Shown: positions 1 to 64,000 of the stretch, in pieces | How the letters are laid out: each line of letters starts with the position of its first letter | How positions within the stretch are numbered: position 1 is the first letter of the stretch | NCBI GenBank assembly: GCA_000092065.1 | Contig: CP000595.1 | DNA from: Ostreococcus lucimarinus | Taxonomy: Eukaryota | Length of the DNA: 64,000 nt | Strand: one strand, 5' to 3' | Notes under the pieces: model-generated | Databases searched by the model: none | Seen by the model: only the letters and a program-made list of their open reading frames with translations | What the model was told of the DNA's origin: nothing | Program-made: the position numbers and the translations under genes

Positions 1-317
1 TTTCGAATCTCACGACGAACGCTCGTTTACTGACTTCGCGCTCCTCGTCGAACAGGCATGCTCTTCTTGACGGAGGATAACGACTTCGCGGGCGACGAGC
101 AGACGATCACGATGGACGAACTGGTGGAATTGACCGAGGACATGTAGAGCCCTCGATCGGGACGAAACAGCGCGCCTCAATGTATTTAACTTTACCCATT
201 TTCTTTCCAAAACTGAACCCGCGCGCCCCCCCCCCCAGCGTCGACGCGCGCGCGCGCCGAGCGTCGAATGTTCACTCTAATGTCGTTTCGTGCAGTGTTA
301 CAACTGAAAAGTATTGA

Positions 318-1451
318 TTAGAAGCACTTACGGTGGACGATAGAAGGTCCGGCTTCGTTGTACTCGCTCTTCGCGATCCACATTTGTTGGAACGTGGACA
401 AAGACGCGAGGATGGACCCGCCGATCCAAACCGAGTACTTGCGCTCGTGCGGGGCGACGACCTTGATTTTCATGGACGACGGCGCCAGAGCGGTGAGCTC
501 CTTGGACACGCGATCGGCGATGCCGGGGAACATGGTAGTACCACCGGAAAGCACGATGTTGGCGTACAAATCGCGCCTGATGTCGACGTCGCAACGCATG
601 ATGGAGTTGTACGTCGTCTCGTGAATGCCCGGGGTTTCCATGCCGATCAAACTGGGCTGGAACAAAACCTCGGGGCAACGGAAACGTTCGTTACCGATCG
701 TGATCATTTGTCCATCGGGAAGCTCGTACGACTTCTCGATCGTGGAGGAGCTTTGGCTCGCCGCCATTTCCTCGTCGAAATCCACCGCGACGTACGCGAG
801 CTTCTCCTTGATGTCGCGAACGATTTCGCGCTCCGCCGACGTCGTGAAAGAGTGTCCGCGCTCGGTCAAGATCTTCACCATGTAATCGGTCAAATCTCTA
901 CCCGCGAGATCGAGGCGAAGGATGGCGTGCGGTAACGCGTAGCCCTCGTAAATCGGCACCGTGTGCGATACGCCGTCGCCGCAGTCGAGCACGATGCCCG
1001 TCGTGCGGCCCGAGGCGTACAGGGACAACACGGCCTGGATGGAGACGTACATGGCGGGCACGTTGAAAGTCTCGAACATGATTTGGCACATCTTCTCGCG
1101 ATTCGCCTTCGGGTTCATCGGGGCCTCGGTCAAAAGCACGGGGTGCTCGGCCGGGTCCACGCGAAGCTCGTTGTAAAACGTGTGATGCCAGATCTTCTCC
1201 ATGTCGTCCCAGTTGGTGACGATCCCGTGTTCGATCGGATACTTGAGCGTCAAGATCCCTCGCTTACTCTGCGCCTCGTCTCCGACGTAGCAATCCTTCT
1301 GCCCCATGCCCACCATGACGCCGTGGTGTCGCGGTCGACCGACGATGGACGGAAACACCGCCTTCGGGGCGTCGTCGCCCGCGAACCCGGCTTTCACCAT
1401 CCCCGACCCGTTATCGCACACCAGCGCGGACACTTCGCCCTCATCCGCCAT
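318..1451 (-). CDS. ACT: Actin
   Basis: 377-aa translation starting [40 protein letters not shown] and ending IVHRKCF matches full-length actin. ATG at 1451 is inside the longer GTG-initiated track ORF 318..1637. No intron. Confidence 0.95.
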
Positions 1452-2213
1452 CTTTCTTTCGTTCCTACGAATTCCGTCCGCGTCCTCGTCGCGCGTCGTC
1501 AGTCCTCGCTCGCGCGTCCTCGTCGCCGATCTCGTCCCGTCGCGTCGCGTCGCGTCGCGTCGCGTCCTCGTCCGCGACGCGACTCGCGCCGTCCTCTCGC
1601 GCGCGTCTCGCGCGCGTCTCGCGGTTCGTTCGTCCACCCCGAGCCGTCGCGCCCGATCGATCGTTCGCGAATCGTTCGCGAATCGAATCGTTCGCGAATC
1701 GGGGTGCGAATCGAATCAATCAATCAATCAACGACTCGCTTTGAAATCGTTCGCGCATCCGTCGCCCGTTCGCGTTTTGTCGTTCGCGTCGCGCCCGCGC
1801 GACCGACGTCGAATCCTCGGGACGTCGCGCGCGCCTCGGTCGCGTCGGTCGCGCGCCTCGCCTCGCCTCGCGCGCACCGTCGTCCGTCGTCCGCCGCGAT
1901 CTCGCGGTCGTCGCGAACGCAATCAATCGCGACGTCGCGGGCGCGTCGCATCGTCGCGGGCGCGCGCGTCGCGGCCCGGCGGTGTGTACCGTATATAAAA
2001 TACGAAACAATCGCGTATACGTTAGATCCCAAAACACCCATATATCGATCAATCACACGACCCAGATGTGCCCCGATCGCGATCGCGCGGCGCGCGGCGC
2101 GTCGCCGACGGGGGGTCTCTCGTCTATATAAAATACGAATCAATCACGTATACATAACACCCCAAAATTGCGAGCTATACCTTATCAGTATGTATTACTT
2201 TCCACGTCCCTAA
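1372..2213. repeat. Actin 5' coding end + 5'UTR/promoter block, copy 1 of a tandem direct duplication (copy 2 at 3551-4410)
   Basis: Identical peptides appear in several frames of both copies ([17 protein letters not shown]..., [23 protein letters not shown]...). Contains (GTCGC)n, (CGAATCGTT)n and (AATC)n microsatellites and two TATATAAAATACGAA[AT]CAATC[GA]CGTATAC elements. Confidence 0.85.
1990..2150. promoter_or_regulatory. Two TATA-box-like AT-rich elements (cgTATATAAAATACGAAaCAATCgCGTATAC and tcTATATAAAATACGAAtCAATCaCGTATAC) upstream of actin
   Basis: Perfect TATAAAA cores in an otherwise 65% GC context. Each is followed by GTATAC and a conserved cgatcaatcacacgacccag motif. Repeated again at about 4160-4200 and 4300-4345. 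Confidence 0.5.
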
Positions 2214-2593
2214 TATGTGCGCGCCGTCGAAGTGCTAATAACTCGCGACGACGCTACAACGCGACGCGCGGCGCGCGCGGCGCCGGGATCTCGCGCTCGT
2301 GATCTTTTACTTTCCGCCGACGCGCCGTTCGCGCGGAACTGCGATTCCGAAGTGTGCCGCTTTCATGCTAGACGTAACTTTTTGATTTTAGATTTTAAGG
2401 ATACAAACGAACTACTCGCGTGATTACACTGGGATACCGCATGGAATAGCGCGTTTGTGACCTAGATACAACTTCGGACAATGGTCTCGAATACAAAGTA
2501 TATTAACACATGAAAACCCATGGGCCACGTCACAAGCACTGGCGTATCAACTTTCGTAGGACATGTGCCAAAGAAGTGTCAATTAATTGCCCA

Positions 2594-3634
2594 TCAGCGC
2601 AGTGGCGTTTTAGAACCAGAAACTTTTTGCACATCTATATACTTGAGGTTTCCTATTTGGATGTTTCCTGCGGACTGCCAATCCCACTCATACAAAAGAA
2701 TGCTAAGTACAGACTGATCGTATCGGTGCACAATATATTCTGTTGAAGGTGGGCCTTTGCGTGGTTTCGTCAGCTTACGACTGGATCCTGGAGGTGCCAT
2801 GCAAGAAAGACAGTTATGCACGCCGCATGCTATCCAAGGCGCGAGAACTGTCTTGTAAACATCCGACTGGAGGTTCGCTATCCAATATGTGGCAGCTATC
2901 TCCGTAAAGTTTTTGAATTTCGTACGGTCGACGTTCAGATAAGCATAAGTGGCGGGGTGTGTGTTCACCCCCATACCCAAAGCACCCAAACGACCGGCGA
3001 ATCCCACACCATCTTCGAGCACGTGAGACACCCACGTTTCCGGGTTTCCAAGGAAACGTGTTGAAGAATCTGCCCACATGAAAGCATCCAGGTCGTCAAA
3101 CACACGTAAAAACATCTGCACTACACGTGGTTTAAAACAGTACGTGTCTAAACGCTCTTGCTCTTCTATCACTAACGTCTGCAACTTGATCTGCGCCTTT
3201 ACTTTTTTCAATTGTAGCTTGTACTTTTGCAATAACCTGAACTCCGCATGCGCCATATCCAACGCGTCAACCTTGTGCATGTAGTATACAGAAACTATCC
3301 CACCATACCGGCTGTCTGCTAGAGAGCGCAGCATATCGAGATTTTCAGCGGCGTGGTTCGATGAGCACGCTGTCACTATTGCAAATCTGACTGTCTTGGC
3401 GCGAGTCCTGTGGCCGAGTCCTAAAATAAATTGAGGCCTGTGAAAAGCCAAATATCCCAACAATAACAGGAGCAGCGTGTTCAAGTGCGTACACGCCCTG
3501 AATTTCCACCGGTCTGCTTGGTCGTCGCCCCTGAATTTCCACCAGTCTGCTTGGTCGTCGCCCGCGAACCCGGCTTTCACCATCCCCGACCCGTTATCGC
3601 ACACCAGCGCGGACAGTTCGCCCTCATCCGCCAT
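2594..3634 (-). CDS. Chimeric ORF: actin codons 1-27 fused in frame to a low-GC type II membrane glycosyltransferase-like protein (GT-A/DxD type, GT34/GT77-like; family uncertain)
   Basis: A 346-aa ORF begins with the actin ATG ([27 protein letters not shown], 1 nt different from the intact actin copy). It diverges into QADWWKF..., has a hydrophobic signal-anchor [14 protein letters not shown], then a conserved-looking domain ([13 protein letters not shown] ... [29 protein letters not shown]). The body sits in a ~45% GC island with flanks at ~65%. Confidence 0.5.
3495..3560. repeat. 33-bp tandem duplication (x2) at the actin-fragment/glycosyltransferase junction
   Basis: cctgaatttccacc[g/a]gtctgcttggtcgtcgcc appears twice in tandem. 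On the minus strand it encodes the repeated [11 protein letters not shown] / [11 protein letters not shown]. Confidence 0.8.
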
Positions 3635-4410
3635 CTTTCTTTCGTTCCTACGAATTCCGTCCGCGTCCTCGTCGCGCGTCGTCAGTCCTCGCTCGCGCGT
3701 CCTCGTCGCCGATCTCGTCCCGTCGCGTCGCGTCGCGTCGCGTCCTCGTCCCCGACGCGACTCGCGCCGCTCTCTCGCGCGCGTCTCGCGCGCGTCTCGC
3801 GGTTCGTTCGTCCACCCCGAGCCGTCGCGCCCGATCGATCGTTCGCGAATCGTTCGCGAGATCGCGAATCGTTCGCGAATCGTTCGCGAATCGAATCAAT
3901 CAATCAACGACTCGCTTTGAAATCGTTCGCGCATCCGTCGCCCGTTCGCGTTTTGTCGTTCGCGTCGCGCCCGCGCGCGCGACGTCGAATCCTCGGGACG
4001 TCGCGCGCGCCTCGGTCGCGTCGCGTCGCGTCGGTCGCCTCGCCTCGCCTCGCGCGCACCGTCGTCCGTCGTCCGCCGCGATCTCGCGGTCGTCGCGAAC
4101 GCAATCAATCGCGACGTCGCGGGCGCGGCGTCGCGGCGTCGCGGGCCGGCGGGGTGTTGTACGATATATAAAATACGAAACAATCGCGTATACATTACAC
4201 CCCAAACTACCGATATGTCGATCAATCACACGACCCAGACCCCCCGCGATCGCCGTTCGCCCCGATCGCGATCGCGCGGCGCCGGACGCGCGCCGCGCGA
4301 TCTCTCGTCTATATAAAATACGAATCAATCACGTATACATTATCCCCCAAACCACCCATATATCGATCAATCACACGACCCAGATGTGCCCCGATCGCGA
4401 TCGCGCGGCG
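3551..4410. repeat. Actin 5' coding end + 5'UTR/promoter block, copy 2
   Basis: Near-identical to 1372-2213, including the microsatellites and TATA-like elements, with small indels and an extra internal copy of the cgatcaatcacacgacccag unit. Confidence 0.85.
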
Positions 4411-4721
4411 CCGGCGCGTCGCCGACGGTTTCCGCGGCGTCGGCGCTTTTTACGCGCCGCGCGACGCGCGCGCGTCGCGAGATCGCGCCGCGGTGGCGTC
4501 GCGCGGCGTTCGAGCGGACGCGGTCACGCGCGCGCGTCGTACACACATACGCGCCGACGCCACAACGCGCACCGCGCACGCACAACGCGCGCATCGTGTC
4601 GCCGTCGACGCGAAAAAGCGTCGTAGGTTTGTCGGATAACGTGACGCGGATCGCGCGCGAGCGCGACGTCGGATAACGAGACGGCTCGCGAGGGGGCGCG
4701 CGTCGCGAGATCGCGCGCGCG

Positions 4722-7127
4722 ATGGCGATGACGCGCGCGATGGCGCACACCGCGTCGCACACCGCGTCGCATACGCGTCCGACGTCGCGAACGGGACGCG
4801 GGACGCGACGCGCGCGCGCGCGCGCGATTCGGAACGACGAGGCGAGCGACGCCGAGGCGGGCGTCGAACGAGGCGAAGACGTCGAGCGGGCGACGCGGGC
4901 GACGCACGCGGTGTACGTGGAGAATCCCGACGGTGGGACGAACACGTGCGTGCGCGTGGTGGGGCCGAATCGCCGGGGGGGGTTGGCGAAAATAATCGCC
5001 GCGTTGACGAATTACGGGTTGGACGTGCAGAGCTCGTTCACGCGGACGACGGCGAACGGGAGCAGCGTGGACGACGTCTTTTACGTCACGTGGGATCCGA
5101 GAGAGGCGGGGAAGTCATTCGATGAATCTCACGCGCGATTGGCGTCGCAGTTGGAGGAAGATCGATTCGAGGATTTGAAAAGGTTCATCGTCGACGCCAT
5201 GACGCCGACGGAGACGCGCGAGCGGTACACGTCGCGCATGCCGAAGATTTACGGCATCGCCGCCGAATCTGAAGTTTTGGCGATGAAGCGACGATTGGAT
5301 GACGCGATCGACCCGTCGAATCAGGAGGAGTCGAAGATCGCGCGCGACCCCGTCTTCATGGCGTCGCAGCTCGAGTTCGTCGCCGCCGAGTTGGCGAGCG
5401 CCACGGCGCGCCTGGTGCAAATCGACCGCGTCTACGCCAAGGTTGAATCTTGCGGGGTGGAGTATTTATGGGAACTCGAAGGCTCCGATGAAGAAGTCGT
5501 GAACGACGAGTGCGTCGTCATCGAAGCCGAGCGCTCCGACGCTCGCGCGATGTTTGAACGCAAGCTCGCCGCCATGGAGGCGGCGCTCGCCGCTCGCGAC
5601 CGAGCGCGAAGAGGGCTCACGACATCATCGGACACCGCTTCGGGTGTCGCGGTGGTGCAACGGACCGATGAAGCGACGTCCACGCTCGCGAAATCACGCC
5701 AGCCTCTGAACGAAAACAACACCACCAAGGCGAAGCTTTCCAAGCTTTCCACGGATATGGCGCCGCAGACGCCGTTCGCCTCGCCCCTCAGTCGCCCTCT
5801 CCCTTCGACACCGTGCGGAAACGGTCGGGAACTCATCCTTCAAGGCTTCAATTGGGAGTCGTGCAACGAAAAAGCGAACAACGATCGATCTTGGTATCAA
5901 CTGTTGAATGAAAAGGTTCCCGAAATCGCCGCCGCGGGCTTCACCTCCGTTTGGATGCCCCCGCCGACGAAATCCGTGAGCAAGCAAGGGTACCTTCCCA
6001 CCGACTTGTACAACTTGAACTCCTTCTACGGCTCAGAAGATGAGCTGAGATCATGCGTCGCTCGCATGCGCGAGTACAACATCACGCCGGTGGCGGATAT
6101 CGTCATCAATCACCGCTGCGCCGAGGCGCAGGACGACGCGGGGCGATGGAACAAGTACACGGGGAAGATTGATTGGGATGCGCGCGCGATCACGTGCGAG
6201 AACCCGCAATTCGGGGGACAGGGATCGCAAAGCACGGGCGAGGACTATCTTCCCGCGCCGAACATCGATCACACTCAACAGTTCGTCCGCAAGGATTTGA
6301 AGGAGTGGCTTTCGTGGATGCGCGACGACGTCGGATTCCGCGGCTGGCGATTTGATTTCGTCAAAGGCTACAGCGGCGTGTTCACTGGAGAGTACGTCGA
6401 AGAAACGCGTCCTTTCTTATCGTTCGGCGAATTTTGGGACGAATGCTCATACCGTGACGGGGTTTTGGAATACAATCAAGACGCGCACCGTCAACGAACG
6501 TGCGACTGGGTGGATTCCACCGGCGGTAACACGGCGGCGTTTGATTTCACCACCAAGGGTATTCTGCAAGAAGCAGTCGCACGCACCGAGTACTGGCGAT
6601 TGATCGACACGAAAGGGCGCCCACCGGGTTTTTGCGGCATGTGGCCCTCTCGCGCCGTTACGTTCATCGAAAATCACGACACGGGCTCGACGCTCCAGCA
6701 CTGGCCGTTTCCGAGGGATAAAATATTGCAAGGATACTGCTACATCCTCACCCATCCGGGAACACCCACGGTGTTCTACGACCACTGGGTCGACCCGAAG
6801 TGGTCGGAGGCCATCGGCGTGATGTTGGATATTCGCAAGCGCACCGGGCTTTCGTCCAACGCCGCCGCCGTGCACATCGAGCGCGCCACCGCCGGTCTTT
6901 ACGCCGCGCACATCGGGCACGCGCAAGAGATGTACACCGAAGGGTTGAGCATGGACGTCGATGTCAAACGTCCGTCGATCTGCATGAAGCTCGGCGTCGA
7001 AGACTGGTCGCCAAACGCGGCTAAAGTTGGAAACTTGTCGTGGAAGTGCACGGCGAGCGGCGATGGATGGGCGATTTGGGAAGACAAGAACCATCTTGAA
7101 GACGAAGAAATCAGCAAAGCGAGGTGA
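4722..7127 (+). CDS. AMY: Alpha-amylase (GH13, plant AMY3-like) with an N-terminal ACT-like regulatory domain
   Basis: Catalytic-domain motifs are present: GFNWES, DIVINHR, GWRFDFVKGY, FIENHDTGS. The N-terminal ~250 aa carry an ACT-like fold (VVGPNRRGGLAKIIAALTNYGLDVQSS). Confidence 0.9.
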   Translation: MAMTRAMAHTASHTASHTRPTSRTGRGTRRARARAIRNDEASDAEAGVERGEDVERATRATHAVYVENPDGGTNTCVRVVGPNRRGGLAKIIAALTNYGLDVQSSFTRTTANGSSVDDVFYVTWDPREAGKSFDESHARLASQLEEDRFEDLKRFIVDAMTPTETRERYTSRMPKIYGIAAESEVLAMKRRLDDAIDPSNQEESKIARDPVFMASQLEFVAAELASATARLVQIDRVYAKVESCGVEYLWELEGSDEEVVNDECVVIEAERSDARAMFERKLAAMEAALAARDRARRGLTTSSDTASGVAVVQRTDEATSTLAKSRQPLNENNTTKAKLSKLSTDMAPQTPFASPLSRPLPSTPCGNGRELILQGFNWESCNEKANNDRSWYQLLNEKVPEIAAAGFTSVWMPPPTKSVSKQGYLPTDLYNLNSFYGSEDELRSCVARMREYNITPVADIVINHRCAEAQDDAGRWNKYTGKIDWDARAITCENPQFGGQGSQSTGEDYLPAPNIDHTQQFVRKDLKEWLSWMRDDVGFRGWRFDFVKGYSGVFTGEYVEETRPFLSFGEFWDECSYRDGVLEYNQDAHRQRTCDWVDSTGGNTAAFDFTTKGILQEAVARTEYWRLIDTKGRPPGFCGMWPSRAVTFIENHDTGSTLQHWPFPRDKILQGYCYILTHPGTPTVFYDHWVDPKWSEAIGVMLDIRKRTGLSSNAAAVHIERATAGLYAAHIGHAQEMYTEGLSMDVDVKRPSICMKLGVEDWSPNAAKVGNLSWKCTASGDGWAIWEDKNHLEDEEISKAR

Positions 7128-7385
7128 AGGAGATCGCAAATTTAATCGAAACGCATAGCTCCACTGTTTCTTTTAAATGTAATGCAAAATTGACGCATTA
7201 AACACACCGGCCATCTGCGCGCGCCGACATCGTAGAATTCTGCGCGCCGGTTCGGGAGCGCTCTATCGAGAAAGATTGGCGAAGCAGAGGATGATTTAAG
7301 AGCAAGTAACATTGAAACGCATAATATTAATGAGTAAATTCGAGCGCCTCACGCGAAAACGAGTTCATCGCAGGAGGTGAACCGC

Positions 7386-8537
7386 TTAGTAGAAGCCGAA
7401 GCCCTTGGCCGCGTTGGTGAGGACGTTGGAGTGAACCGGGTCCGCAACGTGGGATTGCCAGTTGGCGATCGGGCCTTCTTGGGTGGCGAGCGCTTGGAAG
7501 ATGCAGCCCAACCACGCGAACATGGACAAGCGGCAGTGCTTGAGCTCCTTGATCTTGAGTTCTTCAAGGTCGCCAGACTCGGCGAGGCCGAGCGGGTCGA
7601 AGCGTCCACCCGGGTTGACGTCACCGACGGTGAGGCCATCATCGAACGGAGAGTCGGAGATACCGGTACGGTACGCTTCCGCGGCGCCGACGAGAACGAT
7701 CTCGATGATGAGAACGTTCCAGAAGGACGGGTAGCCAGAGCCTTCCGGCGCGAGCGGGGCGACGGCGCCCGGGAACTTGTCCGCAACGGCGGTGCAGTCA
7801 TCCGGGGTGCACAAGGTACCCGCGGTGAACCACGGGATACCGGTGCCGTTTTCGGCGGCCCACGCGCCGGTGACACCGAGCATCGCCCAGCGGCCGTGGA
7901 TCACTTCACGCTCGGCGTTCTTTTCGTCGCCGAACGGGATGATCGGGGATTCGCCACCGCCCGGGTAGGTACCGAATTCCGGGTAGATGTCAGCCTTGAC
8001 CGTCGTGGAGACAGACTTGGCCTGCGATCGTTAAAAAGCGCGCGAAGCGAACGTTCGTCAGTCACCGATCGCGCGCGCGTCGTTTCACGCCGCCGTCCCG
8101 CCTCTCCGCGCGTCGCGCGCGAACCGCGAACCCAATCCACCGTTCACGACTCAGCGCCGACCCCCTCCCGAATCCCCGCGCGATAAAGATACGATACGGA
8201 AACCGCCACGAATCGCGTATCGCGCGCGTCTCGCGCGTCTCTCGCCCGCGCCCTCCCCCCCGCGCGGCGCCTCCGATTCAAATCATTTCTCTCCGCGCGT
8301 TCGCGTCGTCCCAGCGCCGTCGCCTCGCCGCGCGCGCGTCCCGCGTCGCCGCGCCCCGTCGCGCGCGATCCCATCCCATCGCGCGCGTCCCATCGCGTCC
8401 CGCGTCGCCGCGTCTCCGCGCGCCGCGTCCCCGCGTCTCCGCGCGTCGCTCGAAGGCTAAAAAATACGCACTTGGATCTTGGTCGCCTTGAAGGCGGCGA
8501 CGCGGCCGACGAAGGAGGAAGCGAGAAGGGCAGACAT
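7386..8537 (-). CDS. LHC: Light-harvesting chlorophyll a/b-binding protein (LHC), two exons: 8537..8472 and 8021..7386. Intron 8471..8022 with GTGCGT donor and CAG acceptor.
   Basis: Exon 2 encodes EREVIHGRWAMLG (helix 1) and EELKIKELKHCRLSMFAWLG (helix 3). Exon 1 encodes MSALLASSFVGRVAAFKATKIQ, followed by a canonical donor. Exon 2 starts right after a CAG and an in-frame TAA. Both splice sites are frame-anchored to the ORF track. Confidence 0.85.
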
Positions 8538-8991
8538 TGTAGAAATGCGCGTGTGCAGGAATGCCGATACGCGTGGGCGCGATCGCGTCTTGGGATTCGC
8601 CCGCGGTCGGTCGCCGCGATCGTCCGCGCGCCGCGCTCGTATTACGCGCGTCGCGAACGCCGCTTAGTGTTCGATCGCGCGCGATCGCGCGCGTAAATAA
8701 AAAAAATACGACCCGCGATCGCGCGCGCGATCCGATCGGTCTCGCGGCGTCGCGCGTGCACACACGGACCACGCGCGCCACACCGTCGTCGCGCCGTCGC
8801 GCGCGCGATCGCGCGTCGCGAGAGCGCGACGCGCGTCGACGCGCGTCGACGGCGCGACGCGAGGCGAGGCGAACGCGATCGTCGAGGCCGCGCGCGTCGA
8901 CGCGCGCGTCGCGAGCGTCGGCGCGGCGTCGCGCGACGCGGCGAGGGACGTCGCGAGCGTTGGGTGTTACGCGCGCGCGAGCGGCGACGCG

Positions 8992-11604
8992 ATGACGCGC
9001 GAGGGCGACGACGGCGCGGCGGCGTGGCCGCGACCGAGCGCGACGTTGGTCGCGGTGGGATGCGCGGCGCTGGCGCTGGCGTGCCTGGGCGACGGGACGA
9101 GGGTGGCGACGAGCGGATTGCTGGGAGGGGCGTCGACGACGGCGCGCGGCGACGCGGGACGGGAGCGCGTGCTCGACGACGTGCCGTTCGAGGATGATCA
9201 CGTGCGACTGGTGGTGCCGAGAGTGGAGCGAGATATCGCGGCGGAGGAACTGCGGGGGGAGGTGTCGTGGACGCGAGCGGCGACGACGGGGGTGTTCGAC
9301 GCGAGGGCGAACGGCGGCGCGAGCGCGACCAACGGAACGGAGTATCGTCCCGTGGCGACGTACGCCGCGCTCGGGCGCCGACGGCATCACGGCAGAAAAC
9401 ATCATCGATACGATGATGACGAGGAAGAACTGGCGTACGAGACGAAAGGGGACGATTTCGAGCTTCCCGAGTTGTCCTCGGTCGAGCCCAAGGATTCGAA
9501 AAAGAAGGAGACGGAGACGTTCGGCGGCGAGCTCACCGCGAGTGAGGTCGAGTCCATCTTGGACAAGCTCCGAGCGCAGTCGCAAGCTTTAGAAACGGGA
9601 TCAGACGCGACGAGTAGTTTAGGGGCAAAAGAAGCGTCGACGCCCGGCGAGCAGATTGACGAGCTCGAGAAGACGCTTGCGCGGGGCTCGTCTAATGCCG
9701 CGAACGAGATTAAGACTAAGAAGAGCTCGCTCTTGAGCTCGATCGAAGAAACGTCGAAAGATTTGGTTGAAGAGTTAGATTCGGTACCGGCACAAACGTA
9801 CAAGCTCACGTTTCCGTCGCCCAAAGCTCCGTCGAAAGATGACAAGGCGCGCGACGAGACGTCCACCGCTGACGCGGATGCGCAACCTGAAGCAAACTCT
9901 GAAATTTCGAGACAGATTTCGAGCATGGCAAAGGGCGAATCGGATGCTGGAGATGCCGCGTTCCTCAAATCGTTGATCGAAGATCCGGAAACATCGGAGT
10001 TGATGTCGGAATCGATGTCTTTATCGTCGGCCCAGCCTACGTCGAAAGCGCCGACGCCGTCGAACACGCCGCTAACGCCGTCGCCGGCGACGGATGCGAC
10101 GGTTTTGGGTGATAATGGGACGACGACCTCGCCTGTTGACATACCGACCAAGCCAGCCATTCTGCCAGACGTTGTGCGCGCGACTGGCGACGTTGCTAAG
10201 AATACGACAACGTACGACGACGCGTCAGATGGAAGCTCCCACGAAGATTTGGAGTACGGCGAAGGCTCTGAAGTCGCGCCGAACTCAAAACACGACGACG
10301 CAGAATCGAAATTGACAGAAACGGCGCAGACGGGAGAACCTGCGATCGAGTACAAGAAGAAAATCGATACGACAAACGACATAAACCTATACGAGAACGC
10401 GTTGCGAGGCGAGGCGCACCCTGAGCGATCTTGGGCACAGAAGGGTCTGAAACCCGCGGACGAGAGCGTTCTGACGGAAGAAAACATCAAGCAGAACGAA
10501 TTAGCGGAAGACCAGTCGCTCACAGTTGATTTTCTCAATCGTTTCCCGGTACAATTGCCTAAATCGGAGCGAGAGACACAAAATTGGAGGCGTTATCAAA
10601 AATTGCGAACGCGCGCCGGCGCGAAGTCGGCGGAGGAGCAGTCGGAAGAGGACCGAGAAACGGTGGAGAGAGTCACCGCCGCCGCGGTTGAGCTCGTTCG
10701 CGCGGAAAAGAAGGGCGAAGATGACCGTAAAGAAAAATCGTGGAGAGATGTGGTGTTTTCTCTGTACTTCATGGGCCCGCTTGGTTTCGTAGCATTCGTC
10801 AGCGTGTTTTACGCCGTCGTCGTGCTCGTGGTGAGGAAAAGTAAAAAGTCGCCCTCGAAGACCGGTACCGATCCCGATGACGACGAGGCTTTTGATAAGT
10901 TTCTTCGCGACGTGACTGTGACAAAGTCAAAGACTCACACGAGACGAGAGAGCGACGGTGGATTGGCGTCCTTCCTGGGCTTTGTCAAGAAGCGAGTCGA
11001 CGACGTGGATGAGTTTGCAAAGTACGCTAGCGCTCGATTACAGCGTACCGTGGACGAAGATGGTGAGGATGATGTCGACGAAGAAAAGGTGTGGCATCAA
11101 TCCACGGTAAGCGCATCGGGTTTGGAATCGACCTCCATCTCTGGAACCTCGACGCCACGCGCGTCGACGTCGGCGTCGTCGCCGAATCGAGTCAATCACG
11201 ATCCCGATCGCGTCTTGGATAAAGCGGTGGTGAATCGAAGTTTGCAGTCGATTCGTACGCGTGAGCTTTCATCGCCCGAACGCATACGAAACGTGCGCTC
11301 GCGTGCGGGGACGGCGGATCCGTCGCCGGCGACGACTCCTCGCGAAACATCGTATCTAACGCAACAAACCATCGATAGACTCGAGCCGGAACGACCGAAG
11401 CAACGGCAGCCGCAGTCGGATCAGGAACCACCGCAACGTGAACAGCGTGAGCGGCAATCGTCGCGAGCGAAGGCGAACAAACCGTCACCGCAAGTGTATC
11501 GCTCGCTCTTCCCTAGGGAACAAACCGAGCCGCCTCCCGCGCCGCCGCGCCGCCCCGGAGACGCGCCGCAAATAGTGCGTTCGATGACGACTAAATTCTA
11601 CTAG
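8992..11604 (+). CDS. Hypothetical acidic Ser/Thr/Glu-rich membrane protein
   Basis: 870-aa ORF with an N-terminal hydrophobic signal-like segment (LVAVGCAALALACLG). It has a long low-complexity acidic body whose codon usage is not simply GC-driven (K/E/D-rich). One clear TM helix (VFSLYFMGPLGFVAFVSVFYAVVVLVV). I do not recognise a conserved domain. Confidence 0.5.
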   Translation: MTREGDDGAAAWPRPSATLVAVGCAALALACLGDGTRVATSGLLGGASTTARGDAGRERVLDDVPFEDDHVRLVVPRVERDIAAEELRGEVSWTRAATTGVFDARANGGASATNGTEYRPVATYAALGRRRHHGRKHHRYDDDEEELAYETKGDDFELPELSSVEPKDSKKKETETFGGELTASEVESILDKLRAQSQALETGSDATSSLGAKEASTPGEQIDELEKTLARGSSNAANEIKTKKSSLLSSIEETSKDLVEELDSVPAQTYKLTFPSPKAPSKDDKARDETSTADADAQPEANSEISRQISSMAKGESDAGDAAFLKSLIEDPETSELMSESMSLSSAQPTSKAPTPSNTPLTPSPATDATVLGDNGTTTSPVDIPTKPAILPDVVRATGDVAKNTTTYDDASDGSSHEDLEYGEGSEVAPNSKHDDAESKLTETAQTGEPAIEYKKKIDTTNDINLYENALRGEAHPERSWAQKGLKPADESVLTEENIKQNELAEDQSLTVDFLNRFPVQLPKSERETQNWRRYQKLRTRAGAKSAEEQSEEDRETVERVTAAAVELVRAEKKGEDDRKEKSWRDVVFSLYFMGPLGFVAFVSVFYAVVVLVVRKSKKSPSKTGTDPDDDEAFDKFLRDVTVTKSKTHTRRESDGGLASFLGFVKKRVDDVDEFAKYASARLQRTVDEDGEDDVDEEKVWHQSTVSASGLESTSISGTSTPRASTSASSPNRVNHDPDRVLDKAVVNRSLQSIRTRELSSPERIRNVRSRAGTADPSPATTPRETSYLTQQTIDRLEPERPKQRQPQSDQEPPQREQRERQSSRAKANKPSPQVYRSLFPREQTEPPPAPPRRPGDAPQIVRSMTTKFY

Positions 11605-12064
11605 ATTAGATTACGTTGGAATTACACTTTCCTCTCGATTATATATACGCGCTCGCGCGCTCACCGTCGCGCCCGCCGCACCGGTCGGTCGCGCGCGCGG
11701 CGACCGACCGACTTATCCGTTTATCGCGACGCCGATTTTCGCCGCGCGCGACCAACGACTGCGCATTGTGAGCGCGCGAAGCGGTAACGCGACGCATCGC
11801 GAGGTGCCCTCGGCGGCGGCGGAAACCCGGAAACCCTCGACTGCCGGGTGTGTTCGGTTGCGCGCGCGACTTTGACGCGCGCGCGCTCGGACGCACGCGC
11901 GCTCGATCGAACGCGTCGACGAGACGCACCGCGAGAGCGCACGCTTCGCGCGCGAACGCGTCGACGAGCGCGCGCGCGCGCGCTTCATCGCGACGCGGGC
12001 GAACGGCGAGCGACGCATCGGACACCCGGGAGGATAAAGCGCGCGTCGAGCGCGGACGGCGAAC

Positions 12065-13648
12065 ATGGGACTGTCTCGAGGGGCGCGCACGGGGTCGTAC
12101 GTCGATCTGTCGAAGGAAGCGACGCGTCCGGGGCAGACGGGGATCTTGGATAACGGAGACGCGGCGTCCGATGGGACGTTCAAGTCGAAGATCATCTGCA
12201 CGCTCGGACCGGTGTCGCGAACGGTGGAGATTTTGGAGGAAATGTTGAGGGCGGGGATGTCGGTCGCGCGGTTCAACTTTTCGCACGGCTCGCACGAGTA
12301 TCACCAGGAGACGTTGGATAATTTGCGCGCGGCGTGCGCGAACACGGGCATTCATTGCGGGGTGCTGCTCGATACCAAGGGGCCGGAGATTCGCACCGGG
12401 ATGCTCGCGTGCGGGGGACCGGTGATGCTCGAAGCGGGGAAGGAGATCGTGCTCACCACGGACTACGAGTTCAAGGGTAGCGCGGAAAAGCTCGCGGTGT
12501 CGTATCCGGACTTGGCCAAGGACGTCAAGCCCGGTTCGAAGATTTTGTGCGCCGACGGTTCCGTCACCTTCACCGTGCTCGAGTGCGACGTCGCCAAGGG
12601 CGAGGTGCGATGCCGCCTCGAAAACAGCGCCAAGCTCGGCGAGCGCAAGAACATGAACTTGCCGGGCGTCAACGTGAACTTGCCCACGATCACCGAGAAG
12701 GATCGCCTCGATTTGATCGAGTGGGGGGTGAAGAACAACGTCGACTTCATCGCCGCCTCGTTCGTTCGCAAGGGAAGCGACGTCGAGTACATTCGCTCCG
12801 TTCTCGGCGACTTCGCGAATAAAGTTTCCATCATCTCCAAGGTTGAGAACATGGAGGGCTTAGATAACTATGACGATATTGTCGAAAAGTCCGACGGCGT
12901 CATGGTCGCTCGCGGCGACTTGGGTATGGAGATTCGCATGGAACAAATATTCTTGGCGCAAAAGCGCATGATCAAGCGGTGCAACTACGCGGGCAAGCCC
13001 GTAGTGACGGCGACGCAAATGCTGGAGTCCATGACGGGTGCCCCGCGCCCGACGCGCGCGGAGGCCACGGACGTGGCCAACGCTATTCTCGACGGTACCG
13101 ACGCCGTGATGCTCTCCGGGGAAACCGCCGCGGGCAACTACGCCATCGACGCGGTCAAGTGCATGGCGTCCATCTGTCGCGAAGCCGAAGCGTACGTGGA
13201 CAACGTGGCGAGCTATCACCAAATCCTCGAGCAACAGCCGATTCCTATGGGCGTCGAAGAGTCTTTGGCTTCGTCCGCCGTTCGTACCGCGCAAAAGGTG
13301 CAAGCCTCCATCATTGTATGCCTCTCTCGCACCGGCACGACTTCTCGTTTGATCGCCAAGTACCGCCCGGATGCGCCAATCTTATCTGTGTGCTACGCTG
13401 AAGAAGCCGATCCGGCGAGTGTTGCGCGCCGCTCGCTCGTCAGCCGTGGCATTATCCCGGTTATCCAACCGCCGGAGTGGGGTCAAGGCAACGCCATCGT
13501 CCCGCAAGAAGTCATGCGTAACGCCATCCTCTACGCCCGTGATACGCTGAAGATCGTCAAGCCTGGCGACGCTGTCGTCGGCGTGCACCGTCTCTTGGGC
13601 GAAGCCATCTTGAAGGTCGTCGTCTGCCCAGAAGGTAACGCCTTCTAA
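12065..13648 (+). CDS. PK: Pyruvate kinase (paralog A)
   Basis: 527 aa with the pyruvate kinase hallmarks [36 protein letters not shown] and [11 protein letters not shown]. Confidence 0.95.
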   Translation: MGLSRGARTGSYVDLSKEATRPGQTGILDNGDAASDGTFKSKIICTLGPVSRTVEILEEMLRAGMSVARFNFSHGSHEYHQETLDNLRAACANTGIHCGVLLDTKGPEIRTGMLACGGPVMLEAGKEIVLTTDYEFKGSAEKLAVSYPDLAKDVKPGSKILCADGSVTFTVLECDVAKGEVRCRLENSAKLGERKNMNLPGVNVNLPTITEKDRLDLIEWGVKNNVDFIAASFVRKGSDVEYIRSVLGDFANKVSIISKVENMEGLDNYDDIVEKSDGVMVARGDLGMEIRMEQIFLAQKRMIKRCNYAGKPVVTATQMLESMTGAPRPTRAEATDVANAILDGTDAVMLSGETAAGNYAIDAVKCMASICREAEAYVDNVASYHQILEQQPIPMGVEESLASSAVRTAQKVQASIIVCLSRTGTTSRLIAKYRPDAPILSVCYAEEADPASVARRSLVSRGIIPVIQPPEWGQGNAIVPQEVMRNAILYARDTLKIVKPGDAVVGVHRLLGEAILKVVVCPEGNAF

Positions 13649-13813
13649 GGACTCAAAGAATCGTTCTTTTCCATCACACGTATTGTCGGCAGCACGCTCT
13701 GCACACACGCGCTCTGCACCCATCGCGCGGTAGGAAGTAATCTCGCCTTATCCGGCACATCACAATATTACACAAAACTATTTTCTCCAAAAGCTACCGC
13801 TCGACTGCTGGCG

Positions 13814-15055
13814 TTAGTCGTCTTCGTCAAAGACAGATTCCATCATGAGCTTGAACTCGTTCATGCTCTCGACGCCAGCGATGCTCGGTGTGGAGTTGTC
13901 GCCGCGCATCATGGGCGAAACAATCGGCGGTGCGCGCGGATGCAAGTCGTCACCCGCGACGGCGTTGGACCAGGAATCAATCTGATCGTCTTCGTTCGCG
14001 AGCTCGAGGATGGTCGCCGCGTCTTCCCTGGTGTACTGGTGCGTGAATCGTCTCTCTTCGTCGCCCGAATCGCCATCTTCGACGTCTTCCACGACAACCT
14101 CATCTTCTAATCGCGCAGTGGCGACGACATCCTTGTACAAATTCGTCGGAGCTCGAGTATACTCGATCGGTTTACTCTTCACTTTCTCCTCCAAATCCGC
14201 CACGAGCTTGAGCGTTGTCTCGTGCGTCAAAGACGCGTCGACGGGCAATCCCAAAACCCGCGCCTTTGGTGGCGAAACCGGCGTCGGCGGCGCGCTCGAT
14301 CGCGGTCGTAATGCCTGTTCACGTCCGACGCCCATAAATGCGGCATACGGGTCCCACGGCGCGTCATCTCCGCCCGCGGGTTTCGGCGACGTCATCGCCG
14401 GCTCGAAATTCGCCTTCGCCTCCGGGCTGTCTTCGACGGGCATGGGTGTCAGGCTTAACGCTACGCGCGGTGTCGGCGTCGATACCTCCGCCTCATCACT
14501 TCTCCTCGTCTCTATCGTGTTCAACGGCGGCGAAGGTGCGCGCTCTACGACGCCCGGAAGCGCCGCAGCGCTCGCCGCCTTCGTCGGCGTCTCCACGACG
14601 CTCTGCAACGCCTCGTCCACGACGCGTTCACCCAACAGCTCGCGAAGCTCGTCCTCAAGCGCGCGCAAGCGTTCCAACGCGCTCCCCTTGGACGGTTCCC
14701 ACGGTCGCCACGGTCGCTCACTGTCTCGCGCGTCTCTCTCTCGCGCGTCCCGCTCGGCGTCCCGCTCGGGCGCCGCCCCGCCGTCCTCTGCGCGACCCGA
14801 ACCCGTCGTCTCCCCCTCCAGCTGCGCGAGCACGCGCGGTAAATCACGCATGAGCACTCGCGCTTGCGCGAGATCGATCTCGTCCAGTTCGTCGTCGTCG
14901 AACGCGTCCGACGCGACGTCTGGAATACCGCTCGAACGTCGATTCGCGTCGTCGCCGGCTCCGCGCTCGTCGCGCATGATCTCGAGCGCGCGCGCGCGCA
15001 GGTCGACGTCGACGTCGACGTCCGTCGGCGCGCCGCGCGCGGCGAGGGGCGACAT
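13814..15055 (-). CDS. Hypothetical proline/acidic-rich protein
   Basis: 413-aa ORF with mixed composition and an acidic C-terminus. It overlaps a Ser-rich plus-strand ORF (14010..15086) that I consider the artefact. No recognisable domain. Confidence 0.35.
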   Translation of the reverse strand: MSPLAARGAPTDVDVDVDLRARALEIMRDERGAGDDANRRSSGIPDVASDAFDDDELDEIDLAQARVLMRDLPRVLAQLEGETTGSGRAEDGGAAPERDAERDARERDARDSERPWRPWEPSKGSALERLRALEDELRELLGERVVDEALQSVVETPTKAASAAALPGVVERAPSPPLNTIETRRSDEAEVSTPTPRVALSLTPMPVEDSPEAKANFEPAMTSPKPAGGDDAPWDPYAAFMGVGREQALRPRSSAPPTPVSPPKARVLGLPVDASLTHETTLKLVADLEEKVKSKPIEYTRAPTNLYKDVVATARLEDEVVVEDVEDGDSGDEERRFTHQYTREDAATILELANEDDQIDSWSNAVAGDDLHPRAPPIVSPMMRGDNSTPSIAGVESMNEFKLMMESVFDEDD

Positions 15056-15257
15056 CGACGCGCGATGGGCGCGAGGCGACGACTGAAGCGGCGGTTCGTT
15101 CGCGCACCAACCAACGTTTATTTATTTCTGCAACGAGCGAGACGCGCGGAACGGGCGGCTGCGGACGCGCACGCGCGAGGCGTCGCGCCGCCGGATGACG
15201 AGGCGAAAGTTGACGACTATCGCGATGTACAACACGGCAGGACGCGCGATGCGTCGG

Positions 15258-16580
15258 CTAAATACCATCTAAATCGTCGAAGATGTCGAATTCTTCCTTT
15301 TCCTCGTCGCGTTCGCGAGGATCGAGTCGACGCTCGCGGACGAAGAACGCGGAGGCGAATCGACCTTTGCGGTAGCGTCGAGCGACGACGCGACGCTCGG
15401 TATCGTCTAACATCGCGCTCGGTGGGCCTTGGTCGTAGCGACCGCACTCGACGACGAGTTGGTCGTCGACGGATTCGACGAGGACCCAAATGTGGTTGGG
15501 AAGGAACACCAACGGCGAGTTCCCGCCGAGGACGTACTCACCGCCCATGGCCCAGCTCGATGGGGACTTGACCGCCCACCACGGAACCACAAGCATGCCC
15601 TCGGGATCACGCGCCGCCGCCTCGATTTCCTCTTTCGCTCGTCGCTCCTCTGCTTCCCTCTCCGCCTCCGCGGCGCGCGCGAGCGCTGGATCGTTTGGTT
15701 TTTGTTCCGCAAGCTTTTGCGCTGGACCGACGTCTATCGGCGAAGACGTCGACGCATCCTCACCACTTGTTTCGCGCTCTTCGGGTACATCTGCTAGCGC
15801 TTCGAGCGCTATGAATGTCACCCCGCTCGTCGCTCGCCATTCGCCGACGCTCACGGCGTCTTCGGTTAAAATATCCCCCGTCGCCGGACTCGCCGCCCGC
15901 GTCTCGCATTCGCTCGCCGTCTCGTGAGTGATTTCGATTCCACACAACTCCCAGTTCCGCCTCTGTCCCGGTGCCGCGCGCACGCGAAGCGAGATCCGCC
16001 GCCGCTCTCTCGGCGCCTCCTCTTCGGCAAACGCAAACGCGAACCCAACCTCCGCGCCCTCGACGCACTCTGGAAGCGTCTTCGGCCCATCGCAATAACA
16101 ACCTTGCACGATGAACATTTTAGCCATCTGTCCGCCCGCGCACACGTCGTGCGATTCCGCGAACGCAACGTCATTCTTCCCGTATTCGCACCCCGCTTCC
16201 GGGTACAACTTCTTCGTCTCCAATCGCAACCCATCGCCATCGCTCGTCTTGCCTCCGCTCGTCACGATTTGCCACTCCATGACGTCCACACCGTACTCCT
16301 TGAACGCATCGGGGACGTAATTACTCGGCAGCGGCACCGCGGCACCCGTGCGCGGATCGAACGTCGCGCTCGCTCCGGCGTATTCGCCCGCGTGCGCGGC
16401 GACGAAGTCATCCCAGACGTCCGAGGGCGGCCAATCGCGATTGGCTTCGAGCGCTCTCGACGCGACGTGCGCGCAATGACGCGCGTGAATTTTGAGTCGC
16501 GCCGAGGTCGACGTCGAGCGCGCGCACGCGCCGTGGCGATGCGTTTTCTGTACGCTCCAAAAAGTACACTGGGACGTCAT
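15258..16580 (-). CDS. Conserved hypothetical protein
   Basis: ATG at 16580 (MTSQCTFWSVQ...) inside a longer track ORF. Non-repetitive composition (YVPDAFKEYGVDVMEWQIVTSGGKTSDGDGLRLETKKLYPEAG...). Family not recognised. Confidence 0.4.
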   Translation of the reverse strand: MTSQCTFWSVQKTHRHGACARSTSTSARLKIHARHCAHVASRALEANRDWPPSDVWDDFVAAHAGEYAGASATFDPRTGAAVPLPSNYVPDAFKEYGVDVMEWQIVTSGGKTSDGDGLRLETKKLYPEAGCEYGKNDVAFAESHDVCAGGQMAKMFIVQGCYCDGPKTLPECVEGAEVGFAFAFAEEEAPRERRRISLRVRAAPGQRRNWELCGIEITHETASECETRAASPATGDILTEDAVSVGEWRATSGVTFIALEALADVPEERETSGEDASTSSPIDVGPAQKLAEQKPNDPALARAAEAEREAEERRAKEEIEAAARDPEGMLVVPWWAVKSPSSWAMGGEYVLGGNSPLVFLPNHIWVLVESVDDQLVVECGRYDQGPPSAMLDDTERRVVARRYRKGRFASAFFVRERRLDPRERDEEKEEFDIFDDLDGI

Positions 16581-16811
16581 TGCGCGCCTCTCGCGTCGTC
16601 GATGCGACGCAAAAGACGCCGAAAGCGCGCGTGTCGAATGACACACCGCGCGTTCCGTCAACAAAACTCGCTTGCGTCGTAAACGTCGCGTTTTCGCGTC
16701 GACGCGGGGTGAAATGGCGAACACATTGGGACAGCAGGTTGTTAACATTTGGCGAGTCAAAACTTGTGACGGTCGAACTCGTCGCACATCGAGGCGGGCG
16801 ACGACGCGAGA

Positions 16812-18116
16812 ATGCGCGCGCGGCGTAAACGGTTCCAAGTAATTGTCAGCGCGTGTTACGGCTCGCGCGGGGACGTGATGCCGTGTTTGACGATCGCCGC
16901 CGCGTTGGCGCGGCGGCTCGAAGGCCAAGCAACGGTGGTCGCCATGGCGAATCCAGTGTTTGAGAATGCCGTCGCGGCGAACGTGCGGTTCATCGGTGTG
17001 GGGAGTCGAGATGAATACGAGTGCGTGCAACGCGACCACGCTTCTAGGCGAGACGCGCGCGTGGTGGTGCGGTATTGGTTGGATCATTTGGAGACGCACG
17101 CGGAGCGTATTCTTGAGGCGCGCGCAGACGCTGGAAGGACGATTGTGTTGGCTCACACGCTCGATTTGGCGGTGCGGTGCGTGGACGAGCGCGCTAACGA
17201 CGAATGTTTAACGTGTTACTCCCTGGTGCTCTCGCCCGCGCTGTTGAGAACGCCAAATCAAACGATTCCGCCGTTCGCGGGTGAGCGCCTTCGGTGTTTC
17301 GGGCGATCGCGTTGGGCGATGCGCGCAGCGGATTGCCTAGTCGATATCGCGTTCGCACCGCAGCTCAACGCGTTTCGCGCTTCGCTCGGGTCGACAAAAC
17401 CAGTCAAAAGAGTGTTTGACGAGTGGTTTTTATGTAAAGCCGGCGTGTTCGCGATGTATCCCGAATATTTCGAGCGAGCCGCAGACGCCGGCTCGAGAAA
17501 AGTATTCCAAATAGACTTTCCCCAAGAAGGCGGCGACGTGAACGTGACTGGCTTGAATGCGATTCGCGTCGCTCGAGAGTTCATCGATCGCGATGACGCG
17601 CCGACCGTCGTTTTCGTATCAGCCAGTGGAAATCCACCCTTTGCGTCGCAATTTTTCGCCACCGCCGTGAAGGCGATGCGACGGCTGGCGGGCGCGAAAG
17701 CCATCTTGCTGACGCGTCATCGCGATCGGATCGGCGAGTTACCCGAAAACGCGATCCACATCGACTTTCTCCCTTTGCACCTCTGTCGCGACGCTGGCTT
17801 GAAAATCGCTGCGCTCGTTCATCACGGGACCATCGGGTGCTCGGCGACGGCGTTGCGAAGCGCATGGCCGCAAGTCGTCGTTCCAGCGGCGTTCGACCAG
17901 CCGTACAACGCCGCGCTCCTCGAAGCGATGGGTGCGGCGCAAATTATCCACATGACACGTCTCACGCGCACGCGGCTTGTGAAAGCGCTTAAAATTGTGT
18001 TCAAGGAAGAGGCCCGCGCGCCGGAAACCGCGCCGCGACGTCGAGCGAACGACGCGTCGTCACCTCAAGCGCGCGTCGCGGAAATCATCGCTAAGGAATT
18101 ATTGCAATACGGCTAA
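16812..18116 (+). CDS. UDP-glycosyltransferase, GT1 family (sterol/MGT-like)
   Basis: C-terminal nucleotide-sugar binding signature HHGTIGCSATALRSAWPQVVVPAAFDQPYNA. N-terminal GT28-like domain. Confidence 0.7.
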   Translation: MRARRKRFQVIVSACYGSRGDVMPCLTIAAALARRLEGQATVVAMANPVFENAVAANVRFIGVGSRDEYECVQRDHASRRDARVVVRYWLDHLETHAERILEARADAGRTIVLAHTLDLAVRCVDERANDECLTCYSLVLSPALLRTPNQTIPPFAGERLRCFGRSRWAMRAADCLVDIAFAPQLNAFRASLGSTKPVKRVFDEWFLCKAGVFAMYPEYFERAADAGSRKVFQIDFPQEGGDVNVTGLNAIRVAREFIDRDDAPTVVFVSASGNPPFASQFFATAVKAMRRLAGAKAILLTRHRDRIGELPENAIHIDFLPLHLCRDAGLKIAALVHHGTIGCSATALRSAWPQVVVPAAFDQPYNAALLEAMGAAQIIHMTRLTRTRLVKALKIVFKEEARAPETAPRRRANDASSPQARVAEIIAKELLQYG

Positions 18117-18124
18117 ATATACAT

Positions 18125-19237
18125 CTACTCTACGATCACGTCGCTGTCGCTGTCGTGCATATCGTCGTCGCTATCATCGCTCACGTCGCTCACGTCCCTG
18201 GCCCACGATTGCACTCTCGCGCGTTCGACTTCTCTTCTCTCCGCCGACCGCAAGCGTCGGATCTTTTCAGTCGACGTCACGACTTCGCCGTCTCGCTCGC
18301 AATCACGCGAGGCGTGGACTCGAGGCGTCGTCGTTTCCGTCGCGGGTTCTCTCGCCGCGCCGGCGCCGATCGCCGCGCCCCAGGTGAGACGTTTTCCGCA
18401 CCGCGCGCACGGCCCGTGGTCCGGGATCAATCGACTCGACCACGACAACGCCTCGTCCCCGGCGCGATCGAAAAAATGACGCGCCAAGCACACCGGATGA
18501 AAACGCGCGCCGCACGTCGCGCACCCGACGGCGCGATCGCTTCGAATCGCCTTCCCGCACGCGTCCACGCCGCACTTCAGCGCTTCCCCGCCCGGCCGAG
18601 ACGCCGACGCCGACGCGCTCGGCGTCCCACTCACACCGACGTCCATCACCCGCGCTCGCATCGCATCATCCATCTCCTCATCCATCTCCTCCTCCTCCGC
18701 GTTCGCGCTCGCCGCGACGATCGCATCCATCTCCCGCGTCGTCGTTCGTCTCCGCTCCACGTGCGCCGGAATCGCGTCCGCGTACTTTTCAATCAGCCTC
18801 TCCCCGACCTCGCTCATGCAGTGCACCGTCAGCGGCATGTGTTTCCACGGCGCCGTGTTCAACATCCCACACATCACCATCGCCTTCTTCCCCGGCGCGC
18901 TCGTTTTATCGCTCACTCCGCGCTCCCTCGCCAACGTTCGCGTCGCTCGACAGCTCGCCGGTCGCTGCCACGCCCACTCAAACTGCAGCGCCTGCACCTT
19001 GTCGCTGAATCCCGAGACGACGAGCACCATGTCGCACGGTCGCAGTCGCATCGTGTACTTGGCCCCGTTCGCGATCGCGCCGTTGTGCTGCGCGAGTCGT
19101 CGCGGCGGGTTCGTCGTGAATCCGACGTACGACTTTCCCTTCTTGCTCGGATCGAGGCTCACGACGAGGTAACACGCGTAGAGCGCGCGCGCGGGCGCGC
19201 GGCGCGTCGGCGCGTCGCGCGTCGGGGGCGCGCGCAT
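18125..19237 (-). CDS. SLX1: Structure-specific endonuclease subunit SLX1 (GIY-YIG nuclease + C-terminal zinc finger)
   Basis: GIY-YIG motif YACYLVVSLDPSKKGKSYVGFTTNPPRRLAQHNG. Cysteine-rich C-terminus: CGVDACGKAIRSDRAVGCATCGARFHPVCL ... CARCGKRLTW. Confidence 0.8.
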   Translation of the reverse strand: MRAPPTRDAPTRRAPARALYACYLVVSLDPSKKGKSYVGFTTNPPRRLAQHNGAIANGAKYTMRLRPCDMVLVVSGFSDKVQALQFEWAWQRPASCRATRTLARERGVSDKTSAPGKKAMVMCGMLNTAPWKHMPLTVHCMSEVGERLIEKYADAIPAHVERRRTTTREMDAIVAASANAEEEEMDEEMDDAMRARVMDVGVSGTPSASASASRPGGEALKCGVDACGKAIRSDRAVGCATCGARFHPVCLARHFFDRAGDEALSWSSRLIPDHGPCARCGKRLTWGAAIGAGAAREPATETTTPRVHASRDCERDGEVVTSTEKIRRLRSAERREVERARVQSWARDVSDVSDDSDDDMHDSDSDVIVE

Positions 19238-19526
19238 CGCGCGGCGCGCGCGACGGCGACGGCGACGCGCGATCGATTGTGACGGTTGGTGTCTGCGGTT
19301 CTTTTTTTCGCCGTGTGTAGTGGATTAATGATGGTATCCAGAATATAGGCCGTTTCGAGGAGTGTGTGCGGAAGGACACCGGACGCTCTTAATTTTTTAA
19401 GAGGTCGGCGTTGTTCACTTAAGCCTACTGCGTCGCGTTCGTCGCCTCGCGAAGGATGAATGATGAATGATGAATGTGGCGTTACAAGGCGCGGCGATGG
19501 CGAATAAAGGTGACGGCGGCGCGCTG

Positions 19527-22500
19527 CTACGCGATGGCGTCGTCGTCGTCGCGCGCGTTCAAGGCTTGCGCGATGAGACGCGCGTTTTCGGCGTTGTGAA
19601 TGGCGAGCGAACCGGTCGCCGGCGCGGCGCTCGGCGGGCGGCCGACGAATCGAACGCGTCTGTTTTCTTCGTCGACAGACGCGCGGACGCGGGTGGCGCG
19701 CTCGGTTGTGGCGATGCGCGGAGCGACGAAAGACCAGTAACCCATGTTTTTCGGCTCCTCTTGCGCCCAGACGAGATGGGCGTTGGGATAGCGCTGTAAT
19801 CGACGCGCCAGGGCGTCGTGAGGAAACGGGAACAGCTGCTCCAATCGAATGATGGCGACGTCGTCGATCTTCTTCGCCGCGCGTTGCCTGGCGAGCGAGT
19901 AATAAATCTTGCCCGTGCACAAAATCACGCGTTTGATCTCGCCGTTCGGTTTGAGCGGAATGTTTTCGTGACGCGTGACGTCGTCTCCCGCGTCGCCGTC
20001 GGCGATGACGCGCCGGAACGAAGACTTCGGCGCAAAGTCCATGAGCTTGGACGCGCAGTGCTTGTGATGCAGAAGCGTTTTGGGCGTGAGCACGACAAGT
20101 GGTTTTGAGTGCGGAGAGCTTATTTGCCGCCGAAGCGCGTGGAAGTATTGCGCCGGCGTCGATGGCTGCACCATCACGAAGTTGGCCTGCGCCATGACAG
20201 AGGCTCGCGCGCGGCGGCGCATGTAACGAATCCAGTCTCGCCTGTGCACCTTGCCGCTCGACCCGAAATACGCTTCGACGTCGTCCCACATCCCACTCTC
20301 TGCGGCATCAGCGCCGTTCGCATCTTGGCCTTGGCCGAACGTGTCCATCTTAGATTTACTCTCGGCGTCGTTTCGCGTCAAGATGGAGCGAATGTTTTCC
20401 AATTCCACGAAATCATTCTTGTCCGGCCCGAGCGCGTCGAATGTGCGTTGGGCGAACGCGAGATCGGCCGCGGCGTTCCCAGGGAGCGAGTCGCAGTCGT
20501 CGTTCGCCGCCGCGAGCCAACGTTCGGGGCGTGCTGTGGAGTGATCCGGGCCTTGACCCTCATACCCGTGCGGTAAGAGTAAAACGATGTCGCTTCGCTG
20601 ACCCCAACGTTCTTCGCCCGAGCAAATATATTGGTCGATGATGACCTGCGCGTTGTTTGCGAAGTCGCCAAACTGTGCTTCCCAAAGCACGAGCGCTTCT
20701 TTACCCATCTCGGATGCGAAACCGTACTCGAATCCCAACACCGCGTGTTCGCTCAGTGGGGAATTCGCAGCGGTGAATTTGTCTTGCGGACCCATGTTCA
20801 TATTGTCCAGCGGCACGTGTTCATGCGACGTGCGATTGCAATACACCGCGGCGTGACGTTGATTGAAGGTTCCTCGAACGCAATCTTGCCCACTCAGTCG
20901 AACGTGCGCGTGGGAGCCGATCGGGGGATCTTCGCCTTCGCCCGTCCACCACGGGACGTGATTTTCCCATCGCTTTTCGCATGGGTGCATGAGAAGCGAC
21001 GCAAAAGCGAGCGCTTCGGCGGTCGCCCAATCGATTTGCCCTGCACCTACCTGGACATCGGGCTCCATGGCGCGTCGACGCGCTTCGAACATCGCCTTGA
21101 CGTGTGGATGAAGCATAAAATCAGTGTCCTCGGGAGGCGTAGTGATGGAGTGGCAAATCTTCTGCAGCGCATCAATCGGCATCCCGGTGCCCGCCGCCGT
21201 CACGCGAGCTTCGCGACCGGATACGCCTGTAGAGACCGCTCGCGTCGACGCGAGCCACGATTCGGTAGTTCGAATGAAGTCTTGGTGCGTGGCACCTTCC
21301 GCGGCGAACTCCTTCTCCATCCCTCGACGCAAGTCGTCGAGCTCATCCTTGCTCAGGATGCCCTCCGCCACGCACGCGTTGGCGTAATTCTCCGCCACTC
21401 TCGGGGTGGCTTCAATTCTTCGAGACATGAGCGGAAGTGTGATGGATGGATCATCGAGCTCGTTGTGACCGAATCGACGGTAGCACACGTAGTTGACGAC
21501 GACGTCGGATTGAAATTCAGCTCGATAGTCCGCAGCCAAGCGCATGGCGGAGACGACGGCGTCAGGGTCGTCGCCGTTGACGTGAATGATCGGCGCGCCG
21601 TAGGCTTTCGCGACGTCACTCGGGTGTGGACTCGAGCGCGCGCGTCGAGGCACAGTGGTGAAACCGATCTGGTTGTTCACCACCACGTGCACCGTGCCCC
21701 CGGTGGTGTAATCGGGCAAGTCTTGCAACTGCATCACCTCGCCGTTTTGTCCGAGCCCACAAAATGACGCGTCGCCGTGCAACAGCAAGGGCAGAACGTG
21801 CGCCCGCGCGCTCGCACCTTCGGTTTGTGAATCACGCTTGAACTGTTTCGCGCGAACCACGCCGCTGACGACGGCGTTGACCATTTCCAAATGACTCGGA
21901 TTCGGCACCAGAGTCAGCGCCACTTGCTTTGCTCCTCGCTCGACGTCGACGTCCACAACGGCTCGCGCGCCGAGATGGTATCGAACGTCTCCGACTAGAA
22001 ATGATGACCTATCGTCTACGATTTCCGCGCATATCGCTCCCAAGGGTTTGCCGAACACGTTGTGTAACACGTTCAAACGCCCCCGATGCGCCATGCCTAG
22101 AACGACGCACCCCACGTCTCGCTCCGCGGAACGCTCGACGAACGCTTGTAAACCCGGCACCAAGCTCTCCGCGCCCTCCAACCCGAATCGCTTCGCCGAA
22201 GGGAACTTTTCCGCGAGAAACACCTCCAATCGATCCGCCGTCAACAACCGCTCGAGCGTTCGTCTTCGCTCCGTCGCCGAAGCTTCTCGAGGGCCGCACT
22301 CGACTTGTTCCCTCAACCATCGCTTTCTCTCCTTGCTCGTCAAATGATTACACTCCACGCTCATCGTGCCGCAATACACATCTCTCAACCTTTCGAATAA
22401 CTCATCGACGCGCCACGCCGTCTTCGCGCGCGCGCCGCTCGGATCCAGCGTCGCCGCGTCCTCGCCCAGATGAAACCTCTTCTCCGGCGCGCGACGCGCG

Positions 22501-22943
22501 CTCTCGCTCAGCCCCAAATACTCCCCCAAGCTCACCTTCGTCTTGCAGTCCTCCTTATAAAAGTGATCCGGGTACCCTTGCAACAGCGCGTGAATGTCTC
22601 GCGCGTCTTTCGGCGTCGTGGCCTCCATCGTCTCGTACCCTCGCACGATCGGCCCGAGCGAGCGCCCCAGCGGGTCCAACGCCGCCGTCAGGTGTCCCCG
22701 CGCTCGCACCGCCCGCGTGAGCTCCGTCAGCGCCAGCGCGTCCGTGACGTCGTCGAACCGATCGCCGTCGTCGTTCGCGCCCGTCGACGCCGTCGTCGAC
22801 GCCGTCGTGGACGACGCGCGACGCGCAATCACCGTCAACGTCGGCGGATTACCGTTACCGCGCGCACCCCTCGCGCCGGCGTCCGCGGCGCGCGCGCGGT
22901 CGAGCGCGCGCGCGAGCGCGCTCGTGGCTCTTCGCGTCGACAT
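19527..22943 (-). CDS. OGDH: 2-oxoglutarate dehydrogenase E1 component (mitochondrial)
   Basis: 1138 aa from the ATG at 22943 (MSTRRATSALARAL..., presequence-like). Conserved OGDH N-terminal domain, ThDP/transketolase-like domains (HGDASFCGLG, LLLPHGYEGQGPDHSTARPERW) and C-terminal domain. Confidence 0.9.
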   Translation of the reverse strand: MSTRRATSALARALDRARAADAGARGARGNGNPPTLTVIARRASSTTASTTASTGANDDGDRFDDVTDALALTELTRAVRARGHLTAALDPLGRSLGPIVRGYETMEATTPKDARDIHALLQGYPDHFYKEDCKTKVSLGEYLGLSESARRAPEKRFHLGEDAATLDPSGARAKTAWRVDELFERLRDVYCGTMSVECNHLTSKERKRWLREQVECGPREASATERRRTLERLLTADRLEVFLAEKFPSAKRFGLEGAESLVPGLQAFVERSAERDVGCVVLGMAHRGRLNVLHNVFGKPLGAICAEIVDDRSSFLVGDVRYHLGARAVVDVDVERGAKQVALTLVPNPSHLEMVNAVVSGVVRAKQFKRDSQTEGASARAHVLPLLLHGDASFCGLGQNGEVMQLQDLPDYTTGGTVHVVVNNQIGFTTVPRRARSSPHPSDVAKAYGAPIIHVNGDDPDAVVSAMRLAADYRAEFQSDVVVNYVCYRRFGHNELDDPSITLPLMSRRIEATPRVAENYANACVAEGILSKDELDDLRRGMEKEFAAEGATHQDFIRTTESWLASTRAVSTGVSGREARVTAAGTGMPIDALQKICHSITTPPEDTDFMLHPHVKAMFEARRRAMEPDVQVGAGQIDWATAEALAFASLLMHPCEKRWENHVPWWTGEGEDPPIGSHAHVRLSGQDCVRGTFNQRHAAVYCNRTSHEHVPLDNMNMGPQDKFTAANSPLSEHAVLGFEYGFASEMGKEALVLWEAQFGDFANNAQVIIDQYICSGEERWGQRSDIVLLLPHGYEGQGPDHSTARPERWLAAANDDCDSLPGNAAADLAFAQRTFDALGPDKNDFVELENIRSILTRNDAESKSKMDTFGQGQDANGADAAESGMWDDVEAYFGSSGKVHRRDWIRYMRRRARASVMAQANFVMVQPSTPAQYFHALRRQISSPHSKPLVVLTPKTLLHHKHCASKLMDFAPKSSFRRVIADGDAGDDVTRHENIPLKPNGEIKRVILCTGKIYYSLARQRAAKKIDDVAIIRLEQLFPFPHDALARRLQRYPNAHLVWAQEEPKNMGYWSFVAPRIATTERATRVRASVDEENRRVRFVGRPPSAAPATGSLAIHNAENARLIAQALNARDDDDAIA

Positions 22944-23440
22944 GCGCGCGGCGCTCGCGGCGACGAGGACGCGAGCGACGCGTCGTCGTGTGCGGATGCG
23001 ATTCGTTCGTGAATCCTCAGTCGACGACGCGATGTCGGACGCGCGACCGCCGCGCGCGCCGCGCGAGGACGCGCGCGCGGCGACGCCGGAGCACGTCGTC
23101 GTCGACGGCGCGCAGTGCGAGGCCGTGATCGCGCGATTGGCGCACGAACCGTCGCTGGGACACGCGTACGTGGTGTCGCACGCGAAATCCCGCGCGGCGT
23201 TCTTCGCGCGCGAGGCGCGCGCGATGGACGCGCACGCGTCGGGGACGTGCGCGAGGATGGCGAGCGACGCGACGAGCGCGATGGAGACGATCGGGGCGGT
23301 GGCGAGGGTGGATTTTGATGGGGTGATGGAGAAGATGGATCGGTGCGCGGCGGCGTTGGAGGCGTTGGCGAAGCCGTCGTAGATAGATTCGTTGCGTAGC
23401 GTAGCGTAGCGTAGATTATCGTTGATTTCGTCATTGTCTT

Positions 23441-24439
23441 TCATTTCGTGGCGTACAGCGCGATCATTCTCGAGAATCGCGCGCGCGATGTCATCGGTTT
23501 GAGGTCGGCGTCGAACAGAATCCATCGTATCACGTCTTCTGGCAAGTCAAGTTCGGGCCAAGCGCGAAGGAAGTGATTCACCGCAGGCGTGAGCTCGCGC
23601 AGCGACACGTACCCGTCACGTTGACGCGACAATGCGATTTGGACAATCAAATCTGTCGTACAGGCGCATATTCGTTGCCAACCGACGACGTATCGCGCCG
23701 ATTCCGGCGCGCTGTGATCTTGCGCGTACTTCAAACACCCCAAACGTCCAGTATAGGCGGCACATGCGCACGTCTCCTCGTTCCAAGGACACCCGTGCTC
23801 GTGCGCGTACTTCAAACACTCCAAATGTCCATGCATGGCGGCAAATGAGCACGTCCACTCGTCCCAAGGACACCCGTGCTCGTGCGCGTACTTCAAACAC
23901 TCCAAATGTCCACTATAGGCGGCACACCGGCACGTCCCCTCGTCCCAAGGACACCCGTGCTCGTGCGCGTACTTCAAACACTCCAACTCTCCATACTTGG
24001 CGGCAAACTGGCACGTGTACGCGTCCCACTCGTGCCCGCACTCGCGCGCCATCCGCACGAGTTCCAAGTCTCCCAGAAACGCCGCGCACGCCGTCACGCA
24101 CGCCCCGTGGCCTCCCCCCAGCGACTCGTCCTCGAGCGCGCGCAGCGCGTCGTCTATCGCACGCGCCGTGAACCAACCGACGCTCCCTCTCGCCGACAGC
24201 AATCGCGGTCGCAACCGCCGTCGCAACCGTCGCCTCGCGCGCGCCATCCTGTCGATATCGACCGCCTCGACGGCGACCTCAACCGTCGCGATCGATCGAC
24301 CGATCGGTCCGTGTTGTAACCCTCGATCGCGACACCCGCGCGCGCGTCGGCGTCCGCCTTTCCGCGCCGCGACGCACGCGCACGATGTCCAAGAGAGGTG
24401 CGCCGACGACGACGCGACGCGCGCGCGCGCGAACGCCAT
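23441..24439 (-). CDS. Ankyrin-repeat protein with four near-identical 33-aa repeats
   Basis: Repeats GHLECLKYAHEHGCPWDE.TC..AA fit the ANK consensus. The likely real start is an internal Met (MARARRRL..., about 24247). Confidence 0.6.
   Translation of the reverse strand: MAFARARVASSSAHLSWTSCACVAARKGGRRRARGCRDRGLQHGPIGRSIATVEVAVEAVDIDRMARARRRLRRRLRPRLLSARGSVGWFTARAIDDALRALEDESLGGGHGACVTACAAFLGDLELVRMARECGHEWDAYTCQFAAKYGELECLKYAHEHGCPWDEGTCRCAAYSGHLECLKYAHEHGCPWDEWTCSFAAMHGHLECLKYAHEHGCPWNEETCACAAYTGRLGCLKYAQDHSAPESARYVVGWQRICACTTDLIVQIALSRQRDGYVSLRELTPAVNHFLRAWPELDLPEDVIRWILFDADLKPMTSRARFSRMIALYATK
23660..24060. repeat. 99-bp tandem repeats (4 copies) encoding the ankyrin repeats
   Basis: Several reading frames on both strands give repeated identical peptides (for example FEVRARARVSLGRVDV...), so the copies are near-identical at the nucleotide level. 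Confidence 0.8.
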
Positions 24440-24999
24440 CGATCGATCGATCGACCCGCGCGACGCGCGACGCCGCGCGACGCGCGCGCTCGAACATCGA
24501 CGCGCGCGCGATCGCGCTAGGGCTTTGACGCGCGCGACGCGAACGATGGACGACTGACGCGATGGACGCGCGCTTCGACGACGCGACAGGCGGCGGTAAT
24601 GCCTCCGGCACGAAATACAAAATGTCCTACGGCGTCCCCGTCGGCGCGGTGGTGAACTGCGCGGACAACACCGGGGCGAAGAACTTGTATTTGATCGCCG
24701 TGAAGCGATGGGGCTCGCGACAAAACCGCTTGCCGGCGGCGAACCCCGGTTCGATGGTCATGGCGACGGTGAAGAAGGGGAAGCCGGATTTGCGTAAAAA
24801 GGTTTTCCCGGCCATCATCGTGCGTCAGCGCAAGCCGATTCGACGCAAGGAAGGGTTGATCATTTACTTTGAGGACAACGCGGGGGTGATTTGCAACCCG
24901 AAGGGCGAGATGAAGGGGAGCGCCATCGCGGGGCCGGTGGCGAAGGAGTGCGCCGATCTCTGGCCGCGTGTGGCCAGCGCGGCGAGCTCTATCATCTAG
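24385..24999 (+). CDS. RPL23: 60S ribosomal protein L23 (uL14), two exons: 24385..24397 and 24590..24999. Intron 24398..24589.
   Basis: Exon 1 ATGTCCAAGAGAG|GTGCGCC encodes MSKR(G). After the acag acceptor, exon 2 continues [33 protein letters not shown]...[13 protein letters not shown], co-linear with eukaryotic RPL23 (MSKRGRGG...). Frames anchored to the ORF track. Confidence 0.85.
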
Positions 25000-25086
25000 A
25001 TCTCGACGCGATCGAGATCGAGAGAGAATCGCGCGGTTTGAAGTAGAAGTAGACTCGCCCGGTTTCATTCAATAGCCAAGGAGGTT

Positions 25087-26082
25087 TTGCCCAAACTTTC
25101 GCGGCGCGCGCGCGCGGTTTGTGTGTTTGCGTTCGTCGTCACGTCGCGGCGCGCGAATCGCGATGCGCGCCTCGATCGCGCGCGCGTGACGCTCGCGTCT
25201 ACATCGCAGGACTCGCTCGCGCGAGCGCGCGGCATGCGCGCCGTCGACCTTTCGTTCGTCGTCCAACCGACACTAAAAAGTGCACCGCGGCTGCGGGCGA
25301 CGTCCGAGCGCTGGCGGCGCGCGCGCGCGCGCGCGTCGCCGCGAGAAGGCGCCGCGTCATCGTCGTCATCGACTGATTCGTGCGTCACGACGCGCGATCT
25401 CGTGGATACGTCGCTGAAGTTTGCCTACGCGTGGGCGGCGTTCGGTTACGTCGTCCCGAGCGCGGCGCTCGCGGCGATGGTCGACGCGGACGATCTCGGC
25501 GCGAGCTTAGCGGTCGTGCAGCTTTCGTGCGAGAGCGCGAAAGCCGCGGCGACGGTGCGGGTGCTGGACGAGATAGATCGGGGCGTGGGAAGTCTGAGCT
25601 CGAGCGACGACGACGGTTTCGTCGCGCGCGGCGCGGCGTTCGGCGGCGTCGCCGTCGTCCTCGCGCGCGCCGTCGATGGATTAGTTTCGACGACGTCGAC
25701 CGTGGACGCCGTCGCGGCTGCCGACGCACCGACATCGCTCATCGCGCACGCGGGTCCGTTCGCTGCGTCGTGCGCCGTCGTCGCGTCGTGCGTCGTCGCT
25801 CCCGCGCTCGAAGAGCTGTTCTTTAGAGGGTTCCTCTGCGAGGACATTCGTCGACGCACGTCCAACGCCGCGCTCGCGATCGGCGTTTCTTCGGCCATCT
25901 TCGCGCTCGCGCACTTTTCTTTGCCAGACGTCCCATCGCTGTTCGCGTGCGGCGTCGTCTTCGCGCTCGCGAGTCAAAGTCGCGGAGGCGTTCGCTCCGC
26001 CTTCGTCGCGCACGCGCTGTTCAACTCCAGCGTCCTCATCGAGCGCGCCGCGGTCGCGCGCGCCATCGTCGACGCATCATAG
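25087..26082 (+). CDS. CPBP-family (CAAX protease-like) intramembrane metalloprotease
   Basis: EELFFRGFL motif and a later FALAH...HALFN pair typical of Abi/CPBP proteases. Multiple hydrophobic helices. True start may be an internal Met. Confidence 0.55.
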   Translation: MPKLSRRARAVCVFAFVVTSRRANRDARLDRARVTLASTSQDSLARARGMRAVDLSFVVQPTLKSAPRLRATSERWRRARARASPREGAASSSSSTDSCVTTRDLVDTSLKFAYAWAAFGYVVPSAALAAMVDADDLGASLAVVQLSCESAKAAATVRVLDEIDRGVGSLSSSDDDGFVARGAAFGGVAVVLARAVDGLVSTTSTVDAVAAADAPTSLIAHAGPFAASCAVVASCVVAPALEELFFRGFLCEDIRRRTSNAALAIGVSSAIFALAHFSLPDVPSLFACGVVFALASQSRGGVRSAFVAHALFNSSVLIERAAVARAIVDAS

Positions 26083-26167
26083 CTCGCGCGGGCGTCTGAG
26101 CGCGCCTCTCATCGTACAGTGCTGTGGTATTCATTCCATTCTAGTTTGCTACTTGCCCTCGCCGCGT

Positions 26168-26599
26168 CTAGTCCTTGATCCGCTCCAGCTCCGCCAATCG
26201 CTCCATGATCGCCCGCTTACTCGTATCCTGCACCTCCCCTCCCAATAAAAACTCATCCACGAGCAAGTACACCTTCTGGAAGTTGAACACCAGATCGAGT
26301 TCGCACACGTTGGCGAAGAAGTGATCCAGCATCTCCACGAATAAGTGAATCGATTCCAAGTGCGTCAGCTCGTTGTCGTTCAGGTCCACGCACAGCGAGA
26401 AGAACAACCCGGCGTAGCGTCTGTATATCACTTTATAGTTGCGAAACTCCACGAAGTTCGTGTGCTTCGGGTCGCGGTTGACGACGAGGCGGTGGACTTC
26501 GGATTCTAATTTTCGCTTTTCATCGTCGGCGAACGGGACGTAATACTTGGCCAAGCGCGTCTTGCCTTGACGGTTTTGGAGCAGGATGAAGCGTATCAT
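26168..26599 (-). CDS. APS: Clathrin adaptor complex small (sigma) subunit, AP-2/AP-1 sigma family
   Basis: 143 aa [20 protein letters not shown]...[19 protein letters not shown]...[10 protein letters not shown], nearly co-linear with AP2S1. Confidence 0.9.
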
Positions 26600-26760
26600 C
26601 GATCGGTTTCGACGTCGGGCGGTGCGTGACGCGCGCGGTGGCGACGCGCGCGCGCGTGTGCGGACCGCGAAGGATGACTGAGGACCTGGGCCGTCTCGAG
26701 GCGTCGCGGCTTTGTACGAGGTGCAAGATTTCTGATTTAAAATTATTAATTGTGCTTGAT

Positions 26761-28479
26761 TTATTCGGGAACGATGATGACTTTAAGCACGGCCTCGCCC
26801 ATGATGCGATGGACGCCGACGATGGCGTCGCCCGGTTTCACTAAACCTAAAATGTCGCGGCAGTGTACGATGGCGTTGCGCATGACTTCTTGCGGGTGGC
26901 CGCTCTCGCCGCGCCACGCCGGGTTCTCCAAGAGAGGTACGAGGCCGCGCGTGATGAGCGAGCGGTGCACGACGTCAAGAGCGCGACCTTGGTGATCGGG
27001 CTCTTCGATGCAAACGTTCACGATGCGAGTCTCGGGTCGATACTTGGCGATCATTTGCGCCGTGTGACCGGTGCGAGACAACGTAACGATGAGCGCGGCG
27101 TTCACCTTTTGCGCGGTACGAACGGCGGACGAAGCCAAGGCTTCGGTGATGCCGAGCGGGATCACTTGCTGCTCGAGAATTTGGAAATAGCTCGCGACGT
27201 CATCGACGTACGCTTCGGCTTCGCGACAGATGGACGCCATGCACTTGACCGCGTCTATGGCGTAGTTGCCCGCGGCGGTTTCCCCGGAGAGCATCACGGC
27301 GTCGGTACCGTCGAGAATAGCGTTGGCCACGTCCGTGGCCTCCGCGCGCGTCGGGCGCGGGGCACCCGTCATGGATTCCAACATTTGCGTCGCCGTCACG
27401 ACGGGCTTACCCGCCAAGTTGCACCGCTTGATCATGCGCTTTTGCGCCAAGAATATTTGTTCCATGCGAATCTCCATACCCAAGTCGCCGCGAGCGACCA
27501 TGACGCCGTCGGACTTTTCGACGATGTCGTTAAAGTTATCTAAGCCCTCCATGTTCTCAACCTTGGAGATGATGGAAACTTTATTCGCGAAGTCGCCGAG
27601 AACGGAGCGAATGTACTCGACGTCGCTTCCCTTGCGAACGAACGAGGCGGCGATGAAGTCGACGTTGTTCTTCACCCCCCACTCGATCAAATCGTGGCGA
27701 TCCTTCTCGGTGATCGTGGGCAAGTTCACGTTGACGCCCGGCAAGTTCATGTTCTTGCGCTCGCCGAGCTTGGCGCTGTTTTCGAGGCGGCATCGCACCT
27801 CGCCCTTGGCGACGTCGCACTCGAGCACGGTGAAGGTGACGGAACCGTCGGCGCACAAAATCTTCGAACCGGGCTTGACGTCCTTGGCCAAGTCCGGATA
27901 CGACACCGCGAGCTTTTCCGCGCTACCCTTGAACTCGTAGTCCGTGGTGAGCACGATCTCCTTCCCCGCTTCGAGCATCACCGGTCCCCCGCACGCGAGC
28001 ATCCCGGTGCGAATCTCCGGCCCCTTGGTATCGAGCAGCACCCCGCAATCGACGCCCGTGTTCGCGCACGCCGCGCGCAAATTATCCAACGTCTCCTGGT
28101 GATACTCGTGCGAGCCGTGCGAAAAGTTGAACCGCGCGACCGACATCCCCGCCCTCAACATTTCCTCCAAAATCTCCACCGTTCGCGACACCGGTCCGAG
28201 CGTGCAGATGATCTTCGACTTGAACCCAATCCTCTGCGAGTCTTTCGCCCGAAACGCCGCCTCGCTGTCGTTAAACGCATAGTCCTCGCTCGCCTCCCCC
28301 CCGTTCTCCAGCACGTGCGCCGCGCGCCAATCCCCGACCGATCCTTTGCTCGCCAGCGCGCTCAGCGCTCGCTGGCTCGACAGCCCCGCCAAGGCCACCG
28401 TCCGCCGTCGTTTCTCGTCCCCTCGCGCGTCATCGTGCACGATGGGATCCACGCTCGAGTTTCGCGCGTTCAGTCCCAT
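26761..28479 (-). CDS. PK: Pyruvate kinase (paralog B)
   Basis: ATG at 28479 ([11 protein letters not shown]...) inside a longer track ORF. Central ~330 aa are nearly identical to paralog A. N-terminal extension and C-terminal domain are diverged (about 60% identical). Confidence 0.9.
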
Positions 28480-28744
28480 CTCGATCGCCCTCTCGCGCGT
28501 CCCGTCGCCCTCGCCGCGCCGACGTTCGATTCCAAATTCCGAATGCGCCACCGATCGATCCGGCGGCGGCGAACGATCGCGCGTCTCTCGCGCGTCTCTC
28601 GCCTCGTCTCGCCCCCGCGCGCGCTCGGTTCGCTCGATCGACGCCTCGCGCGCGTTCGCTCGCGTCCGGGCTCGCGCGCCGCGGTCGCGCGCGTCGTCGT
28701 GTCGCGTCTGTGCGCGAACACACCCGGGATCGCCGCGTCGGCGC

Positions 28745-28870
28745 GCGCGATCGATCGCGCGCGCGCGCGACGCCGCGATCGTCGCGCGAGGTTCGACGCG
28801 CGCGCGTCGACCCTCGACCGTCGATCGATCGATCGCTCGAGCGATCGATCGATCGATCGCGCGCGCGCGC
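28745..28870. promoter_or_regulatory. CGATCG-repeat palindrome in the divergent PK-B/DapB intergenic region
   Basis: gtcgatcgatcgatcgCTCGAGcgatcgatcgatcgatcgc is a near-perfect inverted repeat centred on CTCGAG, between the divergent starts at 28479 (-) and 28913 (+). Confidence 0.4.
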
Positions 28871-28912
28871 GGCGCCGCACACGACGACGGGCGACGCGCG
28901 CGCGCGCGCGCG

Positions 28913-29902
28913 ATGCGCGGCGCGGCGCTCGAGCGCGCGTCCGCGGCGCGCGGCGCGGGACGACGCGCGATCGCGCGCGCGCGGGGCGACGGCGGCGCGA
29001 TGCGCGCGCGCGGGCGCGCGATCGTCGCGACGCGCGCGAGCGCGGACGGCGCGACGACGCGCGTGATGGTGAACGGGGTGAGCGGAAAGATGGGACACGC
29101 GACGGCGTGCGGCGTGGTCAAGCGCGCGGGGTTCGAGCTGGTGCCGTACGCGCTGACGAAGCGGGCGACGGCGGCGACGACGGATGTGCTGGGGACGGAG
29201 GTGCGAGGCGTGGACGTCGGCGAGGAGGACGCGGGAGAGACGCTGGAACGCGCGAAACGGGAGTATCCGGGGTTCATCGTGGTGGATTACACGCAACCGG
29301 ACAGCGTGAACTCGAACGCGGCGCTGTACGTGAAGCACGGGGTGCCGTTCGTGATGGGGACGACGGGGGGTGACCGCGAACGCATGCTCCGAGAGGTGAA
29401 GGAGAGCGGAAATTACGCCGTGATCGCGCCGCAGATGGGGAAGCAGGTGGTGGCGTTTCAAGCGGCGATGAAATTGATGGCCGAACAGTTTCCCGGCGCG
29501 TTCGAGGGGTACACGCTGACGGTGACGGAATCGCACCAGAGTAGTAAAAAGGATACGAGCGGCACGGCGAAAGCCATCGTGGCGTCGTTCAACGATCTCG
29601 GGTGTGGGTTCGATTTGAACGATATCGAGCTCGTGCGCGACGTGGAGAGCCAAACGGGGAAGATGGGCGTGCCCGAAGAACACTTGTTGGGGCACGCGTT
29701 TCACACCTATCGCCTGACGAGCGCGGACGGCACGGTTTCGTTTGAGTTTCAGCACAACGTGTGCGGACGAAGCATTTACGCCGAAGGTACGGTCGACGCG
29801 GTGGGGTTCTTAAAGCGCAAGGTGGACGCGAAGGATCCAAAAACGTTGTACGACATGATCGACGTCTTGAAAGAGGGCGCTATGGGGGAGTGGGTCAAGT
29901 GA
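28913..29902 (+). CDS. DAPB: 4-hydroxy-tetrahydrodipicolinate reductase (DapB, plant/plastid type)
   Basis: VNGVSGKMGHATACGVVKRAGFELVPYALT... plus a conserved C-terminal domain. Preceded by an Arg/Ala-rich transit-like region. Start at 28913 or 29000. Confidence 0.75.
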   Translation: MRGAALERASAARGAGRRAIARARGDGGAMRARGRAIVATRASADGATTRVMVNGVSGKMGHATACGVVKRAGFELVPYALTKRATAATTDVLGTEVRGVDVGEEDAGETLERAKREYPGFIVVDYTQPDSVNSNAALYVKHGVPFVMGTTGGDRERMLREVKESGNYAVIAPQMGKQVVAFQAAMKLMAEQFPGAFEGYTLTVTESHQSSKKDTSGTAKAIVASFNDLGCGFDLNDIELVRDVESQTGKMGVPEEHLLGHAFHTYRLTSADGTVSFEFQHNVCGRSIYAEGTVDAVGFLKRKVDAKDPKTLYDMIDVLKEGAMGEWVK

Positions 29903-29949
29903 GCGCCGCGCAGAACAAAATCTAATAAAGAAACAAACGTCATCTACTA

Positions 29950-31014
29950 TCACGCTACTAGTCTACCTAAACGCACGAGACCGCGCTCGGCGTCGACGAC
30001 TAACGCGCCTTGATTTCGCAAGACGGATAATCCAGCGAAGACGATGTGAAAATCGTCCCCGCAGCCCGGCCACGGAACGTCGATGGGGGTGACGACGAAT
30101 AAACAATCCTCGCTCAGCTTGCACGTCCGCAGCGACGAGCCGCAATACTTTGTCTCACCGTTCGTGTCCGTGAACTTCATGTGCGTCTGGTACGTGCCGA
30201 GATGAAAATCGCTGTCTTCGTACAACTGCCGATCGACGAGCATGCCCGTGGTGCCGCTGTCGAAGACGACGTAAATCGGCTTGGACGTCTCGAACCGCTC
30301 GCCGTTTATCCACAGCTCGTCGCACGGCGTCGCGTAGTGGTACACCGGCGCCCCGATCGAGCGCAAATCCACCGTTCGCAAGACCCCGATCTCGCTCTCA
30401 TCGACGAGCGAGTCCCGACTCAGCGTCAGCGTCTCGCGCTCGAAATCCAACGCGAAGCTCGCGATGTCCGTCTGTTGCAAGAAACTCGGTCGAATGCCCC
30501 GTTCGCGATTCGTGTACTTCACCAACCCCACGAACGGCGCCGCGTCTCGTCCTCGCACGTCATCCGTGACGCCGAACACCAAATCTTCAAACTCCAAGCT
30601 CCCCAGCGTCGCTCGCTTACCCGCGTACCACGACGTTCGTCCGTCCGCCTGCAGCCCGTACGTCTCGAACGTCGCGTCGTACGCCTCGAACCGCACGTCC
30701 TCGGCCTCGACGCACCCCCAACCCGCGCCCGCCCCGCTCGCGTCGCACCCTCGCCGCTGCGACGTCAGAAACGGCGACCCGGTGTCGACGACGCCTCGCA
30801 GCGTCCTCGCCGCGTCGCCCAGCGTCCACTCGACGGCGTACGCGCCGCCGCGCTCGAGCGTCATCGGCACCGTCGTCGTCGCCGCGTTCCGTCGCAGCGC
30901 CTCGAACGCGTCCGCGTACTGCGCGCGAAGCGTATCGCTCGCGCTCGCGTCTCTCCGCGTCGCGAGCGCGCTCGCGGACGCGCACGACAGCGCGAACGTC
31001 CGCCGCGGCATCAT
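29950..31014 (-). CDS. Pepsin-like aspartic protease (secreted)
   Basis: Signal-like start MMPRRTFALSCASASALA. Both catalytic motifs present: VVDTGSPFLTS and VVFDSGTTGML. Confidence 0.7.
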   Translation of the reverse strand: MMPRRTFALSCASASALATRRDASASDTLRAQYADAFEALRRNAATTTVPMTLERGGAYAVEWTLGDAARTLRGVVDTGSPFLTSQRRGCDASGAGAGWGCVEAEDVRFEAYDATFETYGLQADGRTSWYAGKRATLGSLEFEDLVFGVTDDVRGRDAAPFVGLVKYTNRERGIRPSFLQQTDIASFALDFERETLTLSRDSLVDESEIGVLRTVDLRSIGAPVYHYATPCDELWINGERFETSKPIYVVFDSGTTGMLVDRQLYEDSDFHLGTYQTHMKFTDTNGETKYCGSSLRTCKLSEDCLFVVTPIDVPWPGCGDDFHIVFAGLSVLRNQGALVVDAERGLVRLGRLVA

Positions 31015-31191
31015 CGCGCGCGCATCGCCGTCGTTCGCGACATTCGCGCCGTCGCGCGCGCCCTCGCGCGCCCTCGCACGCGCCCGCGATCTTCGCACGC
31101 GTCGTCGCGGTCGCGTCGGCGTCGTCACTCGCCGCGACGCGCCGCGCGACGCCATCGAGTGGCGTCGCATCGCGTCTCGACGCGTCGCGCG

Positions 31192-32817
31192 ATGATGCCG
31201 CGCGACGACGCGAATACCGCGCGCGACGACGCGTCGCGCGCGCTGACGACGCCCGCGACGACGACCGACCGCGACGATCGCGCGCCGCGCGTCGACGACG
31301 TGTTCAGCACGCGCAGACCGAAAGATCTCGGCGCCGGTCTGAGCTCTGGATTGCAGAGCGCGGCGAAATCGGTGGCGCTCGGCGCGGGCGCGCTGCTCAC
31401 GGCGCCCGTCGTCGGCGCGCGCGAGGACGGCGCGCGAGGGTTCGTCAAGGGACTCGGATTGGGCGTCGCGAGCGCGATCGTGCTGCCGGTGGTCGGGGCG
31501 AGCGTGGGGGTGGCGCAAATCGCGCGCGGCGCCGCGAATACGCCGAGCGCGGTGGCGGCGCGCGCGCGAGGCGAGCGATTCGATCGGAAGACGCGAGAGT
31601 GGGTGGCGGAGGATCTGGCGCGCGATGGGGCGTTTTTGGGGGAGACGAGCGATGGGGCGATATTCGAGCGAGCGGTGAGGCGGGCGGAGACGCGAGGCGC
31701 GCGGCCGGGGATCGGAGGGATGCTCGAGGAGGCGGCGGGATCGAGCGGGGGGGGCGCGAGGGAGACGGAGTATTACGACGCCCTGGAGGTGTCGCCGACG
31801 GCGACGAGCGCGGAGATACGACGGAAATATTATCTTCTGGCGCGAAAGATGCATCCGGATAAGAATCCGAACGATCCCACGGCGAAGGCGCGGTTTCAGG
31901 AAATCGGCGAGGCGTACCAGGTGCTGAGCGACGAAAGTTTGCGACGCAAGTACGACGCGCGCGGGAAGGACGCGCTGGGCGACGTTCCGATCGTGAATCC
32001 AGCGGCGTTTTTCGGCATGTTGTTCGGGAGCGAGCAAATGGAAGGGTTCGTGGGGAGGTTACAGCTCGCGTCGCTCGCCATGGCGGGGACGGATTTGACC
32101 GGCGACGAACAGGATTTGCTGCAGAAACGCCGCGAGGCGAGGTTAGCGATCAAGCTCGCGGCGATGTGTGACGTGTACGTGGACATTGACTCGAAGATGG
32201 GCACCGAAAAAGAGCGCGCGGCGCAATTTGTGGAGACGATGCGCCCCGTCGCGCAAACTTTGGCCAACGCGTCCTTCGGGCAAATCATGGTGCAAAAGAT
32301 CGGCTGGGTGTACGCGATGGAGGCGGAGAAGTTCCTGCACGACCCACTCGCGGGAACGGGGACGTGGCTCGATCTCGGCTTGAGATCGACCGGGGTGACG
32401 ATGCAACAAAAAGCATCCAAATGGAAGAATAAGTTTTCGGCGCTCAAGGCGGGGGTGAACATCTTTTCTACCGTCCAAAGCTCGGAGGCAGAGGTGCAAA
32501 AGGCCACGAACGAGCAGCAGGCGAACGAGCTCAGGGCGAAACAGCAAAGAGACGTCTTACCGCACGTCCTCGACGCGCTCTGGTCGACTTCGAGCGTGGA
32601 CATCGAGTCGACGCTTCGACACGTGTGCTCCAAGGTGCTTCACGACGCCAGCGTCGCGCAGTCTCGTCGCGCGGGTCGAGCGAAAGCTTTACTGTACTTG
32701 GGTAAAATGTTTCAAGAGACGAAATCAACAGATCCCAAAGCGAAAGACGCAGCGGCGGTGCTTGAGGACGCCCTACGCGCCGCGTTTGAACCCGAGCGCG
32801 GCGCCGACGACGCCTGA
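31192..32817 (+). CDS. DnaJ/Hsp40 J-domain protein with a C-terminal DnaJ-X-like domain (Caj1/Djp1-like)
   Basis: J domain YYDALEVSPTATSAEIRRKYYLLARKMHPDKNPNDPTAKARFQEIGEAYQVLSD with the HPD motif. Confidence 0.85.
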   Translation: MMPRDDANTARDDASRALTTPATTTDRDDRAPRVDDVFSTRRPKDLGAGLSSGLQSAAKSVALGAGALLTAPVVGAREDGARGFVKGLGLGVASAIVLPVVGASVGVAQIARGAANTPSAVAARARGERFDRKTREWVAEDLARDGAFLGETSDGAIFERAVRRAETRGARPGIGGMLEEAAGSSGGGARETEYYDALEVSPTATSAEIRRKYYLLARKMHPDKNPNDPTAKARFQEIGEAYQVLSDESLRRKYDARGKDALGDVPIVNPAAFFGMLFGSEQMEGFVGRLQLASLAMAGTDLTGDEQDLLQKRREARLAIKLAAMCDVYVDIDSKMGTEKERAAQFVETMRPVAQTLANASFGQIMVQKIGWVYAMEAEKFLHDPLAGTGTWLDLGLRSTGVTMQQKASKWKNKFSALKAGVNIFSTVQSSEAEVQKATNEQQANELRAKQQRDVLPHVLDALWSTSSVDIESTLRHVCSKVLHDASVAQSRRAGRAKALLYLGKMFQETKSTDPKAKDAAAVLEDALRAAFEPERGADDA

Positions 32818-32904
32818 GCGCGTCTTTTCTTGTAACACAACATTCCGACAAATGCATGCATAAATGAATAAATAAATCAACAAGCAAGTGCTAGCTATGA
32901 TACA

Positions 32905-34563
32905 CTACGCCACGGATTCGTGCACGGGCTTGACGCGCGTCGTCGGCTCGACGCCCGCGAAGGTCTCGGCGACGACTTCGGCGGCGAGTTTTCCGGAGAG
33001 CACCGCGCCTTCCATGGACCCGAGAAACTTTTGCGACGTGTAATCACCCGCCAGGGTAAAGTTTTTGATCGGCGTGTGTTGACTCGGACGGAACTTGTTT
33101 CGTCCCGGAATCGCGGCGTACACGGAGCGTGGCGTCTTCACCACTGCAAACTTTCGAAGCTTGGCCCCCGACGCGCCGTCTTTACCCGCGCCGAGCTCAT
33201 CTGGGAACAGCGTTTCGAGCTCTTTCATCGTCGCCGCGACGATGTCTTCGTCGCTGGCGCCGATCCAGTTCACGTCGGAGCCTGCGCGTTTGTCGCACGG
33301 CGCGAAGACGAGCTCGAGCATGGAGCGGTCGTCGTCCTTATATTCTGCGCAGCATTCGGACATGTCCGCGTACACGCTGAGCAACGGCGAGCGACTGAAC
33401 ACAAGACCGTCGTACGGGCGCAACTTGCGGTCGAACCAGAGGTGCACGTTGATGACAGGGATGCCTTCGAGCTCGTTCAACTGCCTGAAAAACGGCATCG
33501 CTTTCCAAACGTCGGGAAGTTTTAATTTCAACGCGTCCACGGGCATGGCGGACACGTAATGGTCCGCCGTCATGATTTGACCGTCGCGCATCTTCACCCC
33601 CTCCACATTTCCGTCGGCGTCGACGAGAATTTCTTGCATGGGCGCGTCGGTGATGACTTTGCCGCCGCCCACGCGTTCGATGTGCTCCGCCATGGGAGCG
33701 CACAGCCTATCCGGTTGGTTTCCGTCCAAAAACGCAGTCTTGCTCCCGTGCGTCTCGTTGATGAACCGATTCATCGCCGTCAAAATGACCGTCATCGAGA
33801 GCTTATCAGCGTCGATAAAATCCAACGCCTTGCCCATGGCGATGAACAGCTCGTCGCGCACTCGCTTTGGCATGAAATTCTTCTTCATCCACTCCTCGCA
33901 CGACAACTCATCCTGGGCGTCGATGTAATCCTGTCCCCCGACCAACATGGGCACCAACGGCGCGCCCGTTCTCAATTTCTCGCTCCACGTCAACATCTTA
34001 TCGTTCGACAAAATCGCGTAACCCATATTGAGCGGCGCGGGCAAAGCCGGCGGAAAGTAAAACTTCGTAAACTCCCCGGGATAATCCTTCATCGCGAACG
34101 TCATCGCGTGCTCCTTCCACTGCAATCGATCCTCTATGTCGAGCTCTCGAAACAAATTCATCACATTCGGATACGCGCCGAAAAAAATGTGCAATCCAGT
34201 TTCGATCCAGTCGCCGTCGTCGTCTCGCCACGCGCTCACCTTGCCGCCCAGCGCCTTTCCTCGTTCGATCACCGTGGGCGCGCACCCCGCGTCGGCGAGA
34301 TACTTACCGCAGCTCAGGCCCGCGAGACCGCCGCCGATGACGAGCACCGTGGGCTTTTCCGGGGCGTCGTCGCGTCGCACGCGCGCGCGAAACGTCGCGA
34401 GCCTGGCGCTCTTCGCCTTGGCTTCTTGAAAGTTGGCGTTGGATTTGACGTCGAGGTCGGGCTTGGGGTAGTCGGCGCATCGCGTGCGAGGCGTCGCGGT
34501 GCGCGCGCGCGCGCCGGACGCGCGGGAGAGGGGGATGGGACGCGGCGCGAGGGCGGCGCGCAT
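32905..34563 (-). CDS. PDS: Phytoene desaturase (15-cis-phytoene desaturase, plastid)
   Basis: ATG at 34563. The track ORF uses a TTG further upstream. FAD-binding VLVIGGGLAGLSCGKYLADAG and strong co-linearity with plant and cyanobacterial PDS throughout. Confidence 0.95.
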   Translation of the reverse strand: MRAALAPRPIPLSRASGARARTATPRTRCADYPKPDLDVKSNANFQEAKAKSARLATFRARVRRDDAPEKPTVLVIGGGLAGLSCGKYLADAGCAPTVIERGKALGGKVSAWRDDDGDWIETGLHIFFGAYPNVMNLFRELDIEDRLQWKEHAMTFAMKDYPGEFTKFYFPPALPAPLNMGYAILSNDKMLTWSEKLRTGAPLVPMLVGGQDYIDAQDELSCEEWMKKNFMPKRVRDELFIAMGKALDFIDADKLSMTVILTAMNRFINETHGSKTAFLDGNQPDRLCAPMAEHIERVGGGKVITDAPMQEILVDADGNVEGVKMRDGQIMTADHYVSAMPVDALKLKLPDVWKAMPFFRQLNELEGIPVINVHLWFDRKLRPYDGLVFSRSPLLSVYADMSECCAEYKDDDRSMLELVFAPCDKRAGSDVNWIGASDEDIVAATMKELETLFPDELGAGKDGASGAKLRKFAVVKTPRSVYAAIPGRNKFRPSQHTPIKNFTLAGDYTSQKFLGSMEGAVLSGKLAAEVVAETFAGVEPTTRVKPVHESVA

Positions 34564-34627
34564 GGCGACGTGTGCGGCCGGGACGCGGCGGGACGGGAGC
34601 GACGTATAATACAATCGAGTCGCTGGG

Positions 34628-37600
34628 CTACGACACCGCGCTCGGGGGGGTGAGCTTGTTCTTGACTCTGAGAACGTACTTTTTTAACGTGTCGTCGCCG
34701 CGGCGCGCGAGGTCGTCGAGGATGGGTTTCAACTTTCTCGACGCGACGCGCTCGCGGCACGCGCGATGGCGGCAGACGTTGCCGAGGGCGTACACGGCGA
34801 TCTTCACCACCTCGGCGTCGGCCGAGGGGTCGCCAACGACCTCGGATGGGGTGGACATCAAGTTGATAATGGCGTCGAGCGCGCCGGAGTTCACCATAAG
34901 ATCGCACAGAATGCCTGAATTGCGAACCAAGTTTCCGAGCGCGGCGCACGCGTTCGAGCGCGTCTTCGCCTCCTCGGTGGCGTCGAGCAAGTGCATGAGC
35001 GGATCCACAGCGGCGGTTAGTGGGCCGTACAAAGCGTCGGAATGAAACGCTGCGTTTCCAATCGCGAACGTTGCAAACTTGCGCGTCGTTCGGTCTCGAT
35101 CACCACATCGCTCGATGAGCTTTTCCAGCGTCTTGACGTCGCGGAATTCTTCGTAAAAGAAGTCGTCGTGGCGGCACACGTTTCCGATGGCGTTACACGC
35201 CCTCGCGCGCACGTTCGGGTCGTGATGATCCAGCAGATTCGTGATGCGCTCGATAACGTCTGCTTCGTCGATCAAGGGGTAGTTTTCCTTCTTCATGCGC
35301 GCCAACTGCATGATGACGATGAGCCAGTCGACGACGATTTGCGCGTTGCCGCGTTCGCCATCGAGAATCTTTGAGCACAGCGTCGGCTCTAAACCACCGT
35401 TTGCCAGGAACTCGCTCGCGAACACGCTCGGACCCATGACTAAGCGACTCAAGAGCGCGATCGGTGCCGGCCAAATCTCTCGCGGAGACGACTTCAAGCG
35501 AGCGATGAGCGCTTTCACGACGCCGCGTTCGCTCAAGATGCCTTGGTATCTTCGCATCGCCCGCTCCGTCGCTTCAGGGTCCATTTCGGGCGTAAGCATG
35601 TACTTGAACGGCAGGTGGAGAAGCTCCGACGCCGGGACAAGGGTGACGTCGTGAATGACGTCGCCGCTCATCTTCTTCCCAACCTTGGTGAACGCCGTGA
35701 GGGCCAAGCACAGCGCCTCGCACACGCCGACGTCGAGCATGGTCACGACGGGGTGCCGCGTGCGCGAGCTCAACAGGGGCTCCATGGCGCACAACACCGC
35801 CGCCGCTAATTTCGCGTTATCAGAGGTAATCGTCCGCTTTGAGGTTTCGTCGACGACTATGGCGGCTAATATGCGCACGCCGTCCGCGTCGATCGCCTGC
35901 GCTCGAACGTCGTCGCTCGCGTCGGCGACGAGTCTCAGCAATTTCGCCGAGTGCGTCTTCGTCGTCGCGCTCCTAATGAGCTTTTGCGTGCCATCTTTCT
36001 TCAGTGATAGCGTCGCGGCGACGTAAGCGGTCAATGGCCCAATTTCCGTCGCCGCAAACAACGCCCGACACGTCTCTGTGGCTGTCGCTTGCGTAGACGA
36101 CTTCGCCAATGCCTGACACAACGCGTCGGTGACACCGCCGCCGCCCTTGGAACTGTGCGGCCCTAGAGCGCTGCGCGTCGCTGCGAGTTCGGCACTCAAC
36201 CCTCGCGCTTTTGCGCTTTCTATGGCGTCTGCAATCGCTCGTGACGCCGTCGTCGCTACCGTCTCGCCGACGTCTCGATTTGTGTACCCGAGCAATTTGC
36301 CGAGAAATATCAAGTAACCGTTCAAGCCGAGTCCGCACCACGGTGACGGGCCGTCGGGAGACGCCATGGCGGATACGACACTGATGGCCAGCGCCAATAA
36401 TTCGGGTTGCGGTGGATCCACCGCGTTCGCCGCTGTCGTGCACGCTGCGATGACTGCCGCGGGCATTTCTTTCGTCATCGCCGTTGATCCACCGCCGACG
36501 CTCATCAGCGTCGCGCGCGGCACGCGCATCATCGCCAACGTCGTCCTCAAAGCCGACGCAATATCCGCCATTTTCGTCGGCCTAGCTTCTACTTTCTTTG
36601 AGGCAAGCGTGCGGTTCGAGATGTAGCTCGGCAAAAACTTGCTGCGATACGACGTCTGCGGCTGAAGCGTGTCCAAGAGCTTGGTCAACGCCGCTCTGTC
36701 GCGTCTCAAACCCGCCGCGGATTCCGCAGACTGCCTCGCAGTGTTCTCCAACTCGCGCAAAACCTCGCTCACGTCTTCCATACTCGTCGCCGTTATTGTA
36801 CCATTCGCGTCTGCGACTCTCCCGTCGCGTCGCCCCGCACCCATGGTGCTCTGTCTTTGGCGTTCACTTGTCGGCCTTGACGGCGTCCTCGGCGACACGT
36901 CATCCTCAATGGCGTCGGGCGCCGCTTCATCACCGCTCTCGTCGCCGTCCTTGCGCACGAACGGGTGATCAAGTACGGACGGCCAATTCAATCGCTGCTG
37001 CGGCTTCTTGTTGAGTAATCCTTGCAGAAACGATTTAAACGACGGGCTCATCGTGTCCGGCCACTTGACGTCCTCCTTGACGATTTTCTGAATCAACGTA
37101 TAAATAGACGTCGTGTAAAACGGCGGTTGCCCGACGAACAACTCGTATAAAATCACCCCAACGCTCCATAAATCTACCGCATGATCGTACGGTTGCTCCT
37201 GCACGAGCTCGGGCGCCATGTACAACGGCGTTCCCTTGATAGAAGTCATCACCAACGACGACTTGCTCATCGATCGCGCCAATCCAAAATCGCACACCTT
37301 GACGCACCGATCGGTACCGATCAATATGTTCTGCGGCTTCAAATCTCTATGAATCACCCGATTACTGTGCAAATAATACAACGCATCGACGAGCTGCCGC
37401 GCGATCATCCGCACCTCCTTCTCCGGCAACCGCGCGTCGTGTTCCAACACGTCGTAGAGCACCCCTTGCGCAAACTCCATCACCACGACGAACTCCATGT
37501 TCGTCTCGAACGCGTCCAGCATCTTGATCACGTTCGGATGATCGAGCGTTTTCATGATATCGATCTCACTTCGCAAGCTCACCAAATCTCGCTCGGATTT

Positions 37601-37816
37601 CCCGTGTTTCGGGATAAACTTCATCGCGCACGCCCGTCCGCTGTATCGCTGCCGCGCCTGAAACACCTTCCCGAACGATCCCTCACCGACCGGTCGCAAT
37701 ATGACGTAATCATCCAGCGTCGTTTTGCTTCGAAGCGGCGCGCGACCGGGGGCGTTCGCGTCGCCGTTGCGCTCGCGGAGCGTCGTCGGCGACGCCGCGG
37801 TCGTCGGGTTTTCCAT
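34628..37816 (-). CDS. FU: Fused-type serine/threonine kinase (STK36/TIO-like) with C-terminal ARM/HEAT repeats
   Basis: N-terminal kinase domain (VGEGSFGKVFQARQ, HRDLKPQNILI, DFGLAR, GTPLYMAPE). About 750 aa of helical-repeat region follow. Confidence 0.85.
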   Translation of the reverse strand: MENPTTAASPTTLRERNGDANAPGRAPLRSKTTLDDYVILRPVGEGSFGKVFQARQRYSGRACAMKFIPKHGKSERDLVSLRSEIDIMKTLDHPNVIKMLDAFETNMEFVVVMEFAQGVLYDVLEHDARLPEKEVRMIARQLVDALYYLHSNRVIHRDLKPQNILIGTDRCVKVCDFGLARSMSKSSLVMTSIKGTPLYMAPELVQEQPYDHAVDLWSVGVILYELFVGQPPFYTTSIYTLIQKIVKEDVKWPDTMSPSFKSFLQGLLNKKPQQRLNWPSVLDHPFVRKDGDESGDEAAPDAIEDDVSPRTPSRPTSERQRQSTMGAGRRDGRVADANGTITATSMEDVSEVLRELENTARQSAESAAGLRRDRAALTKLLDTLQPQTSYRSKFLPSYISNRTLASKKVEARPTKMADIASALRTTLAMMRVPRATLMSVGGGSTAMTKEMPAAVIAACTTAANAVDPPQPELLALAISVVSAMASPDGPSPWCGLGLNGYLIFLGKLLGYTNRDVGETVATTASRAIADAIESAKARGLSAELAATRSALGPHSSKGGGGVTDALCQALAKSSTQATATETCRALFAATEIGPLTAYVAATLSLKKDGTQKLIRSATTKTHSAKLLRLVADASDDVRAQAIDADGVRILAAIVVDETSKRTITSDNAKLAAAVLCAMEPLLSSRTRHPVVTMLDVGVCEALCLALTAFTKVGKKMSGDVIHDVTLVPASELLHLPFKYMLTPEMDPEATERAMRRYQGILSERGVVKALIARLKSSPREIWPAPIALLSRLVMGPSVFASEFLANGGLEPTLCSKILDGERGNAQIVVDWLIVIMQLARMKKENYPLIDEADVIERITNLLDHHDPNVRARACNAIGNVCRHDDFFYEEFRDVKTLEKLIERCGDRDRTTRKFATFAIGNAAFHSDALYGPLTAAVDPLMHLLDATEEAKTRSNACAALGNLVRNSGILCDLMVNSGALDAIINLMSTPSEVVGDPSADAEVVKIAVYALGNVCRHRACRERVASRKLKPILDDLARRGDDTLKKYVLRVKNKLTPPSAVS

Positions 37817-38152
37817 CGGTCGCGCGCGGGGGGACGTCGAGATTCGACGCGATCGACTACGATTTCAGCGTCGACGAGCGCGCGCGGGGCGATTCGCGCG
37901 CGCGCGAGCGCGTCGCGAGTCGTCGTTGACGCGTCGGCGACGTCTCGCGGTGTCGCGCGTCGGTCCCGGCGCGCGGAACGCGCGCGAGTGCAGATTGTCG
38001 CGGTGACAGCTCGAGTATTCTTTGAAATCGACGCCGCGGGACAAATCGCCGCGCGACACCATCGATGTGAACGCGCGAGACGCGAGCGCGACGGTGGGAA
38101 CGGCCTGAAGAAAGAAGCGTTGTTACACGGTGCGCGAGGGCGGGACGGGTGA

Positions 38153-41100
38153 TCATCGCTTGCCGCGACCGCGACCGCCGCGGCCGCCTTTGCCGCCGCG
38201 GCCGCCCTTGCCGGCGCGCTTGGCGGAAGCGCGTTCGCCGCGTGCGTCGGCGAGCTGACGCTTGTCGACGCTCGGGCCGCCGGCGTTGCCGCGATGATAC
38301 TTGCGAGCGACGACGACTTTCCGAGGCTTTTTGATCGCGCCGCTTGTCGCTCGGCGCGCCTTGGCGAAGACGCGCTCGATTTCCTTGGCTTTGCTGACGT
38401 CGGGAACGTCGTCTTGCTCGATGATGGCGGAGGCGCGTACTCGGGCTTGAGAAATCTTCGCCTCCGCGCGTTTCTTCTTACGCCATTTCGCTTCGGCGAC
38501 TTTCTTGATCGGGCGCGTGTTCACCGCGGCGAGCTGCGCCTTGGCCTCGGCGAGCTCAGCGGCGGTGTACTGCGGAATCGGCTTCATAAAGCGACGCTCG
38601 TCTTCAGCGAACCAGTCGGGCACGTCGTCGTCATCGAAGGCGTAGCGGTTGTACGCGTCTTCGATGAGTTCTTCGCGGTCCTTCTTGCGAATCATCTTCT
38701 TCCCTAAAGCTAAGATTCGCGCCCGAGTGTCGTCGGAGAGCTCGTCGACTTCGGAATCGTACCCGTAGCCCTCCGCGTCGGAGTCGCTATCTGTAGGCGG
38801 TTCCGCCTCGGCAGTGACGACTTCGAAATCGCCACCATCGACGGCTTTGCGTCTCTTTTGCCGCGTGGTGTCTTCATCGGATTCGTCGTCGTACGTGTCG
38901 TCGCGCGCGGCGCCCTTTCCGCCGCGACCCGATCCCTTCGTCTTCGCCTCCGACTTGGCTTTCTTTTCCTTTGCCTTGGCTCTGAGATCATCGAAATTTT
39001 CCTCTTCGTCTTCGGTCGCTTGTTTTTTCTTCTTTTTCTCCTTCTTGCTCGATTTGACTGGAACTTCCTCCTCGTCTTCATCGCTGTCTAAAGCTTCCGC
39101 GGGCGCGGCCTTGGCCTTCTTTCCGCTCGCAAACAAGTCGTTCGAGAACCACATGTCCGCAGCCTTGACGGCGTTTTTCTTTTGCTTAGTGCCGAGATCG
39201 ACGACGAGCGGGTTTGCATCTTTCTTCGACTTGGACTTTTTACCTTTAGGCGCGTCCTCGTCCTCGTCTGCGTCGTCCCACTCGAGCTCGTCGCTGTCCG
39301 ACTTGAATTCGTCGTCCGCGGGGTCGCTCGCGTCGTCGTCGTCTCCGTCTTCGTCGCTTGAGTCTTCGTCGTCCAACTCCCCCGCGCCGAGTTCAGTGCG
39401 CCTATCTCTACCCTTGCTAGCCTCGGTGAACTTTTCACCCTTTTTCTGTCGACGCGCCTTGTACATGTCCCACATGTCATCGACTTCTTTATCTAATCTT
39501 CGCTCGTCCTCTTCGGTGTCGGAATCGGCGTCCGAGTCGTCCTCTGGCTCCTCGTCGCTATCGCGCGCGGCGTCGATGCCCGGCGTCGGCGCCTTGGAGA
39601 CGACGTCGAGCGCACCTTTGGTTTTGATGCGCGCGAGCGAGAACAAATCCATCTCTTGCTCCACGATCGCCTCGCCGCTGCTCGCCAACCCTCTCGCGAC
39701 GCGAAGACGCTCCTTGGCTTTGATTTTAGCCCTCTTCTTCTTGTCTCGTCTGGCTTGGGCATCCATCGAGTTTTTCAACTCGCTCATCTCGTCCAAGAGT
39801 TGATCCTTTTCATCGCCGGCGTTTTCGTCATCGCTATCGCCAGCTTCTTCTTCTTCGCCGGATGACTCGTCGGAGGAATCCTCGTCGTCGTCTTCGCCGC
39901 GTTTGCCGCCTTTGCGAGCGTGCTTCTTCTTTTCGAGTCCCGCTTGCTTACGAATCGTCATGCGCCAACGAAGCAAGAGCTTGAAGTCAGCCTTTCCTAA
40001 AACACCAAGATCGCTCATCAACGAACGAATTTCATCCGTCGTCGTCGGGTGATTGTCGAGATCCATCCATCCTTCCTCGGGCGGTTCCAAACCTTTTCGA
40101 TTCTGCGTCGAGAAAAAGTCAAATCGGTCAGTCGTCGTCGTCGTCGTCGTCGGATCCCAGAGAGAAAAAGTCACAAAAGTACGAGCGATCGAAAGCCTCA
40201 GATGGGTAAACGGCATTGTACTATAGGTTTGTTTCAGCAGGGGCTCTGACCTCCCTTCAAACAAACTGTGAAGCTGTATCTTCATAAGCTTTCGATCGCC
40301 GCGAGAAAAACGTCGCGCTCTTGACGACGCACCTTGCCGTCCAAAATAAACGTGTGATGACTCCCAAGCATTTCTCCCGGCTTTTCGTTCACGATGAATT
40401 CTTCCGCCGTGCATTCTTTGTACAGCGTGGACACGCCGTCTTCGTAACCGCTACGATTCCGCTTTCGCTTGCCGTTGTCCTTCGTGACGTCGAGCGGCTG
40501 AATCTCCGCCTCGGTGTCCGCAAACAAATGCCTCGCATCCAATAATCTTGGATCAATCTTCGTCGGCGCCAGGTACCCACTACACACCACGTAAATTTCA
40601 GCCGAGGTTCCGCGCGACGCCACGGGCTTGGTGCTCTCAACCTTTTTAAACAACTGTTGAAACGCGTACAACAACGCGTGATACTCGACGCTCCGGAAAA
40701 CCTTCGTCACGAACCACCCTCCCGGCCCCAAAAACTCCGTCGCCAGCCGCAACGAATCCAACGTCAGCGCCGCCTGCGTGTACGACTCCTTCGCGAAGTT
40801 CCCACCGACGTTCGGCGCCCCATCGTGTATCACCACGTCGTACTTTAATCCCTGCGGCGTCACGCGTTTCAGCGCCGCGCGACAGCTCTGCGTCGTGATA
40901 TCCTCCACCAGCGTCGTCACCCCTCGAATCGGTCGAATCGGCGCTAAATCCACCCCCACGATCGTCGAGCTCATGGGCATGTATTTCTGCGCCACTTGCA
41001 GCCATCCACCGGGCGCGGCGCACAGATCCATGCACGCGCGCGCCTTTGACAAAAAGTCATACTTCCGGTTCAACTGCACGAGCTTAAACGCCGCGCGCGA

Positions 41101-41342
41101 GCGGAACCCTTGCTCCTTGGCGAGGTAGTAGTACTTATCTGCGATCGATCGCGCGCATCTCGCGCGCTCGCGGGTCAGTCTGGCGCTCGCGCGCGTCGAC
41201 GCGGCGTCGATTCGGTTTGCGGCGGCGGCGGCGGCGGCGCAACTCGCGCGCGGCTCGCGCGCGGCTCGCGCGTCGCGCGCGGCTCGCGCGCGGCGAACGA
41301 CGTCGTACCTAATCGATGCTTCCCCTTGGCGCGTTTGCCCAT
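38153..41342 (-). CDS. SPB1: AdoMet-dependent rRNA 2'-O-methyltransferase SPB1, three exons: 41342..41309, 41138..40333, 40102..38153
   Basis: Exon 1 [11 protein letters not shown](G) plus GTACGA donor. Exon 2 (D)[19 protein letters not shown]...FtsJ domain up to FILDGK plus GTGCGT donor. Exon 3 [41 protein letters not shown] (DUF3381-like) and the Spb1_C acidic/basic tail. The junctions restore co-linearity with yeast Spb1. Frames anchored to the two track ORFs. Confidence 0.85.
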
Positions 41343-41490
41343 GCCTGCGACGACGCGAGGCGCGAGGCGCGGAGTGCGACGCGACGCCCGGGATACTTTG
41401 ACAAAAAGTCATGCTTCCGACAGCGTCGGACGCTCGAATGGATGGGAAAGGGCGATGCGCGAGCGATCAAAGGACATCGCGCGATTAATA

Positions 41491-42738
41491 TTAAGCGTCG
41501 ACGTTATCGGGCGTGCCCGGGGCGGGCGGGGCGTCGGGAGCGACGACGCCGAATTCTTCGGCGCGTTGCGCGACGAATCGAAGGAGGTCGTTGGCGCGCG
41601 CCTCGACGGCGACGGCGGCGTCGGCGTCGGCGAATGATTCCGGTGGGAACATCGTGGACAGTCGATTGAGCATGCGCAGGAGGTGCGTCGCGCCGTACGC
41701 CTCGCTCGGACGCGCGTAGACGGGGTTGTGCCATTCGTCCTTGTACAGCAAGGACGCGTCGAGCGCGGCGTTGAAGGACTCTTCAAAGCCTCGAACGATG
41801 GCGCGCGTGCGCGCGGCGGTGACTCGCTGCGTGGAGGTCTTCGTCCTCGCCGGATCGGCGCGATCGGCGACGAATCGGTCCAGAATGTTCGCGACGTTGA
41901 CTCGAGGGGCGACGTACGCGCGCGGATCGACGCCGCGCGAGTCTTCGTAGTCGCGAAGGAGCGCCTTGCGCAGCGCCGTCGGCACGTTGACGCGAATCGT
42001 CCTCGCGACGCGCTCTTCCTCCGTGAGCTCCGGATCCGCCGCCGAGGGCTGCGCCTTCGCCGCACCGCGCGCCTCCGCGCTCTTCCCGACCGCGCGCTTC
42101 GCGACCGCGCGCGCGGCGTCGCCGCGTCTCGCGCTCGCGCCTCTCGGCGCCGCGTTCGAGCTCGCGCGCGCCGCCGTCGCCGCCGTCGTCTTCGCCCCTC
42201 CCACTCGCCCTTCCTTCCGGTGCTTCGGCGCGATGCTCGCCTTCGCCGTCTCGGCCAAACGCCTTTCCCGCATCCTTCGCTTCGAGACGTGACTCTGTTC
42301 ATTCTTCCACAACCGCCGCCGTTCCCTCGCCTCCGCCTCCGTCTCGTTCGGCGTCGCCGCCGGCGCCTTCCTCCGCTTCCCCCCTCGCGCCTGCTCGACC
42401 GCCCCGTTCGCTCGCGCGCGTTTCCGTTTCTCCCGCGCTTCCGTCGCGTCGAGCGGTCGCAGCGCCGCCGCGTCGACCCACTCGTCGTCCCGTCTCGGGT
42501 GGTGGTACCCGCCGTACCTGACCAAGTACTCGCCTCGGCCGTCGTCTCGCGCCCGCGCGCCGACGATCGTCGCGTTCACCGCGTCGTCGCCCTCCAAACG
42601 AATCGCCTTCGCGCCGAGTTCAAATCCAGAAATCGCTTTCGACGTCGCGCGCGGCGTTCGCGCCGGTCGCGCGCGCGCGGCGACGTCCGGGACCGCGCGC
42701 GTCGCCGCGAGCGCCGCGGCCTCGGCCGCGGCGAGCAT
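41491..42738 (-). CDS. MRG: MRG-family chromatin protein (chromo-barrel + MRG domain; MRG15/Eaf3-like)
   Basis: Chromo-barrel FELGAKAIRLEG...EYLVRYGGYHHPRRDDEWV. C-terminal MRG domain RVNVPTALRKALLRDYE...LLYKDEWHNPVY. Confidence 0.75.
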   Translation of the reverse strand: MLAAAEAAALAATRAVPDVAARARPARTPRATSKAISGFELGAKAIRLEGDDAVNATIVGARARDDGRGEYLVRYGGYHHPRRDDEWVDAAALRPLDATEAREKRKRARANGAVEQARGGKRRKAPAATPNETEAEARERRRLWKNEQSHVSKRRMRERRLAETAKASIAPKHRKEGRVGGAKTTAATAARASSNAAPRGASARRGDAARAVAKRAVGKSAEARGAAKAQPSAADPELTEEERVARTIRVNVPTALRKALLRDYEDSRGVDPRAYVAPRVNVANILDRFVADRADPARTKTSTQRVTAARTRAIVRGFEESFNAALDASLLYKDEWHNPVYARPSEAYGATHLLRMLNRLSTMFPPESFADADAAVAVEARANDLLRFVAQRAEEFGVVAPDAPPAPGTPDNVDA

Positions 42739-42974
42739 CGCGCGTCGAAAACGACGCGACGCGACGCGATGTGGAGATTTGAAATCTTTGAAATCTCGAC
42801 ACTCGAGCGCGCGCCGCGGGACGCGCGAGGCGTCGCGCGCGACGACGGACGCGCGCGCGGGCGCGCGGACGGACGACGCGCGACGCGCGACGCGCGAACG
42901 CGCGGCGCGAGCGACGCACGACGCGAATCATCGGAATCATTCATGACGGTTGGATAACGAACGACCGCGTTCGA

Positions 42975-44474
42975 ATGGCGACGACGACGACGACGCGATG
43001 CGACGACGACGACGGCGCTCGACGCGCGCGGGACGCGCGGGGGAAATTACTGGACGCGCGGGCGCGACGAGACGCCGCGCGCGAGGCGGTGCGAGAGGCG
43101 CTGACGCGACCGAGCGCGACGACGCGGTCGAACGCGGCGACGACGACGGCGCTCGAGGAGGGACGACGACGGCGCGTCGGGGACGCGCGACGCGAGATCG
43201 ACGCGCTGCGGGAGGTTTTGAAGATCGAGCGAGCGGCGCTGGAGGCGGCGCGGACGAGGATCGAGGCGATGGAGGCGACGGAGGCGGAGGCGTACGCGAC
43301 GCTTCGGGACGCCGAGCGCGCGGCGCTCGAGGTGGAGGTGCCGTGCGCCATGGCCGAGGTCGAGCACGAGTTTCGCGCGGTGAGCGCGGCGAGGGCGTTG
43401 GAGACGCGACGGGCGATGGTGAGGCTGCGAGCGCTGCTGCCGGTGAGGATCGATGAGGAACGAGGGAGCCGCGAGGCGCCGCGAGGCGTGCGCGCGTGCG
43501 AGTGGCGAGTGCCGGACGCGATCGACGATCGAGGGTTCGACGCGCACGAACTCGCGGCCGGGTTGGGGGCTTTGATGCATTTCAGCGCGCTCGCGTCGCG
43601 GTATCTCGACGCGCCGCGATTGCACAGAGGATCGCACGCGGCGTCGCAGTCGTACGTGTGGGCGCCGACGAGCGCGTGGGACGACGTCGACTCGTCGGTG
43701 TGGGAGAATAAAGGCACGGTTCACGTTCGTGATTTCGCGGGCGTGAATTCAGAGCGTTTGGAGCTATTTCTACCGCGCGCGGTCGTCGAAGGATCGTGCG
43801 ATCCCGCGTCGGTTCGCGAGAGCAGACTGCGGCTCAAGCGAGCGATTCGACTGTTGACGAGATCCGTCTCGGTCATGTGCGCGCACCAATCGCGAGAGTG
43901 CGGCGTGATCGCGCCGCCTAATTGGGGACCATTTTCTCAACTGTGTGCGCTCACTTCGGCGGTGGCGAAAGGAGAAGAGACGACGACGACGGCGCCGCAA
44001 CGCGCGCCCGCGCGGCGACAAACGCCGCCACAAATTTTGCGCACCTCCACGAACGATCGCCGCCGCGAGTCCGTGGAGAGTTTTGAATCACGAGACATGG
44101 TTCAACCCGTAACAGACGGCGCGCACCGCGGCGATGTGGTTAAACGCGCGGTGTCGTCGACAATAGCGGAAATTTCGCGAAACCATTGGTTTTCCGCTCA
44201 CGCGTCGACGCCGCGAGAATCCAACGCGATCGTCGACGACGACGAGTTGCTTTTTGAGACTTTAAACGCCGGTGATTTCTTCATCGATCACGATTCAGTG
44301 GACGATATCGGTGGCTGGGAGGCGATTCACGGCAATCGTTTGCGCCCAGCGGCGGTCGAAGACGCCGTCGCCCCAGTCTCGAACCGCGGCCTCGTCTTAC
44401 CGCCACCACCCAGCGCGGTGGACGACATAGAGCATTGGGAGCGCGCCATGCTGGTGGATAATGCTGGTGGATAA
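42975..44474 (+). CDS. Hypothetical coiled-coil protein
   Basis: 499-aa ORF with an N-terminal coiled-coil-like region and a non-repetitive C-terminal half. No recognisable domain. Confidence 0.35.
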   Translation: MATTTTTRCDDDDGARRARDARGKLLDARARRDAAREAVREALTRPSATTRSNAATTTALEEGRRRRVGDARREIDALREVLKIERAALEAARTRIEAMEATEAEAYATLRDAERAALEVEVPCAMAEVEHEFRAVSAARALETRRAMVRLRALLPVRIDEERGSREAPRGVRACEWRVPDAIDDRGFDAHELAAGLGALMHFSALASRYLDAPRLHRGSHAASQSYVWAPTSAWDDVDSSVWENKGTVHVRDFAGVNSERLELFLPRAVVEGSCDPASVRESRLRLKRAIRLLTRSVSVMCAHQSRECGVIAPPNWGPFSQLCALTSAVAKGEETTTTAPQRAPARRQTPPQILRTSTNDRRRESVESFESRDMVQPVTDGAHRGDVVKRAVSSTIAEISRNHWFSAHASTPRESNAIVDDDELLFETLNAGDFFIDHDSVDDIGGWEAIHGNRLRPAAVEDAVAPVSNRGLVLPPPPSAVDDIEHWERAMLVDNAGG

Positions 44475-44555
44475 CCAGTCAAGTTGTTGAACGGCGCGTG
44501 CGATTGTAATTCTACGATGTACACTACATTTCACTCGCGCCGAACGAAGCGTCTT

Positions 44556-45276
44556 TTACGACTTCACCAGACTCAAAATCTCCTCCACCCGCGCCCGCGT
44601 CTGCGCCAACGAGCACGACGTATCGATCACGTAATCCGCCTTCGCCCTCTTCTCCGCGTCCGGGATCTGACGCGCCGCGATCCCATTAAACTTCTCCTCC
44701 GTCATCCCGTCGCGTTTCAACACGCGCGCCCGCTGCGTCGCCTCGTCTCCCGTGCTCACCACGCACACCGCATCCACGCTCGCCTCGTACTCTTTCTCGT
44801 ACAACAACGGAATATCAAACACCACCACGTCATCGTTCGCGTGCGCCTCGACGAACGCCTCTCTCGCGCGTTCCACCAGCGGGTGCACCGCCGACTCGAG
44901 CGCGCGCATCTTCGCGTCGTCCCCGATGACGATCGCCCCGAGCTTCGCGCGGTCAATCGCCCCCGTCGCGGCGTCTAAGACGCCATCACCGAACATCTCG
45001 GCCACGACGGCGACGGCGGCGCCGTCGGGGGCGTATAAATCGTACACGACCTGCGCGCGGGACGACGAGCGGGACGGTTGGGTCAGCGCGCGGCTTCTCT
45101 CGAGTCTTCGACGCGTCGCGAAAGGGCGACGTCGACGCGAGCGCACGCGCGAAGGCTCGACGCACCGCGTCGGCGTCCATGACGGCCACACCGAGGTCGC
45201 GAAACATGGCGGCGACGGTGGACTTGCCCATGCCTATGGAGCCGGTGAGCCCGAGTCGCGTCGTCGAGCGCGACAT
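44556..45276 (-). CDS. COAE: Dephospho-CoA kinase (CoaE), two exons: 45276..45166 and 45050..44556. Intron 45165..45051.
   Basis: P-loop LGLTGSIGMGKSTVAAMF...VMDADA|GTGCGTC donor. After the cgcgcag acceptor, VVYDLYAPDG...GAIDRAKLGAIV...HPLV. The track splits this into two ORFs in different frames, and the junction is frame-anchored to both. Confidence 0.8.
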
Positions 45277-45478
45277 GACGACGCGCGCGCGACTATGAGC
45301 GCGCGAGAGACGCGCGATGCGCGCGAGGGTTCGAGTTATGCGCGTCGTCGACGTCGTGGGCGCTCGCGATCGATCGGTCGAACCGACGCGCATGCGCCGA
45401 GCGAGGCGCGTTGTGGCGCGCGGCGGCGCGCGCTTCTCAAATCGACGAAATCATCACAAACTCAAAGCTCGCGCTAGT

Positions 45479-45922
45479 TTACTTCTTGGCGAAGCCGAGA
45501 CCGTTATCCTCGGCGTAACGCGCCATGAATCGCATGAATCTGTCCCAATCTCTCTCCGTCTTCATCACGTATCGCGCCTCGATGCCGCTCGGTTTACCGT
45601 TGATGAACTTCGCGTTGACGTCCACCGTGCTCATCTCTCCCTCCTCGTCGTTCAGGAACATCCCCGTGATGTCACCTTGACCGTTTTCAAACACATCCGG
45701 TTCGGCGAAGATGAAGAACGCCGTGCCGTTGGAGCCGTCCTTGCTTCGCGTGAGTTTCACTTCGGGGACCGAGGTTTCGTTTTGACCCTTGACGAACTGA
45801 ATCGACGTCGTCCCCGCGCGCGTCACCGCGCGCGACGCGCGAGTCGCGCGCGCGACGCCGCGGTTCATCGTGGACGGTCTGTGGGCGATCATCGCCCGAG
45901 AGGCGAGCGTTTGCGCGTGCAT
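45479..45922 (-). CDS. PSB28: Photosystem II assembly protein Psb28 (plastid-targeted)
   Basis: Mature part [38 protein letters not shown]...[58 protein letters not shown] is co-linear with Psb28. ATG at 45922. The track ORF uses an upstream TTG. Confidence 0.9.
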
Positions 45923-46227
45923 CGCGCGGTTCGTTCGCGGCGAATGGGACAAAGTTGCGTGACGTCGACGGTCGTTTCGACGGTCGTGCGGCGCGCGCGA
46001 GCGGTCGTGCGGCGGTTTCGCGGGCCGTGTGCGCGCGCGGAAGGTCGGTCGCGAAGACTGCGCTTCGCGGGCGAGATCGGCGGTCGTGCGAGCGCGCGCG
46101 TCGATGTGCGGCGAGTGGGCGCGTTATCCAGAGGCGTCTCGGCGCGTGGCGTCGCGGCGAAGTGATATTGAAATGAATGTGCGCGTGCGCGCGAAATTGC
46201 GTGAGTCGATCGTCGTCGATGCGCTCG

Positions 46228-47601
46228 CTAGTCGTTGCGCCCGTCGACGACGCCGGCGTCGTCTCTGAAATTATCTTGAAGCTTGTCCAGACGCTTGGCC
46301 ACCTTTTCGAGCTGTCGCTGTTCCTTTTTGGTGAGCGTCGAGTTTTTATCATCCTTTGTGACGAAACCGGCGGGACGGCCCGGACCGGAGTTGACGAGAC
46401 CGCTCTCGAGCCGTCGAAGCTTCTCTTCCAGAGTCACGGCCTCGGTGGTGAAGAAGGATTCGATCCGTTTGACGTCTTTTTCGATGTCTTTTTCGATCAC
46501 CTCGGCGTCGTCGACGAGGGTGTCGAGATCCGTCGGCTTGGTGAGCTTGAGCTCGGGGGCGGGCTTGCACGAATTATCGGTGATGACGAAGTCGCTCCAC
46601 TTCACGCCCACCTTTTTGGACGCGGCTTCGAGATCGGGGATCCACTCTGGCTTGAGATCGGGCGTCGTCGCGTACACCGTGGCGCCGCCGTATCCGTCCC
46701 ACGCGTCGTTGGTACCGCGATAGTAAATGTACACCCACTCCCCTTCCTTGTACGCGGGGATGTACCAATCGTCTTGATAGTGCAACATCACGTTCCCGTT
46801 GTTGTGCAAGATGGCTTTACCGTCGGGTTCTTGGTAAAATCTCTGCACGTCGTTGCGTTCGTAGAATTGCCCATTCGGCCGGTTCACGCGCCAGTTAATC
46901 TTAATGTACATCTTCCCATCGTCTCCTTTGTCGAAAAAGTGTTCTTGGCAATCGAAGGTGTCAAAGTCCTTATTCAATCCGGCGACGATGTACCAGCGCT
47001 TTTCCTTCACCATGGTGTCGATCGTGAATCCATCCGCGAGCGCGTCGAACGGCGGCACAGGATACGTTCCGTCGTCCTTTCGCTGCGCCACGCACGACTT
47101 CTCCGTCACCGCGCACGTGTTGAACGTCCCGACCGCTTGCGAGGCGTACAAATCACCGCATCGAATCTGACAGTCCCCCTCGTCCGGCTGTCCGAAGCAT
47201 CCCTGCAGGCACACCAAATCTTCCAAACACTTTTCATCCGTCACGCACTTCGCGAGCTCCTTCCCGCAGTTTTGCAACAAACACGCCCCCGTGTCCTTCA
47301 TCTCCGCCTGCTTCGCCGCGCTCACCGCCAGCGCGCTTCCCGGCGCCACCGTCATCGCCGACGCCGCGATCGCGACGGCGGCGAGCGCGCTCGCCGCGCC
47401 TCGCGCGACGTCGCCCAGCGCCGTCGTCCCGTCGTCCCGCGCGCCGTCGTCCCGCATCGCCGCGCGCGCCCGCGAGATCGGCGTCCGCGTCACCGCGCGC
47501 GCCTTCGACCCCTTCCGCGCGCTCGCCGATCGCGCGCTCGCCGCGCGCGACCGCGAAAACATCGCGCCGTCGATCGCCCGCATCGCCGCGACCGTCGCCA
47601 T
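46228..47601 (-). CDS. VDE: Violaxanthin de-epoxidase (lumenal lipocalin)
   Basis: Cys-rich N-domain CLLQNCGKELAKCVTDEKCLEDLVCLQGC...CQIRCGDL. Lipocalin domain WYIVAGLNKDFDTFDCQ...HYQDDWYI...YYRGTNDAWDGYGGATVY. Glu-rich C-terminus. ATG at 47601 (MATVAAMRAIDG...) inside a longer track ORF. Confidence 0.9.
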   Translation of the reverse strand: MATVAAMRAIDGAMFSRSRAASARSASARKGSKARAVTRTPISRARAAMRDDGARDDGTTALGDVARGAASALAAVAIAASAMTVAPGSALAVSAAKQAEMKDTGACLLQNCGKELAKCVTDEKCLEDLVCLQGCFGQPDEGDCQIRCGDLYASQAVGTFNTCAVTEKSCVAQRKDDGTYPVPPFDALADGFTIDTMVKEKRWYIVAGLNKDFDTFDCQEHFFDKGDDGKMYIKINWRVNRPNGQFYERNDVQRFYQEPDGKAILHNNGNVMLHYQDDWYIPAYKEGEWVYIYYRGTNDAWDGYGGATVYATTPDLKPEWIPDLEAASKKVGVKWSDFVITDNSCKPAPELKLTKPTDLDTLVDDAEVIEKDIEKDVKRIESFFTTEAVTLEEKLRRLESGLVNSGPGRPAGFVTKDDKNSTLTKKEQRQLEKVAKRLDKLQDNFRDDAGVVDGRND

Positions 47602-47839
47602 TCGCCTCGTCCCTCGCGTCCTCGCGCCGCGTTCGACCCTTTCGGCGCGCCGACGCGCCTCGCGCGCGCGCTCGCGCGTTCCCGCGCGCGCTCGCGGCGT
47701 CTCGCGCGCTCGCGGCGCGTTTTGCGGCGCCGCGCGCGTCGCCGCGAACGGATAAGACGACCCGCGATCGCCGCACACGCGCGCGCGCCGTCGTCGCTCG
47801 CGCCGAGCGCGCGCGTCGCGACGGCTCGTCGCACGCGCC
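47602..47839. promoter_or_regulatory. Shared divergent intergenic region (putative bidirectional promoter) between VDE (-) and ZEP (+)
   Basis: Head-to-head start codons at 47601 and 47840, only 238 bp apart. Confidence 0.5.
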
Positions 47840-49486
47840 ATGCGCTCGACCGTCGCGCCGTCGCGCGCGACCGCCGCGCGCGCGACGCCGGCGCCGTCCC
47901 CGCGCGCGGTGCGCTCGACCGCGGCGTCGCGTCCCGCGCGCGCGCCGCGCGCGATCGTCGCGCGCGCGCGACCGCGCGACCGCGCGCGAGCGCCGCGCGG
48001 ACTCGCGCGCGCGCGCGCGGTCTCGGACGACGTCGCGATCGACGCGACGAAGCCCAAGGTGCTGGTCGCCGGCGGCGGGATCGCGGGGCTCGTCGCGGCG
48101 GCGGCGTGCCGACGCAAGGGCATGGAGGTCAGGGTGTTCGAGAAGGTGAAAAAGTACGAACCGTTCGGTGGACCGATTCAGCTGCAGTGCAACGCGCAGG
48201 GAGCGCTGGATTCGATCGATCCCGCGATGGCGGAGGCGGTGACGGCGAAGGGGACGATCACGGGCGATCGCGTCAACGGGTTGCTGGACGGCGTGAGCGG
48301 GGAGTGGTTCTATCGGTTCGACACGAGAAAACCGTGCCATGATAATGGATTGCCGCTGACGCTGGTGCTGTCGAGGTTCGAACTGCTGGACATACTGTCG
48401 AACGGGGTCGGGGCGGAGAACATCGAGATGGGGACGGTGGTGGAGAGGTACGAACACAGGGGCGAAAAGGTGGTGGCGACGCTCACGGACGGACGAGAGT
48501 TCGAGGGAGACGTGCTGATCGGGGCGGATGGGATTCGGTCCAAGCTTCGGGCGCAGATGCGCGGCGCGGATCCGGAGAAGCCGCCGCTCGCGTACGCGGG
48601 CTACGCGGTGTACACGGCGGTGTGCAAGTACTCGCAGCCGCATCGAGAGCCCCAGCACACGGACCCGAACAAGGTCGGCTACCAAGTCTTCCTCGGTCCG
48701 AAGCAATACTTCGTCTCGTCGGACGTCGGGAACGGCGAACAGCAGTACTATGCCTTCTTGGAAGTGCCTCCGGGCGGGGACGACGAGTTCGCCAAGTGCG
48801 AAAAGTGGGAAAACTATCGCGAGATGCTCATGGACCGCTTCAGCGGCTGGGCGCCGGCGGTCATGGAGCGTCTCGAGTGCACGCGACCGGAAGACGTCGA
48901 GCGCCGCGACGTGAACGATATTCTCCCCGATCCTCGCTGGGTCGACGGTCGCATGGCGTTGCTCGGCGATTCCGCGCACGCGGTGCAACCGAACCTCGGC
49001 CAAGGCGGCGGCCAAGCCATCGAGAGCGCGTACGTCTTGGCGGATGAGCTTTCCAAGTGCGAGGGCGGCAAGGGCGTGCAGAACGCGTTGATGGCGTACG
49101 CGTCTCGTCGATTCTTGCGCACGGCCTCCATTCACGGCTTGTCGCGATTCTCGTCGTTGATGAATACGTTTTACCGACGACACCTCGGCGACGAACCGTA
49201 CGACTGGTACCCCGAGCCGGTCAAAAACATGTGGAACACCGTCGCCAAGGCGAAGATTCCGCACCCTGGCTCAGTGATCGGTCAAATCGCGCTCATCGGC
49301 ACCATGCCCATCATTTTAGAGTACGTCGGCGCCGGTTACGGCTTGCCCGGCGTCTTGGGCGGCGCGTCGACGGGCAACGGCAAGGATCGCGTTCCGCGCT
49401 CCCAAGTCCCGGGCATCTCCGCCCCTCTTCGAGACTTGACCGCCGAAGATTTCAAGATGCGTGGCATTCCCGGTTTCGCCAAGTGA
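47840..49486 (+). CDS. ZEP: Zeaxanthin epoxidase (FAD monooxygenase; no FHA domain)
   Basis: VLVAGGGIAGLVAAAACRRKGMEVRVFEK, GADGIRSKLR, YQVFLGPKQYFVSSDVGNGEQQYYAF and LLGDSAHAVQPNLGQGG are co-linear with plant ZEP/ABA1. Transit-like N-terminus. Stop at 49484-49486 lies before where the plant FHA domain would start. Confidence 0.9.
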   Translation: MRSTVAPSRATAARATPAPSPRAVRSTAASRPARAPRAIVARARPRDRARAPRGLARARAVSDDVAIDATKPKVLVAGGGIAGLVAAAACRRKGMEVRVFEKVKKYEPFGGPIQLQCNAQGALDSIDPAMAEAVTAKGTITGDRVNGLLDGVSGEWFYRFDTRKPCHDNGLPLTLVLSRFELLDILSNGVGAENIEMGTVVERYEHRGEKVVATLTDGREFEGDVLIGADGIRSKLRAQMRGADPEKPPLAYAGYAVYTAVCKYSQPHREPQHTDPNKVGYQVFLGPKQYFVSSDVGNGEQQYYAFLEVPPGGDDEFAKCEKWENYREMLMDRFSGWAPAVMERLECTRPEDVERRDVNDILPDPRWVDGRMALLGDSAHAVQPNLGQGGGQAIESAYVLADELSKCEGGKGVQNALMAYASRRFLRTASIHGLSRFSSLMNTFYRRHLGDEPYDWYPEPVKNMWNTVAKAKIPHPGSVIGQIALIGTMPIILEYVGAGYGLPGVLGGASTGNGKDRVPRSQVPGISAPLRDLTAEDFKMRGIPGFAK

Positions 49487-49745
49487 TCGCCACGCACCGG
49501 CGCGATCGATCCATCGATTCGCCGCCGACGAAGAGCGACGCCTCGCGTCGACTCAACCCACACCACCGCCGCTGTACCATCAAACGTCACCATCTCACGT
49601 TGAAGAACGTCTGAATTCACGAACAAAGACATTTACCGTACTGAACTATTATTAATAACCACGACGACACATCGTATCGCTCGGCGCGCCGCTCGCTCGA
49701 CGCGCCGCTCGCTCGACGCGTCCGCAGAGCGCGACGCCGATCCGC

Positions 49746-50831
49746 ATGCCTCCTCTCCCGCGCCGCCGCGCCGCGCGCGCGCGCGTCCGCGCGCGCGCCC
49801 GCGCGTCCGCGCGCGCGTTCGTCCTCGCTCTGCTGTCGCGCGCGCGCCCGAGCGCGTCGTCGGCGCGAACGTCCAAGATCGGTGCCCTGCGCGAGTGCGT
49901 CGACGCGTCTCGCTCGCAGCGGCGCCTGTGCGGCGCGTCCGCCGCCGTGGTGCTCGGTCAGAACGTCTACGTCGCGTCGTCGCGCGCGGACGCGGTGACG
50001 GTGATCGACGCGAGCGATCCCGAGGCGATGCGGGTCGCCGGGAGCGCGGCGAGCTTCGGCGGCATGCGACGACCGACGGATTTGCACCTGCACGCGTCGC
50101 AGAGCTACGTCGCGGTGCTCGCGACCGGTGACGTGCAGACGAAAAAGTCGAGCGTCGTCGTCGTGGACGTGAGCGCGTCGAGGTGGTCGGCGGACGGGAC
50201 GACGATTACGCCGACGATGGCGGCGAGCGGACACAACTGCACGGCGACGGAGAAGGGAGGACGGACGTTTTACGACGGATACCTGTGCGGCGCGACGGCT
50301 TTCGCGATCGTGGGTAATTTGGCGTACGTCGCGTGCGGAGACACGAATCGGTTGACGGTGATGTCGCTGCCGAGCGACGTCAGCAAGACGGCGCTCGAAC
50401 CGGTGGCGGTGGTGGGGACGATTCAGAGCGAGGAGTTGACGAACGCGGAAGCCATCATGGTGGCGAATAATAAGGCGTACGTGCGATCGGATGGTGTTTG
50501 TGGGTCGTGCGTGGCCGTGGTGGACGTCACGAGCGCGTCTTCGATGTCGATGTTGGCCACGAAGGACATTTCTGAGATTTCATCCGACGTCCCGACGTGG
50601 CGATGGTCGACGGGATATTTAGCGCGCGGCGCGCACAGAGACAACGCGTCGTACCCGTACGATTGGGTAGTAGATCCCGTGAGTTCGAGCGTGACGAGCG
50701 TGGCGAGGGAATGCGTGAATGTGGCGCTCGCAATAGGCGATACGCCCGCGGCGTGCGTCGGACGGAACGAATTCGCTTACGACGCCGACGCCGAGACGAG
50801 CGCGTTCAATTTCGACTTGTTGACGTCTTAG
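49746..50831 (+). CDS. Hypothetical secreted repeat protein
   Basis: 361-aa ORF with a signal-like hydrophobic N-terminus and repeated xYVAxxxxDxVTVxD-like motifs. Family not recognised. Confidence 0.35.
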   Translation: MPPLPRRRAARARVRARARASARAFVLALLSRARPSASSARTSKIGALRECVDASRSQRRLCGASAAVVLGQNVYVASSRADAVTVIDASDPEAMRVAGSAASFGGMRRPTDLHLHASQSYVAVLATGDVQTKKSSVVVVDVSASRWSADGTTITPTMAASGHNCTATEKGGRTFYDGYLCGATAFAIVGNLAYVACGDTNRLTVMSLPSDVSKTALEPVAVVGTIQSEELTNAEAIMVANNKAYVRSDGVCGSCVAVVDVTSASSMSMLATKDISEISSDVPTWRWSTGYLARGAHRDNASYPYDWVVDPVSSSVTSVARECVNVALAIGDTPAACVGRNEFAYDADAETSAFNFDLLTS

Positions 50832-50898
50832 GTACCGATAGCTATAGCTATAGATTTTGTAGATTTTGTTACAGAACGATTGTAGTATTAGGTGTGTT

Positions 50899-51816
50899 CT
50901 ACGCGATTTTCTCCAAGAGCTCGGGCGAGGCGGCGCGAATCAACGTCGGGTTCGGCAGGAACAAAAGCCGCATCCCGCCGACTTCGATGAGCGTATGCGG
51001 CGCCAAAATGCACCGCTGCCCCGTGGTGAGCGGAGAGTTATTGCACCAAATCGGTCGTCTTCCGACGTTACGAAGCGCGAACTCGCCGTTCCAACGAAGC
51101 TTCAAGAAGGCTTGCTGTCGAGAAATCTTGCTCGCGTTTCCCTCCGACCCCAAGTCCACGTCCACCTTCAAATCCTCCGTCGACCGTCCGATGACGCAGT
51201 CCCGCTTCGCGATCTCAAACGTCACGTTCGCCCCCACGAGTTCCGCCAGCGCTCCCTTGGCCGTGGCCAACCGCGCCGTCGCCGCCTGCGCGCTCCGCTC
51301 CAACGCTTTGATTTTCTTCAGCGTCGTCGCGTTCGCCCCTCGCCCGACCTCCCTCTTCGCCTTCGCCTTCGTCTCCGCCGCCCGTCCCGCCTCGGTGCGC
51401 TCCACGAGATCGCTTCTCAATATCGCCTGCTCGGCGCGCGAAAACCTCGGCGGGGCGCCGTCGTCGCTCTCCGGCTCCGTCTCCGCGCCGCCGTCCCGGC
51501 GCCGCGACGTCCCCAGCCCCGCGCGTTCGAGCACCTCCCGCAGCGTCGCCCCTCGCGGCGCCACTCGCTGCGCGATCGCGCGCTCTATCTCATCGTCCCG
51601 CACCTCGGCGAGCCTTCGGACGCACGCGCGCGCGAAGGCGTCGTCGCGGAGCATCGAATTCCAGCGCGCGCGCACGTCGTCGAGCGTCCTCACCGACGCG
51701 AATTTCACGCACGAATCCGCGCCGACGAGCGATTCGAGGGCGACGCCGCTCTCGCACGCGAGTTTTAACAGGTAGTCATCGATCGCGGGCCAACGCGAGA
51801 GGTCGGGGTCGGGCAT
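50899..51816 (-). CDS. MCRS1: Microspherule protein 1 (MCRS1)-like FHA-domain protein
   Basis: C-terminal FHA domain VTFEIAKRDCVIGRSTEDLKVDVDLGSEGNASKISRQQAFLKLRWNGEFALRNVGRRPIW..LIEVGGMRLLFLPN is co-linear with the MCRS1 FHA. ATG at 51816. The track ORF uses an upstream TTG. Confidence 0.65.
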   Translation of the reverse strand: MPDPDLSRWPAIDDYLLKLACESGVALESLVGADSCVKFASVRTLDDVRARWNSMLRDDAFARACVRRLAEVRDDEIERAIAQRVAPRGATLREVLERAGLGTSRRRDGGAETEPESDDGAPPRFSRAEQAILRSDLVERTEAGRAAETKAKAKREVGRGANATTLKKIKALERSAQAATARLATAKGALAELVGANVTFEIAKRDCVIGRSTEDLKVDVDLGSEGNASKISRQQAFLKLRWNGEFALRNVGRRPIWCNNSPLTTGQRCILAPHTLIEVGGMRLLFLPNPTLIRAASPELLEKIA

Positions 51817-51883
51817 CGCGCGCGAGTGAGGGATTCGATGTGACAAGGACGCGCCGCGGGACGGCGACGCCGCGCGGCGACGG

Positions 51884-54148
51884 CTAGACGAAGAGAAACA
51901 TCGGACGCTCGTCGTCGTCGATCATCTTGCGCGCTCTGGCGCAGCCGACGATGCGCTCGAGCTTTAAGGCGTCGAGCTTGCTGAATAAGGCGACGACGCC
52001 GGCGACGTGACCGACGACGGGGGCGCCGGCGACGGCGTCGGTCGCGCGCGCGCTCGCGGCGGCGGACGATCCGGCCAAGTAAGAGACGAGCTCTGGGTAA
52101 AAGTCCCGATGCTCGGGGAGGGAGTAGAAGCAAATCTCGCGGGCGCCTTTGATTCGACGCCTGAAATAAAAGTGCGCGCGCTCGGAGAGGAGCAACACGC
52201 GCTTGCGACCGTCGGCGAATAAGGTGCGAGCGCGAGCGGCTTCGCGAGGCTCGGTGTACTCGCTGTTCACGGCGAAGGAGACGTCTTCGGCGACGAGCAA
52301 GTTGCGAACTCGGACAAAGTCAAAGTACGAACTGACGAAGATCACGACCCCTGGCTCGGGGTTTTCACGTATGCGCGGTAAGACCTTCTTGGTGAAGTAC
52401 TTGAACCGAATGTCGTCGGCGTCGACGACGTCGGAGGCTTTCATGGCGACGCGCTCGAATTGTTGACGCGTCTTCACCGCGAGCTTGCCGAGGACGCCTC
52501 GTTGAGGGGCGCGGAATCGGACTTTGCCCTCGAAGTTGACGCATCGGCGGTTGAACAACGCGTTGATTTCAGGGGTTTGGAACGCCGATAACAGAATCGT
52601 CTGCCTGAGATGACGCGCGTGACCGTTCAAGTGCGACTCGTGCACGCGTTGAATGTCGCAGTCGCGCGTGTCTTTGGGAAGCGCGTTCGTGGCGTCGACG
52701 AGCGTGGCGACGTGCGCCCAATTCTGCATCTGAATCACGTGCGCGTGATCGATGACCAAAATTTCGATCGCGCTCAAGAAATCCGCGGCGGATTTTTCAT
52801 CCTGTAACGCGGTGACGATCCCGAGAGGCGAAGCGAAGATGATATCCGCGCCGAAGAAATCGACGTACAAGCGCACGCTCGCCTTCGTGAGCTTCAAACC
52901 GAGTCGGAAGTGGTCGTCGGTGTTACCCTTGAACAGCGCCTTGTGATCGTCTGGAACAAACGGCTTGTACTTTTTCTTCTTGTTTCCGTGTTCGTCCTCC
53001 ACCTCGTCTTCGCTATCGCTCCCATCGTACGCTAAAAAGTCTTCCTCGATGCGTTCGAGCTTGTTCACCGCGTCGTTTCTGCCGTGCGCCGCCGGACACA
53101 GCTCGAGCAAGCGCATGATGGCTCGACCGGCGATGTTACGCATCGGGGTTAAAAATAACACTGTCGGTCGCACGAAGCCTTGATCGCGAGGGAGGTCGTC
53201 TTCGATCACTTTGACGCCCGCCTTTGCCTTTTTCGCCAGGGATTCGTTATTCTTCATCACGCGATTTCGCGTCCTCGTCACGTGATCGATGACGTGCAAG
53301 CACACCGCATCGAGCGTCTCATCGTTCAATTGTTGTCCCGCCGGTCCTTGGTCGGGAATCAACATTCTATTTCCGTGCTGTACGTCCACGTACGCGGCGA
53401 GCATGGAGTACAATCGCGCCTGATCCTCGCTCGCGAAGCCTTCGCTCCCCGTCACCGTCCTCCATCGCTCGCGTAATTTCGCGTTCACGAACCTCGGCAC
53501 ATCCAGCGTCTTCGGCGGCTCCAACCCGTTCGCGCCCTCCCACGCTCCCTTTTTACCCACGCTCTCCGCCGACGTCTTCGGGAACGACACTCTCTGCGTC
53601 TTCAAGGCCTCCGCCTCGGCGTCCGCGAGCGTCTCTCCGACTCTCAAATGTCGCGCGAGCGCGCCCTCGTCCTCGTCCATCCCACCACCCTCCTCCAGCT
53701 TCTCTCCCGCGCTCGCGCTCGCGTCGTCGTCGGCATCATCGTCGTCGTCGTCGTCGTCGCTTTCTTCGCCGCGGGCGTCGCTTTCGTCGTCGCTCTCGCT
53801 CGAATCGCTCGCCGCGCCGCTCGCGCGCGCCGAACCGCCCGCTCGAGCGTCCGCCGGCGGCGAATCCTCATCTTCCCCGTCCGACGCGCTCGACGTCGTC
53901 GTCTCGCTCCCCGAGCGCTCCGACGCGTCGGACGACGACGCGTCCTCGTCCTCGTCGCTCTCGCGCGCGACGTTCGCGCCGAGCGACGCCAACAGCGCGC
54001 CGTACGCGTCGCCGCCGGCGAGTTCGAGCTCATCCTCCGAGTCCTCTCGCGCCGCGTTCGCGCCGTCGCTCGCGTCGACGCGCGCCGTCTTCGGTCGCGC
54101 GCGATCGCTCGCGCGTCTCGAGCGCTTGCGCGCGTCGCTCGCGGGCAT
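51884..54148 (-). CDS. UTP25: U3 snoRNP protein UTP25 (digestive-organ expansion factor family)
   Basis: Acidic Ser/Asp-rich N-terminus, then the conserved Utp25/DEF C-terminal domain (FKGNTDDHFRLGLKLTKASVRLYVDFFGADIIFASPLGI..., RAHFYFRRRIKGAREICFYSLPE). ATG at 54148. Confidence 0.8.
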   Translation of the reverse strand: MPASDARKRSRRASDRARPKTARVDASDGANAAREDSEDELELAGGDAYGALLASLGANVARESDEDEDASSSDASERSGSETTTSSASDGEDEDSPPADARAGGSARASGAASDSSESDDESDARGEESDDDDDDDDADDDASASAGEKLEEGGGMDEDEGALARHLRVGETLADAEAEALKTQRVSFPKTSAESVGKKGAWEGANGLEPPKTLDVPRFVNAKLRERWRTVTGSEGFASEDQARLYSMLAAYVDVQHGNRMLIPDQGPAGQQLNDETLDAVCLHVIDHVTRTRNRVMKNNESLAKKAKAGVKVIEDDLPRDQGFVRPTVLFLTPMRNIAGRAIMRLLELCPAAHGRNDAVNKLERIEEDFLAYDGSDSEDEVEDEHGNKKKKYKPFVPDDHKALFKGNTDDHFRLGLKLTKASVRLYVDFFGADIIFASPLGIVTALQDEKSAADFLSAIEILVIDHAHVIQMQNWAHVATLVDATNALPKDTRDCDIQRVHESHLNGHARHLRQTILLSAFQTPEINALFNRRCVNFEGKVRFRAPQRGVLGKLAVKTRQQFERVAMKASDVVDADDIRFKYFTKKVLPRIRENPEPGVVIFVSSYFDFVRVRNLLVAEDVSFAVNSEYTEPREAARARTLFADGRKRVLLLSERAHFYFRRRIKGAREICFYSLPEHRDFYPELVSYLAGSSAAASARATDAVAGAPVVGHVAGVVALFSKLDALKLERIVGCARARKMIDDDERPMFLFV

Positions 54149-54230
54149 CGCGCGTCGCGTCGCGCGAGAGAGTGACGCGAAAAGCGATGCTCGACGCGCG
54201 CGTCGACACTTCGACGCGCCGACGCGCGCG

Positions 54231-55589
54231 ATGTCGCGCGCGCTCGCGTTCGGCGTCGCCGTCGGCGGACGACCCGCGTCGCGCGCGATCCGGACGCGAC
54301 GCGCGACGCGCGGACGCGCGCCGAGAGCGCGAGAAACGCGCGCGAAGGTTGACCAAACGCTCAATGAACGCGTCGCCAACTTGCAGCCGTCGAAGACGGT
54401 CGCGCTGACCGATCTCGCGCGCGCGATGCGCGACGCGGGCGAGGACGTCATCGGTCTCGCCGCGGGCGAGCCGGATTTCGCGACGCCGCGCGCGGTCGGC
54501 GACGCGGGGAAGGCGGCCATCGACGCGGGGAAGACGAAGTACTCGCCGAACGACGGCGACGCGAAACTGCGAAACGCGATCGCGCGAAAGCTCGAGGAAG
54601 AGAACGGATTGACGTACGATGGGAAAACGGAGATCGTGCTGTCGAACGGGGCGAAACAGAGCGTGGCGCAGTGCGTGATGGCGACGTGCGGACCGGGGGA
54701 CGAGGTTCTGGTGCCGGCGCCGTATTGGGTGAGTTATCCGGAGATGGTGCGGTTGTCGGGGGCGGAGAGCGTGATCGTGCGGACGACGGCGGATGAGGGA
54801 TTTTTGGTGACGCCGGAACAGCTTCGAAAGGCGATCACGCCGCGGTCGAGGTTGTTGATTTTGTGCTCTCCGAGTAACCCGAGCGGGGCGGTGTATCCGA
54901 AGGAGACGCTGGAGGAGTTGGCGAAAATCGTCGTCGAACATCCGAGATTGATGGTGCTGAGCGATGAGATTTATGAACACATCGTGTACGCGCCCGCGGA
55001 GCATCACTCGATCGCGGCGATGGATGGGATGTGGGAGCGCACGATGGTGGTGAACGGGTTTTCCAAATCCTTCGCCATGACGGGATGGCGTTTAGGATAC
55101 GTCGCCGCGCCCAAACACTTCGCGCGGGCGATGAGTATGATTCAATCTCAAATCACGAGCGGGCCTAACTCAATCTCTCAAGAGGCTGCGCTCGCGGCGT
55201 TGGAATTAGGCTACAAGGGCGGCGAAGACGTCGCGGCGATGGTGCGAGCGTTCGAGCAACGTCGCGACTTCGTCTCCGCACGCTTAAACGCCATTCAAGG
55301 CGTCAAGCTCCCGAAAGTCGACGGAGCATTCTACGTATTCCCAGACGTCAGCGCCTTCTTCGGTGGGAACGCGTCGGCGGAAGGCTTCGGCCCCGTCGCG
55401 GACGTCGACGAGCTCTGCCGGTACATTTTAGAAAAGGGCCAAGTCGCCCTCGTCCCCGGCAGCGCCTTCGGCGTCCCAGAGTGCCTGCGCATCTCCTACG
55501 CCGCATCAAACGCGACGCTCGAGGAAGCGCTCTCGCGCATAGAGCGATGCCTATCGCTCGACGTCTTCACGCGAAACTCCCGGCGTTGA
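54231..55589 (+). CDS. AAT: Class I aminotransferase (prokaryotic-type aspartate/prephenate aminotransferase, organellar)
   Basis: Fold-type I aminotransferase co-linearity: LAAGEPDFATP, SNGAKQS, SPSNPSG, FSKSFAMTGWRLGY (PLP-lysine region). ATG at 54231, 82 bp from the divergent UTP25 start. Confidence 0.85.
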   Translation: MSRALAFGVAVGGRPASRAIRTRRATRGRAPRARETRAKVDQTLNERVANLQPSKTVALTDLARAMRDAGEDVIGLAAGEPDFATPRAVGDAGKAAIDAGKTKYSPNDGDAKLRNAIARKLEEENGLTYDGKTEIVLSNGAKQSVAQCVMATCGPGDEVLVPAPYWVSYPEMVRLSGAESVIVRTTADEGFLVTPEQLRKAITPRSRLLILCSPSNPSGAVYPKETLEELAKIVVEHPRLMVLSDEIYEHIVYAPAEHHSIAAMDGMWERTMVVNGFSKSFAMTGWRLGYVAAPKHFARAMSMIQSQITSGPNSISQEAALAALELGYKGGEDVAAMVRAFEQRRDFVSARLNAIQGVKLPKVDGAFYVFPDVSAFFGGNASAEGFGPVADVDELCRYILEKGQVALVPGSAFGVPECLRISYAASNATLEEALSRIERCLSLDVFTRNSRR

Positions 55590-55775
55590 GCCGAGCGAGC
55601 GACGCGACGCCGCGCCAACCGATGGTTCGCGTCCTGGGCGTCCGAAATACGGCAATACGACGCAATCATCATTAGCGAGCGCGCGCGCCTCGAAATCCTC
55701 CCCCAGCTCCCGCGCCGCGCGCGTCGTCATCCGTCCCGCTCGCGTCGTCGCCGCACTCGTCGCCTCGCTCGCCGA

Positions 55776-56600
55776 ATGTCTCGCGCCCGACCTCGCGCCA
55801 CCCTCGACGACGCCCTCCGCGCGCGCGCGCTCACCGTCCTCGGCGCCCCCGCGTCCGCGCTCGAGTGTTCGACGTCCGCGAGCGCGCTCGCCGCGCTCGC
55901 GGAGTTTCTCGAGGACACAGTCATAAGAGCCCTGCCCGCGGACCAACGCGACGGTTTGCGACGCGCGCGAACCGCGGACGCGCGCGGCGTGCGCGACGCG
56001 CTCACGGCGTACGGCGAACACCTCGAACCCGCGATCGAGGCGCTGGGCGAGGGCGCGCTGGACGCCGTCGCGGACGAGCTGCTGGAGCGAGCGACGGCGC
56101 TCAAACACGCCGACGCGTCGCCGTCGGCGGCGCGGGACGACGTCGAGGCGATCGAACGGTCGAGCAAGAGGCTGAAATTGTTTTCGCGAGACGCCGATGA
56201 AGTGAGCGGGGCGCTGGCGAGCGACGCGGGATGGGAGGCGTTGACGCGGTTGGCGACGGCGCTCGGCGCGGAGACGAACGGGACGGGCGGCGGGAGGGAT
56301 CCGCTCGACGCGTGCGTCTTGCTCGAACGCTGCGTGGTGGCTCAGGAGAGGTTTGTGACGGCGTTCGCGTCGGCGAGCGGGCGAGAGACGGCGAGAAATC
56401 CGCCGAAGCTGGAGGACATGCCGAGCGGGGTCGGACTGAACGGCGACGCCGAAGTGGAGCGCGCCGTCGCCGTCGCTCGGTTATTGCACGTGAACGATCT
56501 GCGGAGGTTACAGAGCGAAGTGGATGCGTTTTTAGTCGCCATGCAAGAGTACACCGCCGATCCCAAGACGGATTCTCGCATCGGAAAAGTCGGACGATAG
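55776..56600 (+). CDS. RTRAF: RTRAF (hCLE/CGI-99, UPF0568)-like protein
   Basis: C-terminus AVARLLHVNDLRRLQSEVDAFLVAMQEYTADPKTDSRIGKVGR matches the RTRAF C-terminal signature (...ADPKTDHRLGKVGR). Confidence 0.6.
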   Translation: MSRARPRATLDDALRARALTVLGAPASALECSTSASALAALAEFLEDTVIRALPADQRDGLRRARTADARGVRDALTAYGEHLEPAIEALGEGALDAVADELLERATALKHADASPSAARDDVEAIERSSKRLKLFSRDADEVSGALASDAGWEALTRLATALGAETNGTGGGRDPLDACVLLERCVVAQERFVTAFASASGRETARNPPKLEDMPSGVGLNGDAEVERAVAVARLLHVNDLRRLQSEVDAFLVAMQEYTADPKTDSRIGKVGR

Positions 56601-56679
56601 TCGGCGCGTCGCGTTCACGTTTTAATTCACACGCCGTCGCTAGATAGCTAAGCTCGCTACGTCCTAACCGATCGCTACT

Positions 56680-57417
56680 TCACAGCATGAAATTGCACGA
56701 ACCGTCTGTCCGGATCGACTTGCGCATCAGCACCCTGGGAGACTGTTTCTTCCCGCCGAACAATCCGCCGAGCGAAAACGCGCGTTCCCGCGCCACCTCG
56801 TCGTAACCTTCCCCCGAATACAACGCGTACGCCGCCGCATCGTCCGCGCGCACGTGCAACCACACATCACATCCACCCATATCCAAAACCAACGCCTCGA
56901 CCGCCTTCAACAGCCCCCGCCCGACGCCTCGCCTTCGTCTCGATTTCGCCACGCACGCGTTGGCGAGATACGCCGCGTCGCTCGGCGGCGACACGCTCGC
57001 GTCCCTCTCGATCGGTCGCGTCTTCGCGCTGATGCTCGTCGTCACCAACCCCACGACCTCTCCCCGAGCGTCGCTTCCGTCCTCGACGACGTCCCGCGCG
57101 ACGAGCGCCGTCTCCTCCGCGTCCTCGCCGTTCGCCAGCCCAATCAAATACTTCAACACGTACGCCCTCGGCTTCGCGTCTTCCGTGTCCCCGAACGCGT
57201 CGACGACCAAATCGACGCACTCCCGCACGTCTCTCTCGCGCAATCGCTCCACGCGCGCGCGTCGCGCGTCGCCGAGCGTCATCTCGCGCCGGAACGATTT
57301 CTGAAGCTCGAGCAAGTCGTCCCGTCTCGCGCTCGCCGCGCGCGTCCCGCGCCTCGCGCGTCCGCGACGCGCGATTCGCGCGCTCGCGCGCGTCCGCGGC
57401 GCGCGCGCGCTCGCCAT
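56680..57417 (-). CDS. GNAT-family N-acetyltransferase
   Basis: Acetyl-CoA binding motif region RRRGVGRGLLKAVEALVLDMGGCDVWLHVRADDAAAYALY. ATG at 57417 inside a much longer antisense-extended track ORF. Confidence 0.6.
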   Translation of the reverse strand: MASARAPRTRASARIARRGRARRGTRAASARRDDLLELQKSFRREMTLGDARRARVERLRERDVRECVDLVVDAFGDTEDAKPRAYVLKYLIGLANGEDAEETALVARDVVEDGSDARGEVVGLVTTSISAKTRPIERDASVSPPSDAAYLANACVAKSRRRRGVGRGLLKAVEALVLDMGGCDVWLHVRADDAAAYALYSGEGYDEVARERAFSLGGLFGGKKQSPRVLMRKSIRTDGSCNFML

Positions 57418-57528
57418 CGCGCGCGCTCGCGTCGCGCCGTGGCGCGCGGCGCCACTCCGACGCGCAGTCGTTGACCGATCGCGTCGACGAATCGCGACGC
57501 CGCGACGCGACGCGAGGGACGGCGCGCG

Positions 57529-57645
57529 ATGTCGACCAAGGACGAGGTCGCGAGGCTCGAGCGCGAGCTCGCGAACATGGCGCTGGACGCCAAGCAGGTG
57601 CGCGGCGGCGACGCGAGCGCGATGATTGATGATTTCGATCTCGAC

Positions 57646-57679
<34 letters not shown>

Positions 57680-59118
57680 GATGACTGACGGGACGCGACG
57701 ACGCGCAGCCGGGAAAACTGAACGAGACGCTCGATAAGATGCTGGCGCTGGAGAAGACGTACCGCCTGGCGGCGGACTTCGTCGCGACGCCGCGGCTGTG
57801 CGTCGCGATCGTCGACGTGCTGCGCGCGTGCGAAGACTGGGACGGATTGCGAGAACACGTCGCCGCGCTCACGAAACGACGGGCGCAGTTGAAACAAGCG
57901 ATCGCGGCGATGGTGCGACGGTGCATGGAGTTCATCGATGAAGCGCCGGGGGCGGAACAGCGATTGAAGCTGATCGAGACGCTGTGCGACGCGACGAGCG
58001 GGAAAATTTTTGTCGAAGTCGAAAAGAGTCGGTTGACGCGAGCGCTGGCGAAGATGCACGAAGACGAAGGGCGCGTGGCGGAGGCGTGTGGGGTGATGCA
58101 AGAGGTGGCGATCGAGACGTATGGGGCGCTGACGAGGCACGAGAAGTTGTTCTTCATCGAGGAACAGGTGCGGTTGTGCTTGGCGAAGAAGGATTACCTG
58201 CGAGCGTTGATTTTGAGTCGTAAAATCAACCCCAAGGTGTTCGACGAGCTGATTGAGAAGGAGAAGAAGGACGCAGAAAAGGCGGCGCTGGCGGCGAAGA
58301 GCGCGACGGAGCTGAGTGAGACGGAAAAAGCGGAGCTCAAGGCGGAAAAATTGAAAAAGGAGGGGCAAGTCGAGCACGCCGAGGGATACTTTGAACCCAC
58401 GGACAAAGGCATTCCTTCGCTCGAGGCGCTGAAATTGCGCTATTACGAGCTCATGGTGGAGTACTATAGTCATAGCGATGAATACCTAGAGCAGTGCCGG
58501 TGCTACCAGAACATTCTGGAGTGCGCCGAGGTGAAGCACGACGTCGCGCGGTGGGGGCCGACGCTGAAGAAAGTCGTGTGGTTGGTGTGCCTGAGCAAGC
58601 ACGAGCCGATGCAACAGAGCATCTTACACGGCGTGAAGGGCAACTTAAAGCTGAGCGATTTACCCGCGCACGAGGCGCTCATCAAACAGTTTTGCACCAA
58701 GGAAATTATTCACTGGACGACGCTGCAAGAACGATACGCCGGGGAAATCGCCGCGGAGACGGAACTCTTCGGCGGCGAGAAGGGCGCGAAGCGCGTGGAA
58801 GACTTGAAGCTTCGCGTGATCGAGCACAACATGCTCGTCATCGCCGCCTACTACTCGCGCATGTCCCTCAGCAGACTCTCCGAGCTCTTGTGCCTGTCGC
58901 CCGAGGAGACGGAGAAGCACCTCTCCTCGTGCGTCGTCGACAAATCCGTCGCCGCGAAAATCGACCGCCCGGCCGGTCTCGTCAATTTCTCCGCCGCGAA
59001 ATCCAGCGACTTTTTGCTCAACAAGTGGGTGTCCAACATCGATTCCCTGCTCACGTGCCTCGACAAGGCGTCGCACTTGATTCAAAAGGAATCCCAACAG
59101 TTCAAAGTCGCGCTTTAG
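57529..59118 (+). CDS. RPN5: 26S proteasome regulatory subunit RPN5 (PSMD12), two exons: 57529..57597 and 57709..59118. Intron 57598..57708.
   Basis: Exon 1 MSTKDEVARLERELANMALDAKQ|GTGCGC. After cgcag, exon 2 PGKLNETLDKMLALEKTYRLAAD...PCI domain. Human PSMD12 has an equivalent N-terminal stretch before LSLEKQTR. A single-exon model starting at 57739 is also possible. Confidence 0.8.
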
Positions 59119-59228
59119 TCTCAGAAACCATCGCGAAATACATACAACGCTCTTCTTTTTTACAATCCCGACTTCGCCGCTCGCCTTCGCCGCTCGCCGT
59201 CGCTACTCGCCGTCGCCGCTCGCCGTCG

Positions 59229-59759
59229 CTACTCGCCGTCGCGTCCGGCTCCCTCGCCTCGCGCCTTTTCGTCCCGCTCCAGCTCCGCCAGCCTCTCCAC
59301 CGCCTCCCGCTCTCGCGCCTCCCGCGTCGCGATCGCCTGTTCGAATCGTCGCATCTCCTCGCTCCCTCGCGTCAGCGTCACCTCAAACTTCCCGTTCGCG
59401 TCCGCGCGTCTCTCGCACGCCTCGGCGCACGCCAGCGCGCACGTCTCCCCCGCGTCCTCGCTCGCCTCCGCCCCCGCCGCCGCGCGCTCGCACCCGCCCG
59501 CGCACGCTCTCTCGCACGCCTCCGCGCGCGTCACCCGCGGCTCGTTCGCGCCGTCACCGCGCGTCGTCGACGCCGTCGCCTGTTTTTCATCGCCCTCGAC
59601 GCGGCAAAACACGCGCACGATGAAATCGTCGAATTCGTGCGCGTCGTCGTCGTCCTCGAGCGCTTCGGAGGCGTCTCGACGCGCGCGCGCGACGCCGCGG
59701 ACGCGAATGACGCTCGCGCGCCGTCGCGCGACGCTCGACGCGTCGTCCGCGCGCGGCAT
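59229..59759 (-). CDS. Possible small hypothetical protein
   Basis: 176-aa acidic ORF (MPRADDASSVARRR...[38 protein letters not shown]) convergent with RPN5. It could equally be antisense noise from the GC-rich upstream region of the next gene. Confidence 0.2.
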   Translation of the reverse strand: MPRADDASSVARRRASVIRVRGVARARRDASEALEDDDDAHEFDDFIVRVFCRVEGDEKQATASTTRGDGANEPRVTRAEACERACAGGCERAAAGAEASEDAGETCALACAEACERRADANGKFEVTLTRGSEEMRRFEQAIATREAREREAVERLAELERDEKARGEGAGRDGE

Positions 59760-59937
59760 TCTGCGGCGACGCGCGCGCGCGTCGAATTCGAGCGTTCGAC
59801 CGACGACCGCGACAGAGCGCGGCGCGCGCGACGACCGGGCGCGCGCGAAGGGCGCGCGGGACGACGCGCGAGCGCGACGGCGCGTCGCGAGGGCGAGCGC
59901 GGGCGCGAGGGCGAGGGAAACGGCGCGCGAAACGCGA

Positions 59938-60107
59938 ATGGGTGGGAATCGTGACGGGACGACGATGCGGGCGCGGGGACTCACGAGCGCGCTCTGGGCG
60001 TCGATCGACGCGCGCGCGCGCGACGGGGGCGCAGAGGGGGACGCGTTCGACGCGCGGGACGCGCGGGGGGGCGCGGCGACGACGAAGCGTGGATCGGGCG
60101 AGGTCGG

Positions 60108-60139
<32 letters not shown>

Positions 60140-61566
60140 GCGAGCGAGAAGAGACGACGGATGATTTAGAGCTGTACGCCGCGCGGTGCGCGCTGGAAGC
60201 GACGCGGGCGATGGAAACGCGCGCTGTGCTGTGGGCGGCGATGAATCAGTGGAAACTGGCGATGGGAAGGAGGGTGAGGAACGAGGCGTTGGCGACGACG
60301 GCGCGGAGACGGAGGCGCAAGCGGGAGCTGAGGCGATGCTTCGCGCGGTGGTGCGTGCAGATGCCGATGCGGGCGGCGAACGATGGGTGGAATCGGTTCG
60401 GCGCGCGGTCGACGTACATCGCGGGGTTGATCGAGACCGAGGATGGGGACTTCGACGACGAGGAATTCCCGACGGATTATCGCGCCGAGTTGGAGATTCG
60501 GCTGAGTCAAATCGCGCGCTTGGAGGACGCGTTGAAGGACGCGAACGCGCGCGCGGCGGTGGCGAGACGCGAAGAAAACGTCGAGGCGCAGATGAGTAAG
60601 TTTCGTACGCACTTGCAAAACGTGCAGCGCGAGTTAGAGAACGTCAAGCGCGAGAGGGACGCGTACAAGATGAAATGGCACGCCTCGTCGGGTCCAGCCG
60701 AGGCGAAGACGCGCGAGGCGCGTCGGGCGAATCAGCGCACGATGGCGACGCAGACGACGTTTGACGACGACGAGAAGAAGAAAGACGCAGAGGTGGCGCC
60801 TTCAAAGAAGGAAATTCGCGCCGCGGAGGAAAAGTGGATGGAACAGGCGCGTCTCTTTGAACAAAAGTTTGAACGCCAAATGGAAATCTCCAACGAGTAC
60901 GACCGCAAGTTGCGAGACGAGCGCACGAGGTTGATGCGCAGTGAGGCGAGATATGAGGCAAGAATCGAGGAGTTAACGACAAAGCAAGCCGAATTGATCG
61001 CCGAGTTGTCCGTGCGAGGCGTCGGGACGGCACCGACGAGCGAACAAACGGTGGATTTCAGCCGCAATCAATTCGCCGAGTACGCGAAAATCGGCGCCGA
61101 GGCGGCGACGACGCGCGCGTTCCCCGACGCTTCCCCGATCGCGACGCTCCATCCGCCGTCGCCACCGATGGAGATGTTTGAGTCGCCGTCAGCGAATTTC
61201 GACGACGCGGAAACCAAGTCCGATGTCGAAGTTGAGAAGATTTCCCCCGCGAAATTCGAGAGCGCGAAGAAGCTCAACTTCGCCGCGGCGTTGGATGATT
61301 TCTCCTCGAGCGACGACGAGGATGTCAACCGCAGACCGATGCCACCGCCGCAGATACCAACCACAAATAATATGCAGGCACCAACACCGCCGCTCGCGCG
61401 GACATCGAGCGCGAGGAAGCCTCTTCGTCTCACCGTCGCCGTGGCGAAAATCGTCATGCTCGGTTACTCGCAGCGAGACGCCATCGAGGCTTTGAAACAC
61501 GTCGACGGCAACGACGTCCACGACGCCTTGGCCTGGCTCGAGCGTCGCGCCCGCACAGCCGCGTAG
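59938..61566 (+). CDS. Coiled-coil protein with a C-terminal UBA domain
   Basis: C-terminal VAKIVMLGYSQRDAIEALKHVDGNDVHDALAWLERR fits the UBA fold. The central region is coiled-coil. The track ORF extends upstream to 59620, and the start is uncertain. Confidence 0.5.
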
Positions 61567-61919
61567 CTCACGCGTGTAACCATATTTCGCACACTTCGCC
61601 GCGCCTTCTTCGTCCTTCGCCGCGCCTCGTTCGCGGTCGCCTCGTTGACCGCGCGTCGTCACACGCCAGCGCGGTCACAGCGCGGACGGACGCCCCCGCT
61701 CGCCCGACGCGACACCGACGCACGGAACCGCACTCGCGCGACGCGTAGGCACCGCGAGACGTAGAAATCAGCCACCATGGTGCGCGAGCGACGCGCGTAA
61801 AGTTTGATTTCCGCCCGATTCACAACAAACTTTCACCGCGAAAATCGCACGCGTGACGCCCGCGGAGCGCGCTCGAGACCGTGACTGACGCTCGAACGCT
61901 TGCGCGATGTCTGTCGCAG

Positions 61920-62153
61920 ATGATCAAAGTGAAGACGCTGACTGGGAAGGAGATCGAGATCGACATCGAGCCCACGGACAGCGTGGAGCGCATCAAGGAG
62001 CGCGTGGAGGAAAAGGAGGGCATTCCGCCGGTGCAGCAGCGGTTGATTTTCGGTGGGAAACAGATGAACGACGAGAAGATCGCGAAGGATTACAACATCG
62101 AGGGTGGGAGCGTGCTGCACTTGGTGCTGGCGCTGCGAGGAGGGCGGAAGTAG
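61920..62153 (+). CDS. NEDD8: NEDD8/RUB1 ubiquitin-like protein
   Basis: [75 protein letters not shown] is essentially identical to NEDD8/RUB1. The track ORF starts at an upstream GTG. Confidence 0.9.
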
Positions 62154-62242
62154 AGCGCGACGAGTCGACGAGACGACTGAAATGTTAGCCTAAACGCTGT
62201 AATGGTAACCTAAAGAATCGCTGATTTATCACACAAATTGAA

Positions 62243-62653
62243 TTACGCAGTCTTCATGAACATCGTGCGAAGGACAACCTCTTCGCTCCCGACAGCCGGT
62301 CTCGCGAGTTCCTCGGAGGCGGCTTTGAACACCGCCGGCGCGCACGTAAAGTTGACGACGACTTGGTACGCATCCGGGTAACCCTTAATCTCGTACGAGT
62401 TCGGCTTCAATCCGTGCTCGGTTTGCTCCCACGCCACCAAACCTTCACCAAACATCGCCTTGAAATCATCCATCGTGGTCGCACGCGTGGCGTCATCGCA
62501 ATCCGGGCGCAACAACATGACGCCCTCGTACGAGTTCGGCTCGTTCTTCTTCGCCACGGCGCGCGTCTTTTGGCATTCACCACGACGCGTCGTCGACGTC
62601 ACGCGCGTCGGCGCGCGCACACCAGAGGTCACTGTGCATTCACAAACGCGCAT
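62243..62653 (-). CDS. RPS6: Organellar (plastid-type) ribosomal protein bS6 with N-terminal targeting extension
   Basis: YEGVMLLRPD...KGYPDAYQVVVNFTCAPAVFKAASEELARPAVGSEEVVLRTMFMKT follows the bacterial S6 pattern (YE.VF.V.PD ... IRSMVMRT). Confidence 0.65.
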   Translation of the reverse strand: MRVCECTVTSGVRAPTRVTSTTRRGECQKTRAVAKKNEPNSYEGVMLLRPDCDDATRATTMDDFKAMFGEGLVAWEQTEHGLKPNSYEIKGYPDAYQVVVNFTCAPAVFKAASEELARPAVGSEEVVLRTMFMKTA

Positions 62654-63215
62654 CTTTCGTCAGTCATCGTTCGCGTCGTCTCGATCGAGCGTCTCGCCGC
62701 GCCGCGCCGCCGCGATAGGTTCTAGGGCAGCTTCTAGGGTCTCGCCGCATTCGACTCGTCGTCCGTCCCACGCGACGCCCTCGCGCGCGCGCGAACGCGC
62801 GCGAACGATCGCCCGAAATCCCTCGCATCGGTTTCGTCGCTCCGAGCGCCCGCGCGACGCGTTTCGCCCGCACGCGCGAGGGAAATCGCGCCGTCGGCGG
62901 GACGTCACCGCGAGCGTCGGCGTCGCCTATCCATCGTCACCACCGCGCGCGCGCGCGCGCTTTCGCGTCGCGCGTCGCGCGAGGTGGTGAAGAATATTCG
63001 CGGTCGTCGTCTACGGGCGTACCTCGAGCGATGGAGTGCATGTTCGCGCGTCAATGTGTCGCGCGCGCGCGGCGTGGGGTGCTTTCGGCGCGTGGGACCA
63101 GGGACACTGACTGTTTATAGTGTACATGACTGTTTGCCCATAGACGGATTGACATCGGTCGGTCGACGCCGGCGACGGCGACTGACGAGCGCGTCCTGCG
63201 CGAATACTAAGCGAG

Positions 63216-63971
63216 CTAAATCTCTAAATTCTTACCACCACCCATCGCGATCGGGTGGTCGTGCCAAGTGCGCGCGCCGCACTTGTCCACGACGTCGCGC
63301 GGCTCCGTCGCGACGCTCAAGCCTCGGGAGTCGGCGCCCTGCGGGAACGACCACGGGACGTCGGCGTGCCGCGCGGGATCGTACCGCACGACGTCGCGCA
63401 CGCCCGCGTTCCAATCGAGAACTTCGTAACATCGCGCTTCGGCGTCCAGAAGACACTCGGGAACGCCCTCGGCGCGTTCGCGAAGCGCGGGATTGAAGAC
63501 TATGGGAAGCCACGCGCGCTCCAACGTGTGGGCCCACTCCAAAGCGGCGAAGTACTCGAAATCGACCGCGCTCGTGAGTTTGCCGTCGCAAGCGACGAGT
63601 AAACTGAGCGCTTCGTAAAACTTTTGCGAGCGATGCTTCGCCATGTCGCGCGTCACGGCAAAAATCGCCGAAATGGGCCAATCGAGCCTCTCCCCGAGGT
63701 ACCGCGACGACACGCGCCAGCCCGGTCTTTCGGATGCGTTCCTATCGGGCGCATCCGCGAGTTCGCTCGCCGGATCCTCGACGTCTTTGACGACATCGAA
63801 GAACGTTCGCAGAAGCAGCGCGAAGGCGTTGGTGTACATGTAAGTACCCACTAAAGGCTCTCGCGCCACGCTGTACGCGATGAACGTGTCGCCGTCGAAG
63901 TCTGTCGGCGCTTTTCCGTCGCGAGCGACCGAAAACTCTTTCTCCATCTTCCGCGCGCGCGCGTCGACCAC
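63216..63971 (-). CDS. Hypothetical protein
   Basis: 251-aa non-repetitive ORF, no recognised domain. Start uncertain, and it may continue beyond the window end. Confidence 0.3.
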   Translation of the reverse strand: MVDARARKMEKEFSVARDGKAPTDFDGDTFIAYSVAREPLVGTYMYTNAFALLLRTFFDVVKDVEDPASELADAPDRNASERPGWRVSSRYLGERLDWPISAIFAVTRDMAKHRSQKFYEALSLLVACDGKLTSAVDFEYFAALEWAHTLERAWLPIVFNPALRERAEGVPECLLDAEARCYEVLDWNAGVRDVVRYDPARHADVPWSFPQGADSRGLSVATEPRDVVDKCGARTWHDHPIAMGGGKNLEI

Positions 63972-64000
63972 GCGCGTAACCGTCCCGTCTCGCTCTCCCG

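Follow-up and report, generated by a model that had tools for sequence, protein, structure and literature searches.

A low-GC, glycosyltransferase-like gene joined in frame to a second copy of the actin promoter and N-terminus beside actin in Ostreococcus lucimarinus

The stretch of O. lucimarinus DNA analysed in this study (64 kb, referred to as "the window") carries a complete actin gene on its minus strand (318-1451, 377 aa), which was recognised in the list of open reading frames (ORFs) and by Pfam (Actin, E 2.6e-148) and is an exact match to XP_001421686 of O. lucimarinus CCE9901. This gene is the parent of a duplicated 5' end. Direct repeats (families D1, D4, D5 and D7) and pairwise alignment define two minus-strand copies of a block made up of actin codons 1-27, the 5'UTR and the upstream promoter region: copy 1 at 1371-2167 and copy 2 at 3554-4352. 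The copies are spaced 2183 bp apart, and the duplicated length is about 0.7-0.8 kb. Within the block, the 191-nt repeat 1371-1561/3554-3744 is 99% identical, and the repeat extends through the 5'UTR and promoter to about 2167 and 4352 at 97-98% identity, microsatellite indels excluded. The second set of actin codons 1-27 (3554-3634) shows one difference from the first (1371-1451), codon 7 being CTG instead of GTG (V7L). Two TATA-containing repeat units of about 133 bp (TCTATATAAAATACGAA..., repeat families D2 and D3) occupy the distal end of copy 1 (1964-2167), and more such units are present in copy 2 at 4137-4411.

Copy 1 is still joined to the full actin gene. Copy 2 now heads a chimeric ORF, and its other side still faces an alpha-amylase gene (4722-7127, plus strand; Pfam Alpha-amylase and Alpha-amyl_C2), which is the right-hand neighbour in metagenome contigs as well; the amylase upstream region (4353-4721 together with copy 2) was left undisturbed by the duplication. 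When compared across strains, the promoter copies fail to group by their location, a pattern that either gene conversion or the mixing of repeats by assemblers would explain.

An island of about 1.2-1.4 kb with a GC content of about 47% is located immediately upstream of actin. GC is 46.8% at 2330-3495 (about 47% when the island is bounded at 2338-3495), as compared to 62.7% for the whole window. In 1-kb intervals across the 64 kb, GC averages 62.8% (SD 5.2%); the sole intervals below 52% are those overlapping the island, with a minimum of 47.4% at 2501. An earlier note on this DNA had reported a fall from about 65% to about 45% GC at about 2330-3480, and this proves to be the single dip in the 64 kb. 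The note had also proposed a comparison of codon usage, and here, too, the insert is distinguishable from host genes: GC3 is 0.52 in the non-actin part of the ORF versus 0.67-0.85 in seven host genes. It is comparable to that of the homologue genes described below (0.45-0.57).

The low-GC 3' flank of the ORF (2338-2593, minus strand), presumed to be the 3'UTR of the foreign gene, has 0 segregating sites over its 256 nt in 22 copies. At the left junction, alignment revealed a linker of 59% GC (2168-2337), and most metagenome contigs carry a different, 141-bp linker at this position. Searching both linkers against all loci with blastn confined the former to one structural haplotype, consisting of the reference strain and contigs L006, L008 and L009. 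The left end of the island thus occurs as two structural haplotypes, a point that the earlier note did not mention. Of the hallmarks of mobile elements, neither terminal inverted repeats nor tRNA genes or members of Rfam families were found around the island. An organellar insert was rejected by inference, since no organelle genome is known to us to encode such a glycosyltransferase.

The chimeric ORF encodes 346 aa from ATG to stop (2594-3634, minus strand) and was identified from the ORF list and from a cluster of 104 metagenome proteins, which are likewise 346 aa long and 99% identical. It consists of actin residues 1-27, a 22-residue stretch (28-49), a hydrophobic anchor and a GT-A-like domain. 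The frame is uninterrupted across the junction of two unrelated sequences, and this is reproduced in independent assemblies; the chance that 319 non-actin codons would stay open at 47% GC is about 5e-8. The only Met upstream of the hydrophobic anchor is the actin-derived one. The foreign frame has lost its own start and continues into the duplicated actin ATG. The earlier description of this arrangement (an actin ATG plus 27 codons at 3634-3554 with a 1-nt difference, a second actin 5'UTR/promoter block, and a minus-strand frame running into this ATG without a stop) was accurate on all of these points, and the data bear out an in-frame fusion of a foreign-composition gene with a second copy of the actin promoter and N-terminus. 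An additional feature, absent from that description, is a 33-bp in-frame tandem duplication (3496-3528 and 3529-3561, minus strand; repeat family D10) spanning the actin/foreign junction, within which residues 28-46 of the chimera fall. As its unit includes both the last three actin codons and foreign sequence, the duplication postdates the fusion. The reference annotation of O. lucimarinus contains no entry for the exact 346-aa protein; the chimera appears to be missing from it. Our literature search found no paper on the locus or on an actin fusion in Ostreococcus.

Residues 47-64 (3443-3496, minus strand) are presumed to form a type II signal anchor. The hydropathy maximum at residues 50-64 is the only strong peak in the first 115 or so residues scanned; its core is short (12-13 residues), is flanked by R46 and H65-R66, and aligns with the N-terminal anchors of homologues P0002-P0005. 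Hydropathy and homologue alignment therefore agree with the type II membrane layout proposed earlier, with a single predicted anchor, basic flanks and the domain C-terminal to the anchor. The putative catalytic domain (residues ~82-346; 2597-3391, minus strand) belongs to the DUF1647 superfamily and shows the Rossmann-like alpha/beta/alpha organisation of a GT-A fold. Family motifs include W-A-D189-S-S191, C..C..CMAPPGS and H303-R-Y-D-Q-S-V-L, and every family-invariant residue is kept in the chimera. The protein had previously been described as DxD-type glycosyltransferase-like. The GT-A fold stands, but the DxD then pointed to (FDDLDAF) is not conserved in homologues; where a DxD would be expected, the invariant motif reads W-x-D-[ST]-S (D189 and S191 of the chimera). 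Some GT-A families have no DxD, so that this motif is compatible with activity as well as with its lack.

Pfam found no match in the chimeric protein besides the actin piece, and no GT family in its clade. GT34, GT77 and PF03407, which had been suggested for it, are thus not supported, although one distant relative has a sub-threshold GT34 match (18.4 bits). For PF07801 (DUF1647; gathering threshold 25.7 bits), the chimeric protein gave 0 matches at E<=10, and the best of 8 clade members reached E 0.048. A profile search, however, recovered 1411 relatives, the more distant of which score above the PF07801 threshold. When the chimera-clade alignment was compared by hhalign with 16 proteins that themselves all match PF07801, the probability was 99.95% (E 2e-37, 240 columns). 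Judged by these profile comparisons, the body of the chimera is a divergent relative of DUF1647/PF07801. Its domain is regarded as a putative glycosyltransferase of GT-A fold. No chain was matched when the family profile was searched against PDB sequences.

Repeats of 0.7-0.8 kb are hard to assemble, and many metagenome contigs do break there, leaving contigs of about 2.1 kb; in one scaffold (L036), promoter copy 2 is interrupted by 100 Ns, and the apparent 329-aa variant there is no real allele but a product of this gap. One could therefore suspect the duplicated block and the fusion to be an assembly artefact of the reference genome, and the earlier note had itself named mis-assembly at the duplicated block as a concern. 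However, the same fusion junction, together with the 33-bp duplication, occurs in 23 metagenome contigs and is identical in them save for one mismatch (in L037). The order amylase, chimera, actin is seen in L005 (a contig of 92.6 kb), L018 and L019, which come from different projects and assemblers (JGI and ENA contigs) and span both copies with the island between them. Chimera and actin are linked in L020, L023, L024, L028 and L037, and amylase and chimera in L021 and L022. The arrangement is present in all wild O. lucimarinus-type contigs sampled. As the junction recurs in more than 20 independent metagenome contigs, it is not a mis-assembly, and the artefact explanation is effectively refuted.

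The earlier note left two sources open for the gene, relocation or horizontal acquisition. The composition of the island deviates from that of the host and matches that of contigs carrying homologues (45-48% GC). Among 5.8 billion proteins searched, the best relatives outside the 90% cluster are 43-48% identical and are encoded on those contigs; there was no protein of 48-90% identity, none came from an NCBI-annotated genome, and no relative was found among annotated Mamiellophyceae proteins. A scan of JGI metagenomes yielded the O. lucimarinus copy itself, many relatives of 22-32% identity and one 51% match over 56 residues only. In a neighbour-joining tree (drawn without support values), the chimera groups with P0002, P0003 and P0004, from contigs of about 47% GC, and this close clade is a separate marine-protist subfamily. 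On L001, the neighbours of the close homologue are NeuB and STELLO genes; on L003, the neighbour is a CMAH-like gene (Rieske plus metallo-beta-lactamase). The NeuB on one close homologue's contig is 76-79% identical to MMETSP transcripts, and a distant homologue (P0125, 32% identity) adjoins genes for an HSF factor and tRNase Z, findings that point to eukaryotic hosts for those homologue contigs. The ancestral empty site was not seen: the contigs carrying a sister-Ostreococcus actin, which differs by 7 aa, break off 145-417 bp upstream of that gene; in a 41% GC Mamiellales-like genome, the gene order differs. A bacterial origin was rejected, GTDB relatives being just 23-24% identical (Vicinamibacteria and Chryseobacterium MAGs).

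Relocation from the low-GC outlier chromosome of O. lucimarinus itself (the chromosome 2 region or chromosome 18) has in its favour that Mamiellales outlier chromosomes are low in GC and enriched in lineage-specific and HGT-like genes (PMC3491373); the earlier note describes them as rich in glycosyltransferases and linked to virus resistance. The search covered predicted proteins, so that unannotated paralogues are conceivable. Yet nothing above 48% identity lies outside the chimera's own cluster, the chimera was recovered 104 times from wild populations, so that a paralogue in the same genome should also have been called, and no match has an NCBI source even though the O. lucimarinus proteins that we looked up are in the collection. 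We consider relocation very unlikely. Integration of prasinovirus or other giant-virus DNA beside actin is, in our opinion, highly improbable. The GC range of Ostreococcus viruses includes the roughly 47% of the island, GT-A enzymes are common in giant viruses, and distant superfamily members do occur in giant-virus MAGs; but IMG/VR offers nothing closer than 23-28% identity, from giant-virus MAGs of 27-41% GC, and the best BFVD match by fold is an EhV-86 protein of 18% identity, with no prasinovirus protein in the top 50. The prasinovirus source that had been proposed for checking thus finds no backing. Moreover, two or more of the homologue contigs have a cellular, eukaryotic appearance (HSF, tRNase Z, intergenic gaps of 50-800 bp), although the one with HSF and tRNase Z carries a distant (32%) relative. 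We prefer horizontal acquisition to both of these origins.

Whether the chimeric product has a selected function is a separate question. Of the 21 full-length metagenome copies, which come from several oceans and projects, 20 have an intact ORF; all family-invariant residues are retained, and the 33-bp duplication is fixed yet in frame. However, about 10 nonsynonymous changes and 1 synonymous change were observed in the chimera and 0 changes in the 256 nt of the 3'UTR, so that silent sites, taken as the synonymous ones together with the 3'UTR, vary less than nonsynonymous sites (p about 0.04, with few segregating sites). There are three alleles at codons 7 and 223, and candidate alleles also at codons 218, 292, 311 and 330. 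Residue 223, a well-conserved Glu (GENTH motif), is V in the reference strain and A in other haplotypes. This pattern is the opposite of what purifying selection predicts, although the data are too sparse to show selection. It would be expected if the chimera were a neutral or decaying passenger, left behind by a recent chance insertion and duplication, with an ORF that is open merely through youth; such a passenger may still be transcribed from its copy of the actin promoter. A 1-bp frameshift in one contig (L041), the missing annotation and the unameliorated GC3, which indicates a young insertion, point in the same direction. Nevertheless, in the neighbouring amylase gene 12 of 13 variable sites are likewise in amino-acid-changing codons; as the population is nearly clonal, the ratio has little power, and the lone frameshift could be an assembly error. 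A mere passenger is therefore a possibility to be taken seriously, but we think it the less probable outcome.

We conclude, with a probability of roughly 0.62, that the locus holds a young, lineage-specific chimeric gene of O. lucimarinus, namely a horizontally acquired putative glycosyltransferase predicted to be driven by an actin promoter. Most likely, the DNA would have come by horizontal transfer from a marine eukaryote of about 47% GC or from an unknown vector. Its insertion might have occurred by staggered-break or template-switch repair that duplicated the target, so that both actin and amylase kept the complete upstream region that they had shared. The 33-bp in-frame duplication later lengthened the linker. 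Going by the sequence, transcription would start from the duplicated actin promoter and translation from the actin ATG. The predicted product would sit in Golgi/ER membranes, with a cytosolic tail of 46 residues (27 of them actin-derived), a short anchor and, on the lumenal side, the glycosyltransferase-like domain. The sialic-acid-type genes beside its nearest homologues hint at the synthesis of acidic-sugar glycans.

A further-reaching version of this history, which we regard as unlikely, is that the gene has been domesticated through the actin promoter and start, is strongly expressed, remodels surface or scale-like glycans (possibly of sialic-acid type), and is under diversifying selection by prasinoviruses; any part of the chimera in virus resistance is speculative. 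Such selection, if real, would account for the surplus of amino-acid changes, among them the three alleles at codons 7 and 223, on a haplotype that is invariant elsewhere. If this reading were true, the locus would provide a natural, datable example of a eukaryote activating a horizontally acquired gene, and would mark a new locus of virus-host interaction away from the outlier chromosomes; on sequence alone, it is a well-documented structural curiosity. The activation of horizontally acquired genes in eukaryotes is rarely caught in the act, and all of its stages seem to have been preserved here: a base composition like that of the donor, duplication of the target with the upstream regions of both neighbours spared, a lost native start, the fusion, and a later duplication at the junction. 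The fusion partner, actin, is one of the strongest housekeeping genes of the cell. Furthermore, DUF1647 is a large glycosyltransferase-like superfamily that has never been characterised, and the chimera places a member of it in a culturable model picoalga.

Among known systems, the closest in sequence is PF07801 (DUF1647), whose members are uncharacterised, predicted Golgi type II proteins found in glycosylation-gene clusters of C. elegans (PMC7614267). The chimera has in common with them the motifs VTA-S-NH-E and W-x-D-x-S-x-RF, the Cys cluster and CHRxDQSVL, as well as an N-terminal anchor followed by a domain of about 270 residues. It differs in that the chimeric protein and its close clade score below the family threshold, and in that the actin-derived N-terminus is found in the chimera alone. 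With the GT-A enzymes of known structure that we compared (BoGT6a, 4cj8; Kre2p/Mnt1p, 1s4n; Skp1 alpha-GalT, 6mw8; glycogenin, 1zcu/3u2t), it shares an acidic residue after beta-strand 4, the usual place of the DxD; however, identity is 8-13%, and the chimera family has D-S-S or D-T-S rather than DxD and falls outside the assigned CAZy families.

With respect to gene birth, an X-linked chimera expressed in Drosophila testes reportedly arose as a new gene by partial duplication of a parental promoter and 5' exon. As in Drosophila-type chimeric genes, a parental regulatory region and first codons were duplicated and fused in frame in Ostreococcus, yielding a young, lineage-specific gene. In contrast, what was recruited here is no host duplicate or retrocopy but a gene of foreign composition, the parent is actin, and the event looks like an insertion with a target duplication of about 0.8 kb. 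A study of O. tauri is said to describe a "viral immunity chromosome". Like the gene clusters of the Mamiellales outlier chromosomes, which are low in GC and enriched in lineage-specific and HGT-like genes (PMC3491373), the chimera is low in GC, specific to its lineage and glycosyltransferase-like, and it belongs to the genome of an Ostreococcus; unlike them, it is a single gene placed among housekeeping genes on a normal chromosome of 63% GC.

Within the window, the complete actin gene (318-1451, minus strand; ORF list and Pfam) is followed on its right by a block that comprises actin codons 1-27, the 5'UTR and the upstream region (copy 1, 1371-2167). Repeat analysis and pairwise alignment placed a second copy of this block at 3554-4352 (copy 2), giving a start-to-start spacing of 2183 bp. 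The two copies are separated by a 170-bp linker (2168-2337) followed by a low-GC island (2338-3495), and an alpha-amylase gene (4722-7127, plus strand; Pfam) lies beyond copy 2. The initial 191 nt of the two copies are 99% identical, the sole difference being a change of codon 7 from GTG to CTG, and 110 nt of 5'UTR are identical between them; the remainder is 97-98% identical, microsatellite indels aside. Actin (XP_001421686), pyruvate kinase (XP_001421558) and a further window protein (XP_001421565) each had an exact match in the protein collection, all three from O. lucimarinus CCE9901; a fourth window protein was matched exactly as well. A TATA-like motif (TCTATATAAAATACGAAnCAATCnCGTATAC) is present in each 133-145-bp repeat unit of the actin and amylase upstream blocks (1964-2167 and 4137-4411); copy 1 has two such units and copy 2 has two or three. 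Read on the plus strand, the copy-1 TATA units face the island's 3' end, which makes antisense transcription of the island possible.

From the start codon of copy 2, a 346-aa ORF (2594-3634, minus strand; ORF list) runs into the island. Its product consists of 27 actin residues, a 19-residue stretch, an 18-residue hydrophobic segment and then HRPQ. A 33-bp tandem duplication (3496-3528 and 3529-3561; repeat analysis) is located at the junction; as its unit combines the final three codons of the actin part (GDD) with eight codons of foreign origin, it postdates the fusion, and it keeps the frame. Alignment with homologues of the foreign part showed that their native N-terminus (e.g. MSIRIRPFF) is missing from the chimera. 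The actin ATG is the only Met codon upstream of the hydrophobic segment, and a membrane-anchored product therefore needs the actin start. In random sequence of 47% GC, 319 foreign codons would stay open with a probability of about 5e-8. The exact chimera protein was absent from the gene collection searched, and our literature search found no paper describing the actin/chimera locus.

Repeats of this kind are hard to assemble, and an assembly artefact was considered. The chimera is matched at about 99% by a 104-protein cluster (90% identity) from JGI, ENA and Logan metagenomes, and 12 of the 15 cluster members listed have a length of 346 aa. The gene order amylase, chimera, actin was also found in three metagenome contigs from different projects and assemblers (L005, 92.6 kb; L018; L019), the chimera with actin on L020, L023, L024, L028 and L037, and amylase with the chimera on L021 and L022. 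Many contigs are only about 2.1 kb long since assemblers break at repeats. All 23 contigs that reach the junction carry it with the 33-bp duplication (22 identical, L037 with one mismatch). These results rule out mis-assembly, and both the arrangement and the uninterrupted in-frame fusion to a duplicated actin start, as described in the earlier note, hold in independent contigs. A 329-aa variant on L036 was rejected, as it reflects a scaffold gap of 100 N.

The foreign composition noticed earlier was substantiated by windowed GC and GC3. The island has 46.8% GC compared to 62.7% for the window, and 1-kb windows over the 64 kb (mean 62.8%, SD 5.2%) fell below 52% only where they overlapped the island. 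Outside its actin part, the ORF has a GC3 of 0.52, compared to 0.67-0.85 in seven host genes; the 27 actin-derived codons have a host-like value of 0.85.

Pfam recognized only the actin fragment in the chimera and its close clade, with no match to the GT34, GT77 or PF03407 families that had been proposed, and the DDLD previously read as a DxD motif is not conserved in the homologues. The glycosyltransferase-like fold itself stood. Searching 1.84 billion representatives with a profile yielded 1411 relatives, the more distant of which scored above threshold on PF07801/DUF1647, and hhalign of the close clade against 16 PF07801-positive proteins gave a probability of 99.95% (E 2e-37). The window copy keeps the conserved W-x-D-[ST]-S, the Cys cluster/CMxPxGS and HRxDQSxL. 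In GT-A enzymes, DxD usually follows beta-strand 4, and the D-S-S of this family is predicted to occupy that position. PDB chains gave no sequence-level match to the family. The chimera body is a divergent DUF1647-superfamily protein and a putative glycosyltransferase of the GT-A fold. We know of no activity for DUF1647. C. elegans DUF1647 genes sit within putative glycosylation gene clusters (PMC7614267).

Where the foreign part came from was examined among 5.8 billion proteins, in which the best matches outside the chimera's own cluster were 43-48% identical and none derived from an NCBI-annotated genome. In a simple NJ tree, the window protein groups with the closest homologues (P0002-P0004), whose contigs have 45-48% GC and so resemble the island. 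The contig L001 and that of P0125, a more distant homologue (32% identity), look like compact eukaryotic DNA: the NeuB gene adjoining the homologue on L001 is 76-79% identical to MMETSP transcripts, and P0125 has an HSF-type factor and a tRNase Z as neighbours. Of two among the closest homologues, one is accompanied by NeuB and a STELLO glycosyltransferase (L001 411-1427 and 7471-8832), and the other by a Rieske plus metallo-beta-lactamase protein (L003 3456-5285), an architecture that we take to be CMAH-like. These sialic-acid-type neighbours hint that the subfamily may act in the synthesis of such glycans. The earlier note had offered relocation from one of the alga's own outlier chromosomes, or horizontal acquisition. 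Relocation appears unlikely, as wild O. lucimarinus-type DNA yielded 104 calls of the chimera and no paralogue among the 5.8 billion proteins. The proposed check against viral proteins brought up nothing closer than relatives of 23-28% identity in giant-virus MAGs and a best fold match of 18% identity (an EhV-86 protein), and the virus link suggested in the earlier note found no support; relatives in bacterial MAGs were 23-24% identical. Superfamily members at 22-30% identity also occur in bacterial MAGs (Vicinamibacteria, Chryseobacterium; L047-L049) and in many of the JGI contigs L051-L129, so DUF1647-like proteins extend beyond eukaryotes and giant viruses. The best reading is horizontal acquisition from a marine eukaryote of about 47% GC, or via a vector, and the low GC3 of the foreign part argues that it was recent.

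Six haplotypes were present among 21 full-length metagenome copies plus the reference. Counting cluster-protein alleles, there were about 10 nonsynonymous changes and 1 synonymous change (variable codons: 7 L/V/M, 39 Q/R, 218 A/R, 223 E/V/A, 292 R/G, 311 S/G, 330 L/P), a comparison of low power because 12 of 13 variable sites in the neighbouring amylase also fall in amino-acid-changing codons. Glu223 of the GENTH motif is V in the reference strain and E in most wild copies. The 256-nt 3'UTR showed zero variation across these copies; silent sites were marginally depleted (p ~0.04; CDS alone, p = 0.26). No sign of purifying selection was seen in these copies and alleles, and the data fit relaxed constraint and diversifying selection alike. 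A 1-bp insertion near position 1258 of L041 (JGI), changing GTGC-TTTGG to GTGCGTTTGG, frameshifts the glycosyltransferase-like domain and reflects either an error in assembling this contig or a rare null allele. In metagenome copies, V7L (GTG/CTG) occurs in both true actin (1431-1433) and the chimera (3614-3616), the latter also having an ATG (Met) allele, and promoter copies across strains do not sort by position, which suggests gene conversion or repeats that assemblers mixed. The left junction of the island exists as two structural haplotypes (window 2055-2337; L005 11297-11437 and equivalents): the reference-type 170-bp linker with an extra TATA unit, also found in L006, L008 and L009, and a 141-bp linker of 52% GC, found in 20 of the contigs examined. 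The same island and fusion junction in both imply a single origin with subsequent remodelling of this junction.

Other features were observed. A 1194-nt inverted repeat (95% identity) spans 12178-13371 and 27032-28225, and a second pyruvate-kinase copy with an N-terminal extension of about 350 residues lies within an 838-aa ORF (26761-29277, minus strand), possibly a further case of gene duplication or extension in the region. Four 81-bp tandem units (84-85% identical, 23714-24037) lie within an ankyrin-repeat ORF (23441-24439, minus strand). Five contigs of about 41% GC (L031-L035), which derive either from a low-GC part of a chromosome or from a different Mamiellales-like genome, encode an actin sharing 91% identity with the O. 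lucimarinus one and show partial synteny (cytochrome b561, CMAS-type methyltransferase, actin, FeThRed_B, ribosomal L12, amylase, LHC), with amylase downstream of actin, whereas it is upstream in O. lucimarinus.

A direct duplication of the target flanks the foreign DNA on both sides, as is seen when an insertion is repaired through template switching or over breaks that are staggered. Such repair would have duplicated the target and placed the foreign ORF behind an extra copy of the actin promoter, 5'UTR and ATG, and a full upstream block is kept both by actin (copy 1) and by amylase (copy 2 plus 4353-4721). Actin must be expressed from copy 1, and as copy 2 is nearly identical, including the 5'UTR, transcription of the chimera from copy 2 is plausible. 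The locus appears to be a clean natural case of an imported gene capturing a promoter and start codon. It would belong to the known chimeric new genes in which the promoter and 5' exon of a parental gene have been recruited, of which a Drosophila X-linked, testes-expressed chimera is reportedly an example, and within this class it is unusual in that a foreign gene was recruited as the body and actin is the parent.

Follow-up and report, generated by a model that had tools for sequence, protein, structure and literature searches.

Interlocus gene conversion acts on two-copy gene families such as HBG1/HBG2, the fetal globin genes of humans, and gene duplicates in yeast. Conversion from arm to arm also occurs in large inverted repeats, such as the palindromes of the human Y chromosome and the inverted repeats of plastids, which form flip-flop isomers. 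In Ostreococcus tauri, GC-biased gene conversion has been described genome-wide, in relation to allelic recombination and base composition (PMC5498103; PMC5635611). In the literature searched, no paper joined Ostreococcus, pyruvate kinase (PK) and gene conversion, and the matches for Ostreococcus with gene conversion dealt with GC-biased allelic conversion.

In this study, two PK genes, PK-A and PK-B, were analyzed in a 64,000-nucleotide stretch of Ostreococcus lucimarinus DNA (contig CP000595.1; hereafter, the window). As in HBG1/HBG2 and the yeast duplicates, the PK paralogs predate the species, yet the copies within a species are closer to each other than to their orthologs. The results suggested, with high confidence, that interlocus gene conversion has acted recurrently between these old paralogs and has been confined to the catalytic barrel. 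The pair is apparently an undescribed, clean example of a well-known process.

The gene pair and its near-identical core

PK-A was identified as XP_001421558.1 of O. lucimarinus CCE9901, and the window ORF and this record (P0230) were the same sequence by reading. The PK-B ORF was open as far as 29277, and the start at 28479 agreed with called gene P0012. Pfam domains were located at aa 40-364 (PF00224, 2.3e-138) and aa 399-508 (PF02887, 1.1e-17) of PK-A, and at aa 87-411 (PF00224, 6.5e-139) and aa 446-559 (PF02887, 1.7e-16) of PK-B. The best PDB match was 7z4r_A (E = 2.5e-133, aa 39-512). Both products are predicted eukaryotic cytosolic-type pyruvate kinases (EC 2.7.1.40) with a full-length barrel and an alpha/beta C-domain. 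The genes were arranged tail-to-tail, with 13.1 kb between the stop codons and 13,660 nt between the repeat arms, consistent with the original prediction of opposite orientation at a distance of about 14 kb. The genes between them include SLX1, 2-oxoglutarate dehydrogenase E1, ribosomal L14, an Rce1-like gene and an AP sigma subunit. The features are listed in Table 1.

Table 1. Features of the PK-A/PK-B locus in the window.
Feature	Position	Strand	Description
PK-A coding sequence	12065-13648	+	527 aa; ORF
A-specific N-terminal segment	12065-12177	+	38 codons; orthologous to O. tauri A N-terminus
Putative converted tract, PK-A arm	12178-13197	+	Catalytic A/B-domain barrel and 14 linker codons, aa 39-378
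Old island inside tract	12350-12353 (partner 28050-28053)	+	I96-H97 in A, V-D in B
A-specific C-terminal part	13198-13648	+	Linker end and PK_C alpha/beta domain
Segment between PK genes	13649-26760		13.1 kb; gene lists, blastn collinearity with O. tauri
B-specific C-terminal part	26761-27205	-	PK_C domain
PK-B coding sequence	26761-28479	-	572 aa; ORF, start inferred from called gene P0012 and gene call in L002
Putative converted tract, PK-B arm	27206-28225	-	Reverse complement of 12178-13197
B-specific N-terminal extension	28226-28479	-	85 codons

A mechanical inverted-repeat search paired 12178-13371 with 27032-28225 at 95% identity. In base-by-base pairing, position a in arm A corresponded to 28225-(a-12178) in arm B. 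The two arms matched over 1020 nt without gaps, with 15 mismatches (98.5% identity) and longest mismatch-free runs of 354 and 172 nt. Six amino acids of the core differed between A and B: I96V, H97D, L214H, Y269F, D270N, and Y308L. The bounds first proposed from the sequence (12182-13190 and about 27216-28221), with about 99% nucleotide identity and about 6 amino-acid differences, were essentially right. Identical peptides had also been reported in antisense frames (12547-12822 and 27581-27856). The peptides were indeed identical, but each ORF lies on the strand of its own PK gene, in another frame, and follows trivially from nucleotide identity in a GC-rich genome (62.7% GC).

The identity dropped sharply at both edges of the tract, as predicted. 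Upstream of 12178, the mismatch between A and B was at the level of unrelated sequence, without nucleotide homology, and the N-termini were scarcely alignable (10/38). From 13198 on, nucleotide identity was 64.9%, and amino-acid identity in the C-terminal part was 87/144 (60%). The dS between PK-A and PK-B rose from 0.04 in the core to 1.09 in the C-terminal part, where dN was 0.32, confirming the contrast in synonymous divergence inside and outside the tract. Of the third codon positions, 9/340 differed in the core, compared with 72/144 in the C-terminal part (Fisher p = 5e-35).

The differences inside the tract were clustered: 9 of the 14 gaps between them were 12 nt or shorter, which was reached in 0 of 20,000 permutations. 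Such a patchy mosaic indicates several overlapping conversion events. In all four genes compared, the tract had a GC3 of 0.78-0.84 and the C-terminal part a lower one of 0.64-0.74, which is compatible with GC-biased conversion. The 15 differing sites gave no signal of direction or GC bias, with GC in A at 7 and in B at 7.

Homogenization in O. tauri, other Ostreococcus lineages and Bathycoccus

O. tauri also had a tail-to-tail PK pair, 12.0 kb apart, with the same neighbors as in O. lucimarinus, and the order and orientation of the segment between the genes were kept (blastn). Core dS between A and B was 0.040 in O. lucimarinus and 0.077 in O. tauri, against 0.67-0.79 for every cross-species pair. 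The core contained 127 informative sites, 124 with the species pattern and 3 with the paralog pattern. Paralog-pattern sites prevailed over species-pattern sites in the N-terminal part (14 vs. 3) and the C-terminal part (43 vs. 10), giving 57 and 13 when pooled. In both species, the change of pattern was bracketed by 13189 and 13201. At core third positions, 107/340 differed between species and 9/340 between paralogs (Fisher p = 4e-26). The independent homogenization in a sister species proposed as a check of the original prediction was thus found.

C-terminal dN between O. lucimarinus and O. tauri was 0.25 for A-A, 0.13 for B-B, and 0.32-0.42 for A-B. The corresponding dS was saturated (B-B 1.27; A-A 1.55), so C-terminal orthology was judged from dN, site patterns, and protein trees. 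Of the three paralog-pattern core sites, two fell in the old island. On sequence comparison, this island is what is left of a B-specific patch, which O. tauri and lineage S1 retain at large size. The patch in the O. tauri core was 86-93% identical, and the motif GVDC..MLEGGGP was repeated in the B copy of O. tauri and in those of S1 and S4.

In NJ trees of the core, A joined B within each of the seven Ostreococcus lineages (bootstrap 76-100). In the NJ tree of the C-terminal part, all B-type parts fell together at a split with 99% bootstrap support, and the C-terminal part of PK-A was placed with A-type parts from other species; the trees thereby show the B-type C-domain and the duplication to be older than the genus Ostreococcus. 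Independent homogenization was found in each lineage examined. The pairs of S1, S3, S4 and the O. mediterraneus-like lineage were on metagenome contigs assembled from short reads, so their cores may in part be consensus sequence; the tract was 1018 nt with 0 mismatches in S3 and 962 nt with 24 mismatches in the O. mediterraneus-like lineage. On the '_pilon' contigs of S2, which are probably long-read based, it was 1154 nt with 5-6 mismatches.

Bathycoccus prasinos had a linked PK pair in direct orientation, with a core of 1037 nt containing 2 mismatches and an isolated identical island of 52 nt deeper in the C-domain. The C-terminal part of Bathycoccus PK2 grouped by genus in the tree, and the neighbors of PK2 were common to the Ostreococcus B locus. 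Judged only by these shared neighbors, PK2 may be the ortholog of Ostreococcus B. A single inversion linking the direct layout of Bathycoccus and the inverted layout of Ostreococcus was also considered, and none accounts for both. On one chromosome-size contig of Micromonas, the B-locus context was DapB - PK - AP sigma - Rce1 - L14, with no second PK within 10 kb.

The case for conversion is built on this comparative pattern. Inside the tract, the two paralogs of one species are closer than orthologs; outside it, orthologs group together. The tract is a discrete stretch of low dS beyond constraint, and it combines the mosaic with ends specific to each lineage. The original reading of ectopic gene conversion was supported by the identity drop, the dS contrast, O. 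tauri, the seven Ostreococcus lineages, and Bathycoccus. Inverted repeats, named as the setting, are present here and are not a requirement, since Bathycoccus homogenizes with direct repeats. The conversion had also been called ongoing. It appears recurrent and recent; activity in the present population is less secure, because the environmental O. lucimarinus-like contigs, which show blockwise reshuffling of the 15 A/B sites and no private SNPs, are suggestive of polymorphism shared between the loci but could equally reflect copy switching by short-read assemblers.

Proposed mechanism and alternative explanations

In the proposed mechanism, about 1 kb of one PK gene would be copied repeatedly onto the other by non-reciprocal homologous recombination. 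This would probably occur during repair of a break in one copy, with a template in the other copy, which lies 13 kb off on the same haploid chromosome. The copied module comprises the catalytic barrel and the lid domain and runs from (F)KSKIIC as far as the linker ahead of the C-domain. Since the N-terminal extensions have no shared homology, conversion cannot extend in the 5' direction. On the 3' side, it ends in or just past the A/C-domain linker, so that the last 100-150 codons (C-domain) evolve as two lineages under purifying selection. These algae are haploid, and their mutation rate (mu) is 4.4-9.8e-10 (PMC5455958). With d = 0.04-0.08, the conversion rate (mu/d) would be approximately 1e-8 per site per generation.

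The 5' border of the tract was fixed at the KSKI(I/V)C codons in the seven Ostreococcus lineages and Bathycoccus. The 3' border varied between lineages over about 60 codons, from about aa 362 to 423 (423 in S2). Every lineage for which isolate or '_pilon' assemblies were sampled kept the A/B difference in the last ~100 codons. The allosteric site of pyruvate kinases generally lies in the C-domain, as does one of the tetramer interfaces; the original view that the allosteric domains diverge would rest on this general background. Selection for distinct C-domains and heteroduplex rejection at the divergence cliff would be roughly equally likely causes of the 3' limit, and the two are not mutually exclusive. 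A purely passive limit, in which conversion cannot enter sequence of about 65% identity and the C-domain split is a frozen accident, was given slightly less than an even chance. The 5' limit is the exact end of homology in all lineages, and the soft 3' limit and the 52-nt island of Bathycoccus are as expected from homology-dependent termination. However, the C-domains are under purifying selection (dN of 0.13 for B-B and 0.25 for A-A against saturated dS of 1.27 and 1.55), and the B type was kept through the whole genus. The difference in the last ~100 codons, which persists even though the S2 tract reaches aa 423, also argues against a passive limit.

The inverted core could also serve as a recombination switch, in which occasional crossovers turn the 13-kb segment around and thereby exchange the C-domains between promoters and N-termini. 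Such a switch was considered unlikely. If it existed, wild populations would carry four PK isoforms (A-N/A-C, B-N/B-C, A-N/B-C, and B-N/A-C). Reciprocal junctions with matching flanking genes were found in several lineages and many samples, but only in short-read contigs (megahit, SPAdes, Logan, JGI), and these assemblies are able to create flips. The S1 recombinants L004 and L005 joined DapB to B-N..A-C and the genes normally downstream of A, and these contigs ended where the second copy would start. The S2 recombinants L006-L009 joined the gene upstream of A to A-N..B-C and then AP sigma, Rce1, and L14, with L100 as the reciprocal product. The S2 markers were uninformative on the crossover site, because only two (positions 184 and 207) precede about 950 identical nt.

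The same chimeras were obtained in a transcriptome assembly from a single clonal culture: O. mediterraneus MMETSP transcripts 8105-8110 included all four N/C combinations. The O. lucimarinus and O. tauri reference genomes were collinear in one orientation. Among the chromosome-size '_pilon' contigs of S2, 12 had the parental A locus and 3 the parental B locus, with no recombinants. The junction contigs were therefore rejected as evidence of inversion, and the anticipated inversion polymorphism of the middle segment was not supported. As a result of the common core, short-read assemblers of metagenomes and transcriptomes build chimeric PK genes and apparent inversions. PK chimeras are already numerous in protein databases (e.g., the clusters of P0004, P0005, P0010, and P0146), where they could mislead gene-family or population analyses.

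A single recent event, with one partial duplication or conversion in the O. lucimarinus lineage and nothing recurrent, is very improbable. One event about 1.5e7 generations back (d/2mu) would account for the 98.5% identity within the window alone. However, a homogenized core peculiar to the species is also present in O. tauri, in five more Ostreococcus lineages, and in Bathycoccus. The blocks of in-tract differences indicate several overlapping events, and the tract ends vary by lineage, both of which argue for recurrent conversion.

Extreme constraint through purifying selection on protein, codon usage or mRNA structure, or a local mutation cold spot, can be practically dismissed: no other part of pyruvate kinase is as conserved as the barrel and core GC3 is high (0.84), but constraint without exchange is unable to make paralogs within a species closer than orthologs between species, as the core dS and third positions show. 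A cold spot would also entail low dS between species, contrary to the observed 0.67-0.79. Equally negligible is an assembly artefact from collapsed or mis-joined reads of two more divergent genes, named beforehand as a possible refutation: although assembly errors classically arise at repeats of ~1 kb and short-read assemblies of these genes yield chimeras, the copies differ at 15 core sites and are thus not collapsed, the B copy was matched by the independent Tara contig L002 (99.4%) and the A copy by the JGI and GenBank contigs L023 and L024 (99.2-99.7%), and the architecture recurs in independent assemblies of several species (O. tauri RCC4221, chromosome-scale B. prasinos records, and the 15 S2 '_pilon' contigs).

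Significance and comparison with known systems

The PK pair is an unusually clean case of domain-limited concerted evolution, with one re-synchronized catalytic engine and two distinct, probably regulatory, C-terminal domains. These domains have remained distinct through the radiation of the genus, and the sister genus Bathycoccus has the same pattern. Because Ostreococcus is haploid, compact and paralog-poor, with measured mutation rates, the pair can be used to estimate how often ectopic conversion occurs in a marine picoalga and how long its tracts are. With the pair, one can also ask whether the tract border is set by selection or by mere loss of homology.

Similar to HBG1/HBG2 and the yeast duplicates, the PK genes have a discrete, sharp-bordered tract, normally diverging flanks and small unconverted islands. 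Unlike in those families, the PK tract is a whole structural module (barrel and lid) with the C-domain excluded, and its 5' border is at the same codons across the seven Ostreococcus lineages and Bathycoccus. The PK host also differs in being haploid with very few paralogs.

Like the Y-chromosome palindromes and plastid repeats, the inverted PK copies lie about 13 kb apart on one molecule and are 98.5-100% identical, probably by intramolecular recombination. Unlike in those systems, homogenization covers only 1 kb in coding sequences, not whole arms, and it occurs with direct repeats in Bathycoccus. The isolate and '_pilon' assemblies show one orientation of the PK locus, without the flip-flop isomers of plastid repeats. 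The GC-biased conversion of O. tauri concerns the same organisms and the same basic recombination machinery, consistent with the higher GC3 of the PK tract relative to the C-terminal part. Unlike in the papers on that process, the exchange at the PK locus is between paralogs.

Paired pyruvate kinase genes and their shared core

Two pyruvate kinase paralogs, PK-A and PK-B, were located tail to tail on opposite strands of the window, the GC content of which was 62.7%. The mechanical ORF of PK-B reached 29277, and the start at 28479 was taken from an independently called gene (P0012). The PF00224 barrel domain covered aa 40-364 of PK-A and aa 87-411 of PK-B. It was followed by the PF02887 PK alpha/beta C-domain (aa 399-508 and 446-559, respectively). 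Both proteins matched solved pyruvate kinases with E of about 1e-133. XP_001421558.1 of O. lucimarinus CCE9901 was the same as PK-A when the sequences were compared by reading.

A single long inverted repeat (12178-13371 versus 27032-28225) was reported by the repeat finder. Base-by-base pairing showed that it was made of two very unlike parts. The near-identical part contained perfect runs of up to 354 nt; from 13198 onward, a mismatch occurred every few bases, with 64.9% identity across the next 445 nt. No similarity between the genes was found by this pairing upstream of 12178. The core (aa 39-378 of PK-A) differed at 6 amino acids, the C-terminal parts were 60% identical at the protein level, and the N-termini were barely alignable. 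The near-identical core of the original prediction was confirmed almost to the base. The "antisense" reading frames said to give identical peptides actually belonged to the sense strand, in another frame.

Coordinates of the pyruvate kinase genes and homogenised tracts
Feature	Location	Orientation	Description
PK-A	12065-13648	+	Uninterrupted ORF, 527 aa
PK-B	28479 (start) to 26761 (end)	-	572 aa
Near-identical part	12178-13197 paired with 27206-28225	Inverted	Ungapped, 15 mismatches/1020 nt (98.5%)
O. tauri RCC4221 PK-A	Chromosome 16, 71082-72665	+	
O. tauri RCC4221 PK-B	Chromosome 16, 84660-86375	-	
B. prasinos PK1, PK2	Contig L012 (OZ116961.1), 10001-11989 and 18072-19646; also contig L010	Direct	About 6 kb apart
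S3 tract	End after ..EAYVDN		1018 nt, 0 mismatches
O. mediterraneus-like tract	End after ..NYALD (about aa 362)		962 nt, 24 mismatches
S1 tract	End at about aa 398		
S2 tract ("_pilon" chromosome-size contigs)	End after ..LIITLSRT (about aa 423)		1154 nt, 5-6 mismatches

At 12708 (codon 214 of PK-A), T (Leu) was confined to the A copy of CCE9901. The base was A (His) in PK-B and in 5/5 environmental A-gene contigs, and His was also read at the equivalent codon in protein sequences of other species. This T is either a private strain mutation or a sequencing error. An imperfect palindrome (28734-28869; overlapping 73-nt arms, 75% complementary) sits in the GC-rich spacer that separates PK-B from DapB, a gene transcribed divergently from it, and may be no more than low-complexity CG-rich sequence.

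Divergence among Ostreococcus lineages

The O. tauri pair was tail to tail, 12.0 kb apart, with the arrangement and neighbours of the window: GST and a chlorophyll a/b-binding protein gene upstream of A, DapB upstream of B, and SLX1, 2-oxoglutarate dehydrogenase E1 (OGDH), ribosomal L14, Rce1-like and AP sigma subunit genes between them. An AT-rich motif (TATATAAAATACGAAnCAATCnCGTATAC) occurs four times in a tandem duplication at 1371-4411 of the window (period ~2.18 kb, 97-99% identity, repeat families D5-D10). The duplication is located in a ~3.4-kb stretch (1451-4909) without counterpart between the O. tauri flanking genes. The inter-PK segment carries an ORF of 332 aa at 23441-24439 (-), with 81-nt (27-aa) tandem repeats at 23714-24037 of the type ..ECLKYAHEHGCPWDE.TC..AA..GHL.... 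Nothing in the collinear region of O. tauri matched 22724-24354, so the ORF looks like a lineage-specific gene.

The dS between PK-A and PK-B (Nei-Gojobori) was 0.040 in the core versus 1.09 in the C-terminal part. Among the four genes of O. lucimarinus (Ol) and O. tauri (Ot), core dS was 0.040 for OlA-OlB, 0.077 for OtA-OtB, and 0.67-0.79 in every cross-species pair. C-terminal dN, used where dS was saturated, was 0.25 for A-A, 0.13 for B-B and 0.32-0.42 for all A-B pairs. Parsimony-informative sites followed the species pattern at 124 core sites and the paralog pattern at 3; the corresponding counts were 3 and 14 in the N-terminus, and 10 and 43 in the C-terminal part. In each species, the changeover fell between 13189 and 13201. 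This four-gene comparison is decisive for gene conversion. Both the contrast across the tract border and the sister-species homogenisation, proposed originally as checks, were recovered.

Assembly collapse was ruled out: 15 sites distinguish the two copies, either copy was also recovered on independent contigs, and unrelated assemblies show the same architecture. Constraint was ruled out as the cause of core identity because the same third codon positions vary between species (107/340) yet hardly between paralogs (9/340; p = 4e-26).

Both gene types, A and B, were recovered by protein searches in seven Ostreococcus lineages, namely O. lucimarinus, O. tauri, O. mediterraneus and uncultured S1-S4. 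In neighbour-joining trees, A cores paired with B cores inside each of the seven (bootstrap 76-100), and a split with 99% support had all B-type C-terminal parts on the same side. Together, these groupings show that the duplication predates the genus and that cores were homogenised independently in each lineage. A B-specific patch at about aa 88-125 was less homogenised in O. tauri (86-93% identity), and its motif GVDC..MLEGGGP was shared by the S1 and S4 B genes. Only "VD" of this patch is left in O. lucimarinus B, as a small island (12350-12353) containing 2/3 of the paralog-pattern sites of the core.

Orientation, tract borders and inversion

Nucleotide tracts were measured on contigs in which both copies are present or represented. 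PK1 and PK2 of B. prasinos shared 1037 nt with 2 mismatches, beginning at the same KSKIVC codons as in Ostreococcus and stopping 8 codons past the O. lucimarinus border; an extra perfect 52-nt island lay deeper in the C-domain. Neighbours were partly those of Ostreococcus, with GST upstream of PK1, L14, Rce1 and AP sigma before PK2, and OGDH and SLX1 after it. Codon 26 of PK1 is followed by a 432-nt intron, which ends about 22 nt before identity starts. Since this direct pair is also homogenised, inverted orientation is not needed. Across these tracts, the 5' border is invariant, and the 3' border moves over a range of about 60 codons around the junction of the A and C domains. On a Micromonas-like 1.42-Mb contig (L022, 8097-14374), the context of the B locus was conserved (DapB - PK - AP sigma - Rce1-like - L14), with no second PK gene found within 10 kb.

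A crossover between inverted repeats would invert the middle segment and create genes joining the N-terminus of one paralog to the C-terminal part of the other (A-N/B-C and B-N/A-C). Such genes, with exactly the expected flanks, occurred in many metagenome contigs (S1: L004, L005; S2: L006-L009, L100), and every lineage showed all four N/C combinations. The inversion polymorphism originally expected is nevertheless unsupported and unlikely, because all recombinant-junction contigs are short-read assemblies, the S1 ones end where the second copy would start, and an O. mediterraneus culture transcriptome lists the four combinations as consecutive "transcripts" (MMETSP 8105-8110; P0193, P0194, P0208, P0209, P0210). 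In addition, the S2 "_pilon" contigs were parental (12 with the A locus, from different samples, and 3 with the B locus), and O. tauri 61-96 kb was collinear with the window by blastn, its middle segment in the same orientation. Environmental O. lucimarinus-like contigs carried the 15 A/B sites in reshuffled blocks, under the same short-read chimera caveat. Many PKs in public protein collections also combine one paralog's N-terminus with the other's C-terminus (clusters of P0004, P0005, P0010 and P0146). Most are probably assembler chimeras across the common core.

Mechanism and significance

The 15 O. lucimarinus differences were clustered in blocks to a degree reached in 0/20,000 permutations, as expected from overlapping events of differing length. 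Recurrent interlocus gene conversion, originally proposed between PK-A and PK-B and borne out by dS, site patterns, trees and clustering, is the best explanation of the PK cores. One copy would be repaired homologously with the other as template, on the same haploid chromosome. With mu of 4.4-9.8e-10 per site per generation (PMC5455958), the steady state d = mu/c would put c in the order of 1e-8 per site and generation.

GC3 was 0.78-0.84 in the tract (12178-13197 in the window) versus 0.64-0.74 in the C-terminal part (13198-13648) in 4/4 genes (PK-A, PK-B, OtA, OtB). GC-biased conversion has been reported in O. tauri (PMC5498103), and the higher GC3 is compatible with it; it could also reflect codon usage. 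That selection for distinct C-domains sets the 3' limit is favoured by the purifying selection on both C-domain types and the persistence of the B type through the genus. A passive limit, by homology-limited termination, is favoured by the soft border coinciding with the identity cliff.

In full-text searches, no paper was found that connects gene conversion with pyruvate kinase in Ostreococcus; published studies deal with GC-biased conversion between alleles. Interlocus gene conversion is a textbook process, and the PK pair is a further case of it: a clean, long-lived and module-limited one in a haploid eukaryote of minimal kind. The pair is also documented as giving rise to chimeric entries in databases.

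Follow-up and report, generated by a model that had tools for sequence, protein, structure and literature searches.

In the window, the 64,000-nucleotide stretch of Ostreococcus lucimarinus contig CP000595.1 analysed here, the genes for violaxanthin de-epoxidase (VDE) and zeaxanthin epoxidase (ZEP) are arranged head to head, and probably represent a copy of an ancient, already described violaxanthin-cycle gene pair, retained through a shared spacer and coordinated transcription. What the analysis establishes is which genes these are, how they are oriented and that their arrangement is conserved. The original prediction placed Psb28, VDE and ZEP side by side without intervening genes, and all three were found at these places (Table 1). 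The VDE and ZEP start codons, re-read at 47601 and 47840, likewise agree with the predicted head-to-head layout and its 238-bp gap. The VDE/ZEP tandem itself is already known (Frommolt 2008, Coesel 2008, Bai 2022, Ware 2024).

Table 1. Features of the VDE/ZEP locus and its surroundings (window positions)
Feature	Position	Strand	Details
LHC gene, last exon, Lhcp-type (judged outside the unit)	7386-7883	-	PF00504, E 2.9e-16
PDS, phytoene desaturase (judged outside the unit)	32905-34563	-	TIGR02731 equivalog, 671 bits (cut-off 569)
CoaE, dephospho-CoA kinase (context outside the unit)	44556-45393	-	PF01121, split over two frames
Psb28, nuclear-encoded PSII assembly factor	45479-45922	-	147 aa; PF03912, E 2.3e-43, full profile
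Spacer, VDE stop to Psb28 start	45923-46227		305 bp; GC 0.69
VDE, violaxanthin de-epoxidase	46228-47601	-	457 aa; PF07137, E 2.8e-96
VDE/ZEP divergent spacer	47602-47839		238 bp, ATG to ATG; 80% GC
Best-conserved spacer block, ZEP-proximal half	47709-47793	+	candidate cis-regulatory block only
ZEP-family FAD-dependent monooxygenase	47840-49486	+	548 aa; PF01494, E 7e-18

The VDE protein begins with a presequence containing a hydrophobic lumen-targeting stretch (residues 68-94, ...ALAVSA), which is followed by a Cys-rich domain (residues 107-170, 10 Cys). Next come the lipocalin domain and a charged C-terminal tail. The lipocalin domain matches the crystal structure of Arabidopsis VDE, 3CQN (3CQN/3CQR; E 2.6e-46). 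Across 14 aligned VDEs there is no or almost no variation at the 12 cysteines of the window VDE or in its HYQDDW and YYRG.NDAWDGYGG stretches. From residue 83 to residue 457 the protein matches O. lucimarinus XP_001421704.1 with 100% identity, which identifies the strain as CCE9901. The start used here is the most upstream plausible methionine (CAT at 47599-47601 on the plus strand). The RefSeq model starts at M83 (47355), which would widen the gap to ZEP to 484 bp; M83 lies inside the hydrophobic lumen-targeting segment, however, and the N-terminus of the O. tauri VDE aligns with the longer version used here.

The ZEP start is unambiguous, as only one in-frame ATG (47840-47842) follows the in-frame stop at 47753. 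A transit peptide of about 70 aa precedes the motifs GGGIAG, GADGIRS and GDSAH, and the protein ends in a conserved extension of about 120 aa with a hydrophobic segment (residues 478-500, by hydropathy). The protein is 87% identical to the O. tauri 'Monooxygenase, FAD-binding' (ostta16g00670) and 41-45% identical to the FHA-containing land-plant ZEPs; a Pfam search found no FHA domain (PF00498) in it. In the structure comparison there was no solved ZEP structure to match, and the nearest structures were group-A flavoprotein monooxygenases. The putative role of this ZEP in the xanthophyll cycle is assigned by homology and by analogy with diatoms.

We surveyed 80 metagenomic loci by tblastn, taking as informative those with at least 1.5 kb upstream of VDE. 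ZEP lies divergently upstream of VDE in every informative Mamiellales-like locus (48/48). The head-to-head pair with ZEP upstream is present in O. tauri, M. pusilla CCMP1545, TARA Micromonas-like contigs and one Bathycoccus-like contig. Three further genomes have the divergent VDE/ZEP pair, with none of its flanking genes shared: those of Pycnococcus provasolii, with a gap of 593 bp, of Pedinophyceae sp. YPF-701, with one of 664 bp, and of the diatom Fragilaria crotonensis. Scenedesmus, a Chloropicon-like alga and a pavlovophyte lack the pair. The synteny check proposed with the original prediction thus found the linkage kept in the Mamiellales-like loci, Pycnococcus, the pedinophyte and the diatom. 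Since the arrangement is kept across deep lineages, the adjacency is more than chance, and its conservation far beyond the reach of residual synteny is supported. Frommolt et al. in 2008 reportedly described a syntenic xanthophyll-cycle gene pair common to prasinophytes and chromists, probably including O. lucimarinus. Citations in PMC9499517 and PMC12449192 back this attribution indirectly. The Pycnococcus and pedinophyte genomes, which also have the pair, came after the 2008 work.

The closest known counterpart is in O. tauri, where ostta16g00670 (ZEP), ostta16g00660 (VDE) and ostta16g00650 (Psb28) show the same order and orientation (ZEP <-> VDE -> Psb28 -> CoaE). The VDE and ZEP locus tags are consecutive (PMC12216367), and over the aligned regions the proteins are about 78% (VDE) and 84-87% (ZEP) identical to those of the window. 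The O. tauri spacer, however, measures 561 bp and contains repeated AT-rich blocks, in contrast to the GC-rich 238 bp (80%) of O. lucimarinus, and the O. tauri VDE has an intron. The VDE/ZEP3 pair of Phaeodactylum tricornutum and other diatoms, such as Fragilaria, is head to head like the window pair. The Phaeodactylum VDE/ZEP3 and VDL2/ZEP1 clusters are co-regulated (PMC2483416), a common bi-directional promoter of VDE/ZEP3 is reported to be conserved across diatom genomes (PMC11629738), and knock-outs identify VDE and ZEP3 as the diatom cycle enzymes (PMC12449192). Unlike the window pair, the diatom pair acts mainly on diadinoxanthin and diatoxanthin, has a longer spacer (~1.5 kb in Fragilaria) and lacks an adjoining Psb28; its proteins are only 35-44% identical to those of the window. 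Clustering of functionally related nuclear genes is also seen in the same genus in the nitrate-assimilation cluster on chromosome 10 (PMC2850359), which has several pathway genes in a row, whereas VDE-ZEP comprises only two adjacent ones.

The VDE/ZEP spacer, 238-484 bp depending on the start model, has to accommodate the 5' UTRs and the core promoters of both genes. The divergent gaps within the window are 36, 82, 236, 238, 297, 314, 321 and 433 bp (the VDE/ZEP value was entered by hand), and the spacers of other Ostreococcus lineages measure 242, 321, 331, 373, 382, 561 and ~819 bp. A distance of 238 bp is ordinary for divergent genes in the O. lucimarinus genome (also PMC2850359). Because of this, the spacing holds no special information, and an argument from it for a shared promoter would be equally valid for every divergent pair here. 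Published footprinting suggests that regulatory elements acting in both directions are rarer in Ostreococcus than in yeast (PMC2850359). Within the spacer, the block that is best conserved contains GCGTTTTGCGG at 47717-47727 as well as GGATAAG at 47750-47756, which resembles an I-box. The block is nearly invariant relative to lineage L016, with 92% identical proteins and a spacer 73% identical overall. GGATAAG also occurs in the same orientation in the L034 and L036 spacers. Its window-wide count, 4 against 2.4 expected, is not significant, and we found no VDE/ZEP spacer motif kept across lineages. No Rfam family was matched in the Psb28-VDE-ZEP region, and a tRNA search of the whole window found none.

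Under long days, the O. tauri ZEP transcript reaches its peak at ZT8 and that of VDE at ZT12; under short days the peaks come at ZT4 and ZT8, respectively (PMC12216367 Table S2). Both transcripts are rhythmic and their phases shift together when the day length changes (PMC12216367), with ZEP one 4-h bin ahead of VDE in both photoperiods. In the peak lists, VDE is grouped with genes of S phase, and ZEP with those of the photosystems; Psb28 occupies a third bin, ZT4 under long days (PMC12216367). Judging from these orthologues, VDE and ZEP transcription looks coordinated but not simply shared, and a single shared regulatory element is not demonstrated, because the peak bins differ. Thus, the shared bidirectional promoter originally proposed stands in part: the short spacer must house both promoters and the orthologous diatom pair is reported to have such a promoter, but the spacing is ordinary and the O. 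tauri genes peak in different bins.

These observations are also compatible with a possible, though unlikely, alternative: the pair is an ancestral accident frozen by genome compaction, with neither co-regulation nor adaptive value. Breakpoints in spacers of a few hundred bp would be deleterious, hence divergent pairs would generally persist. The typical spacing, the separate O. tauri peak bins and the lack of a cross-lineage motif all fit this explanation. The block Spb1/FtsJ, MRG, ATG14, CoaE, Psb28, VDE, ZEP, MCRS/FHA is moreover largely collinear in Ostreococcus and Bathycoccus-like loci, and partly in Micromonas. However, the pair alone survived in Pycnococcus, the pedinophyte and the diatom, where all the genes around it are different, and it stayed unbroken although its spacer has grown to 0.6-1.5 kb. 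Diatoms, furthermore, have kept two paralogous VDE/ZEP-type pairs with similar light-induction kinetics (PMC2483416; PMC9499517), which also argues against mere retention.

It is improbable that the clustered ZEP-like gene is instead a paralogue for prasinophyte-specific carotenoid biosynthesis, which would make the pair a biosynthetic module rather than an antagonistic one. Ostreococcus does have a second ZEP paralogue (PMC2483416), and the window ZEP lacks the FHA domain of plant ZEPs. There is also a precedent in Phaeodactylum VDL2/ZEP1, a paralogous tandem said to stem from duplication of an ancestral VDE/ZEP tandem, which serves fucoxanthin biosynthesis and not photoprotection (PMC9499517). 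The partner there is VDE-like, however, whereas the window gene is a canonical VDE with a full Cys-rich domain, lipocalin domain and charged tail, and the diatom pair with a true VDE, VDE/ZEP3, belongs to the photoprotective cycle by knock-out (PMC12449192; PMC11629738). The O. tauri study, in addition, calls ostta16g00670 ZEP, and the rise of its protein coincides with re-epoxidation.

Psb28 lies in tandem downstream of VDE, scores 145.6 bits as a TIGR03047 equivalog (cut-off 61.1) and has a transit peptide of about 40 aa. Its predicted placement was correct except for the upper bound of 45952, which belongs only to a TTG-extended reading frame; the first ATG is at 45922. The 305-bp spacer, in which no Rfam family was matched, is where the VDE 3' end and the Psb28 promoter would be expected. 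Psb28 follows VDE in 68 of 69 Mamiellales-like loci, and in one Micromonas-like lineage (L048) it is inverted and 2 kb away. CoaE, which has one 115-nt GT-AG intron (45165-45051, splice sites read), follows Psb28 only in Ostreococcus and Bathycoccus-like loci, not in Micromonas. At the Pycnococcus, pedinophyte and diatom loci, Psb28 does not adjoin VDE. The Psb28-VDE adjacency is Mamiellales-only synteny within a larger syntenic block, without demonstrated functional coupling.

The PDS and LHC genes that the original prediction also noted in the window are real by their profile matches, but the co-regulated carotenoid and photoprotection clustering drawn from them did not hold up. PDS is 10.9 kb from Psb28, with 5-6 unrelated genes between (kinase, Spb1/FtsJ, MRG, ATG14, CoaE). 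The LHC gene, 37 kb away behind about 23 unrelated genes, is of the light-harvesting Lhcp type (best PDB matches 9uc6_A and 7yca_P, E ~1e-113), not the photoprotective LHCSR. At a genome density of roughly one gene per 1.7 kb, the presence of PDS and the LHC gene is coincidental, and there is no such cluster beyond the VDE-ZEP pair. A co-regulated chromosomal domain of Psb28, VDE, ZEP, PDS and LHC is very improbable and already largely refuted: the Psb28 linkage in Mamiellales and the joint long-day ZT8 listing of O. tauri ZEP, PDS (ostta16g00590) and LHC (ostta16g00450) speak for it, but Psb28 (ZT4) and VDE (ZT12) fall in other bins, Psb28 is unlinked to VDE outside Mamiellales and displaced in L048, the intervening genes, among them an rRNA methyltransferase, 2-oxoglutarate dehydrogenase and pyruvate kinases, are unrelated, the LHC serves light harvesting, and the ZT8 list contains photosystem and pigment genes (PsaD, PsaH, PsbQ, RbcS, GUN4 and others) from many other chromosomes, therefore reflecting pathway-wide timing and not a local effect.

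Within the favoured reading of an ancient violaxanthin-cycle pair, a lumenal VDE and a stromal ZEP-family epoxidase would constitute the two enzymes of the cycle. The arrangement probably dates to an early chlorophyte ancestor at least, and the diatom lineage may have inherited it, or received it by transfer, as a unit. Its persistence may lie in the shortness of the spacer, 238 bp in the window and 240-820 bp in relatives, where two promoters would overlap and no breakpoint would leave both genes intact. On the scale of minutes, VDE and ZEP activities are balanced post-translationally: lumen acidification and ascorbate activate VDE, and ZEP depends on NADPH, O2 and redox state. Transcription would be coordinated without being identical, ZEP preceding VDE in O. 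tauri and both moving with photoperiod, and matched enzyme pools may result from the clock and light acting jointly on both promoters.

Psb28, violaxanthin de-epoxidase (VDE) and a zeaxanthin epoxidase (ZEP)-family FAD monooxygenase lie where the original prediction had placed them, with VDE and ZEP divergent, and the ORF listing and the profile searches agree on all three genes.

Positions of the genes and of the VDE/ZEP spacer in the window
Feature	Position	Strand	Length	Profile match
Lhcp-type gene, last exon	7386-7883	minus		
Pyruvate kinase paralogue	12065-13648	plus		
Pyruvate kinase paralogue	26761-28479	minus		
Phytoene desaturase (PDS)	32905-34563	minus		
Dephospho-CoA kinase	44556-45393	minus		
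Psb28	45479-45922	minus	147 aa	PF03912, E 2.3e-43
VDE	46228-47601	minus	457 aa	PF07137, E 2.8e-96
VDE/ZEP spacer	47602-47839		238 bp	
ZEP-family FAD monooxygenase	47840-49486	plus	548 aa	PF01494

The match of VDE to PF07137 reached 322 bits against a cut-off of 25.7 and spans profile positions 2-242 of 242, while the lipocalin domain resembles the crystal structure of Arabidopsis VDE (3CQN, E 2.6e-46). The N-terminal Cys-rich domain is present, with ten cysteines in residues 107-170, and these, together with the further C218 and C345, are all unchanged across 14 aligned VDEs, which cover green algae, a diatom, a haptophyte and a land plant. The same alignment shows little or no variation in the stretches HYQDDW and YYRG.NDAWDGYGG, which also align to 3CQN; we take them to correspond to the catalytic-site residues D177 and Y198 of Arabidopsis, the Asp and Tyr of the barrel. 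In the last 108 aa, 43% of the residues are charged and just 10% are Glu, a composition closer to the published description of diatom VDEs than to that of plant ones (PMC2483416).

Residues 68-94 of VDE are hydrophobic and are followed by ALAVSA, which suggests a bipartite presequence with a hydrophobic lumen-targeting stretch. The start at 47601 is the furthest-upstream plausible Met. Residues 83-457 are 100% identical to O. lucimarinus CCE9901 XP_001421704.1, which places the window in that genome or in one of an identical strain; this RefSeq model of 375 aa begins at M83 (47355, against 47601 for the long model). Because M83 sits midway in the hydrophobic stretch and the N-terminus of O. 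tauri VDE aligns to the longer model, we preferred the 457-aa model, and on the strength of the same alignment the public RefSeq model is probably truncated N-terminally. Spurious long ORFs run through or opposite the real genes here (46228-48123 and 47234-49264, both minus); the VDE frame meets no stop for 631 codons and so reaches into ZEP, which is itself covered on the opposite strand by an ORF of 676 codons. They reflect the GC content of 65-80% and are a trap for ORF-based annotation.

In ZEP, the PF01494 match spans residues 73-427, the core of group-A FAD-dependent monooxygenases, and the dinucleotide-binding, DG and GD motifs are present in the translation as GGGIAG, GADGIRS and GDSAH. 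The protein is 87% identical to the O. tauri 'Monooxygenase, FAD-binding', and the next matches after the chlorophyte orthologues are land-plant proteins named 'zeaxanthin epoxidase, chloroplastic' (41-45% identical, with 75-91% of the query aligned). The land-plant matches have an FHA domain (PF00498), which the profile search did not find in the window ZEP; the chlorophyte orthologues have a common C-terminal extension, unlike the plant FHA. The window protein belongs to the ZEP family broadly, without the FHA-containing architecture of plants. Its extension of ~120 aa contains a hydrophobic segment, VIGQIALIGTMPIILEYVG (residues 478-500, 49271-49339), and is conserved right to the C-terminus in the Pycnococcus, pedinophyte and Chloropicon-like orthologues. 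The extension may act as a membrane anchor in place of the FHA domain. The ZEP start is firm, being the sole in-frame ATG after an in-frame stop at 47753, and the N-termini of both ZEP and Psb28 are rich in Ala, Arg and Ser and are probably transit peptides. A second ZEP paralogue exists in Ostreococcus (PMC2483416). Given this paralogue and the FHA domain missing from the window copy, the window ZEP should be regarded as a putative xanthophyll-cycle epoxidase, an assignment based on homology and diatom precedent.

Psb28 is identified by a match over the full length of PF03912 (profile positions 1-106 of 106) and 145.6 bits for the TIGR03047 equivalog against a cut-off of 61.1. The prediction had joined Psb28, VDE and ZEP to PDS and a light-harvesting gene as one co-regulated photoprotection cluster, and this stands only in part, for VDE and ZEP: PDS and Lhcp are distant, with unrelated genes between, and Psb28 belongs to a different pathway. 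PDS, confirmed by the TIGR02731 equivalog, is 10.9 kb from Psb28, with five or six unrelated genes between them, including a protein kinase, Spb1/FtsJ, MRG, ATG14 and CoaE. The LHC exon encodes an Lhcp-type light-harvesting protein (best PDB matches 9uc6_A and 7yca_P), the photoprotective LHCSR being excluded, and its gene is 37 kb off, with ~23 unrelated genes between, in a window of ~38 genes in 64 kb. A metabolic gene cluster comprises at least three contiguous, non-homologous genes of one pathway; here, no more than two of the genes, VDE and ZEP, act in one pathway, Psb28 being a PSII assembly factor, and this designation was rejected.

Elsewhere in the window, the two pyruvate kinase paralogues are both full-length and 13 kb apart, and the dephospho-CoA kinase gene occupies two frames, with one 115-nt GT-AG intron (45165-45051). 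No Rfam match to a non-coding RNA was found in the region and no tRNA in the whole window, and the repeat search returned only CG-rich low-complexity matches, which stem from Ala/Arg codons of the putative transit peptides.

The order of the three genes is shared among the Mamiellales. In O. tauri, ZEP is divergent from VDE, which is followed by Psb28 and CoaE; the same divergent ZEP and VDE with Psb28 following were seen in Micromonas pusilla CCMP1545 and TARA Micromonas-like scaffolds, and the order is the same on a Bathycoccus-like contig. A metagenome scan with a VDE alignment yielded 80 Mamiellales-like loci, which were screened by tblastn; they represent perhaps 15 lineages, sampled redundantly, and are not independent observations. 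ZEP is divergent and upstream of VDE in 48/48 of the loci that extend 1.5 kb or more upstream, and of the 69 that extend as far downstream, 68 have Psb28 in tandem behind VDE. The sole exception, a Micromonas-like locus with a GC content of 0.71 (L048:1042-4713), has an inverted Psb28 at a distance of ~2.1 kb on the downstream side of VDE. On a Bathycoccus-like contig (L005:2687-4240), a metagenome gene caller merged VDE and Psb28 into a 517-aa product, P0090; since Psb28 is split there, probably by an intron, the merged product is most likely an error of annotation and not a true fusion.

The Mamiellales block is largely collinear (Spb1/FtsJ, MRG, ATG14, CoaE, Psb28, VDE, ZEP, a 361-aa protein and MCRS/FHA), and conservation inside the Mamiellales, taken alone, could be background synteny. 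The evidence from outside the Mamiellales is decisive for a VDE-ZEP adjacency beyond chance. VDE and ZEP are head-to-head in Pycnococcus provasolii (spacer of 593 bp) and Pedinophyceae sp. YPF-701 (664 bp), and also in the diatom Fragilaria crotonensis (~1.5 kb), with all other neighbours changed around the pair in each of the three. By our rough estimate, two given genes would be adjacent by chance with a probability of ~2/N, or ~2.5e-4 at some 8,000 genes. The adjacency was not found in Scenedesmus, a Chloropicon-like alga, a pavlovophyte (Pavlovales) or one marine picoeukaryote, and Psb28 is not beside VDE in any of the non-Mamiellales genomes examined. The VDE-ZEP synteny that the prediction proposed to test across green algae is present in the Mamiellales, Pycnococcus and the pedinophyte, and in Fragilaria as well, and the parsimonious reading is that the pair is an ancestral arrangement that has been retained.

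The spacer between the two genes has a GC content of 80%, and the starts are <1 kb apart whether the gap is taken as 238 bp or, with the RefSeq VDE start, as 484 bp. Divergent spacing of 238 bp is ordinary for this genome. Gene calls on a near-identical contig gave divergent gaps of 237, 238, 233 and 214 bp, and a self-trained ORF caller gave gaps of 36, 82, 236, 297, 314, 321 and 433 bp across the window, together with two of 1108 and 3270 bp that are attributed to incomplete gene calls. This caller missed VDE, as its ORF continues into ZEP, and VDE was added by hand. Ostreococcus intergenic regions have been described as <200 bp, and footprinting cited in the same study suggests that bidirectional regulatory elements are rarer in Ostreococcus than in yeast (Monnier et al. 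2010, PMC2850359). The VDE/ZEP spacer itself ranges from 238 to ~820 bp within Ostreococcus.

In the motif analysis bearing on the predicted shared bidirectional promoter, a conserved block was seen against L016 only. Compared with this locus, from the closest other lineage (protein identity 92-94%), the spacer has 73% identity, with a near-invariant ZEP-proximal block at ~47709-47793 that holds GCGTTTTGCGG and the I-box-like GGATAAG. The latter is common to four Ostreococcus lineages, and the two beyond the window and L016 have it in the same orientation. GGATAAG is not significantly enriched, with four occurrences observed window-wide against 2.4 expected, nor was enrichment of GCGTTTTGCGG found. 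A k-mer survey of 20 spacers from six lineage groups detected no universal element, and the top 7-mer, AGACGTC (8/20 spacers), was unconvincing once multiple testing was considered. Three other Ostreococcus spacers (L019, L020 and L026) carry the motif CATGACTCA (TGACTCA, AP-1/GCN4-like), and those of L034 and L036 carry ATATCT, an evening-element-like core; neither core occurs in the window spacer. Scanning the spacer for promoters and terminators with bacterial-type models, which are not applicable to a eukaryote, gave none. A single regulatory element common to VDE and ZEP is possible, and two abutting promoters within the spacer are equally compatible with these observations.

Expression data from relatives bear on the predicted co-regulation. 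In O. tauri, the ZEP and VDE transcripts are both rhythmic, their peaks move together when the photoperiod changes, and VDE runs one 4-h bin behind ZEP (PMC12216367). In long days, ZEP peaks at ZT8, with the orthologous LHC and PDS genes and many photosystem genes of other chromosomes, and VDE at ZT12, grouped with MRG and S-phase genes; in short days, the peaks are at ZT4 and ZT8, respectively, and Psb28 peaks at ZT4 in long days (PMC12216367 Table S2). In Phaeodactylum, the overall VDE mRNA kinetics are 'much like ZEP3' (PMC2483416). The similar short-day phases in PMC12216367 Table S5 (VDE 4.9, ZEP 4.1) were set aside, because the annotations in that table are shifted relative to the gene IDs and its phases conflict with Table S2; ostta16g00660, the O. 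tauri VDE, is labelled Vps52/Sac2 in Table S5. A sentence on 'cluster7' in Monnier et al. 2010 (PMC2850359) is grammatically ambiguous about VDE/ZEP membership and was not taken as evidence. The peaks of the O. tauri pair fall in different bins: transcription of the two genes is coordinated, not identical.

A 2008 abstract by Frommolt and colleagues reportedly describes a xanthophyll-cycle gene pair with a 'syntenic arrangement' common to prasinophytes and chromists, and the pair is said to have served as evidence that green algae contributed to the carotenoid genes of chromists. An explicit statement of prasinophyte VDE/ZEP synteny was not found in the open-access literature. In Phaeodactylum, Coesel et al. 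(2008) described ZEP3/VDE and ZEP1/VDL2 clusters with matching light-induction kinetics (PMC2483416), the same clusters were found in several further diatom genomes by Bai et al. (2022; PMC9499517), and knock-outs by Giossi et al. (2025) identified VDE and ZEP3 as the enzymes of the cycle (PMC12449192). The O. tauri genes bear consecutive locus tags (ostta16g00650 for Psb28, 00660 for VDE and 00670 for ZEP; PMC12216367). Given these tags and the reports of Coesel, Bai, Ware, Giossi and Frommolt, the core finding is already known, very probably in this very genome. The window pair, immediately adjacent and divergent, is like the conserved VDE/ZEP tandem of Frommolt (2008), Coesel (2008) and Bai (2022). 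For the window, the value is confirmatory: the gene identities are right and no new question is opened. The small increments are the Mamiellales-wide linkage of Psb28, the 4-h lag between the two O. tauri transcripts, and the pair in Pycnococcus and the pedinophyte, whose genomes were sequenced after the original report and to both of which the pairing now extends.

Overlapping promoters would make breakpoints costly, and joint clock and light control would keep the VDE and ZEP enzyme pools matched; together, these probably explain the persistence of the pair. The acute balance between the two enzymes is post-translational, VDE being controlled by lumen pH and ascorbate, and ZEP by NADPH, O2 and redox state. 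We consider unlikely the much broader scenario in which VDE-ZEP would be an ancestral chlorophyte two-gene regulatory unit predating the split of the Mamiellophyceae, Pycnococcaceae and Pedinophyceae, with a shared bidirectional control region and a built-in phase offset (ZEP ~4 h ahead), with Psb28 recruited in the Mamiellales as a coupled third member that would connect the xanthophyll cycle with PSII repair, and with the unit transferred whole to the diatom lineage. As the expression data from Ostreococcus warn, adjacent genes need not be under identical regulation. As an operon-like arrangement of two opposing enzymes with deep conservation, the VDE/ZEP pair is a rare clean case in eukaryotic nuclear genomes.
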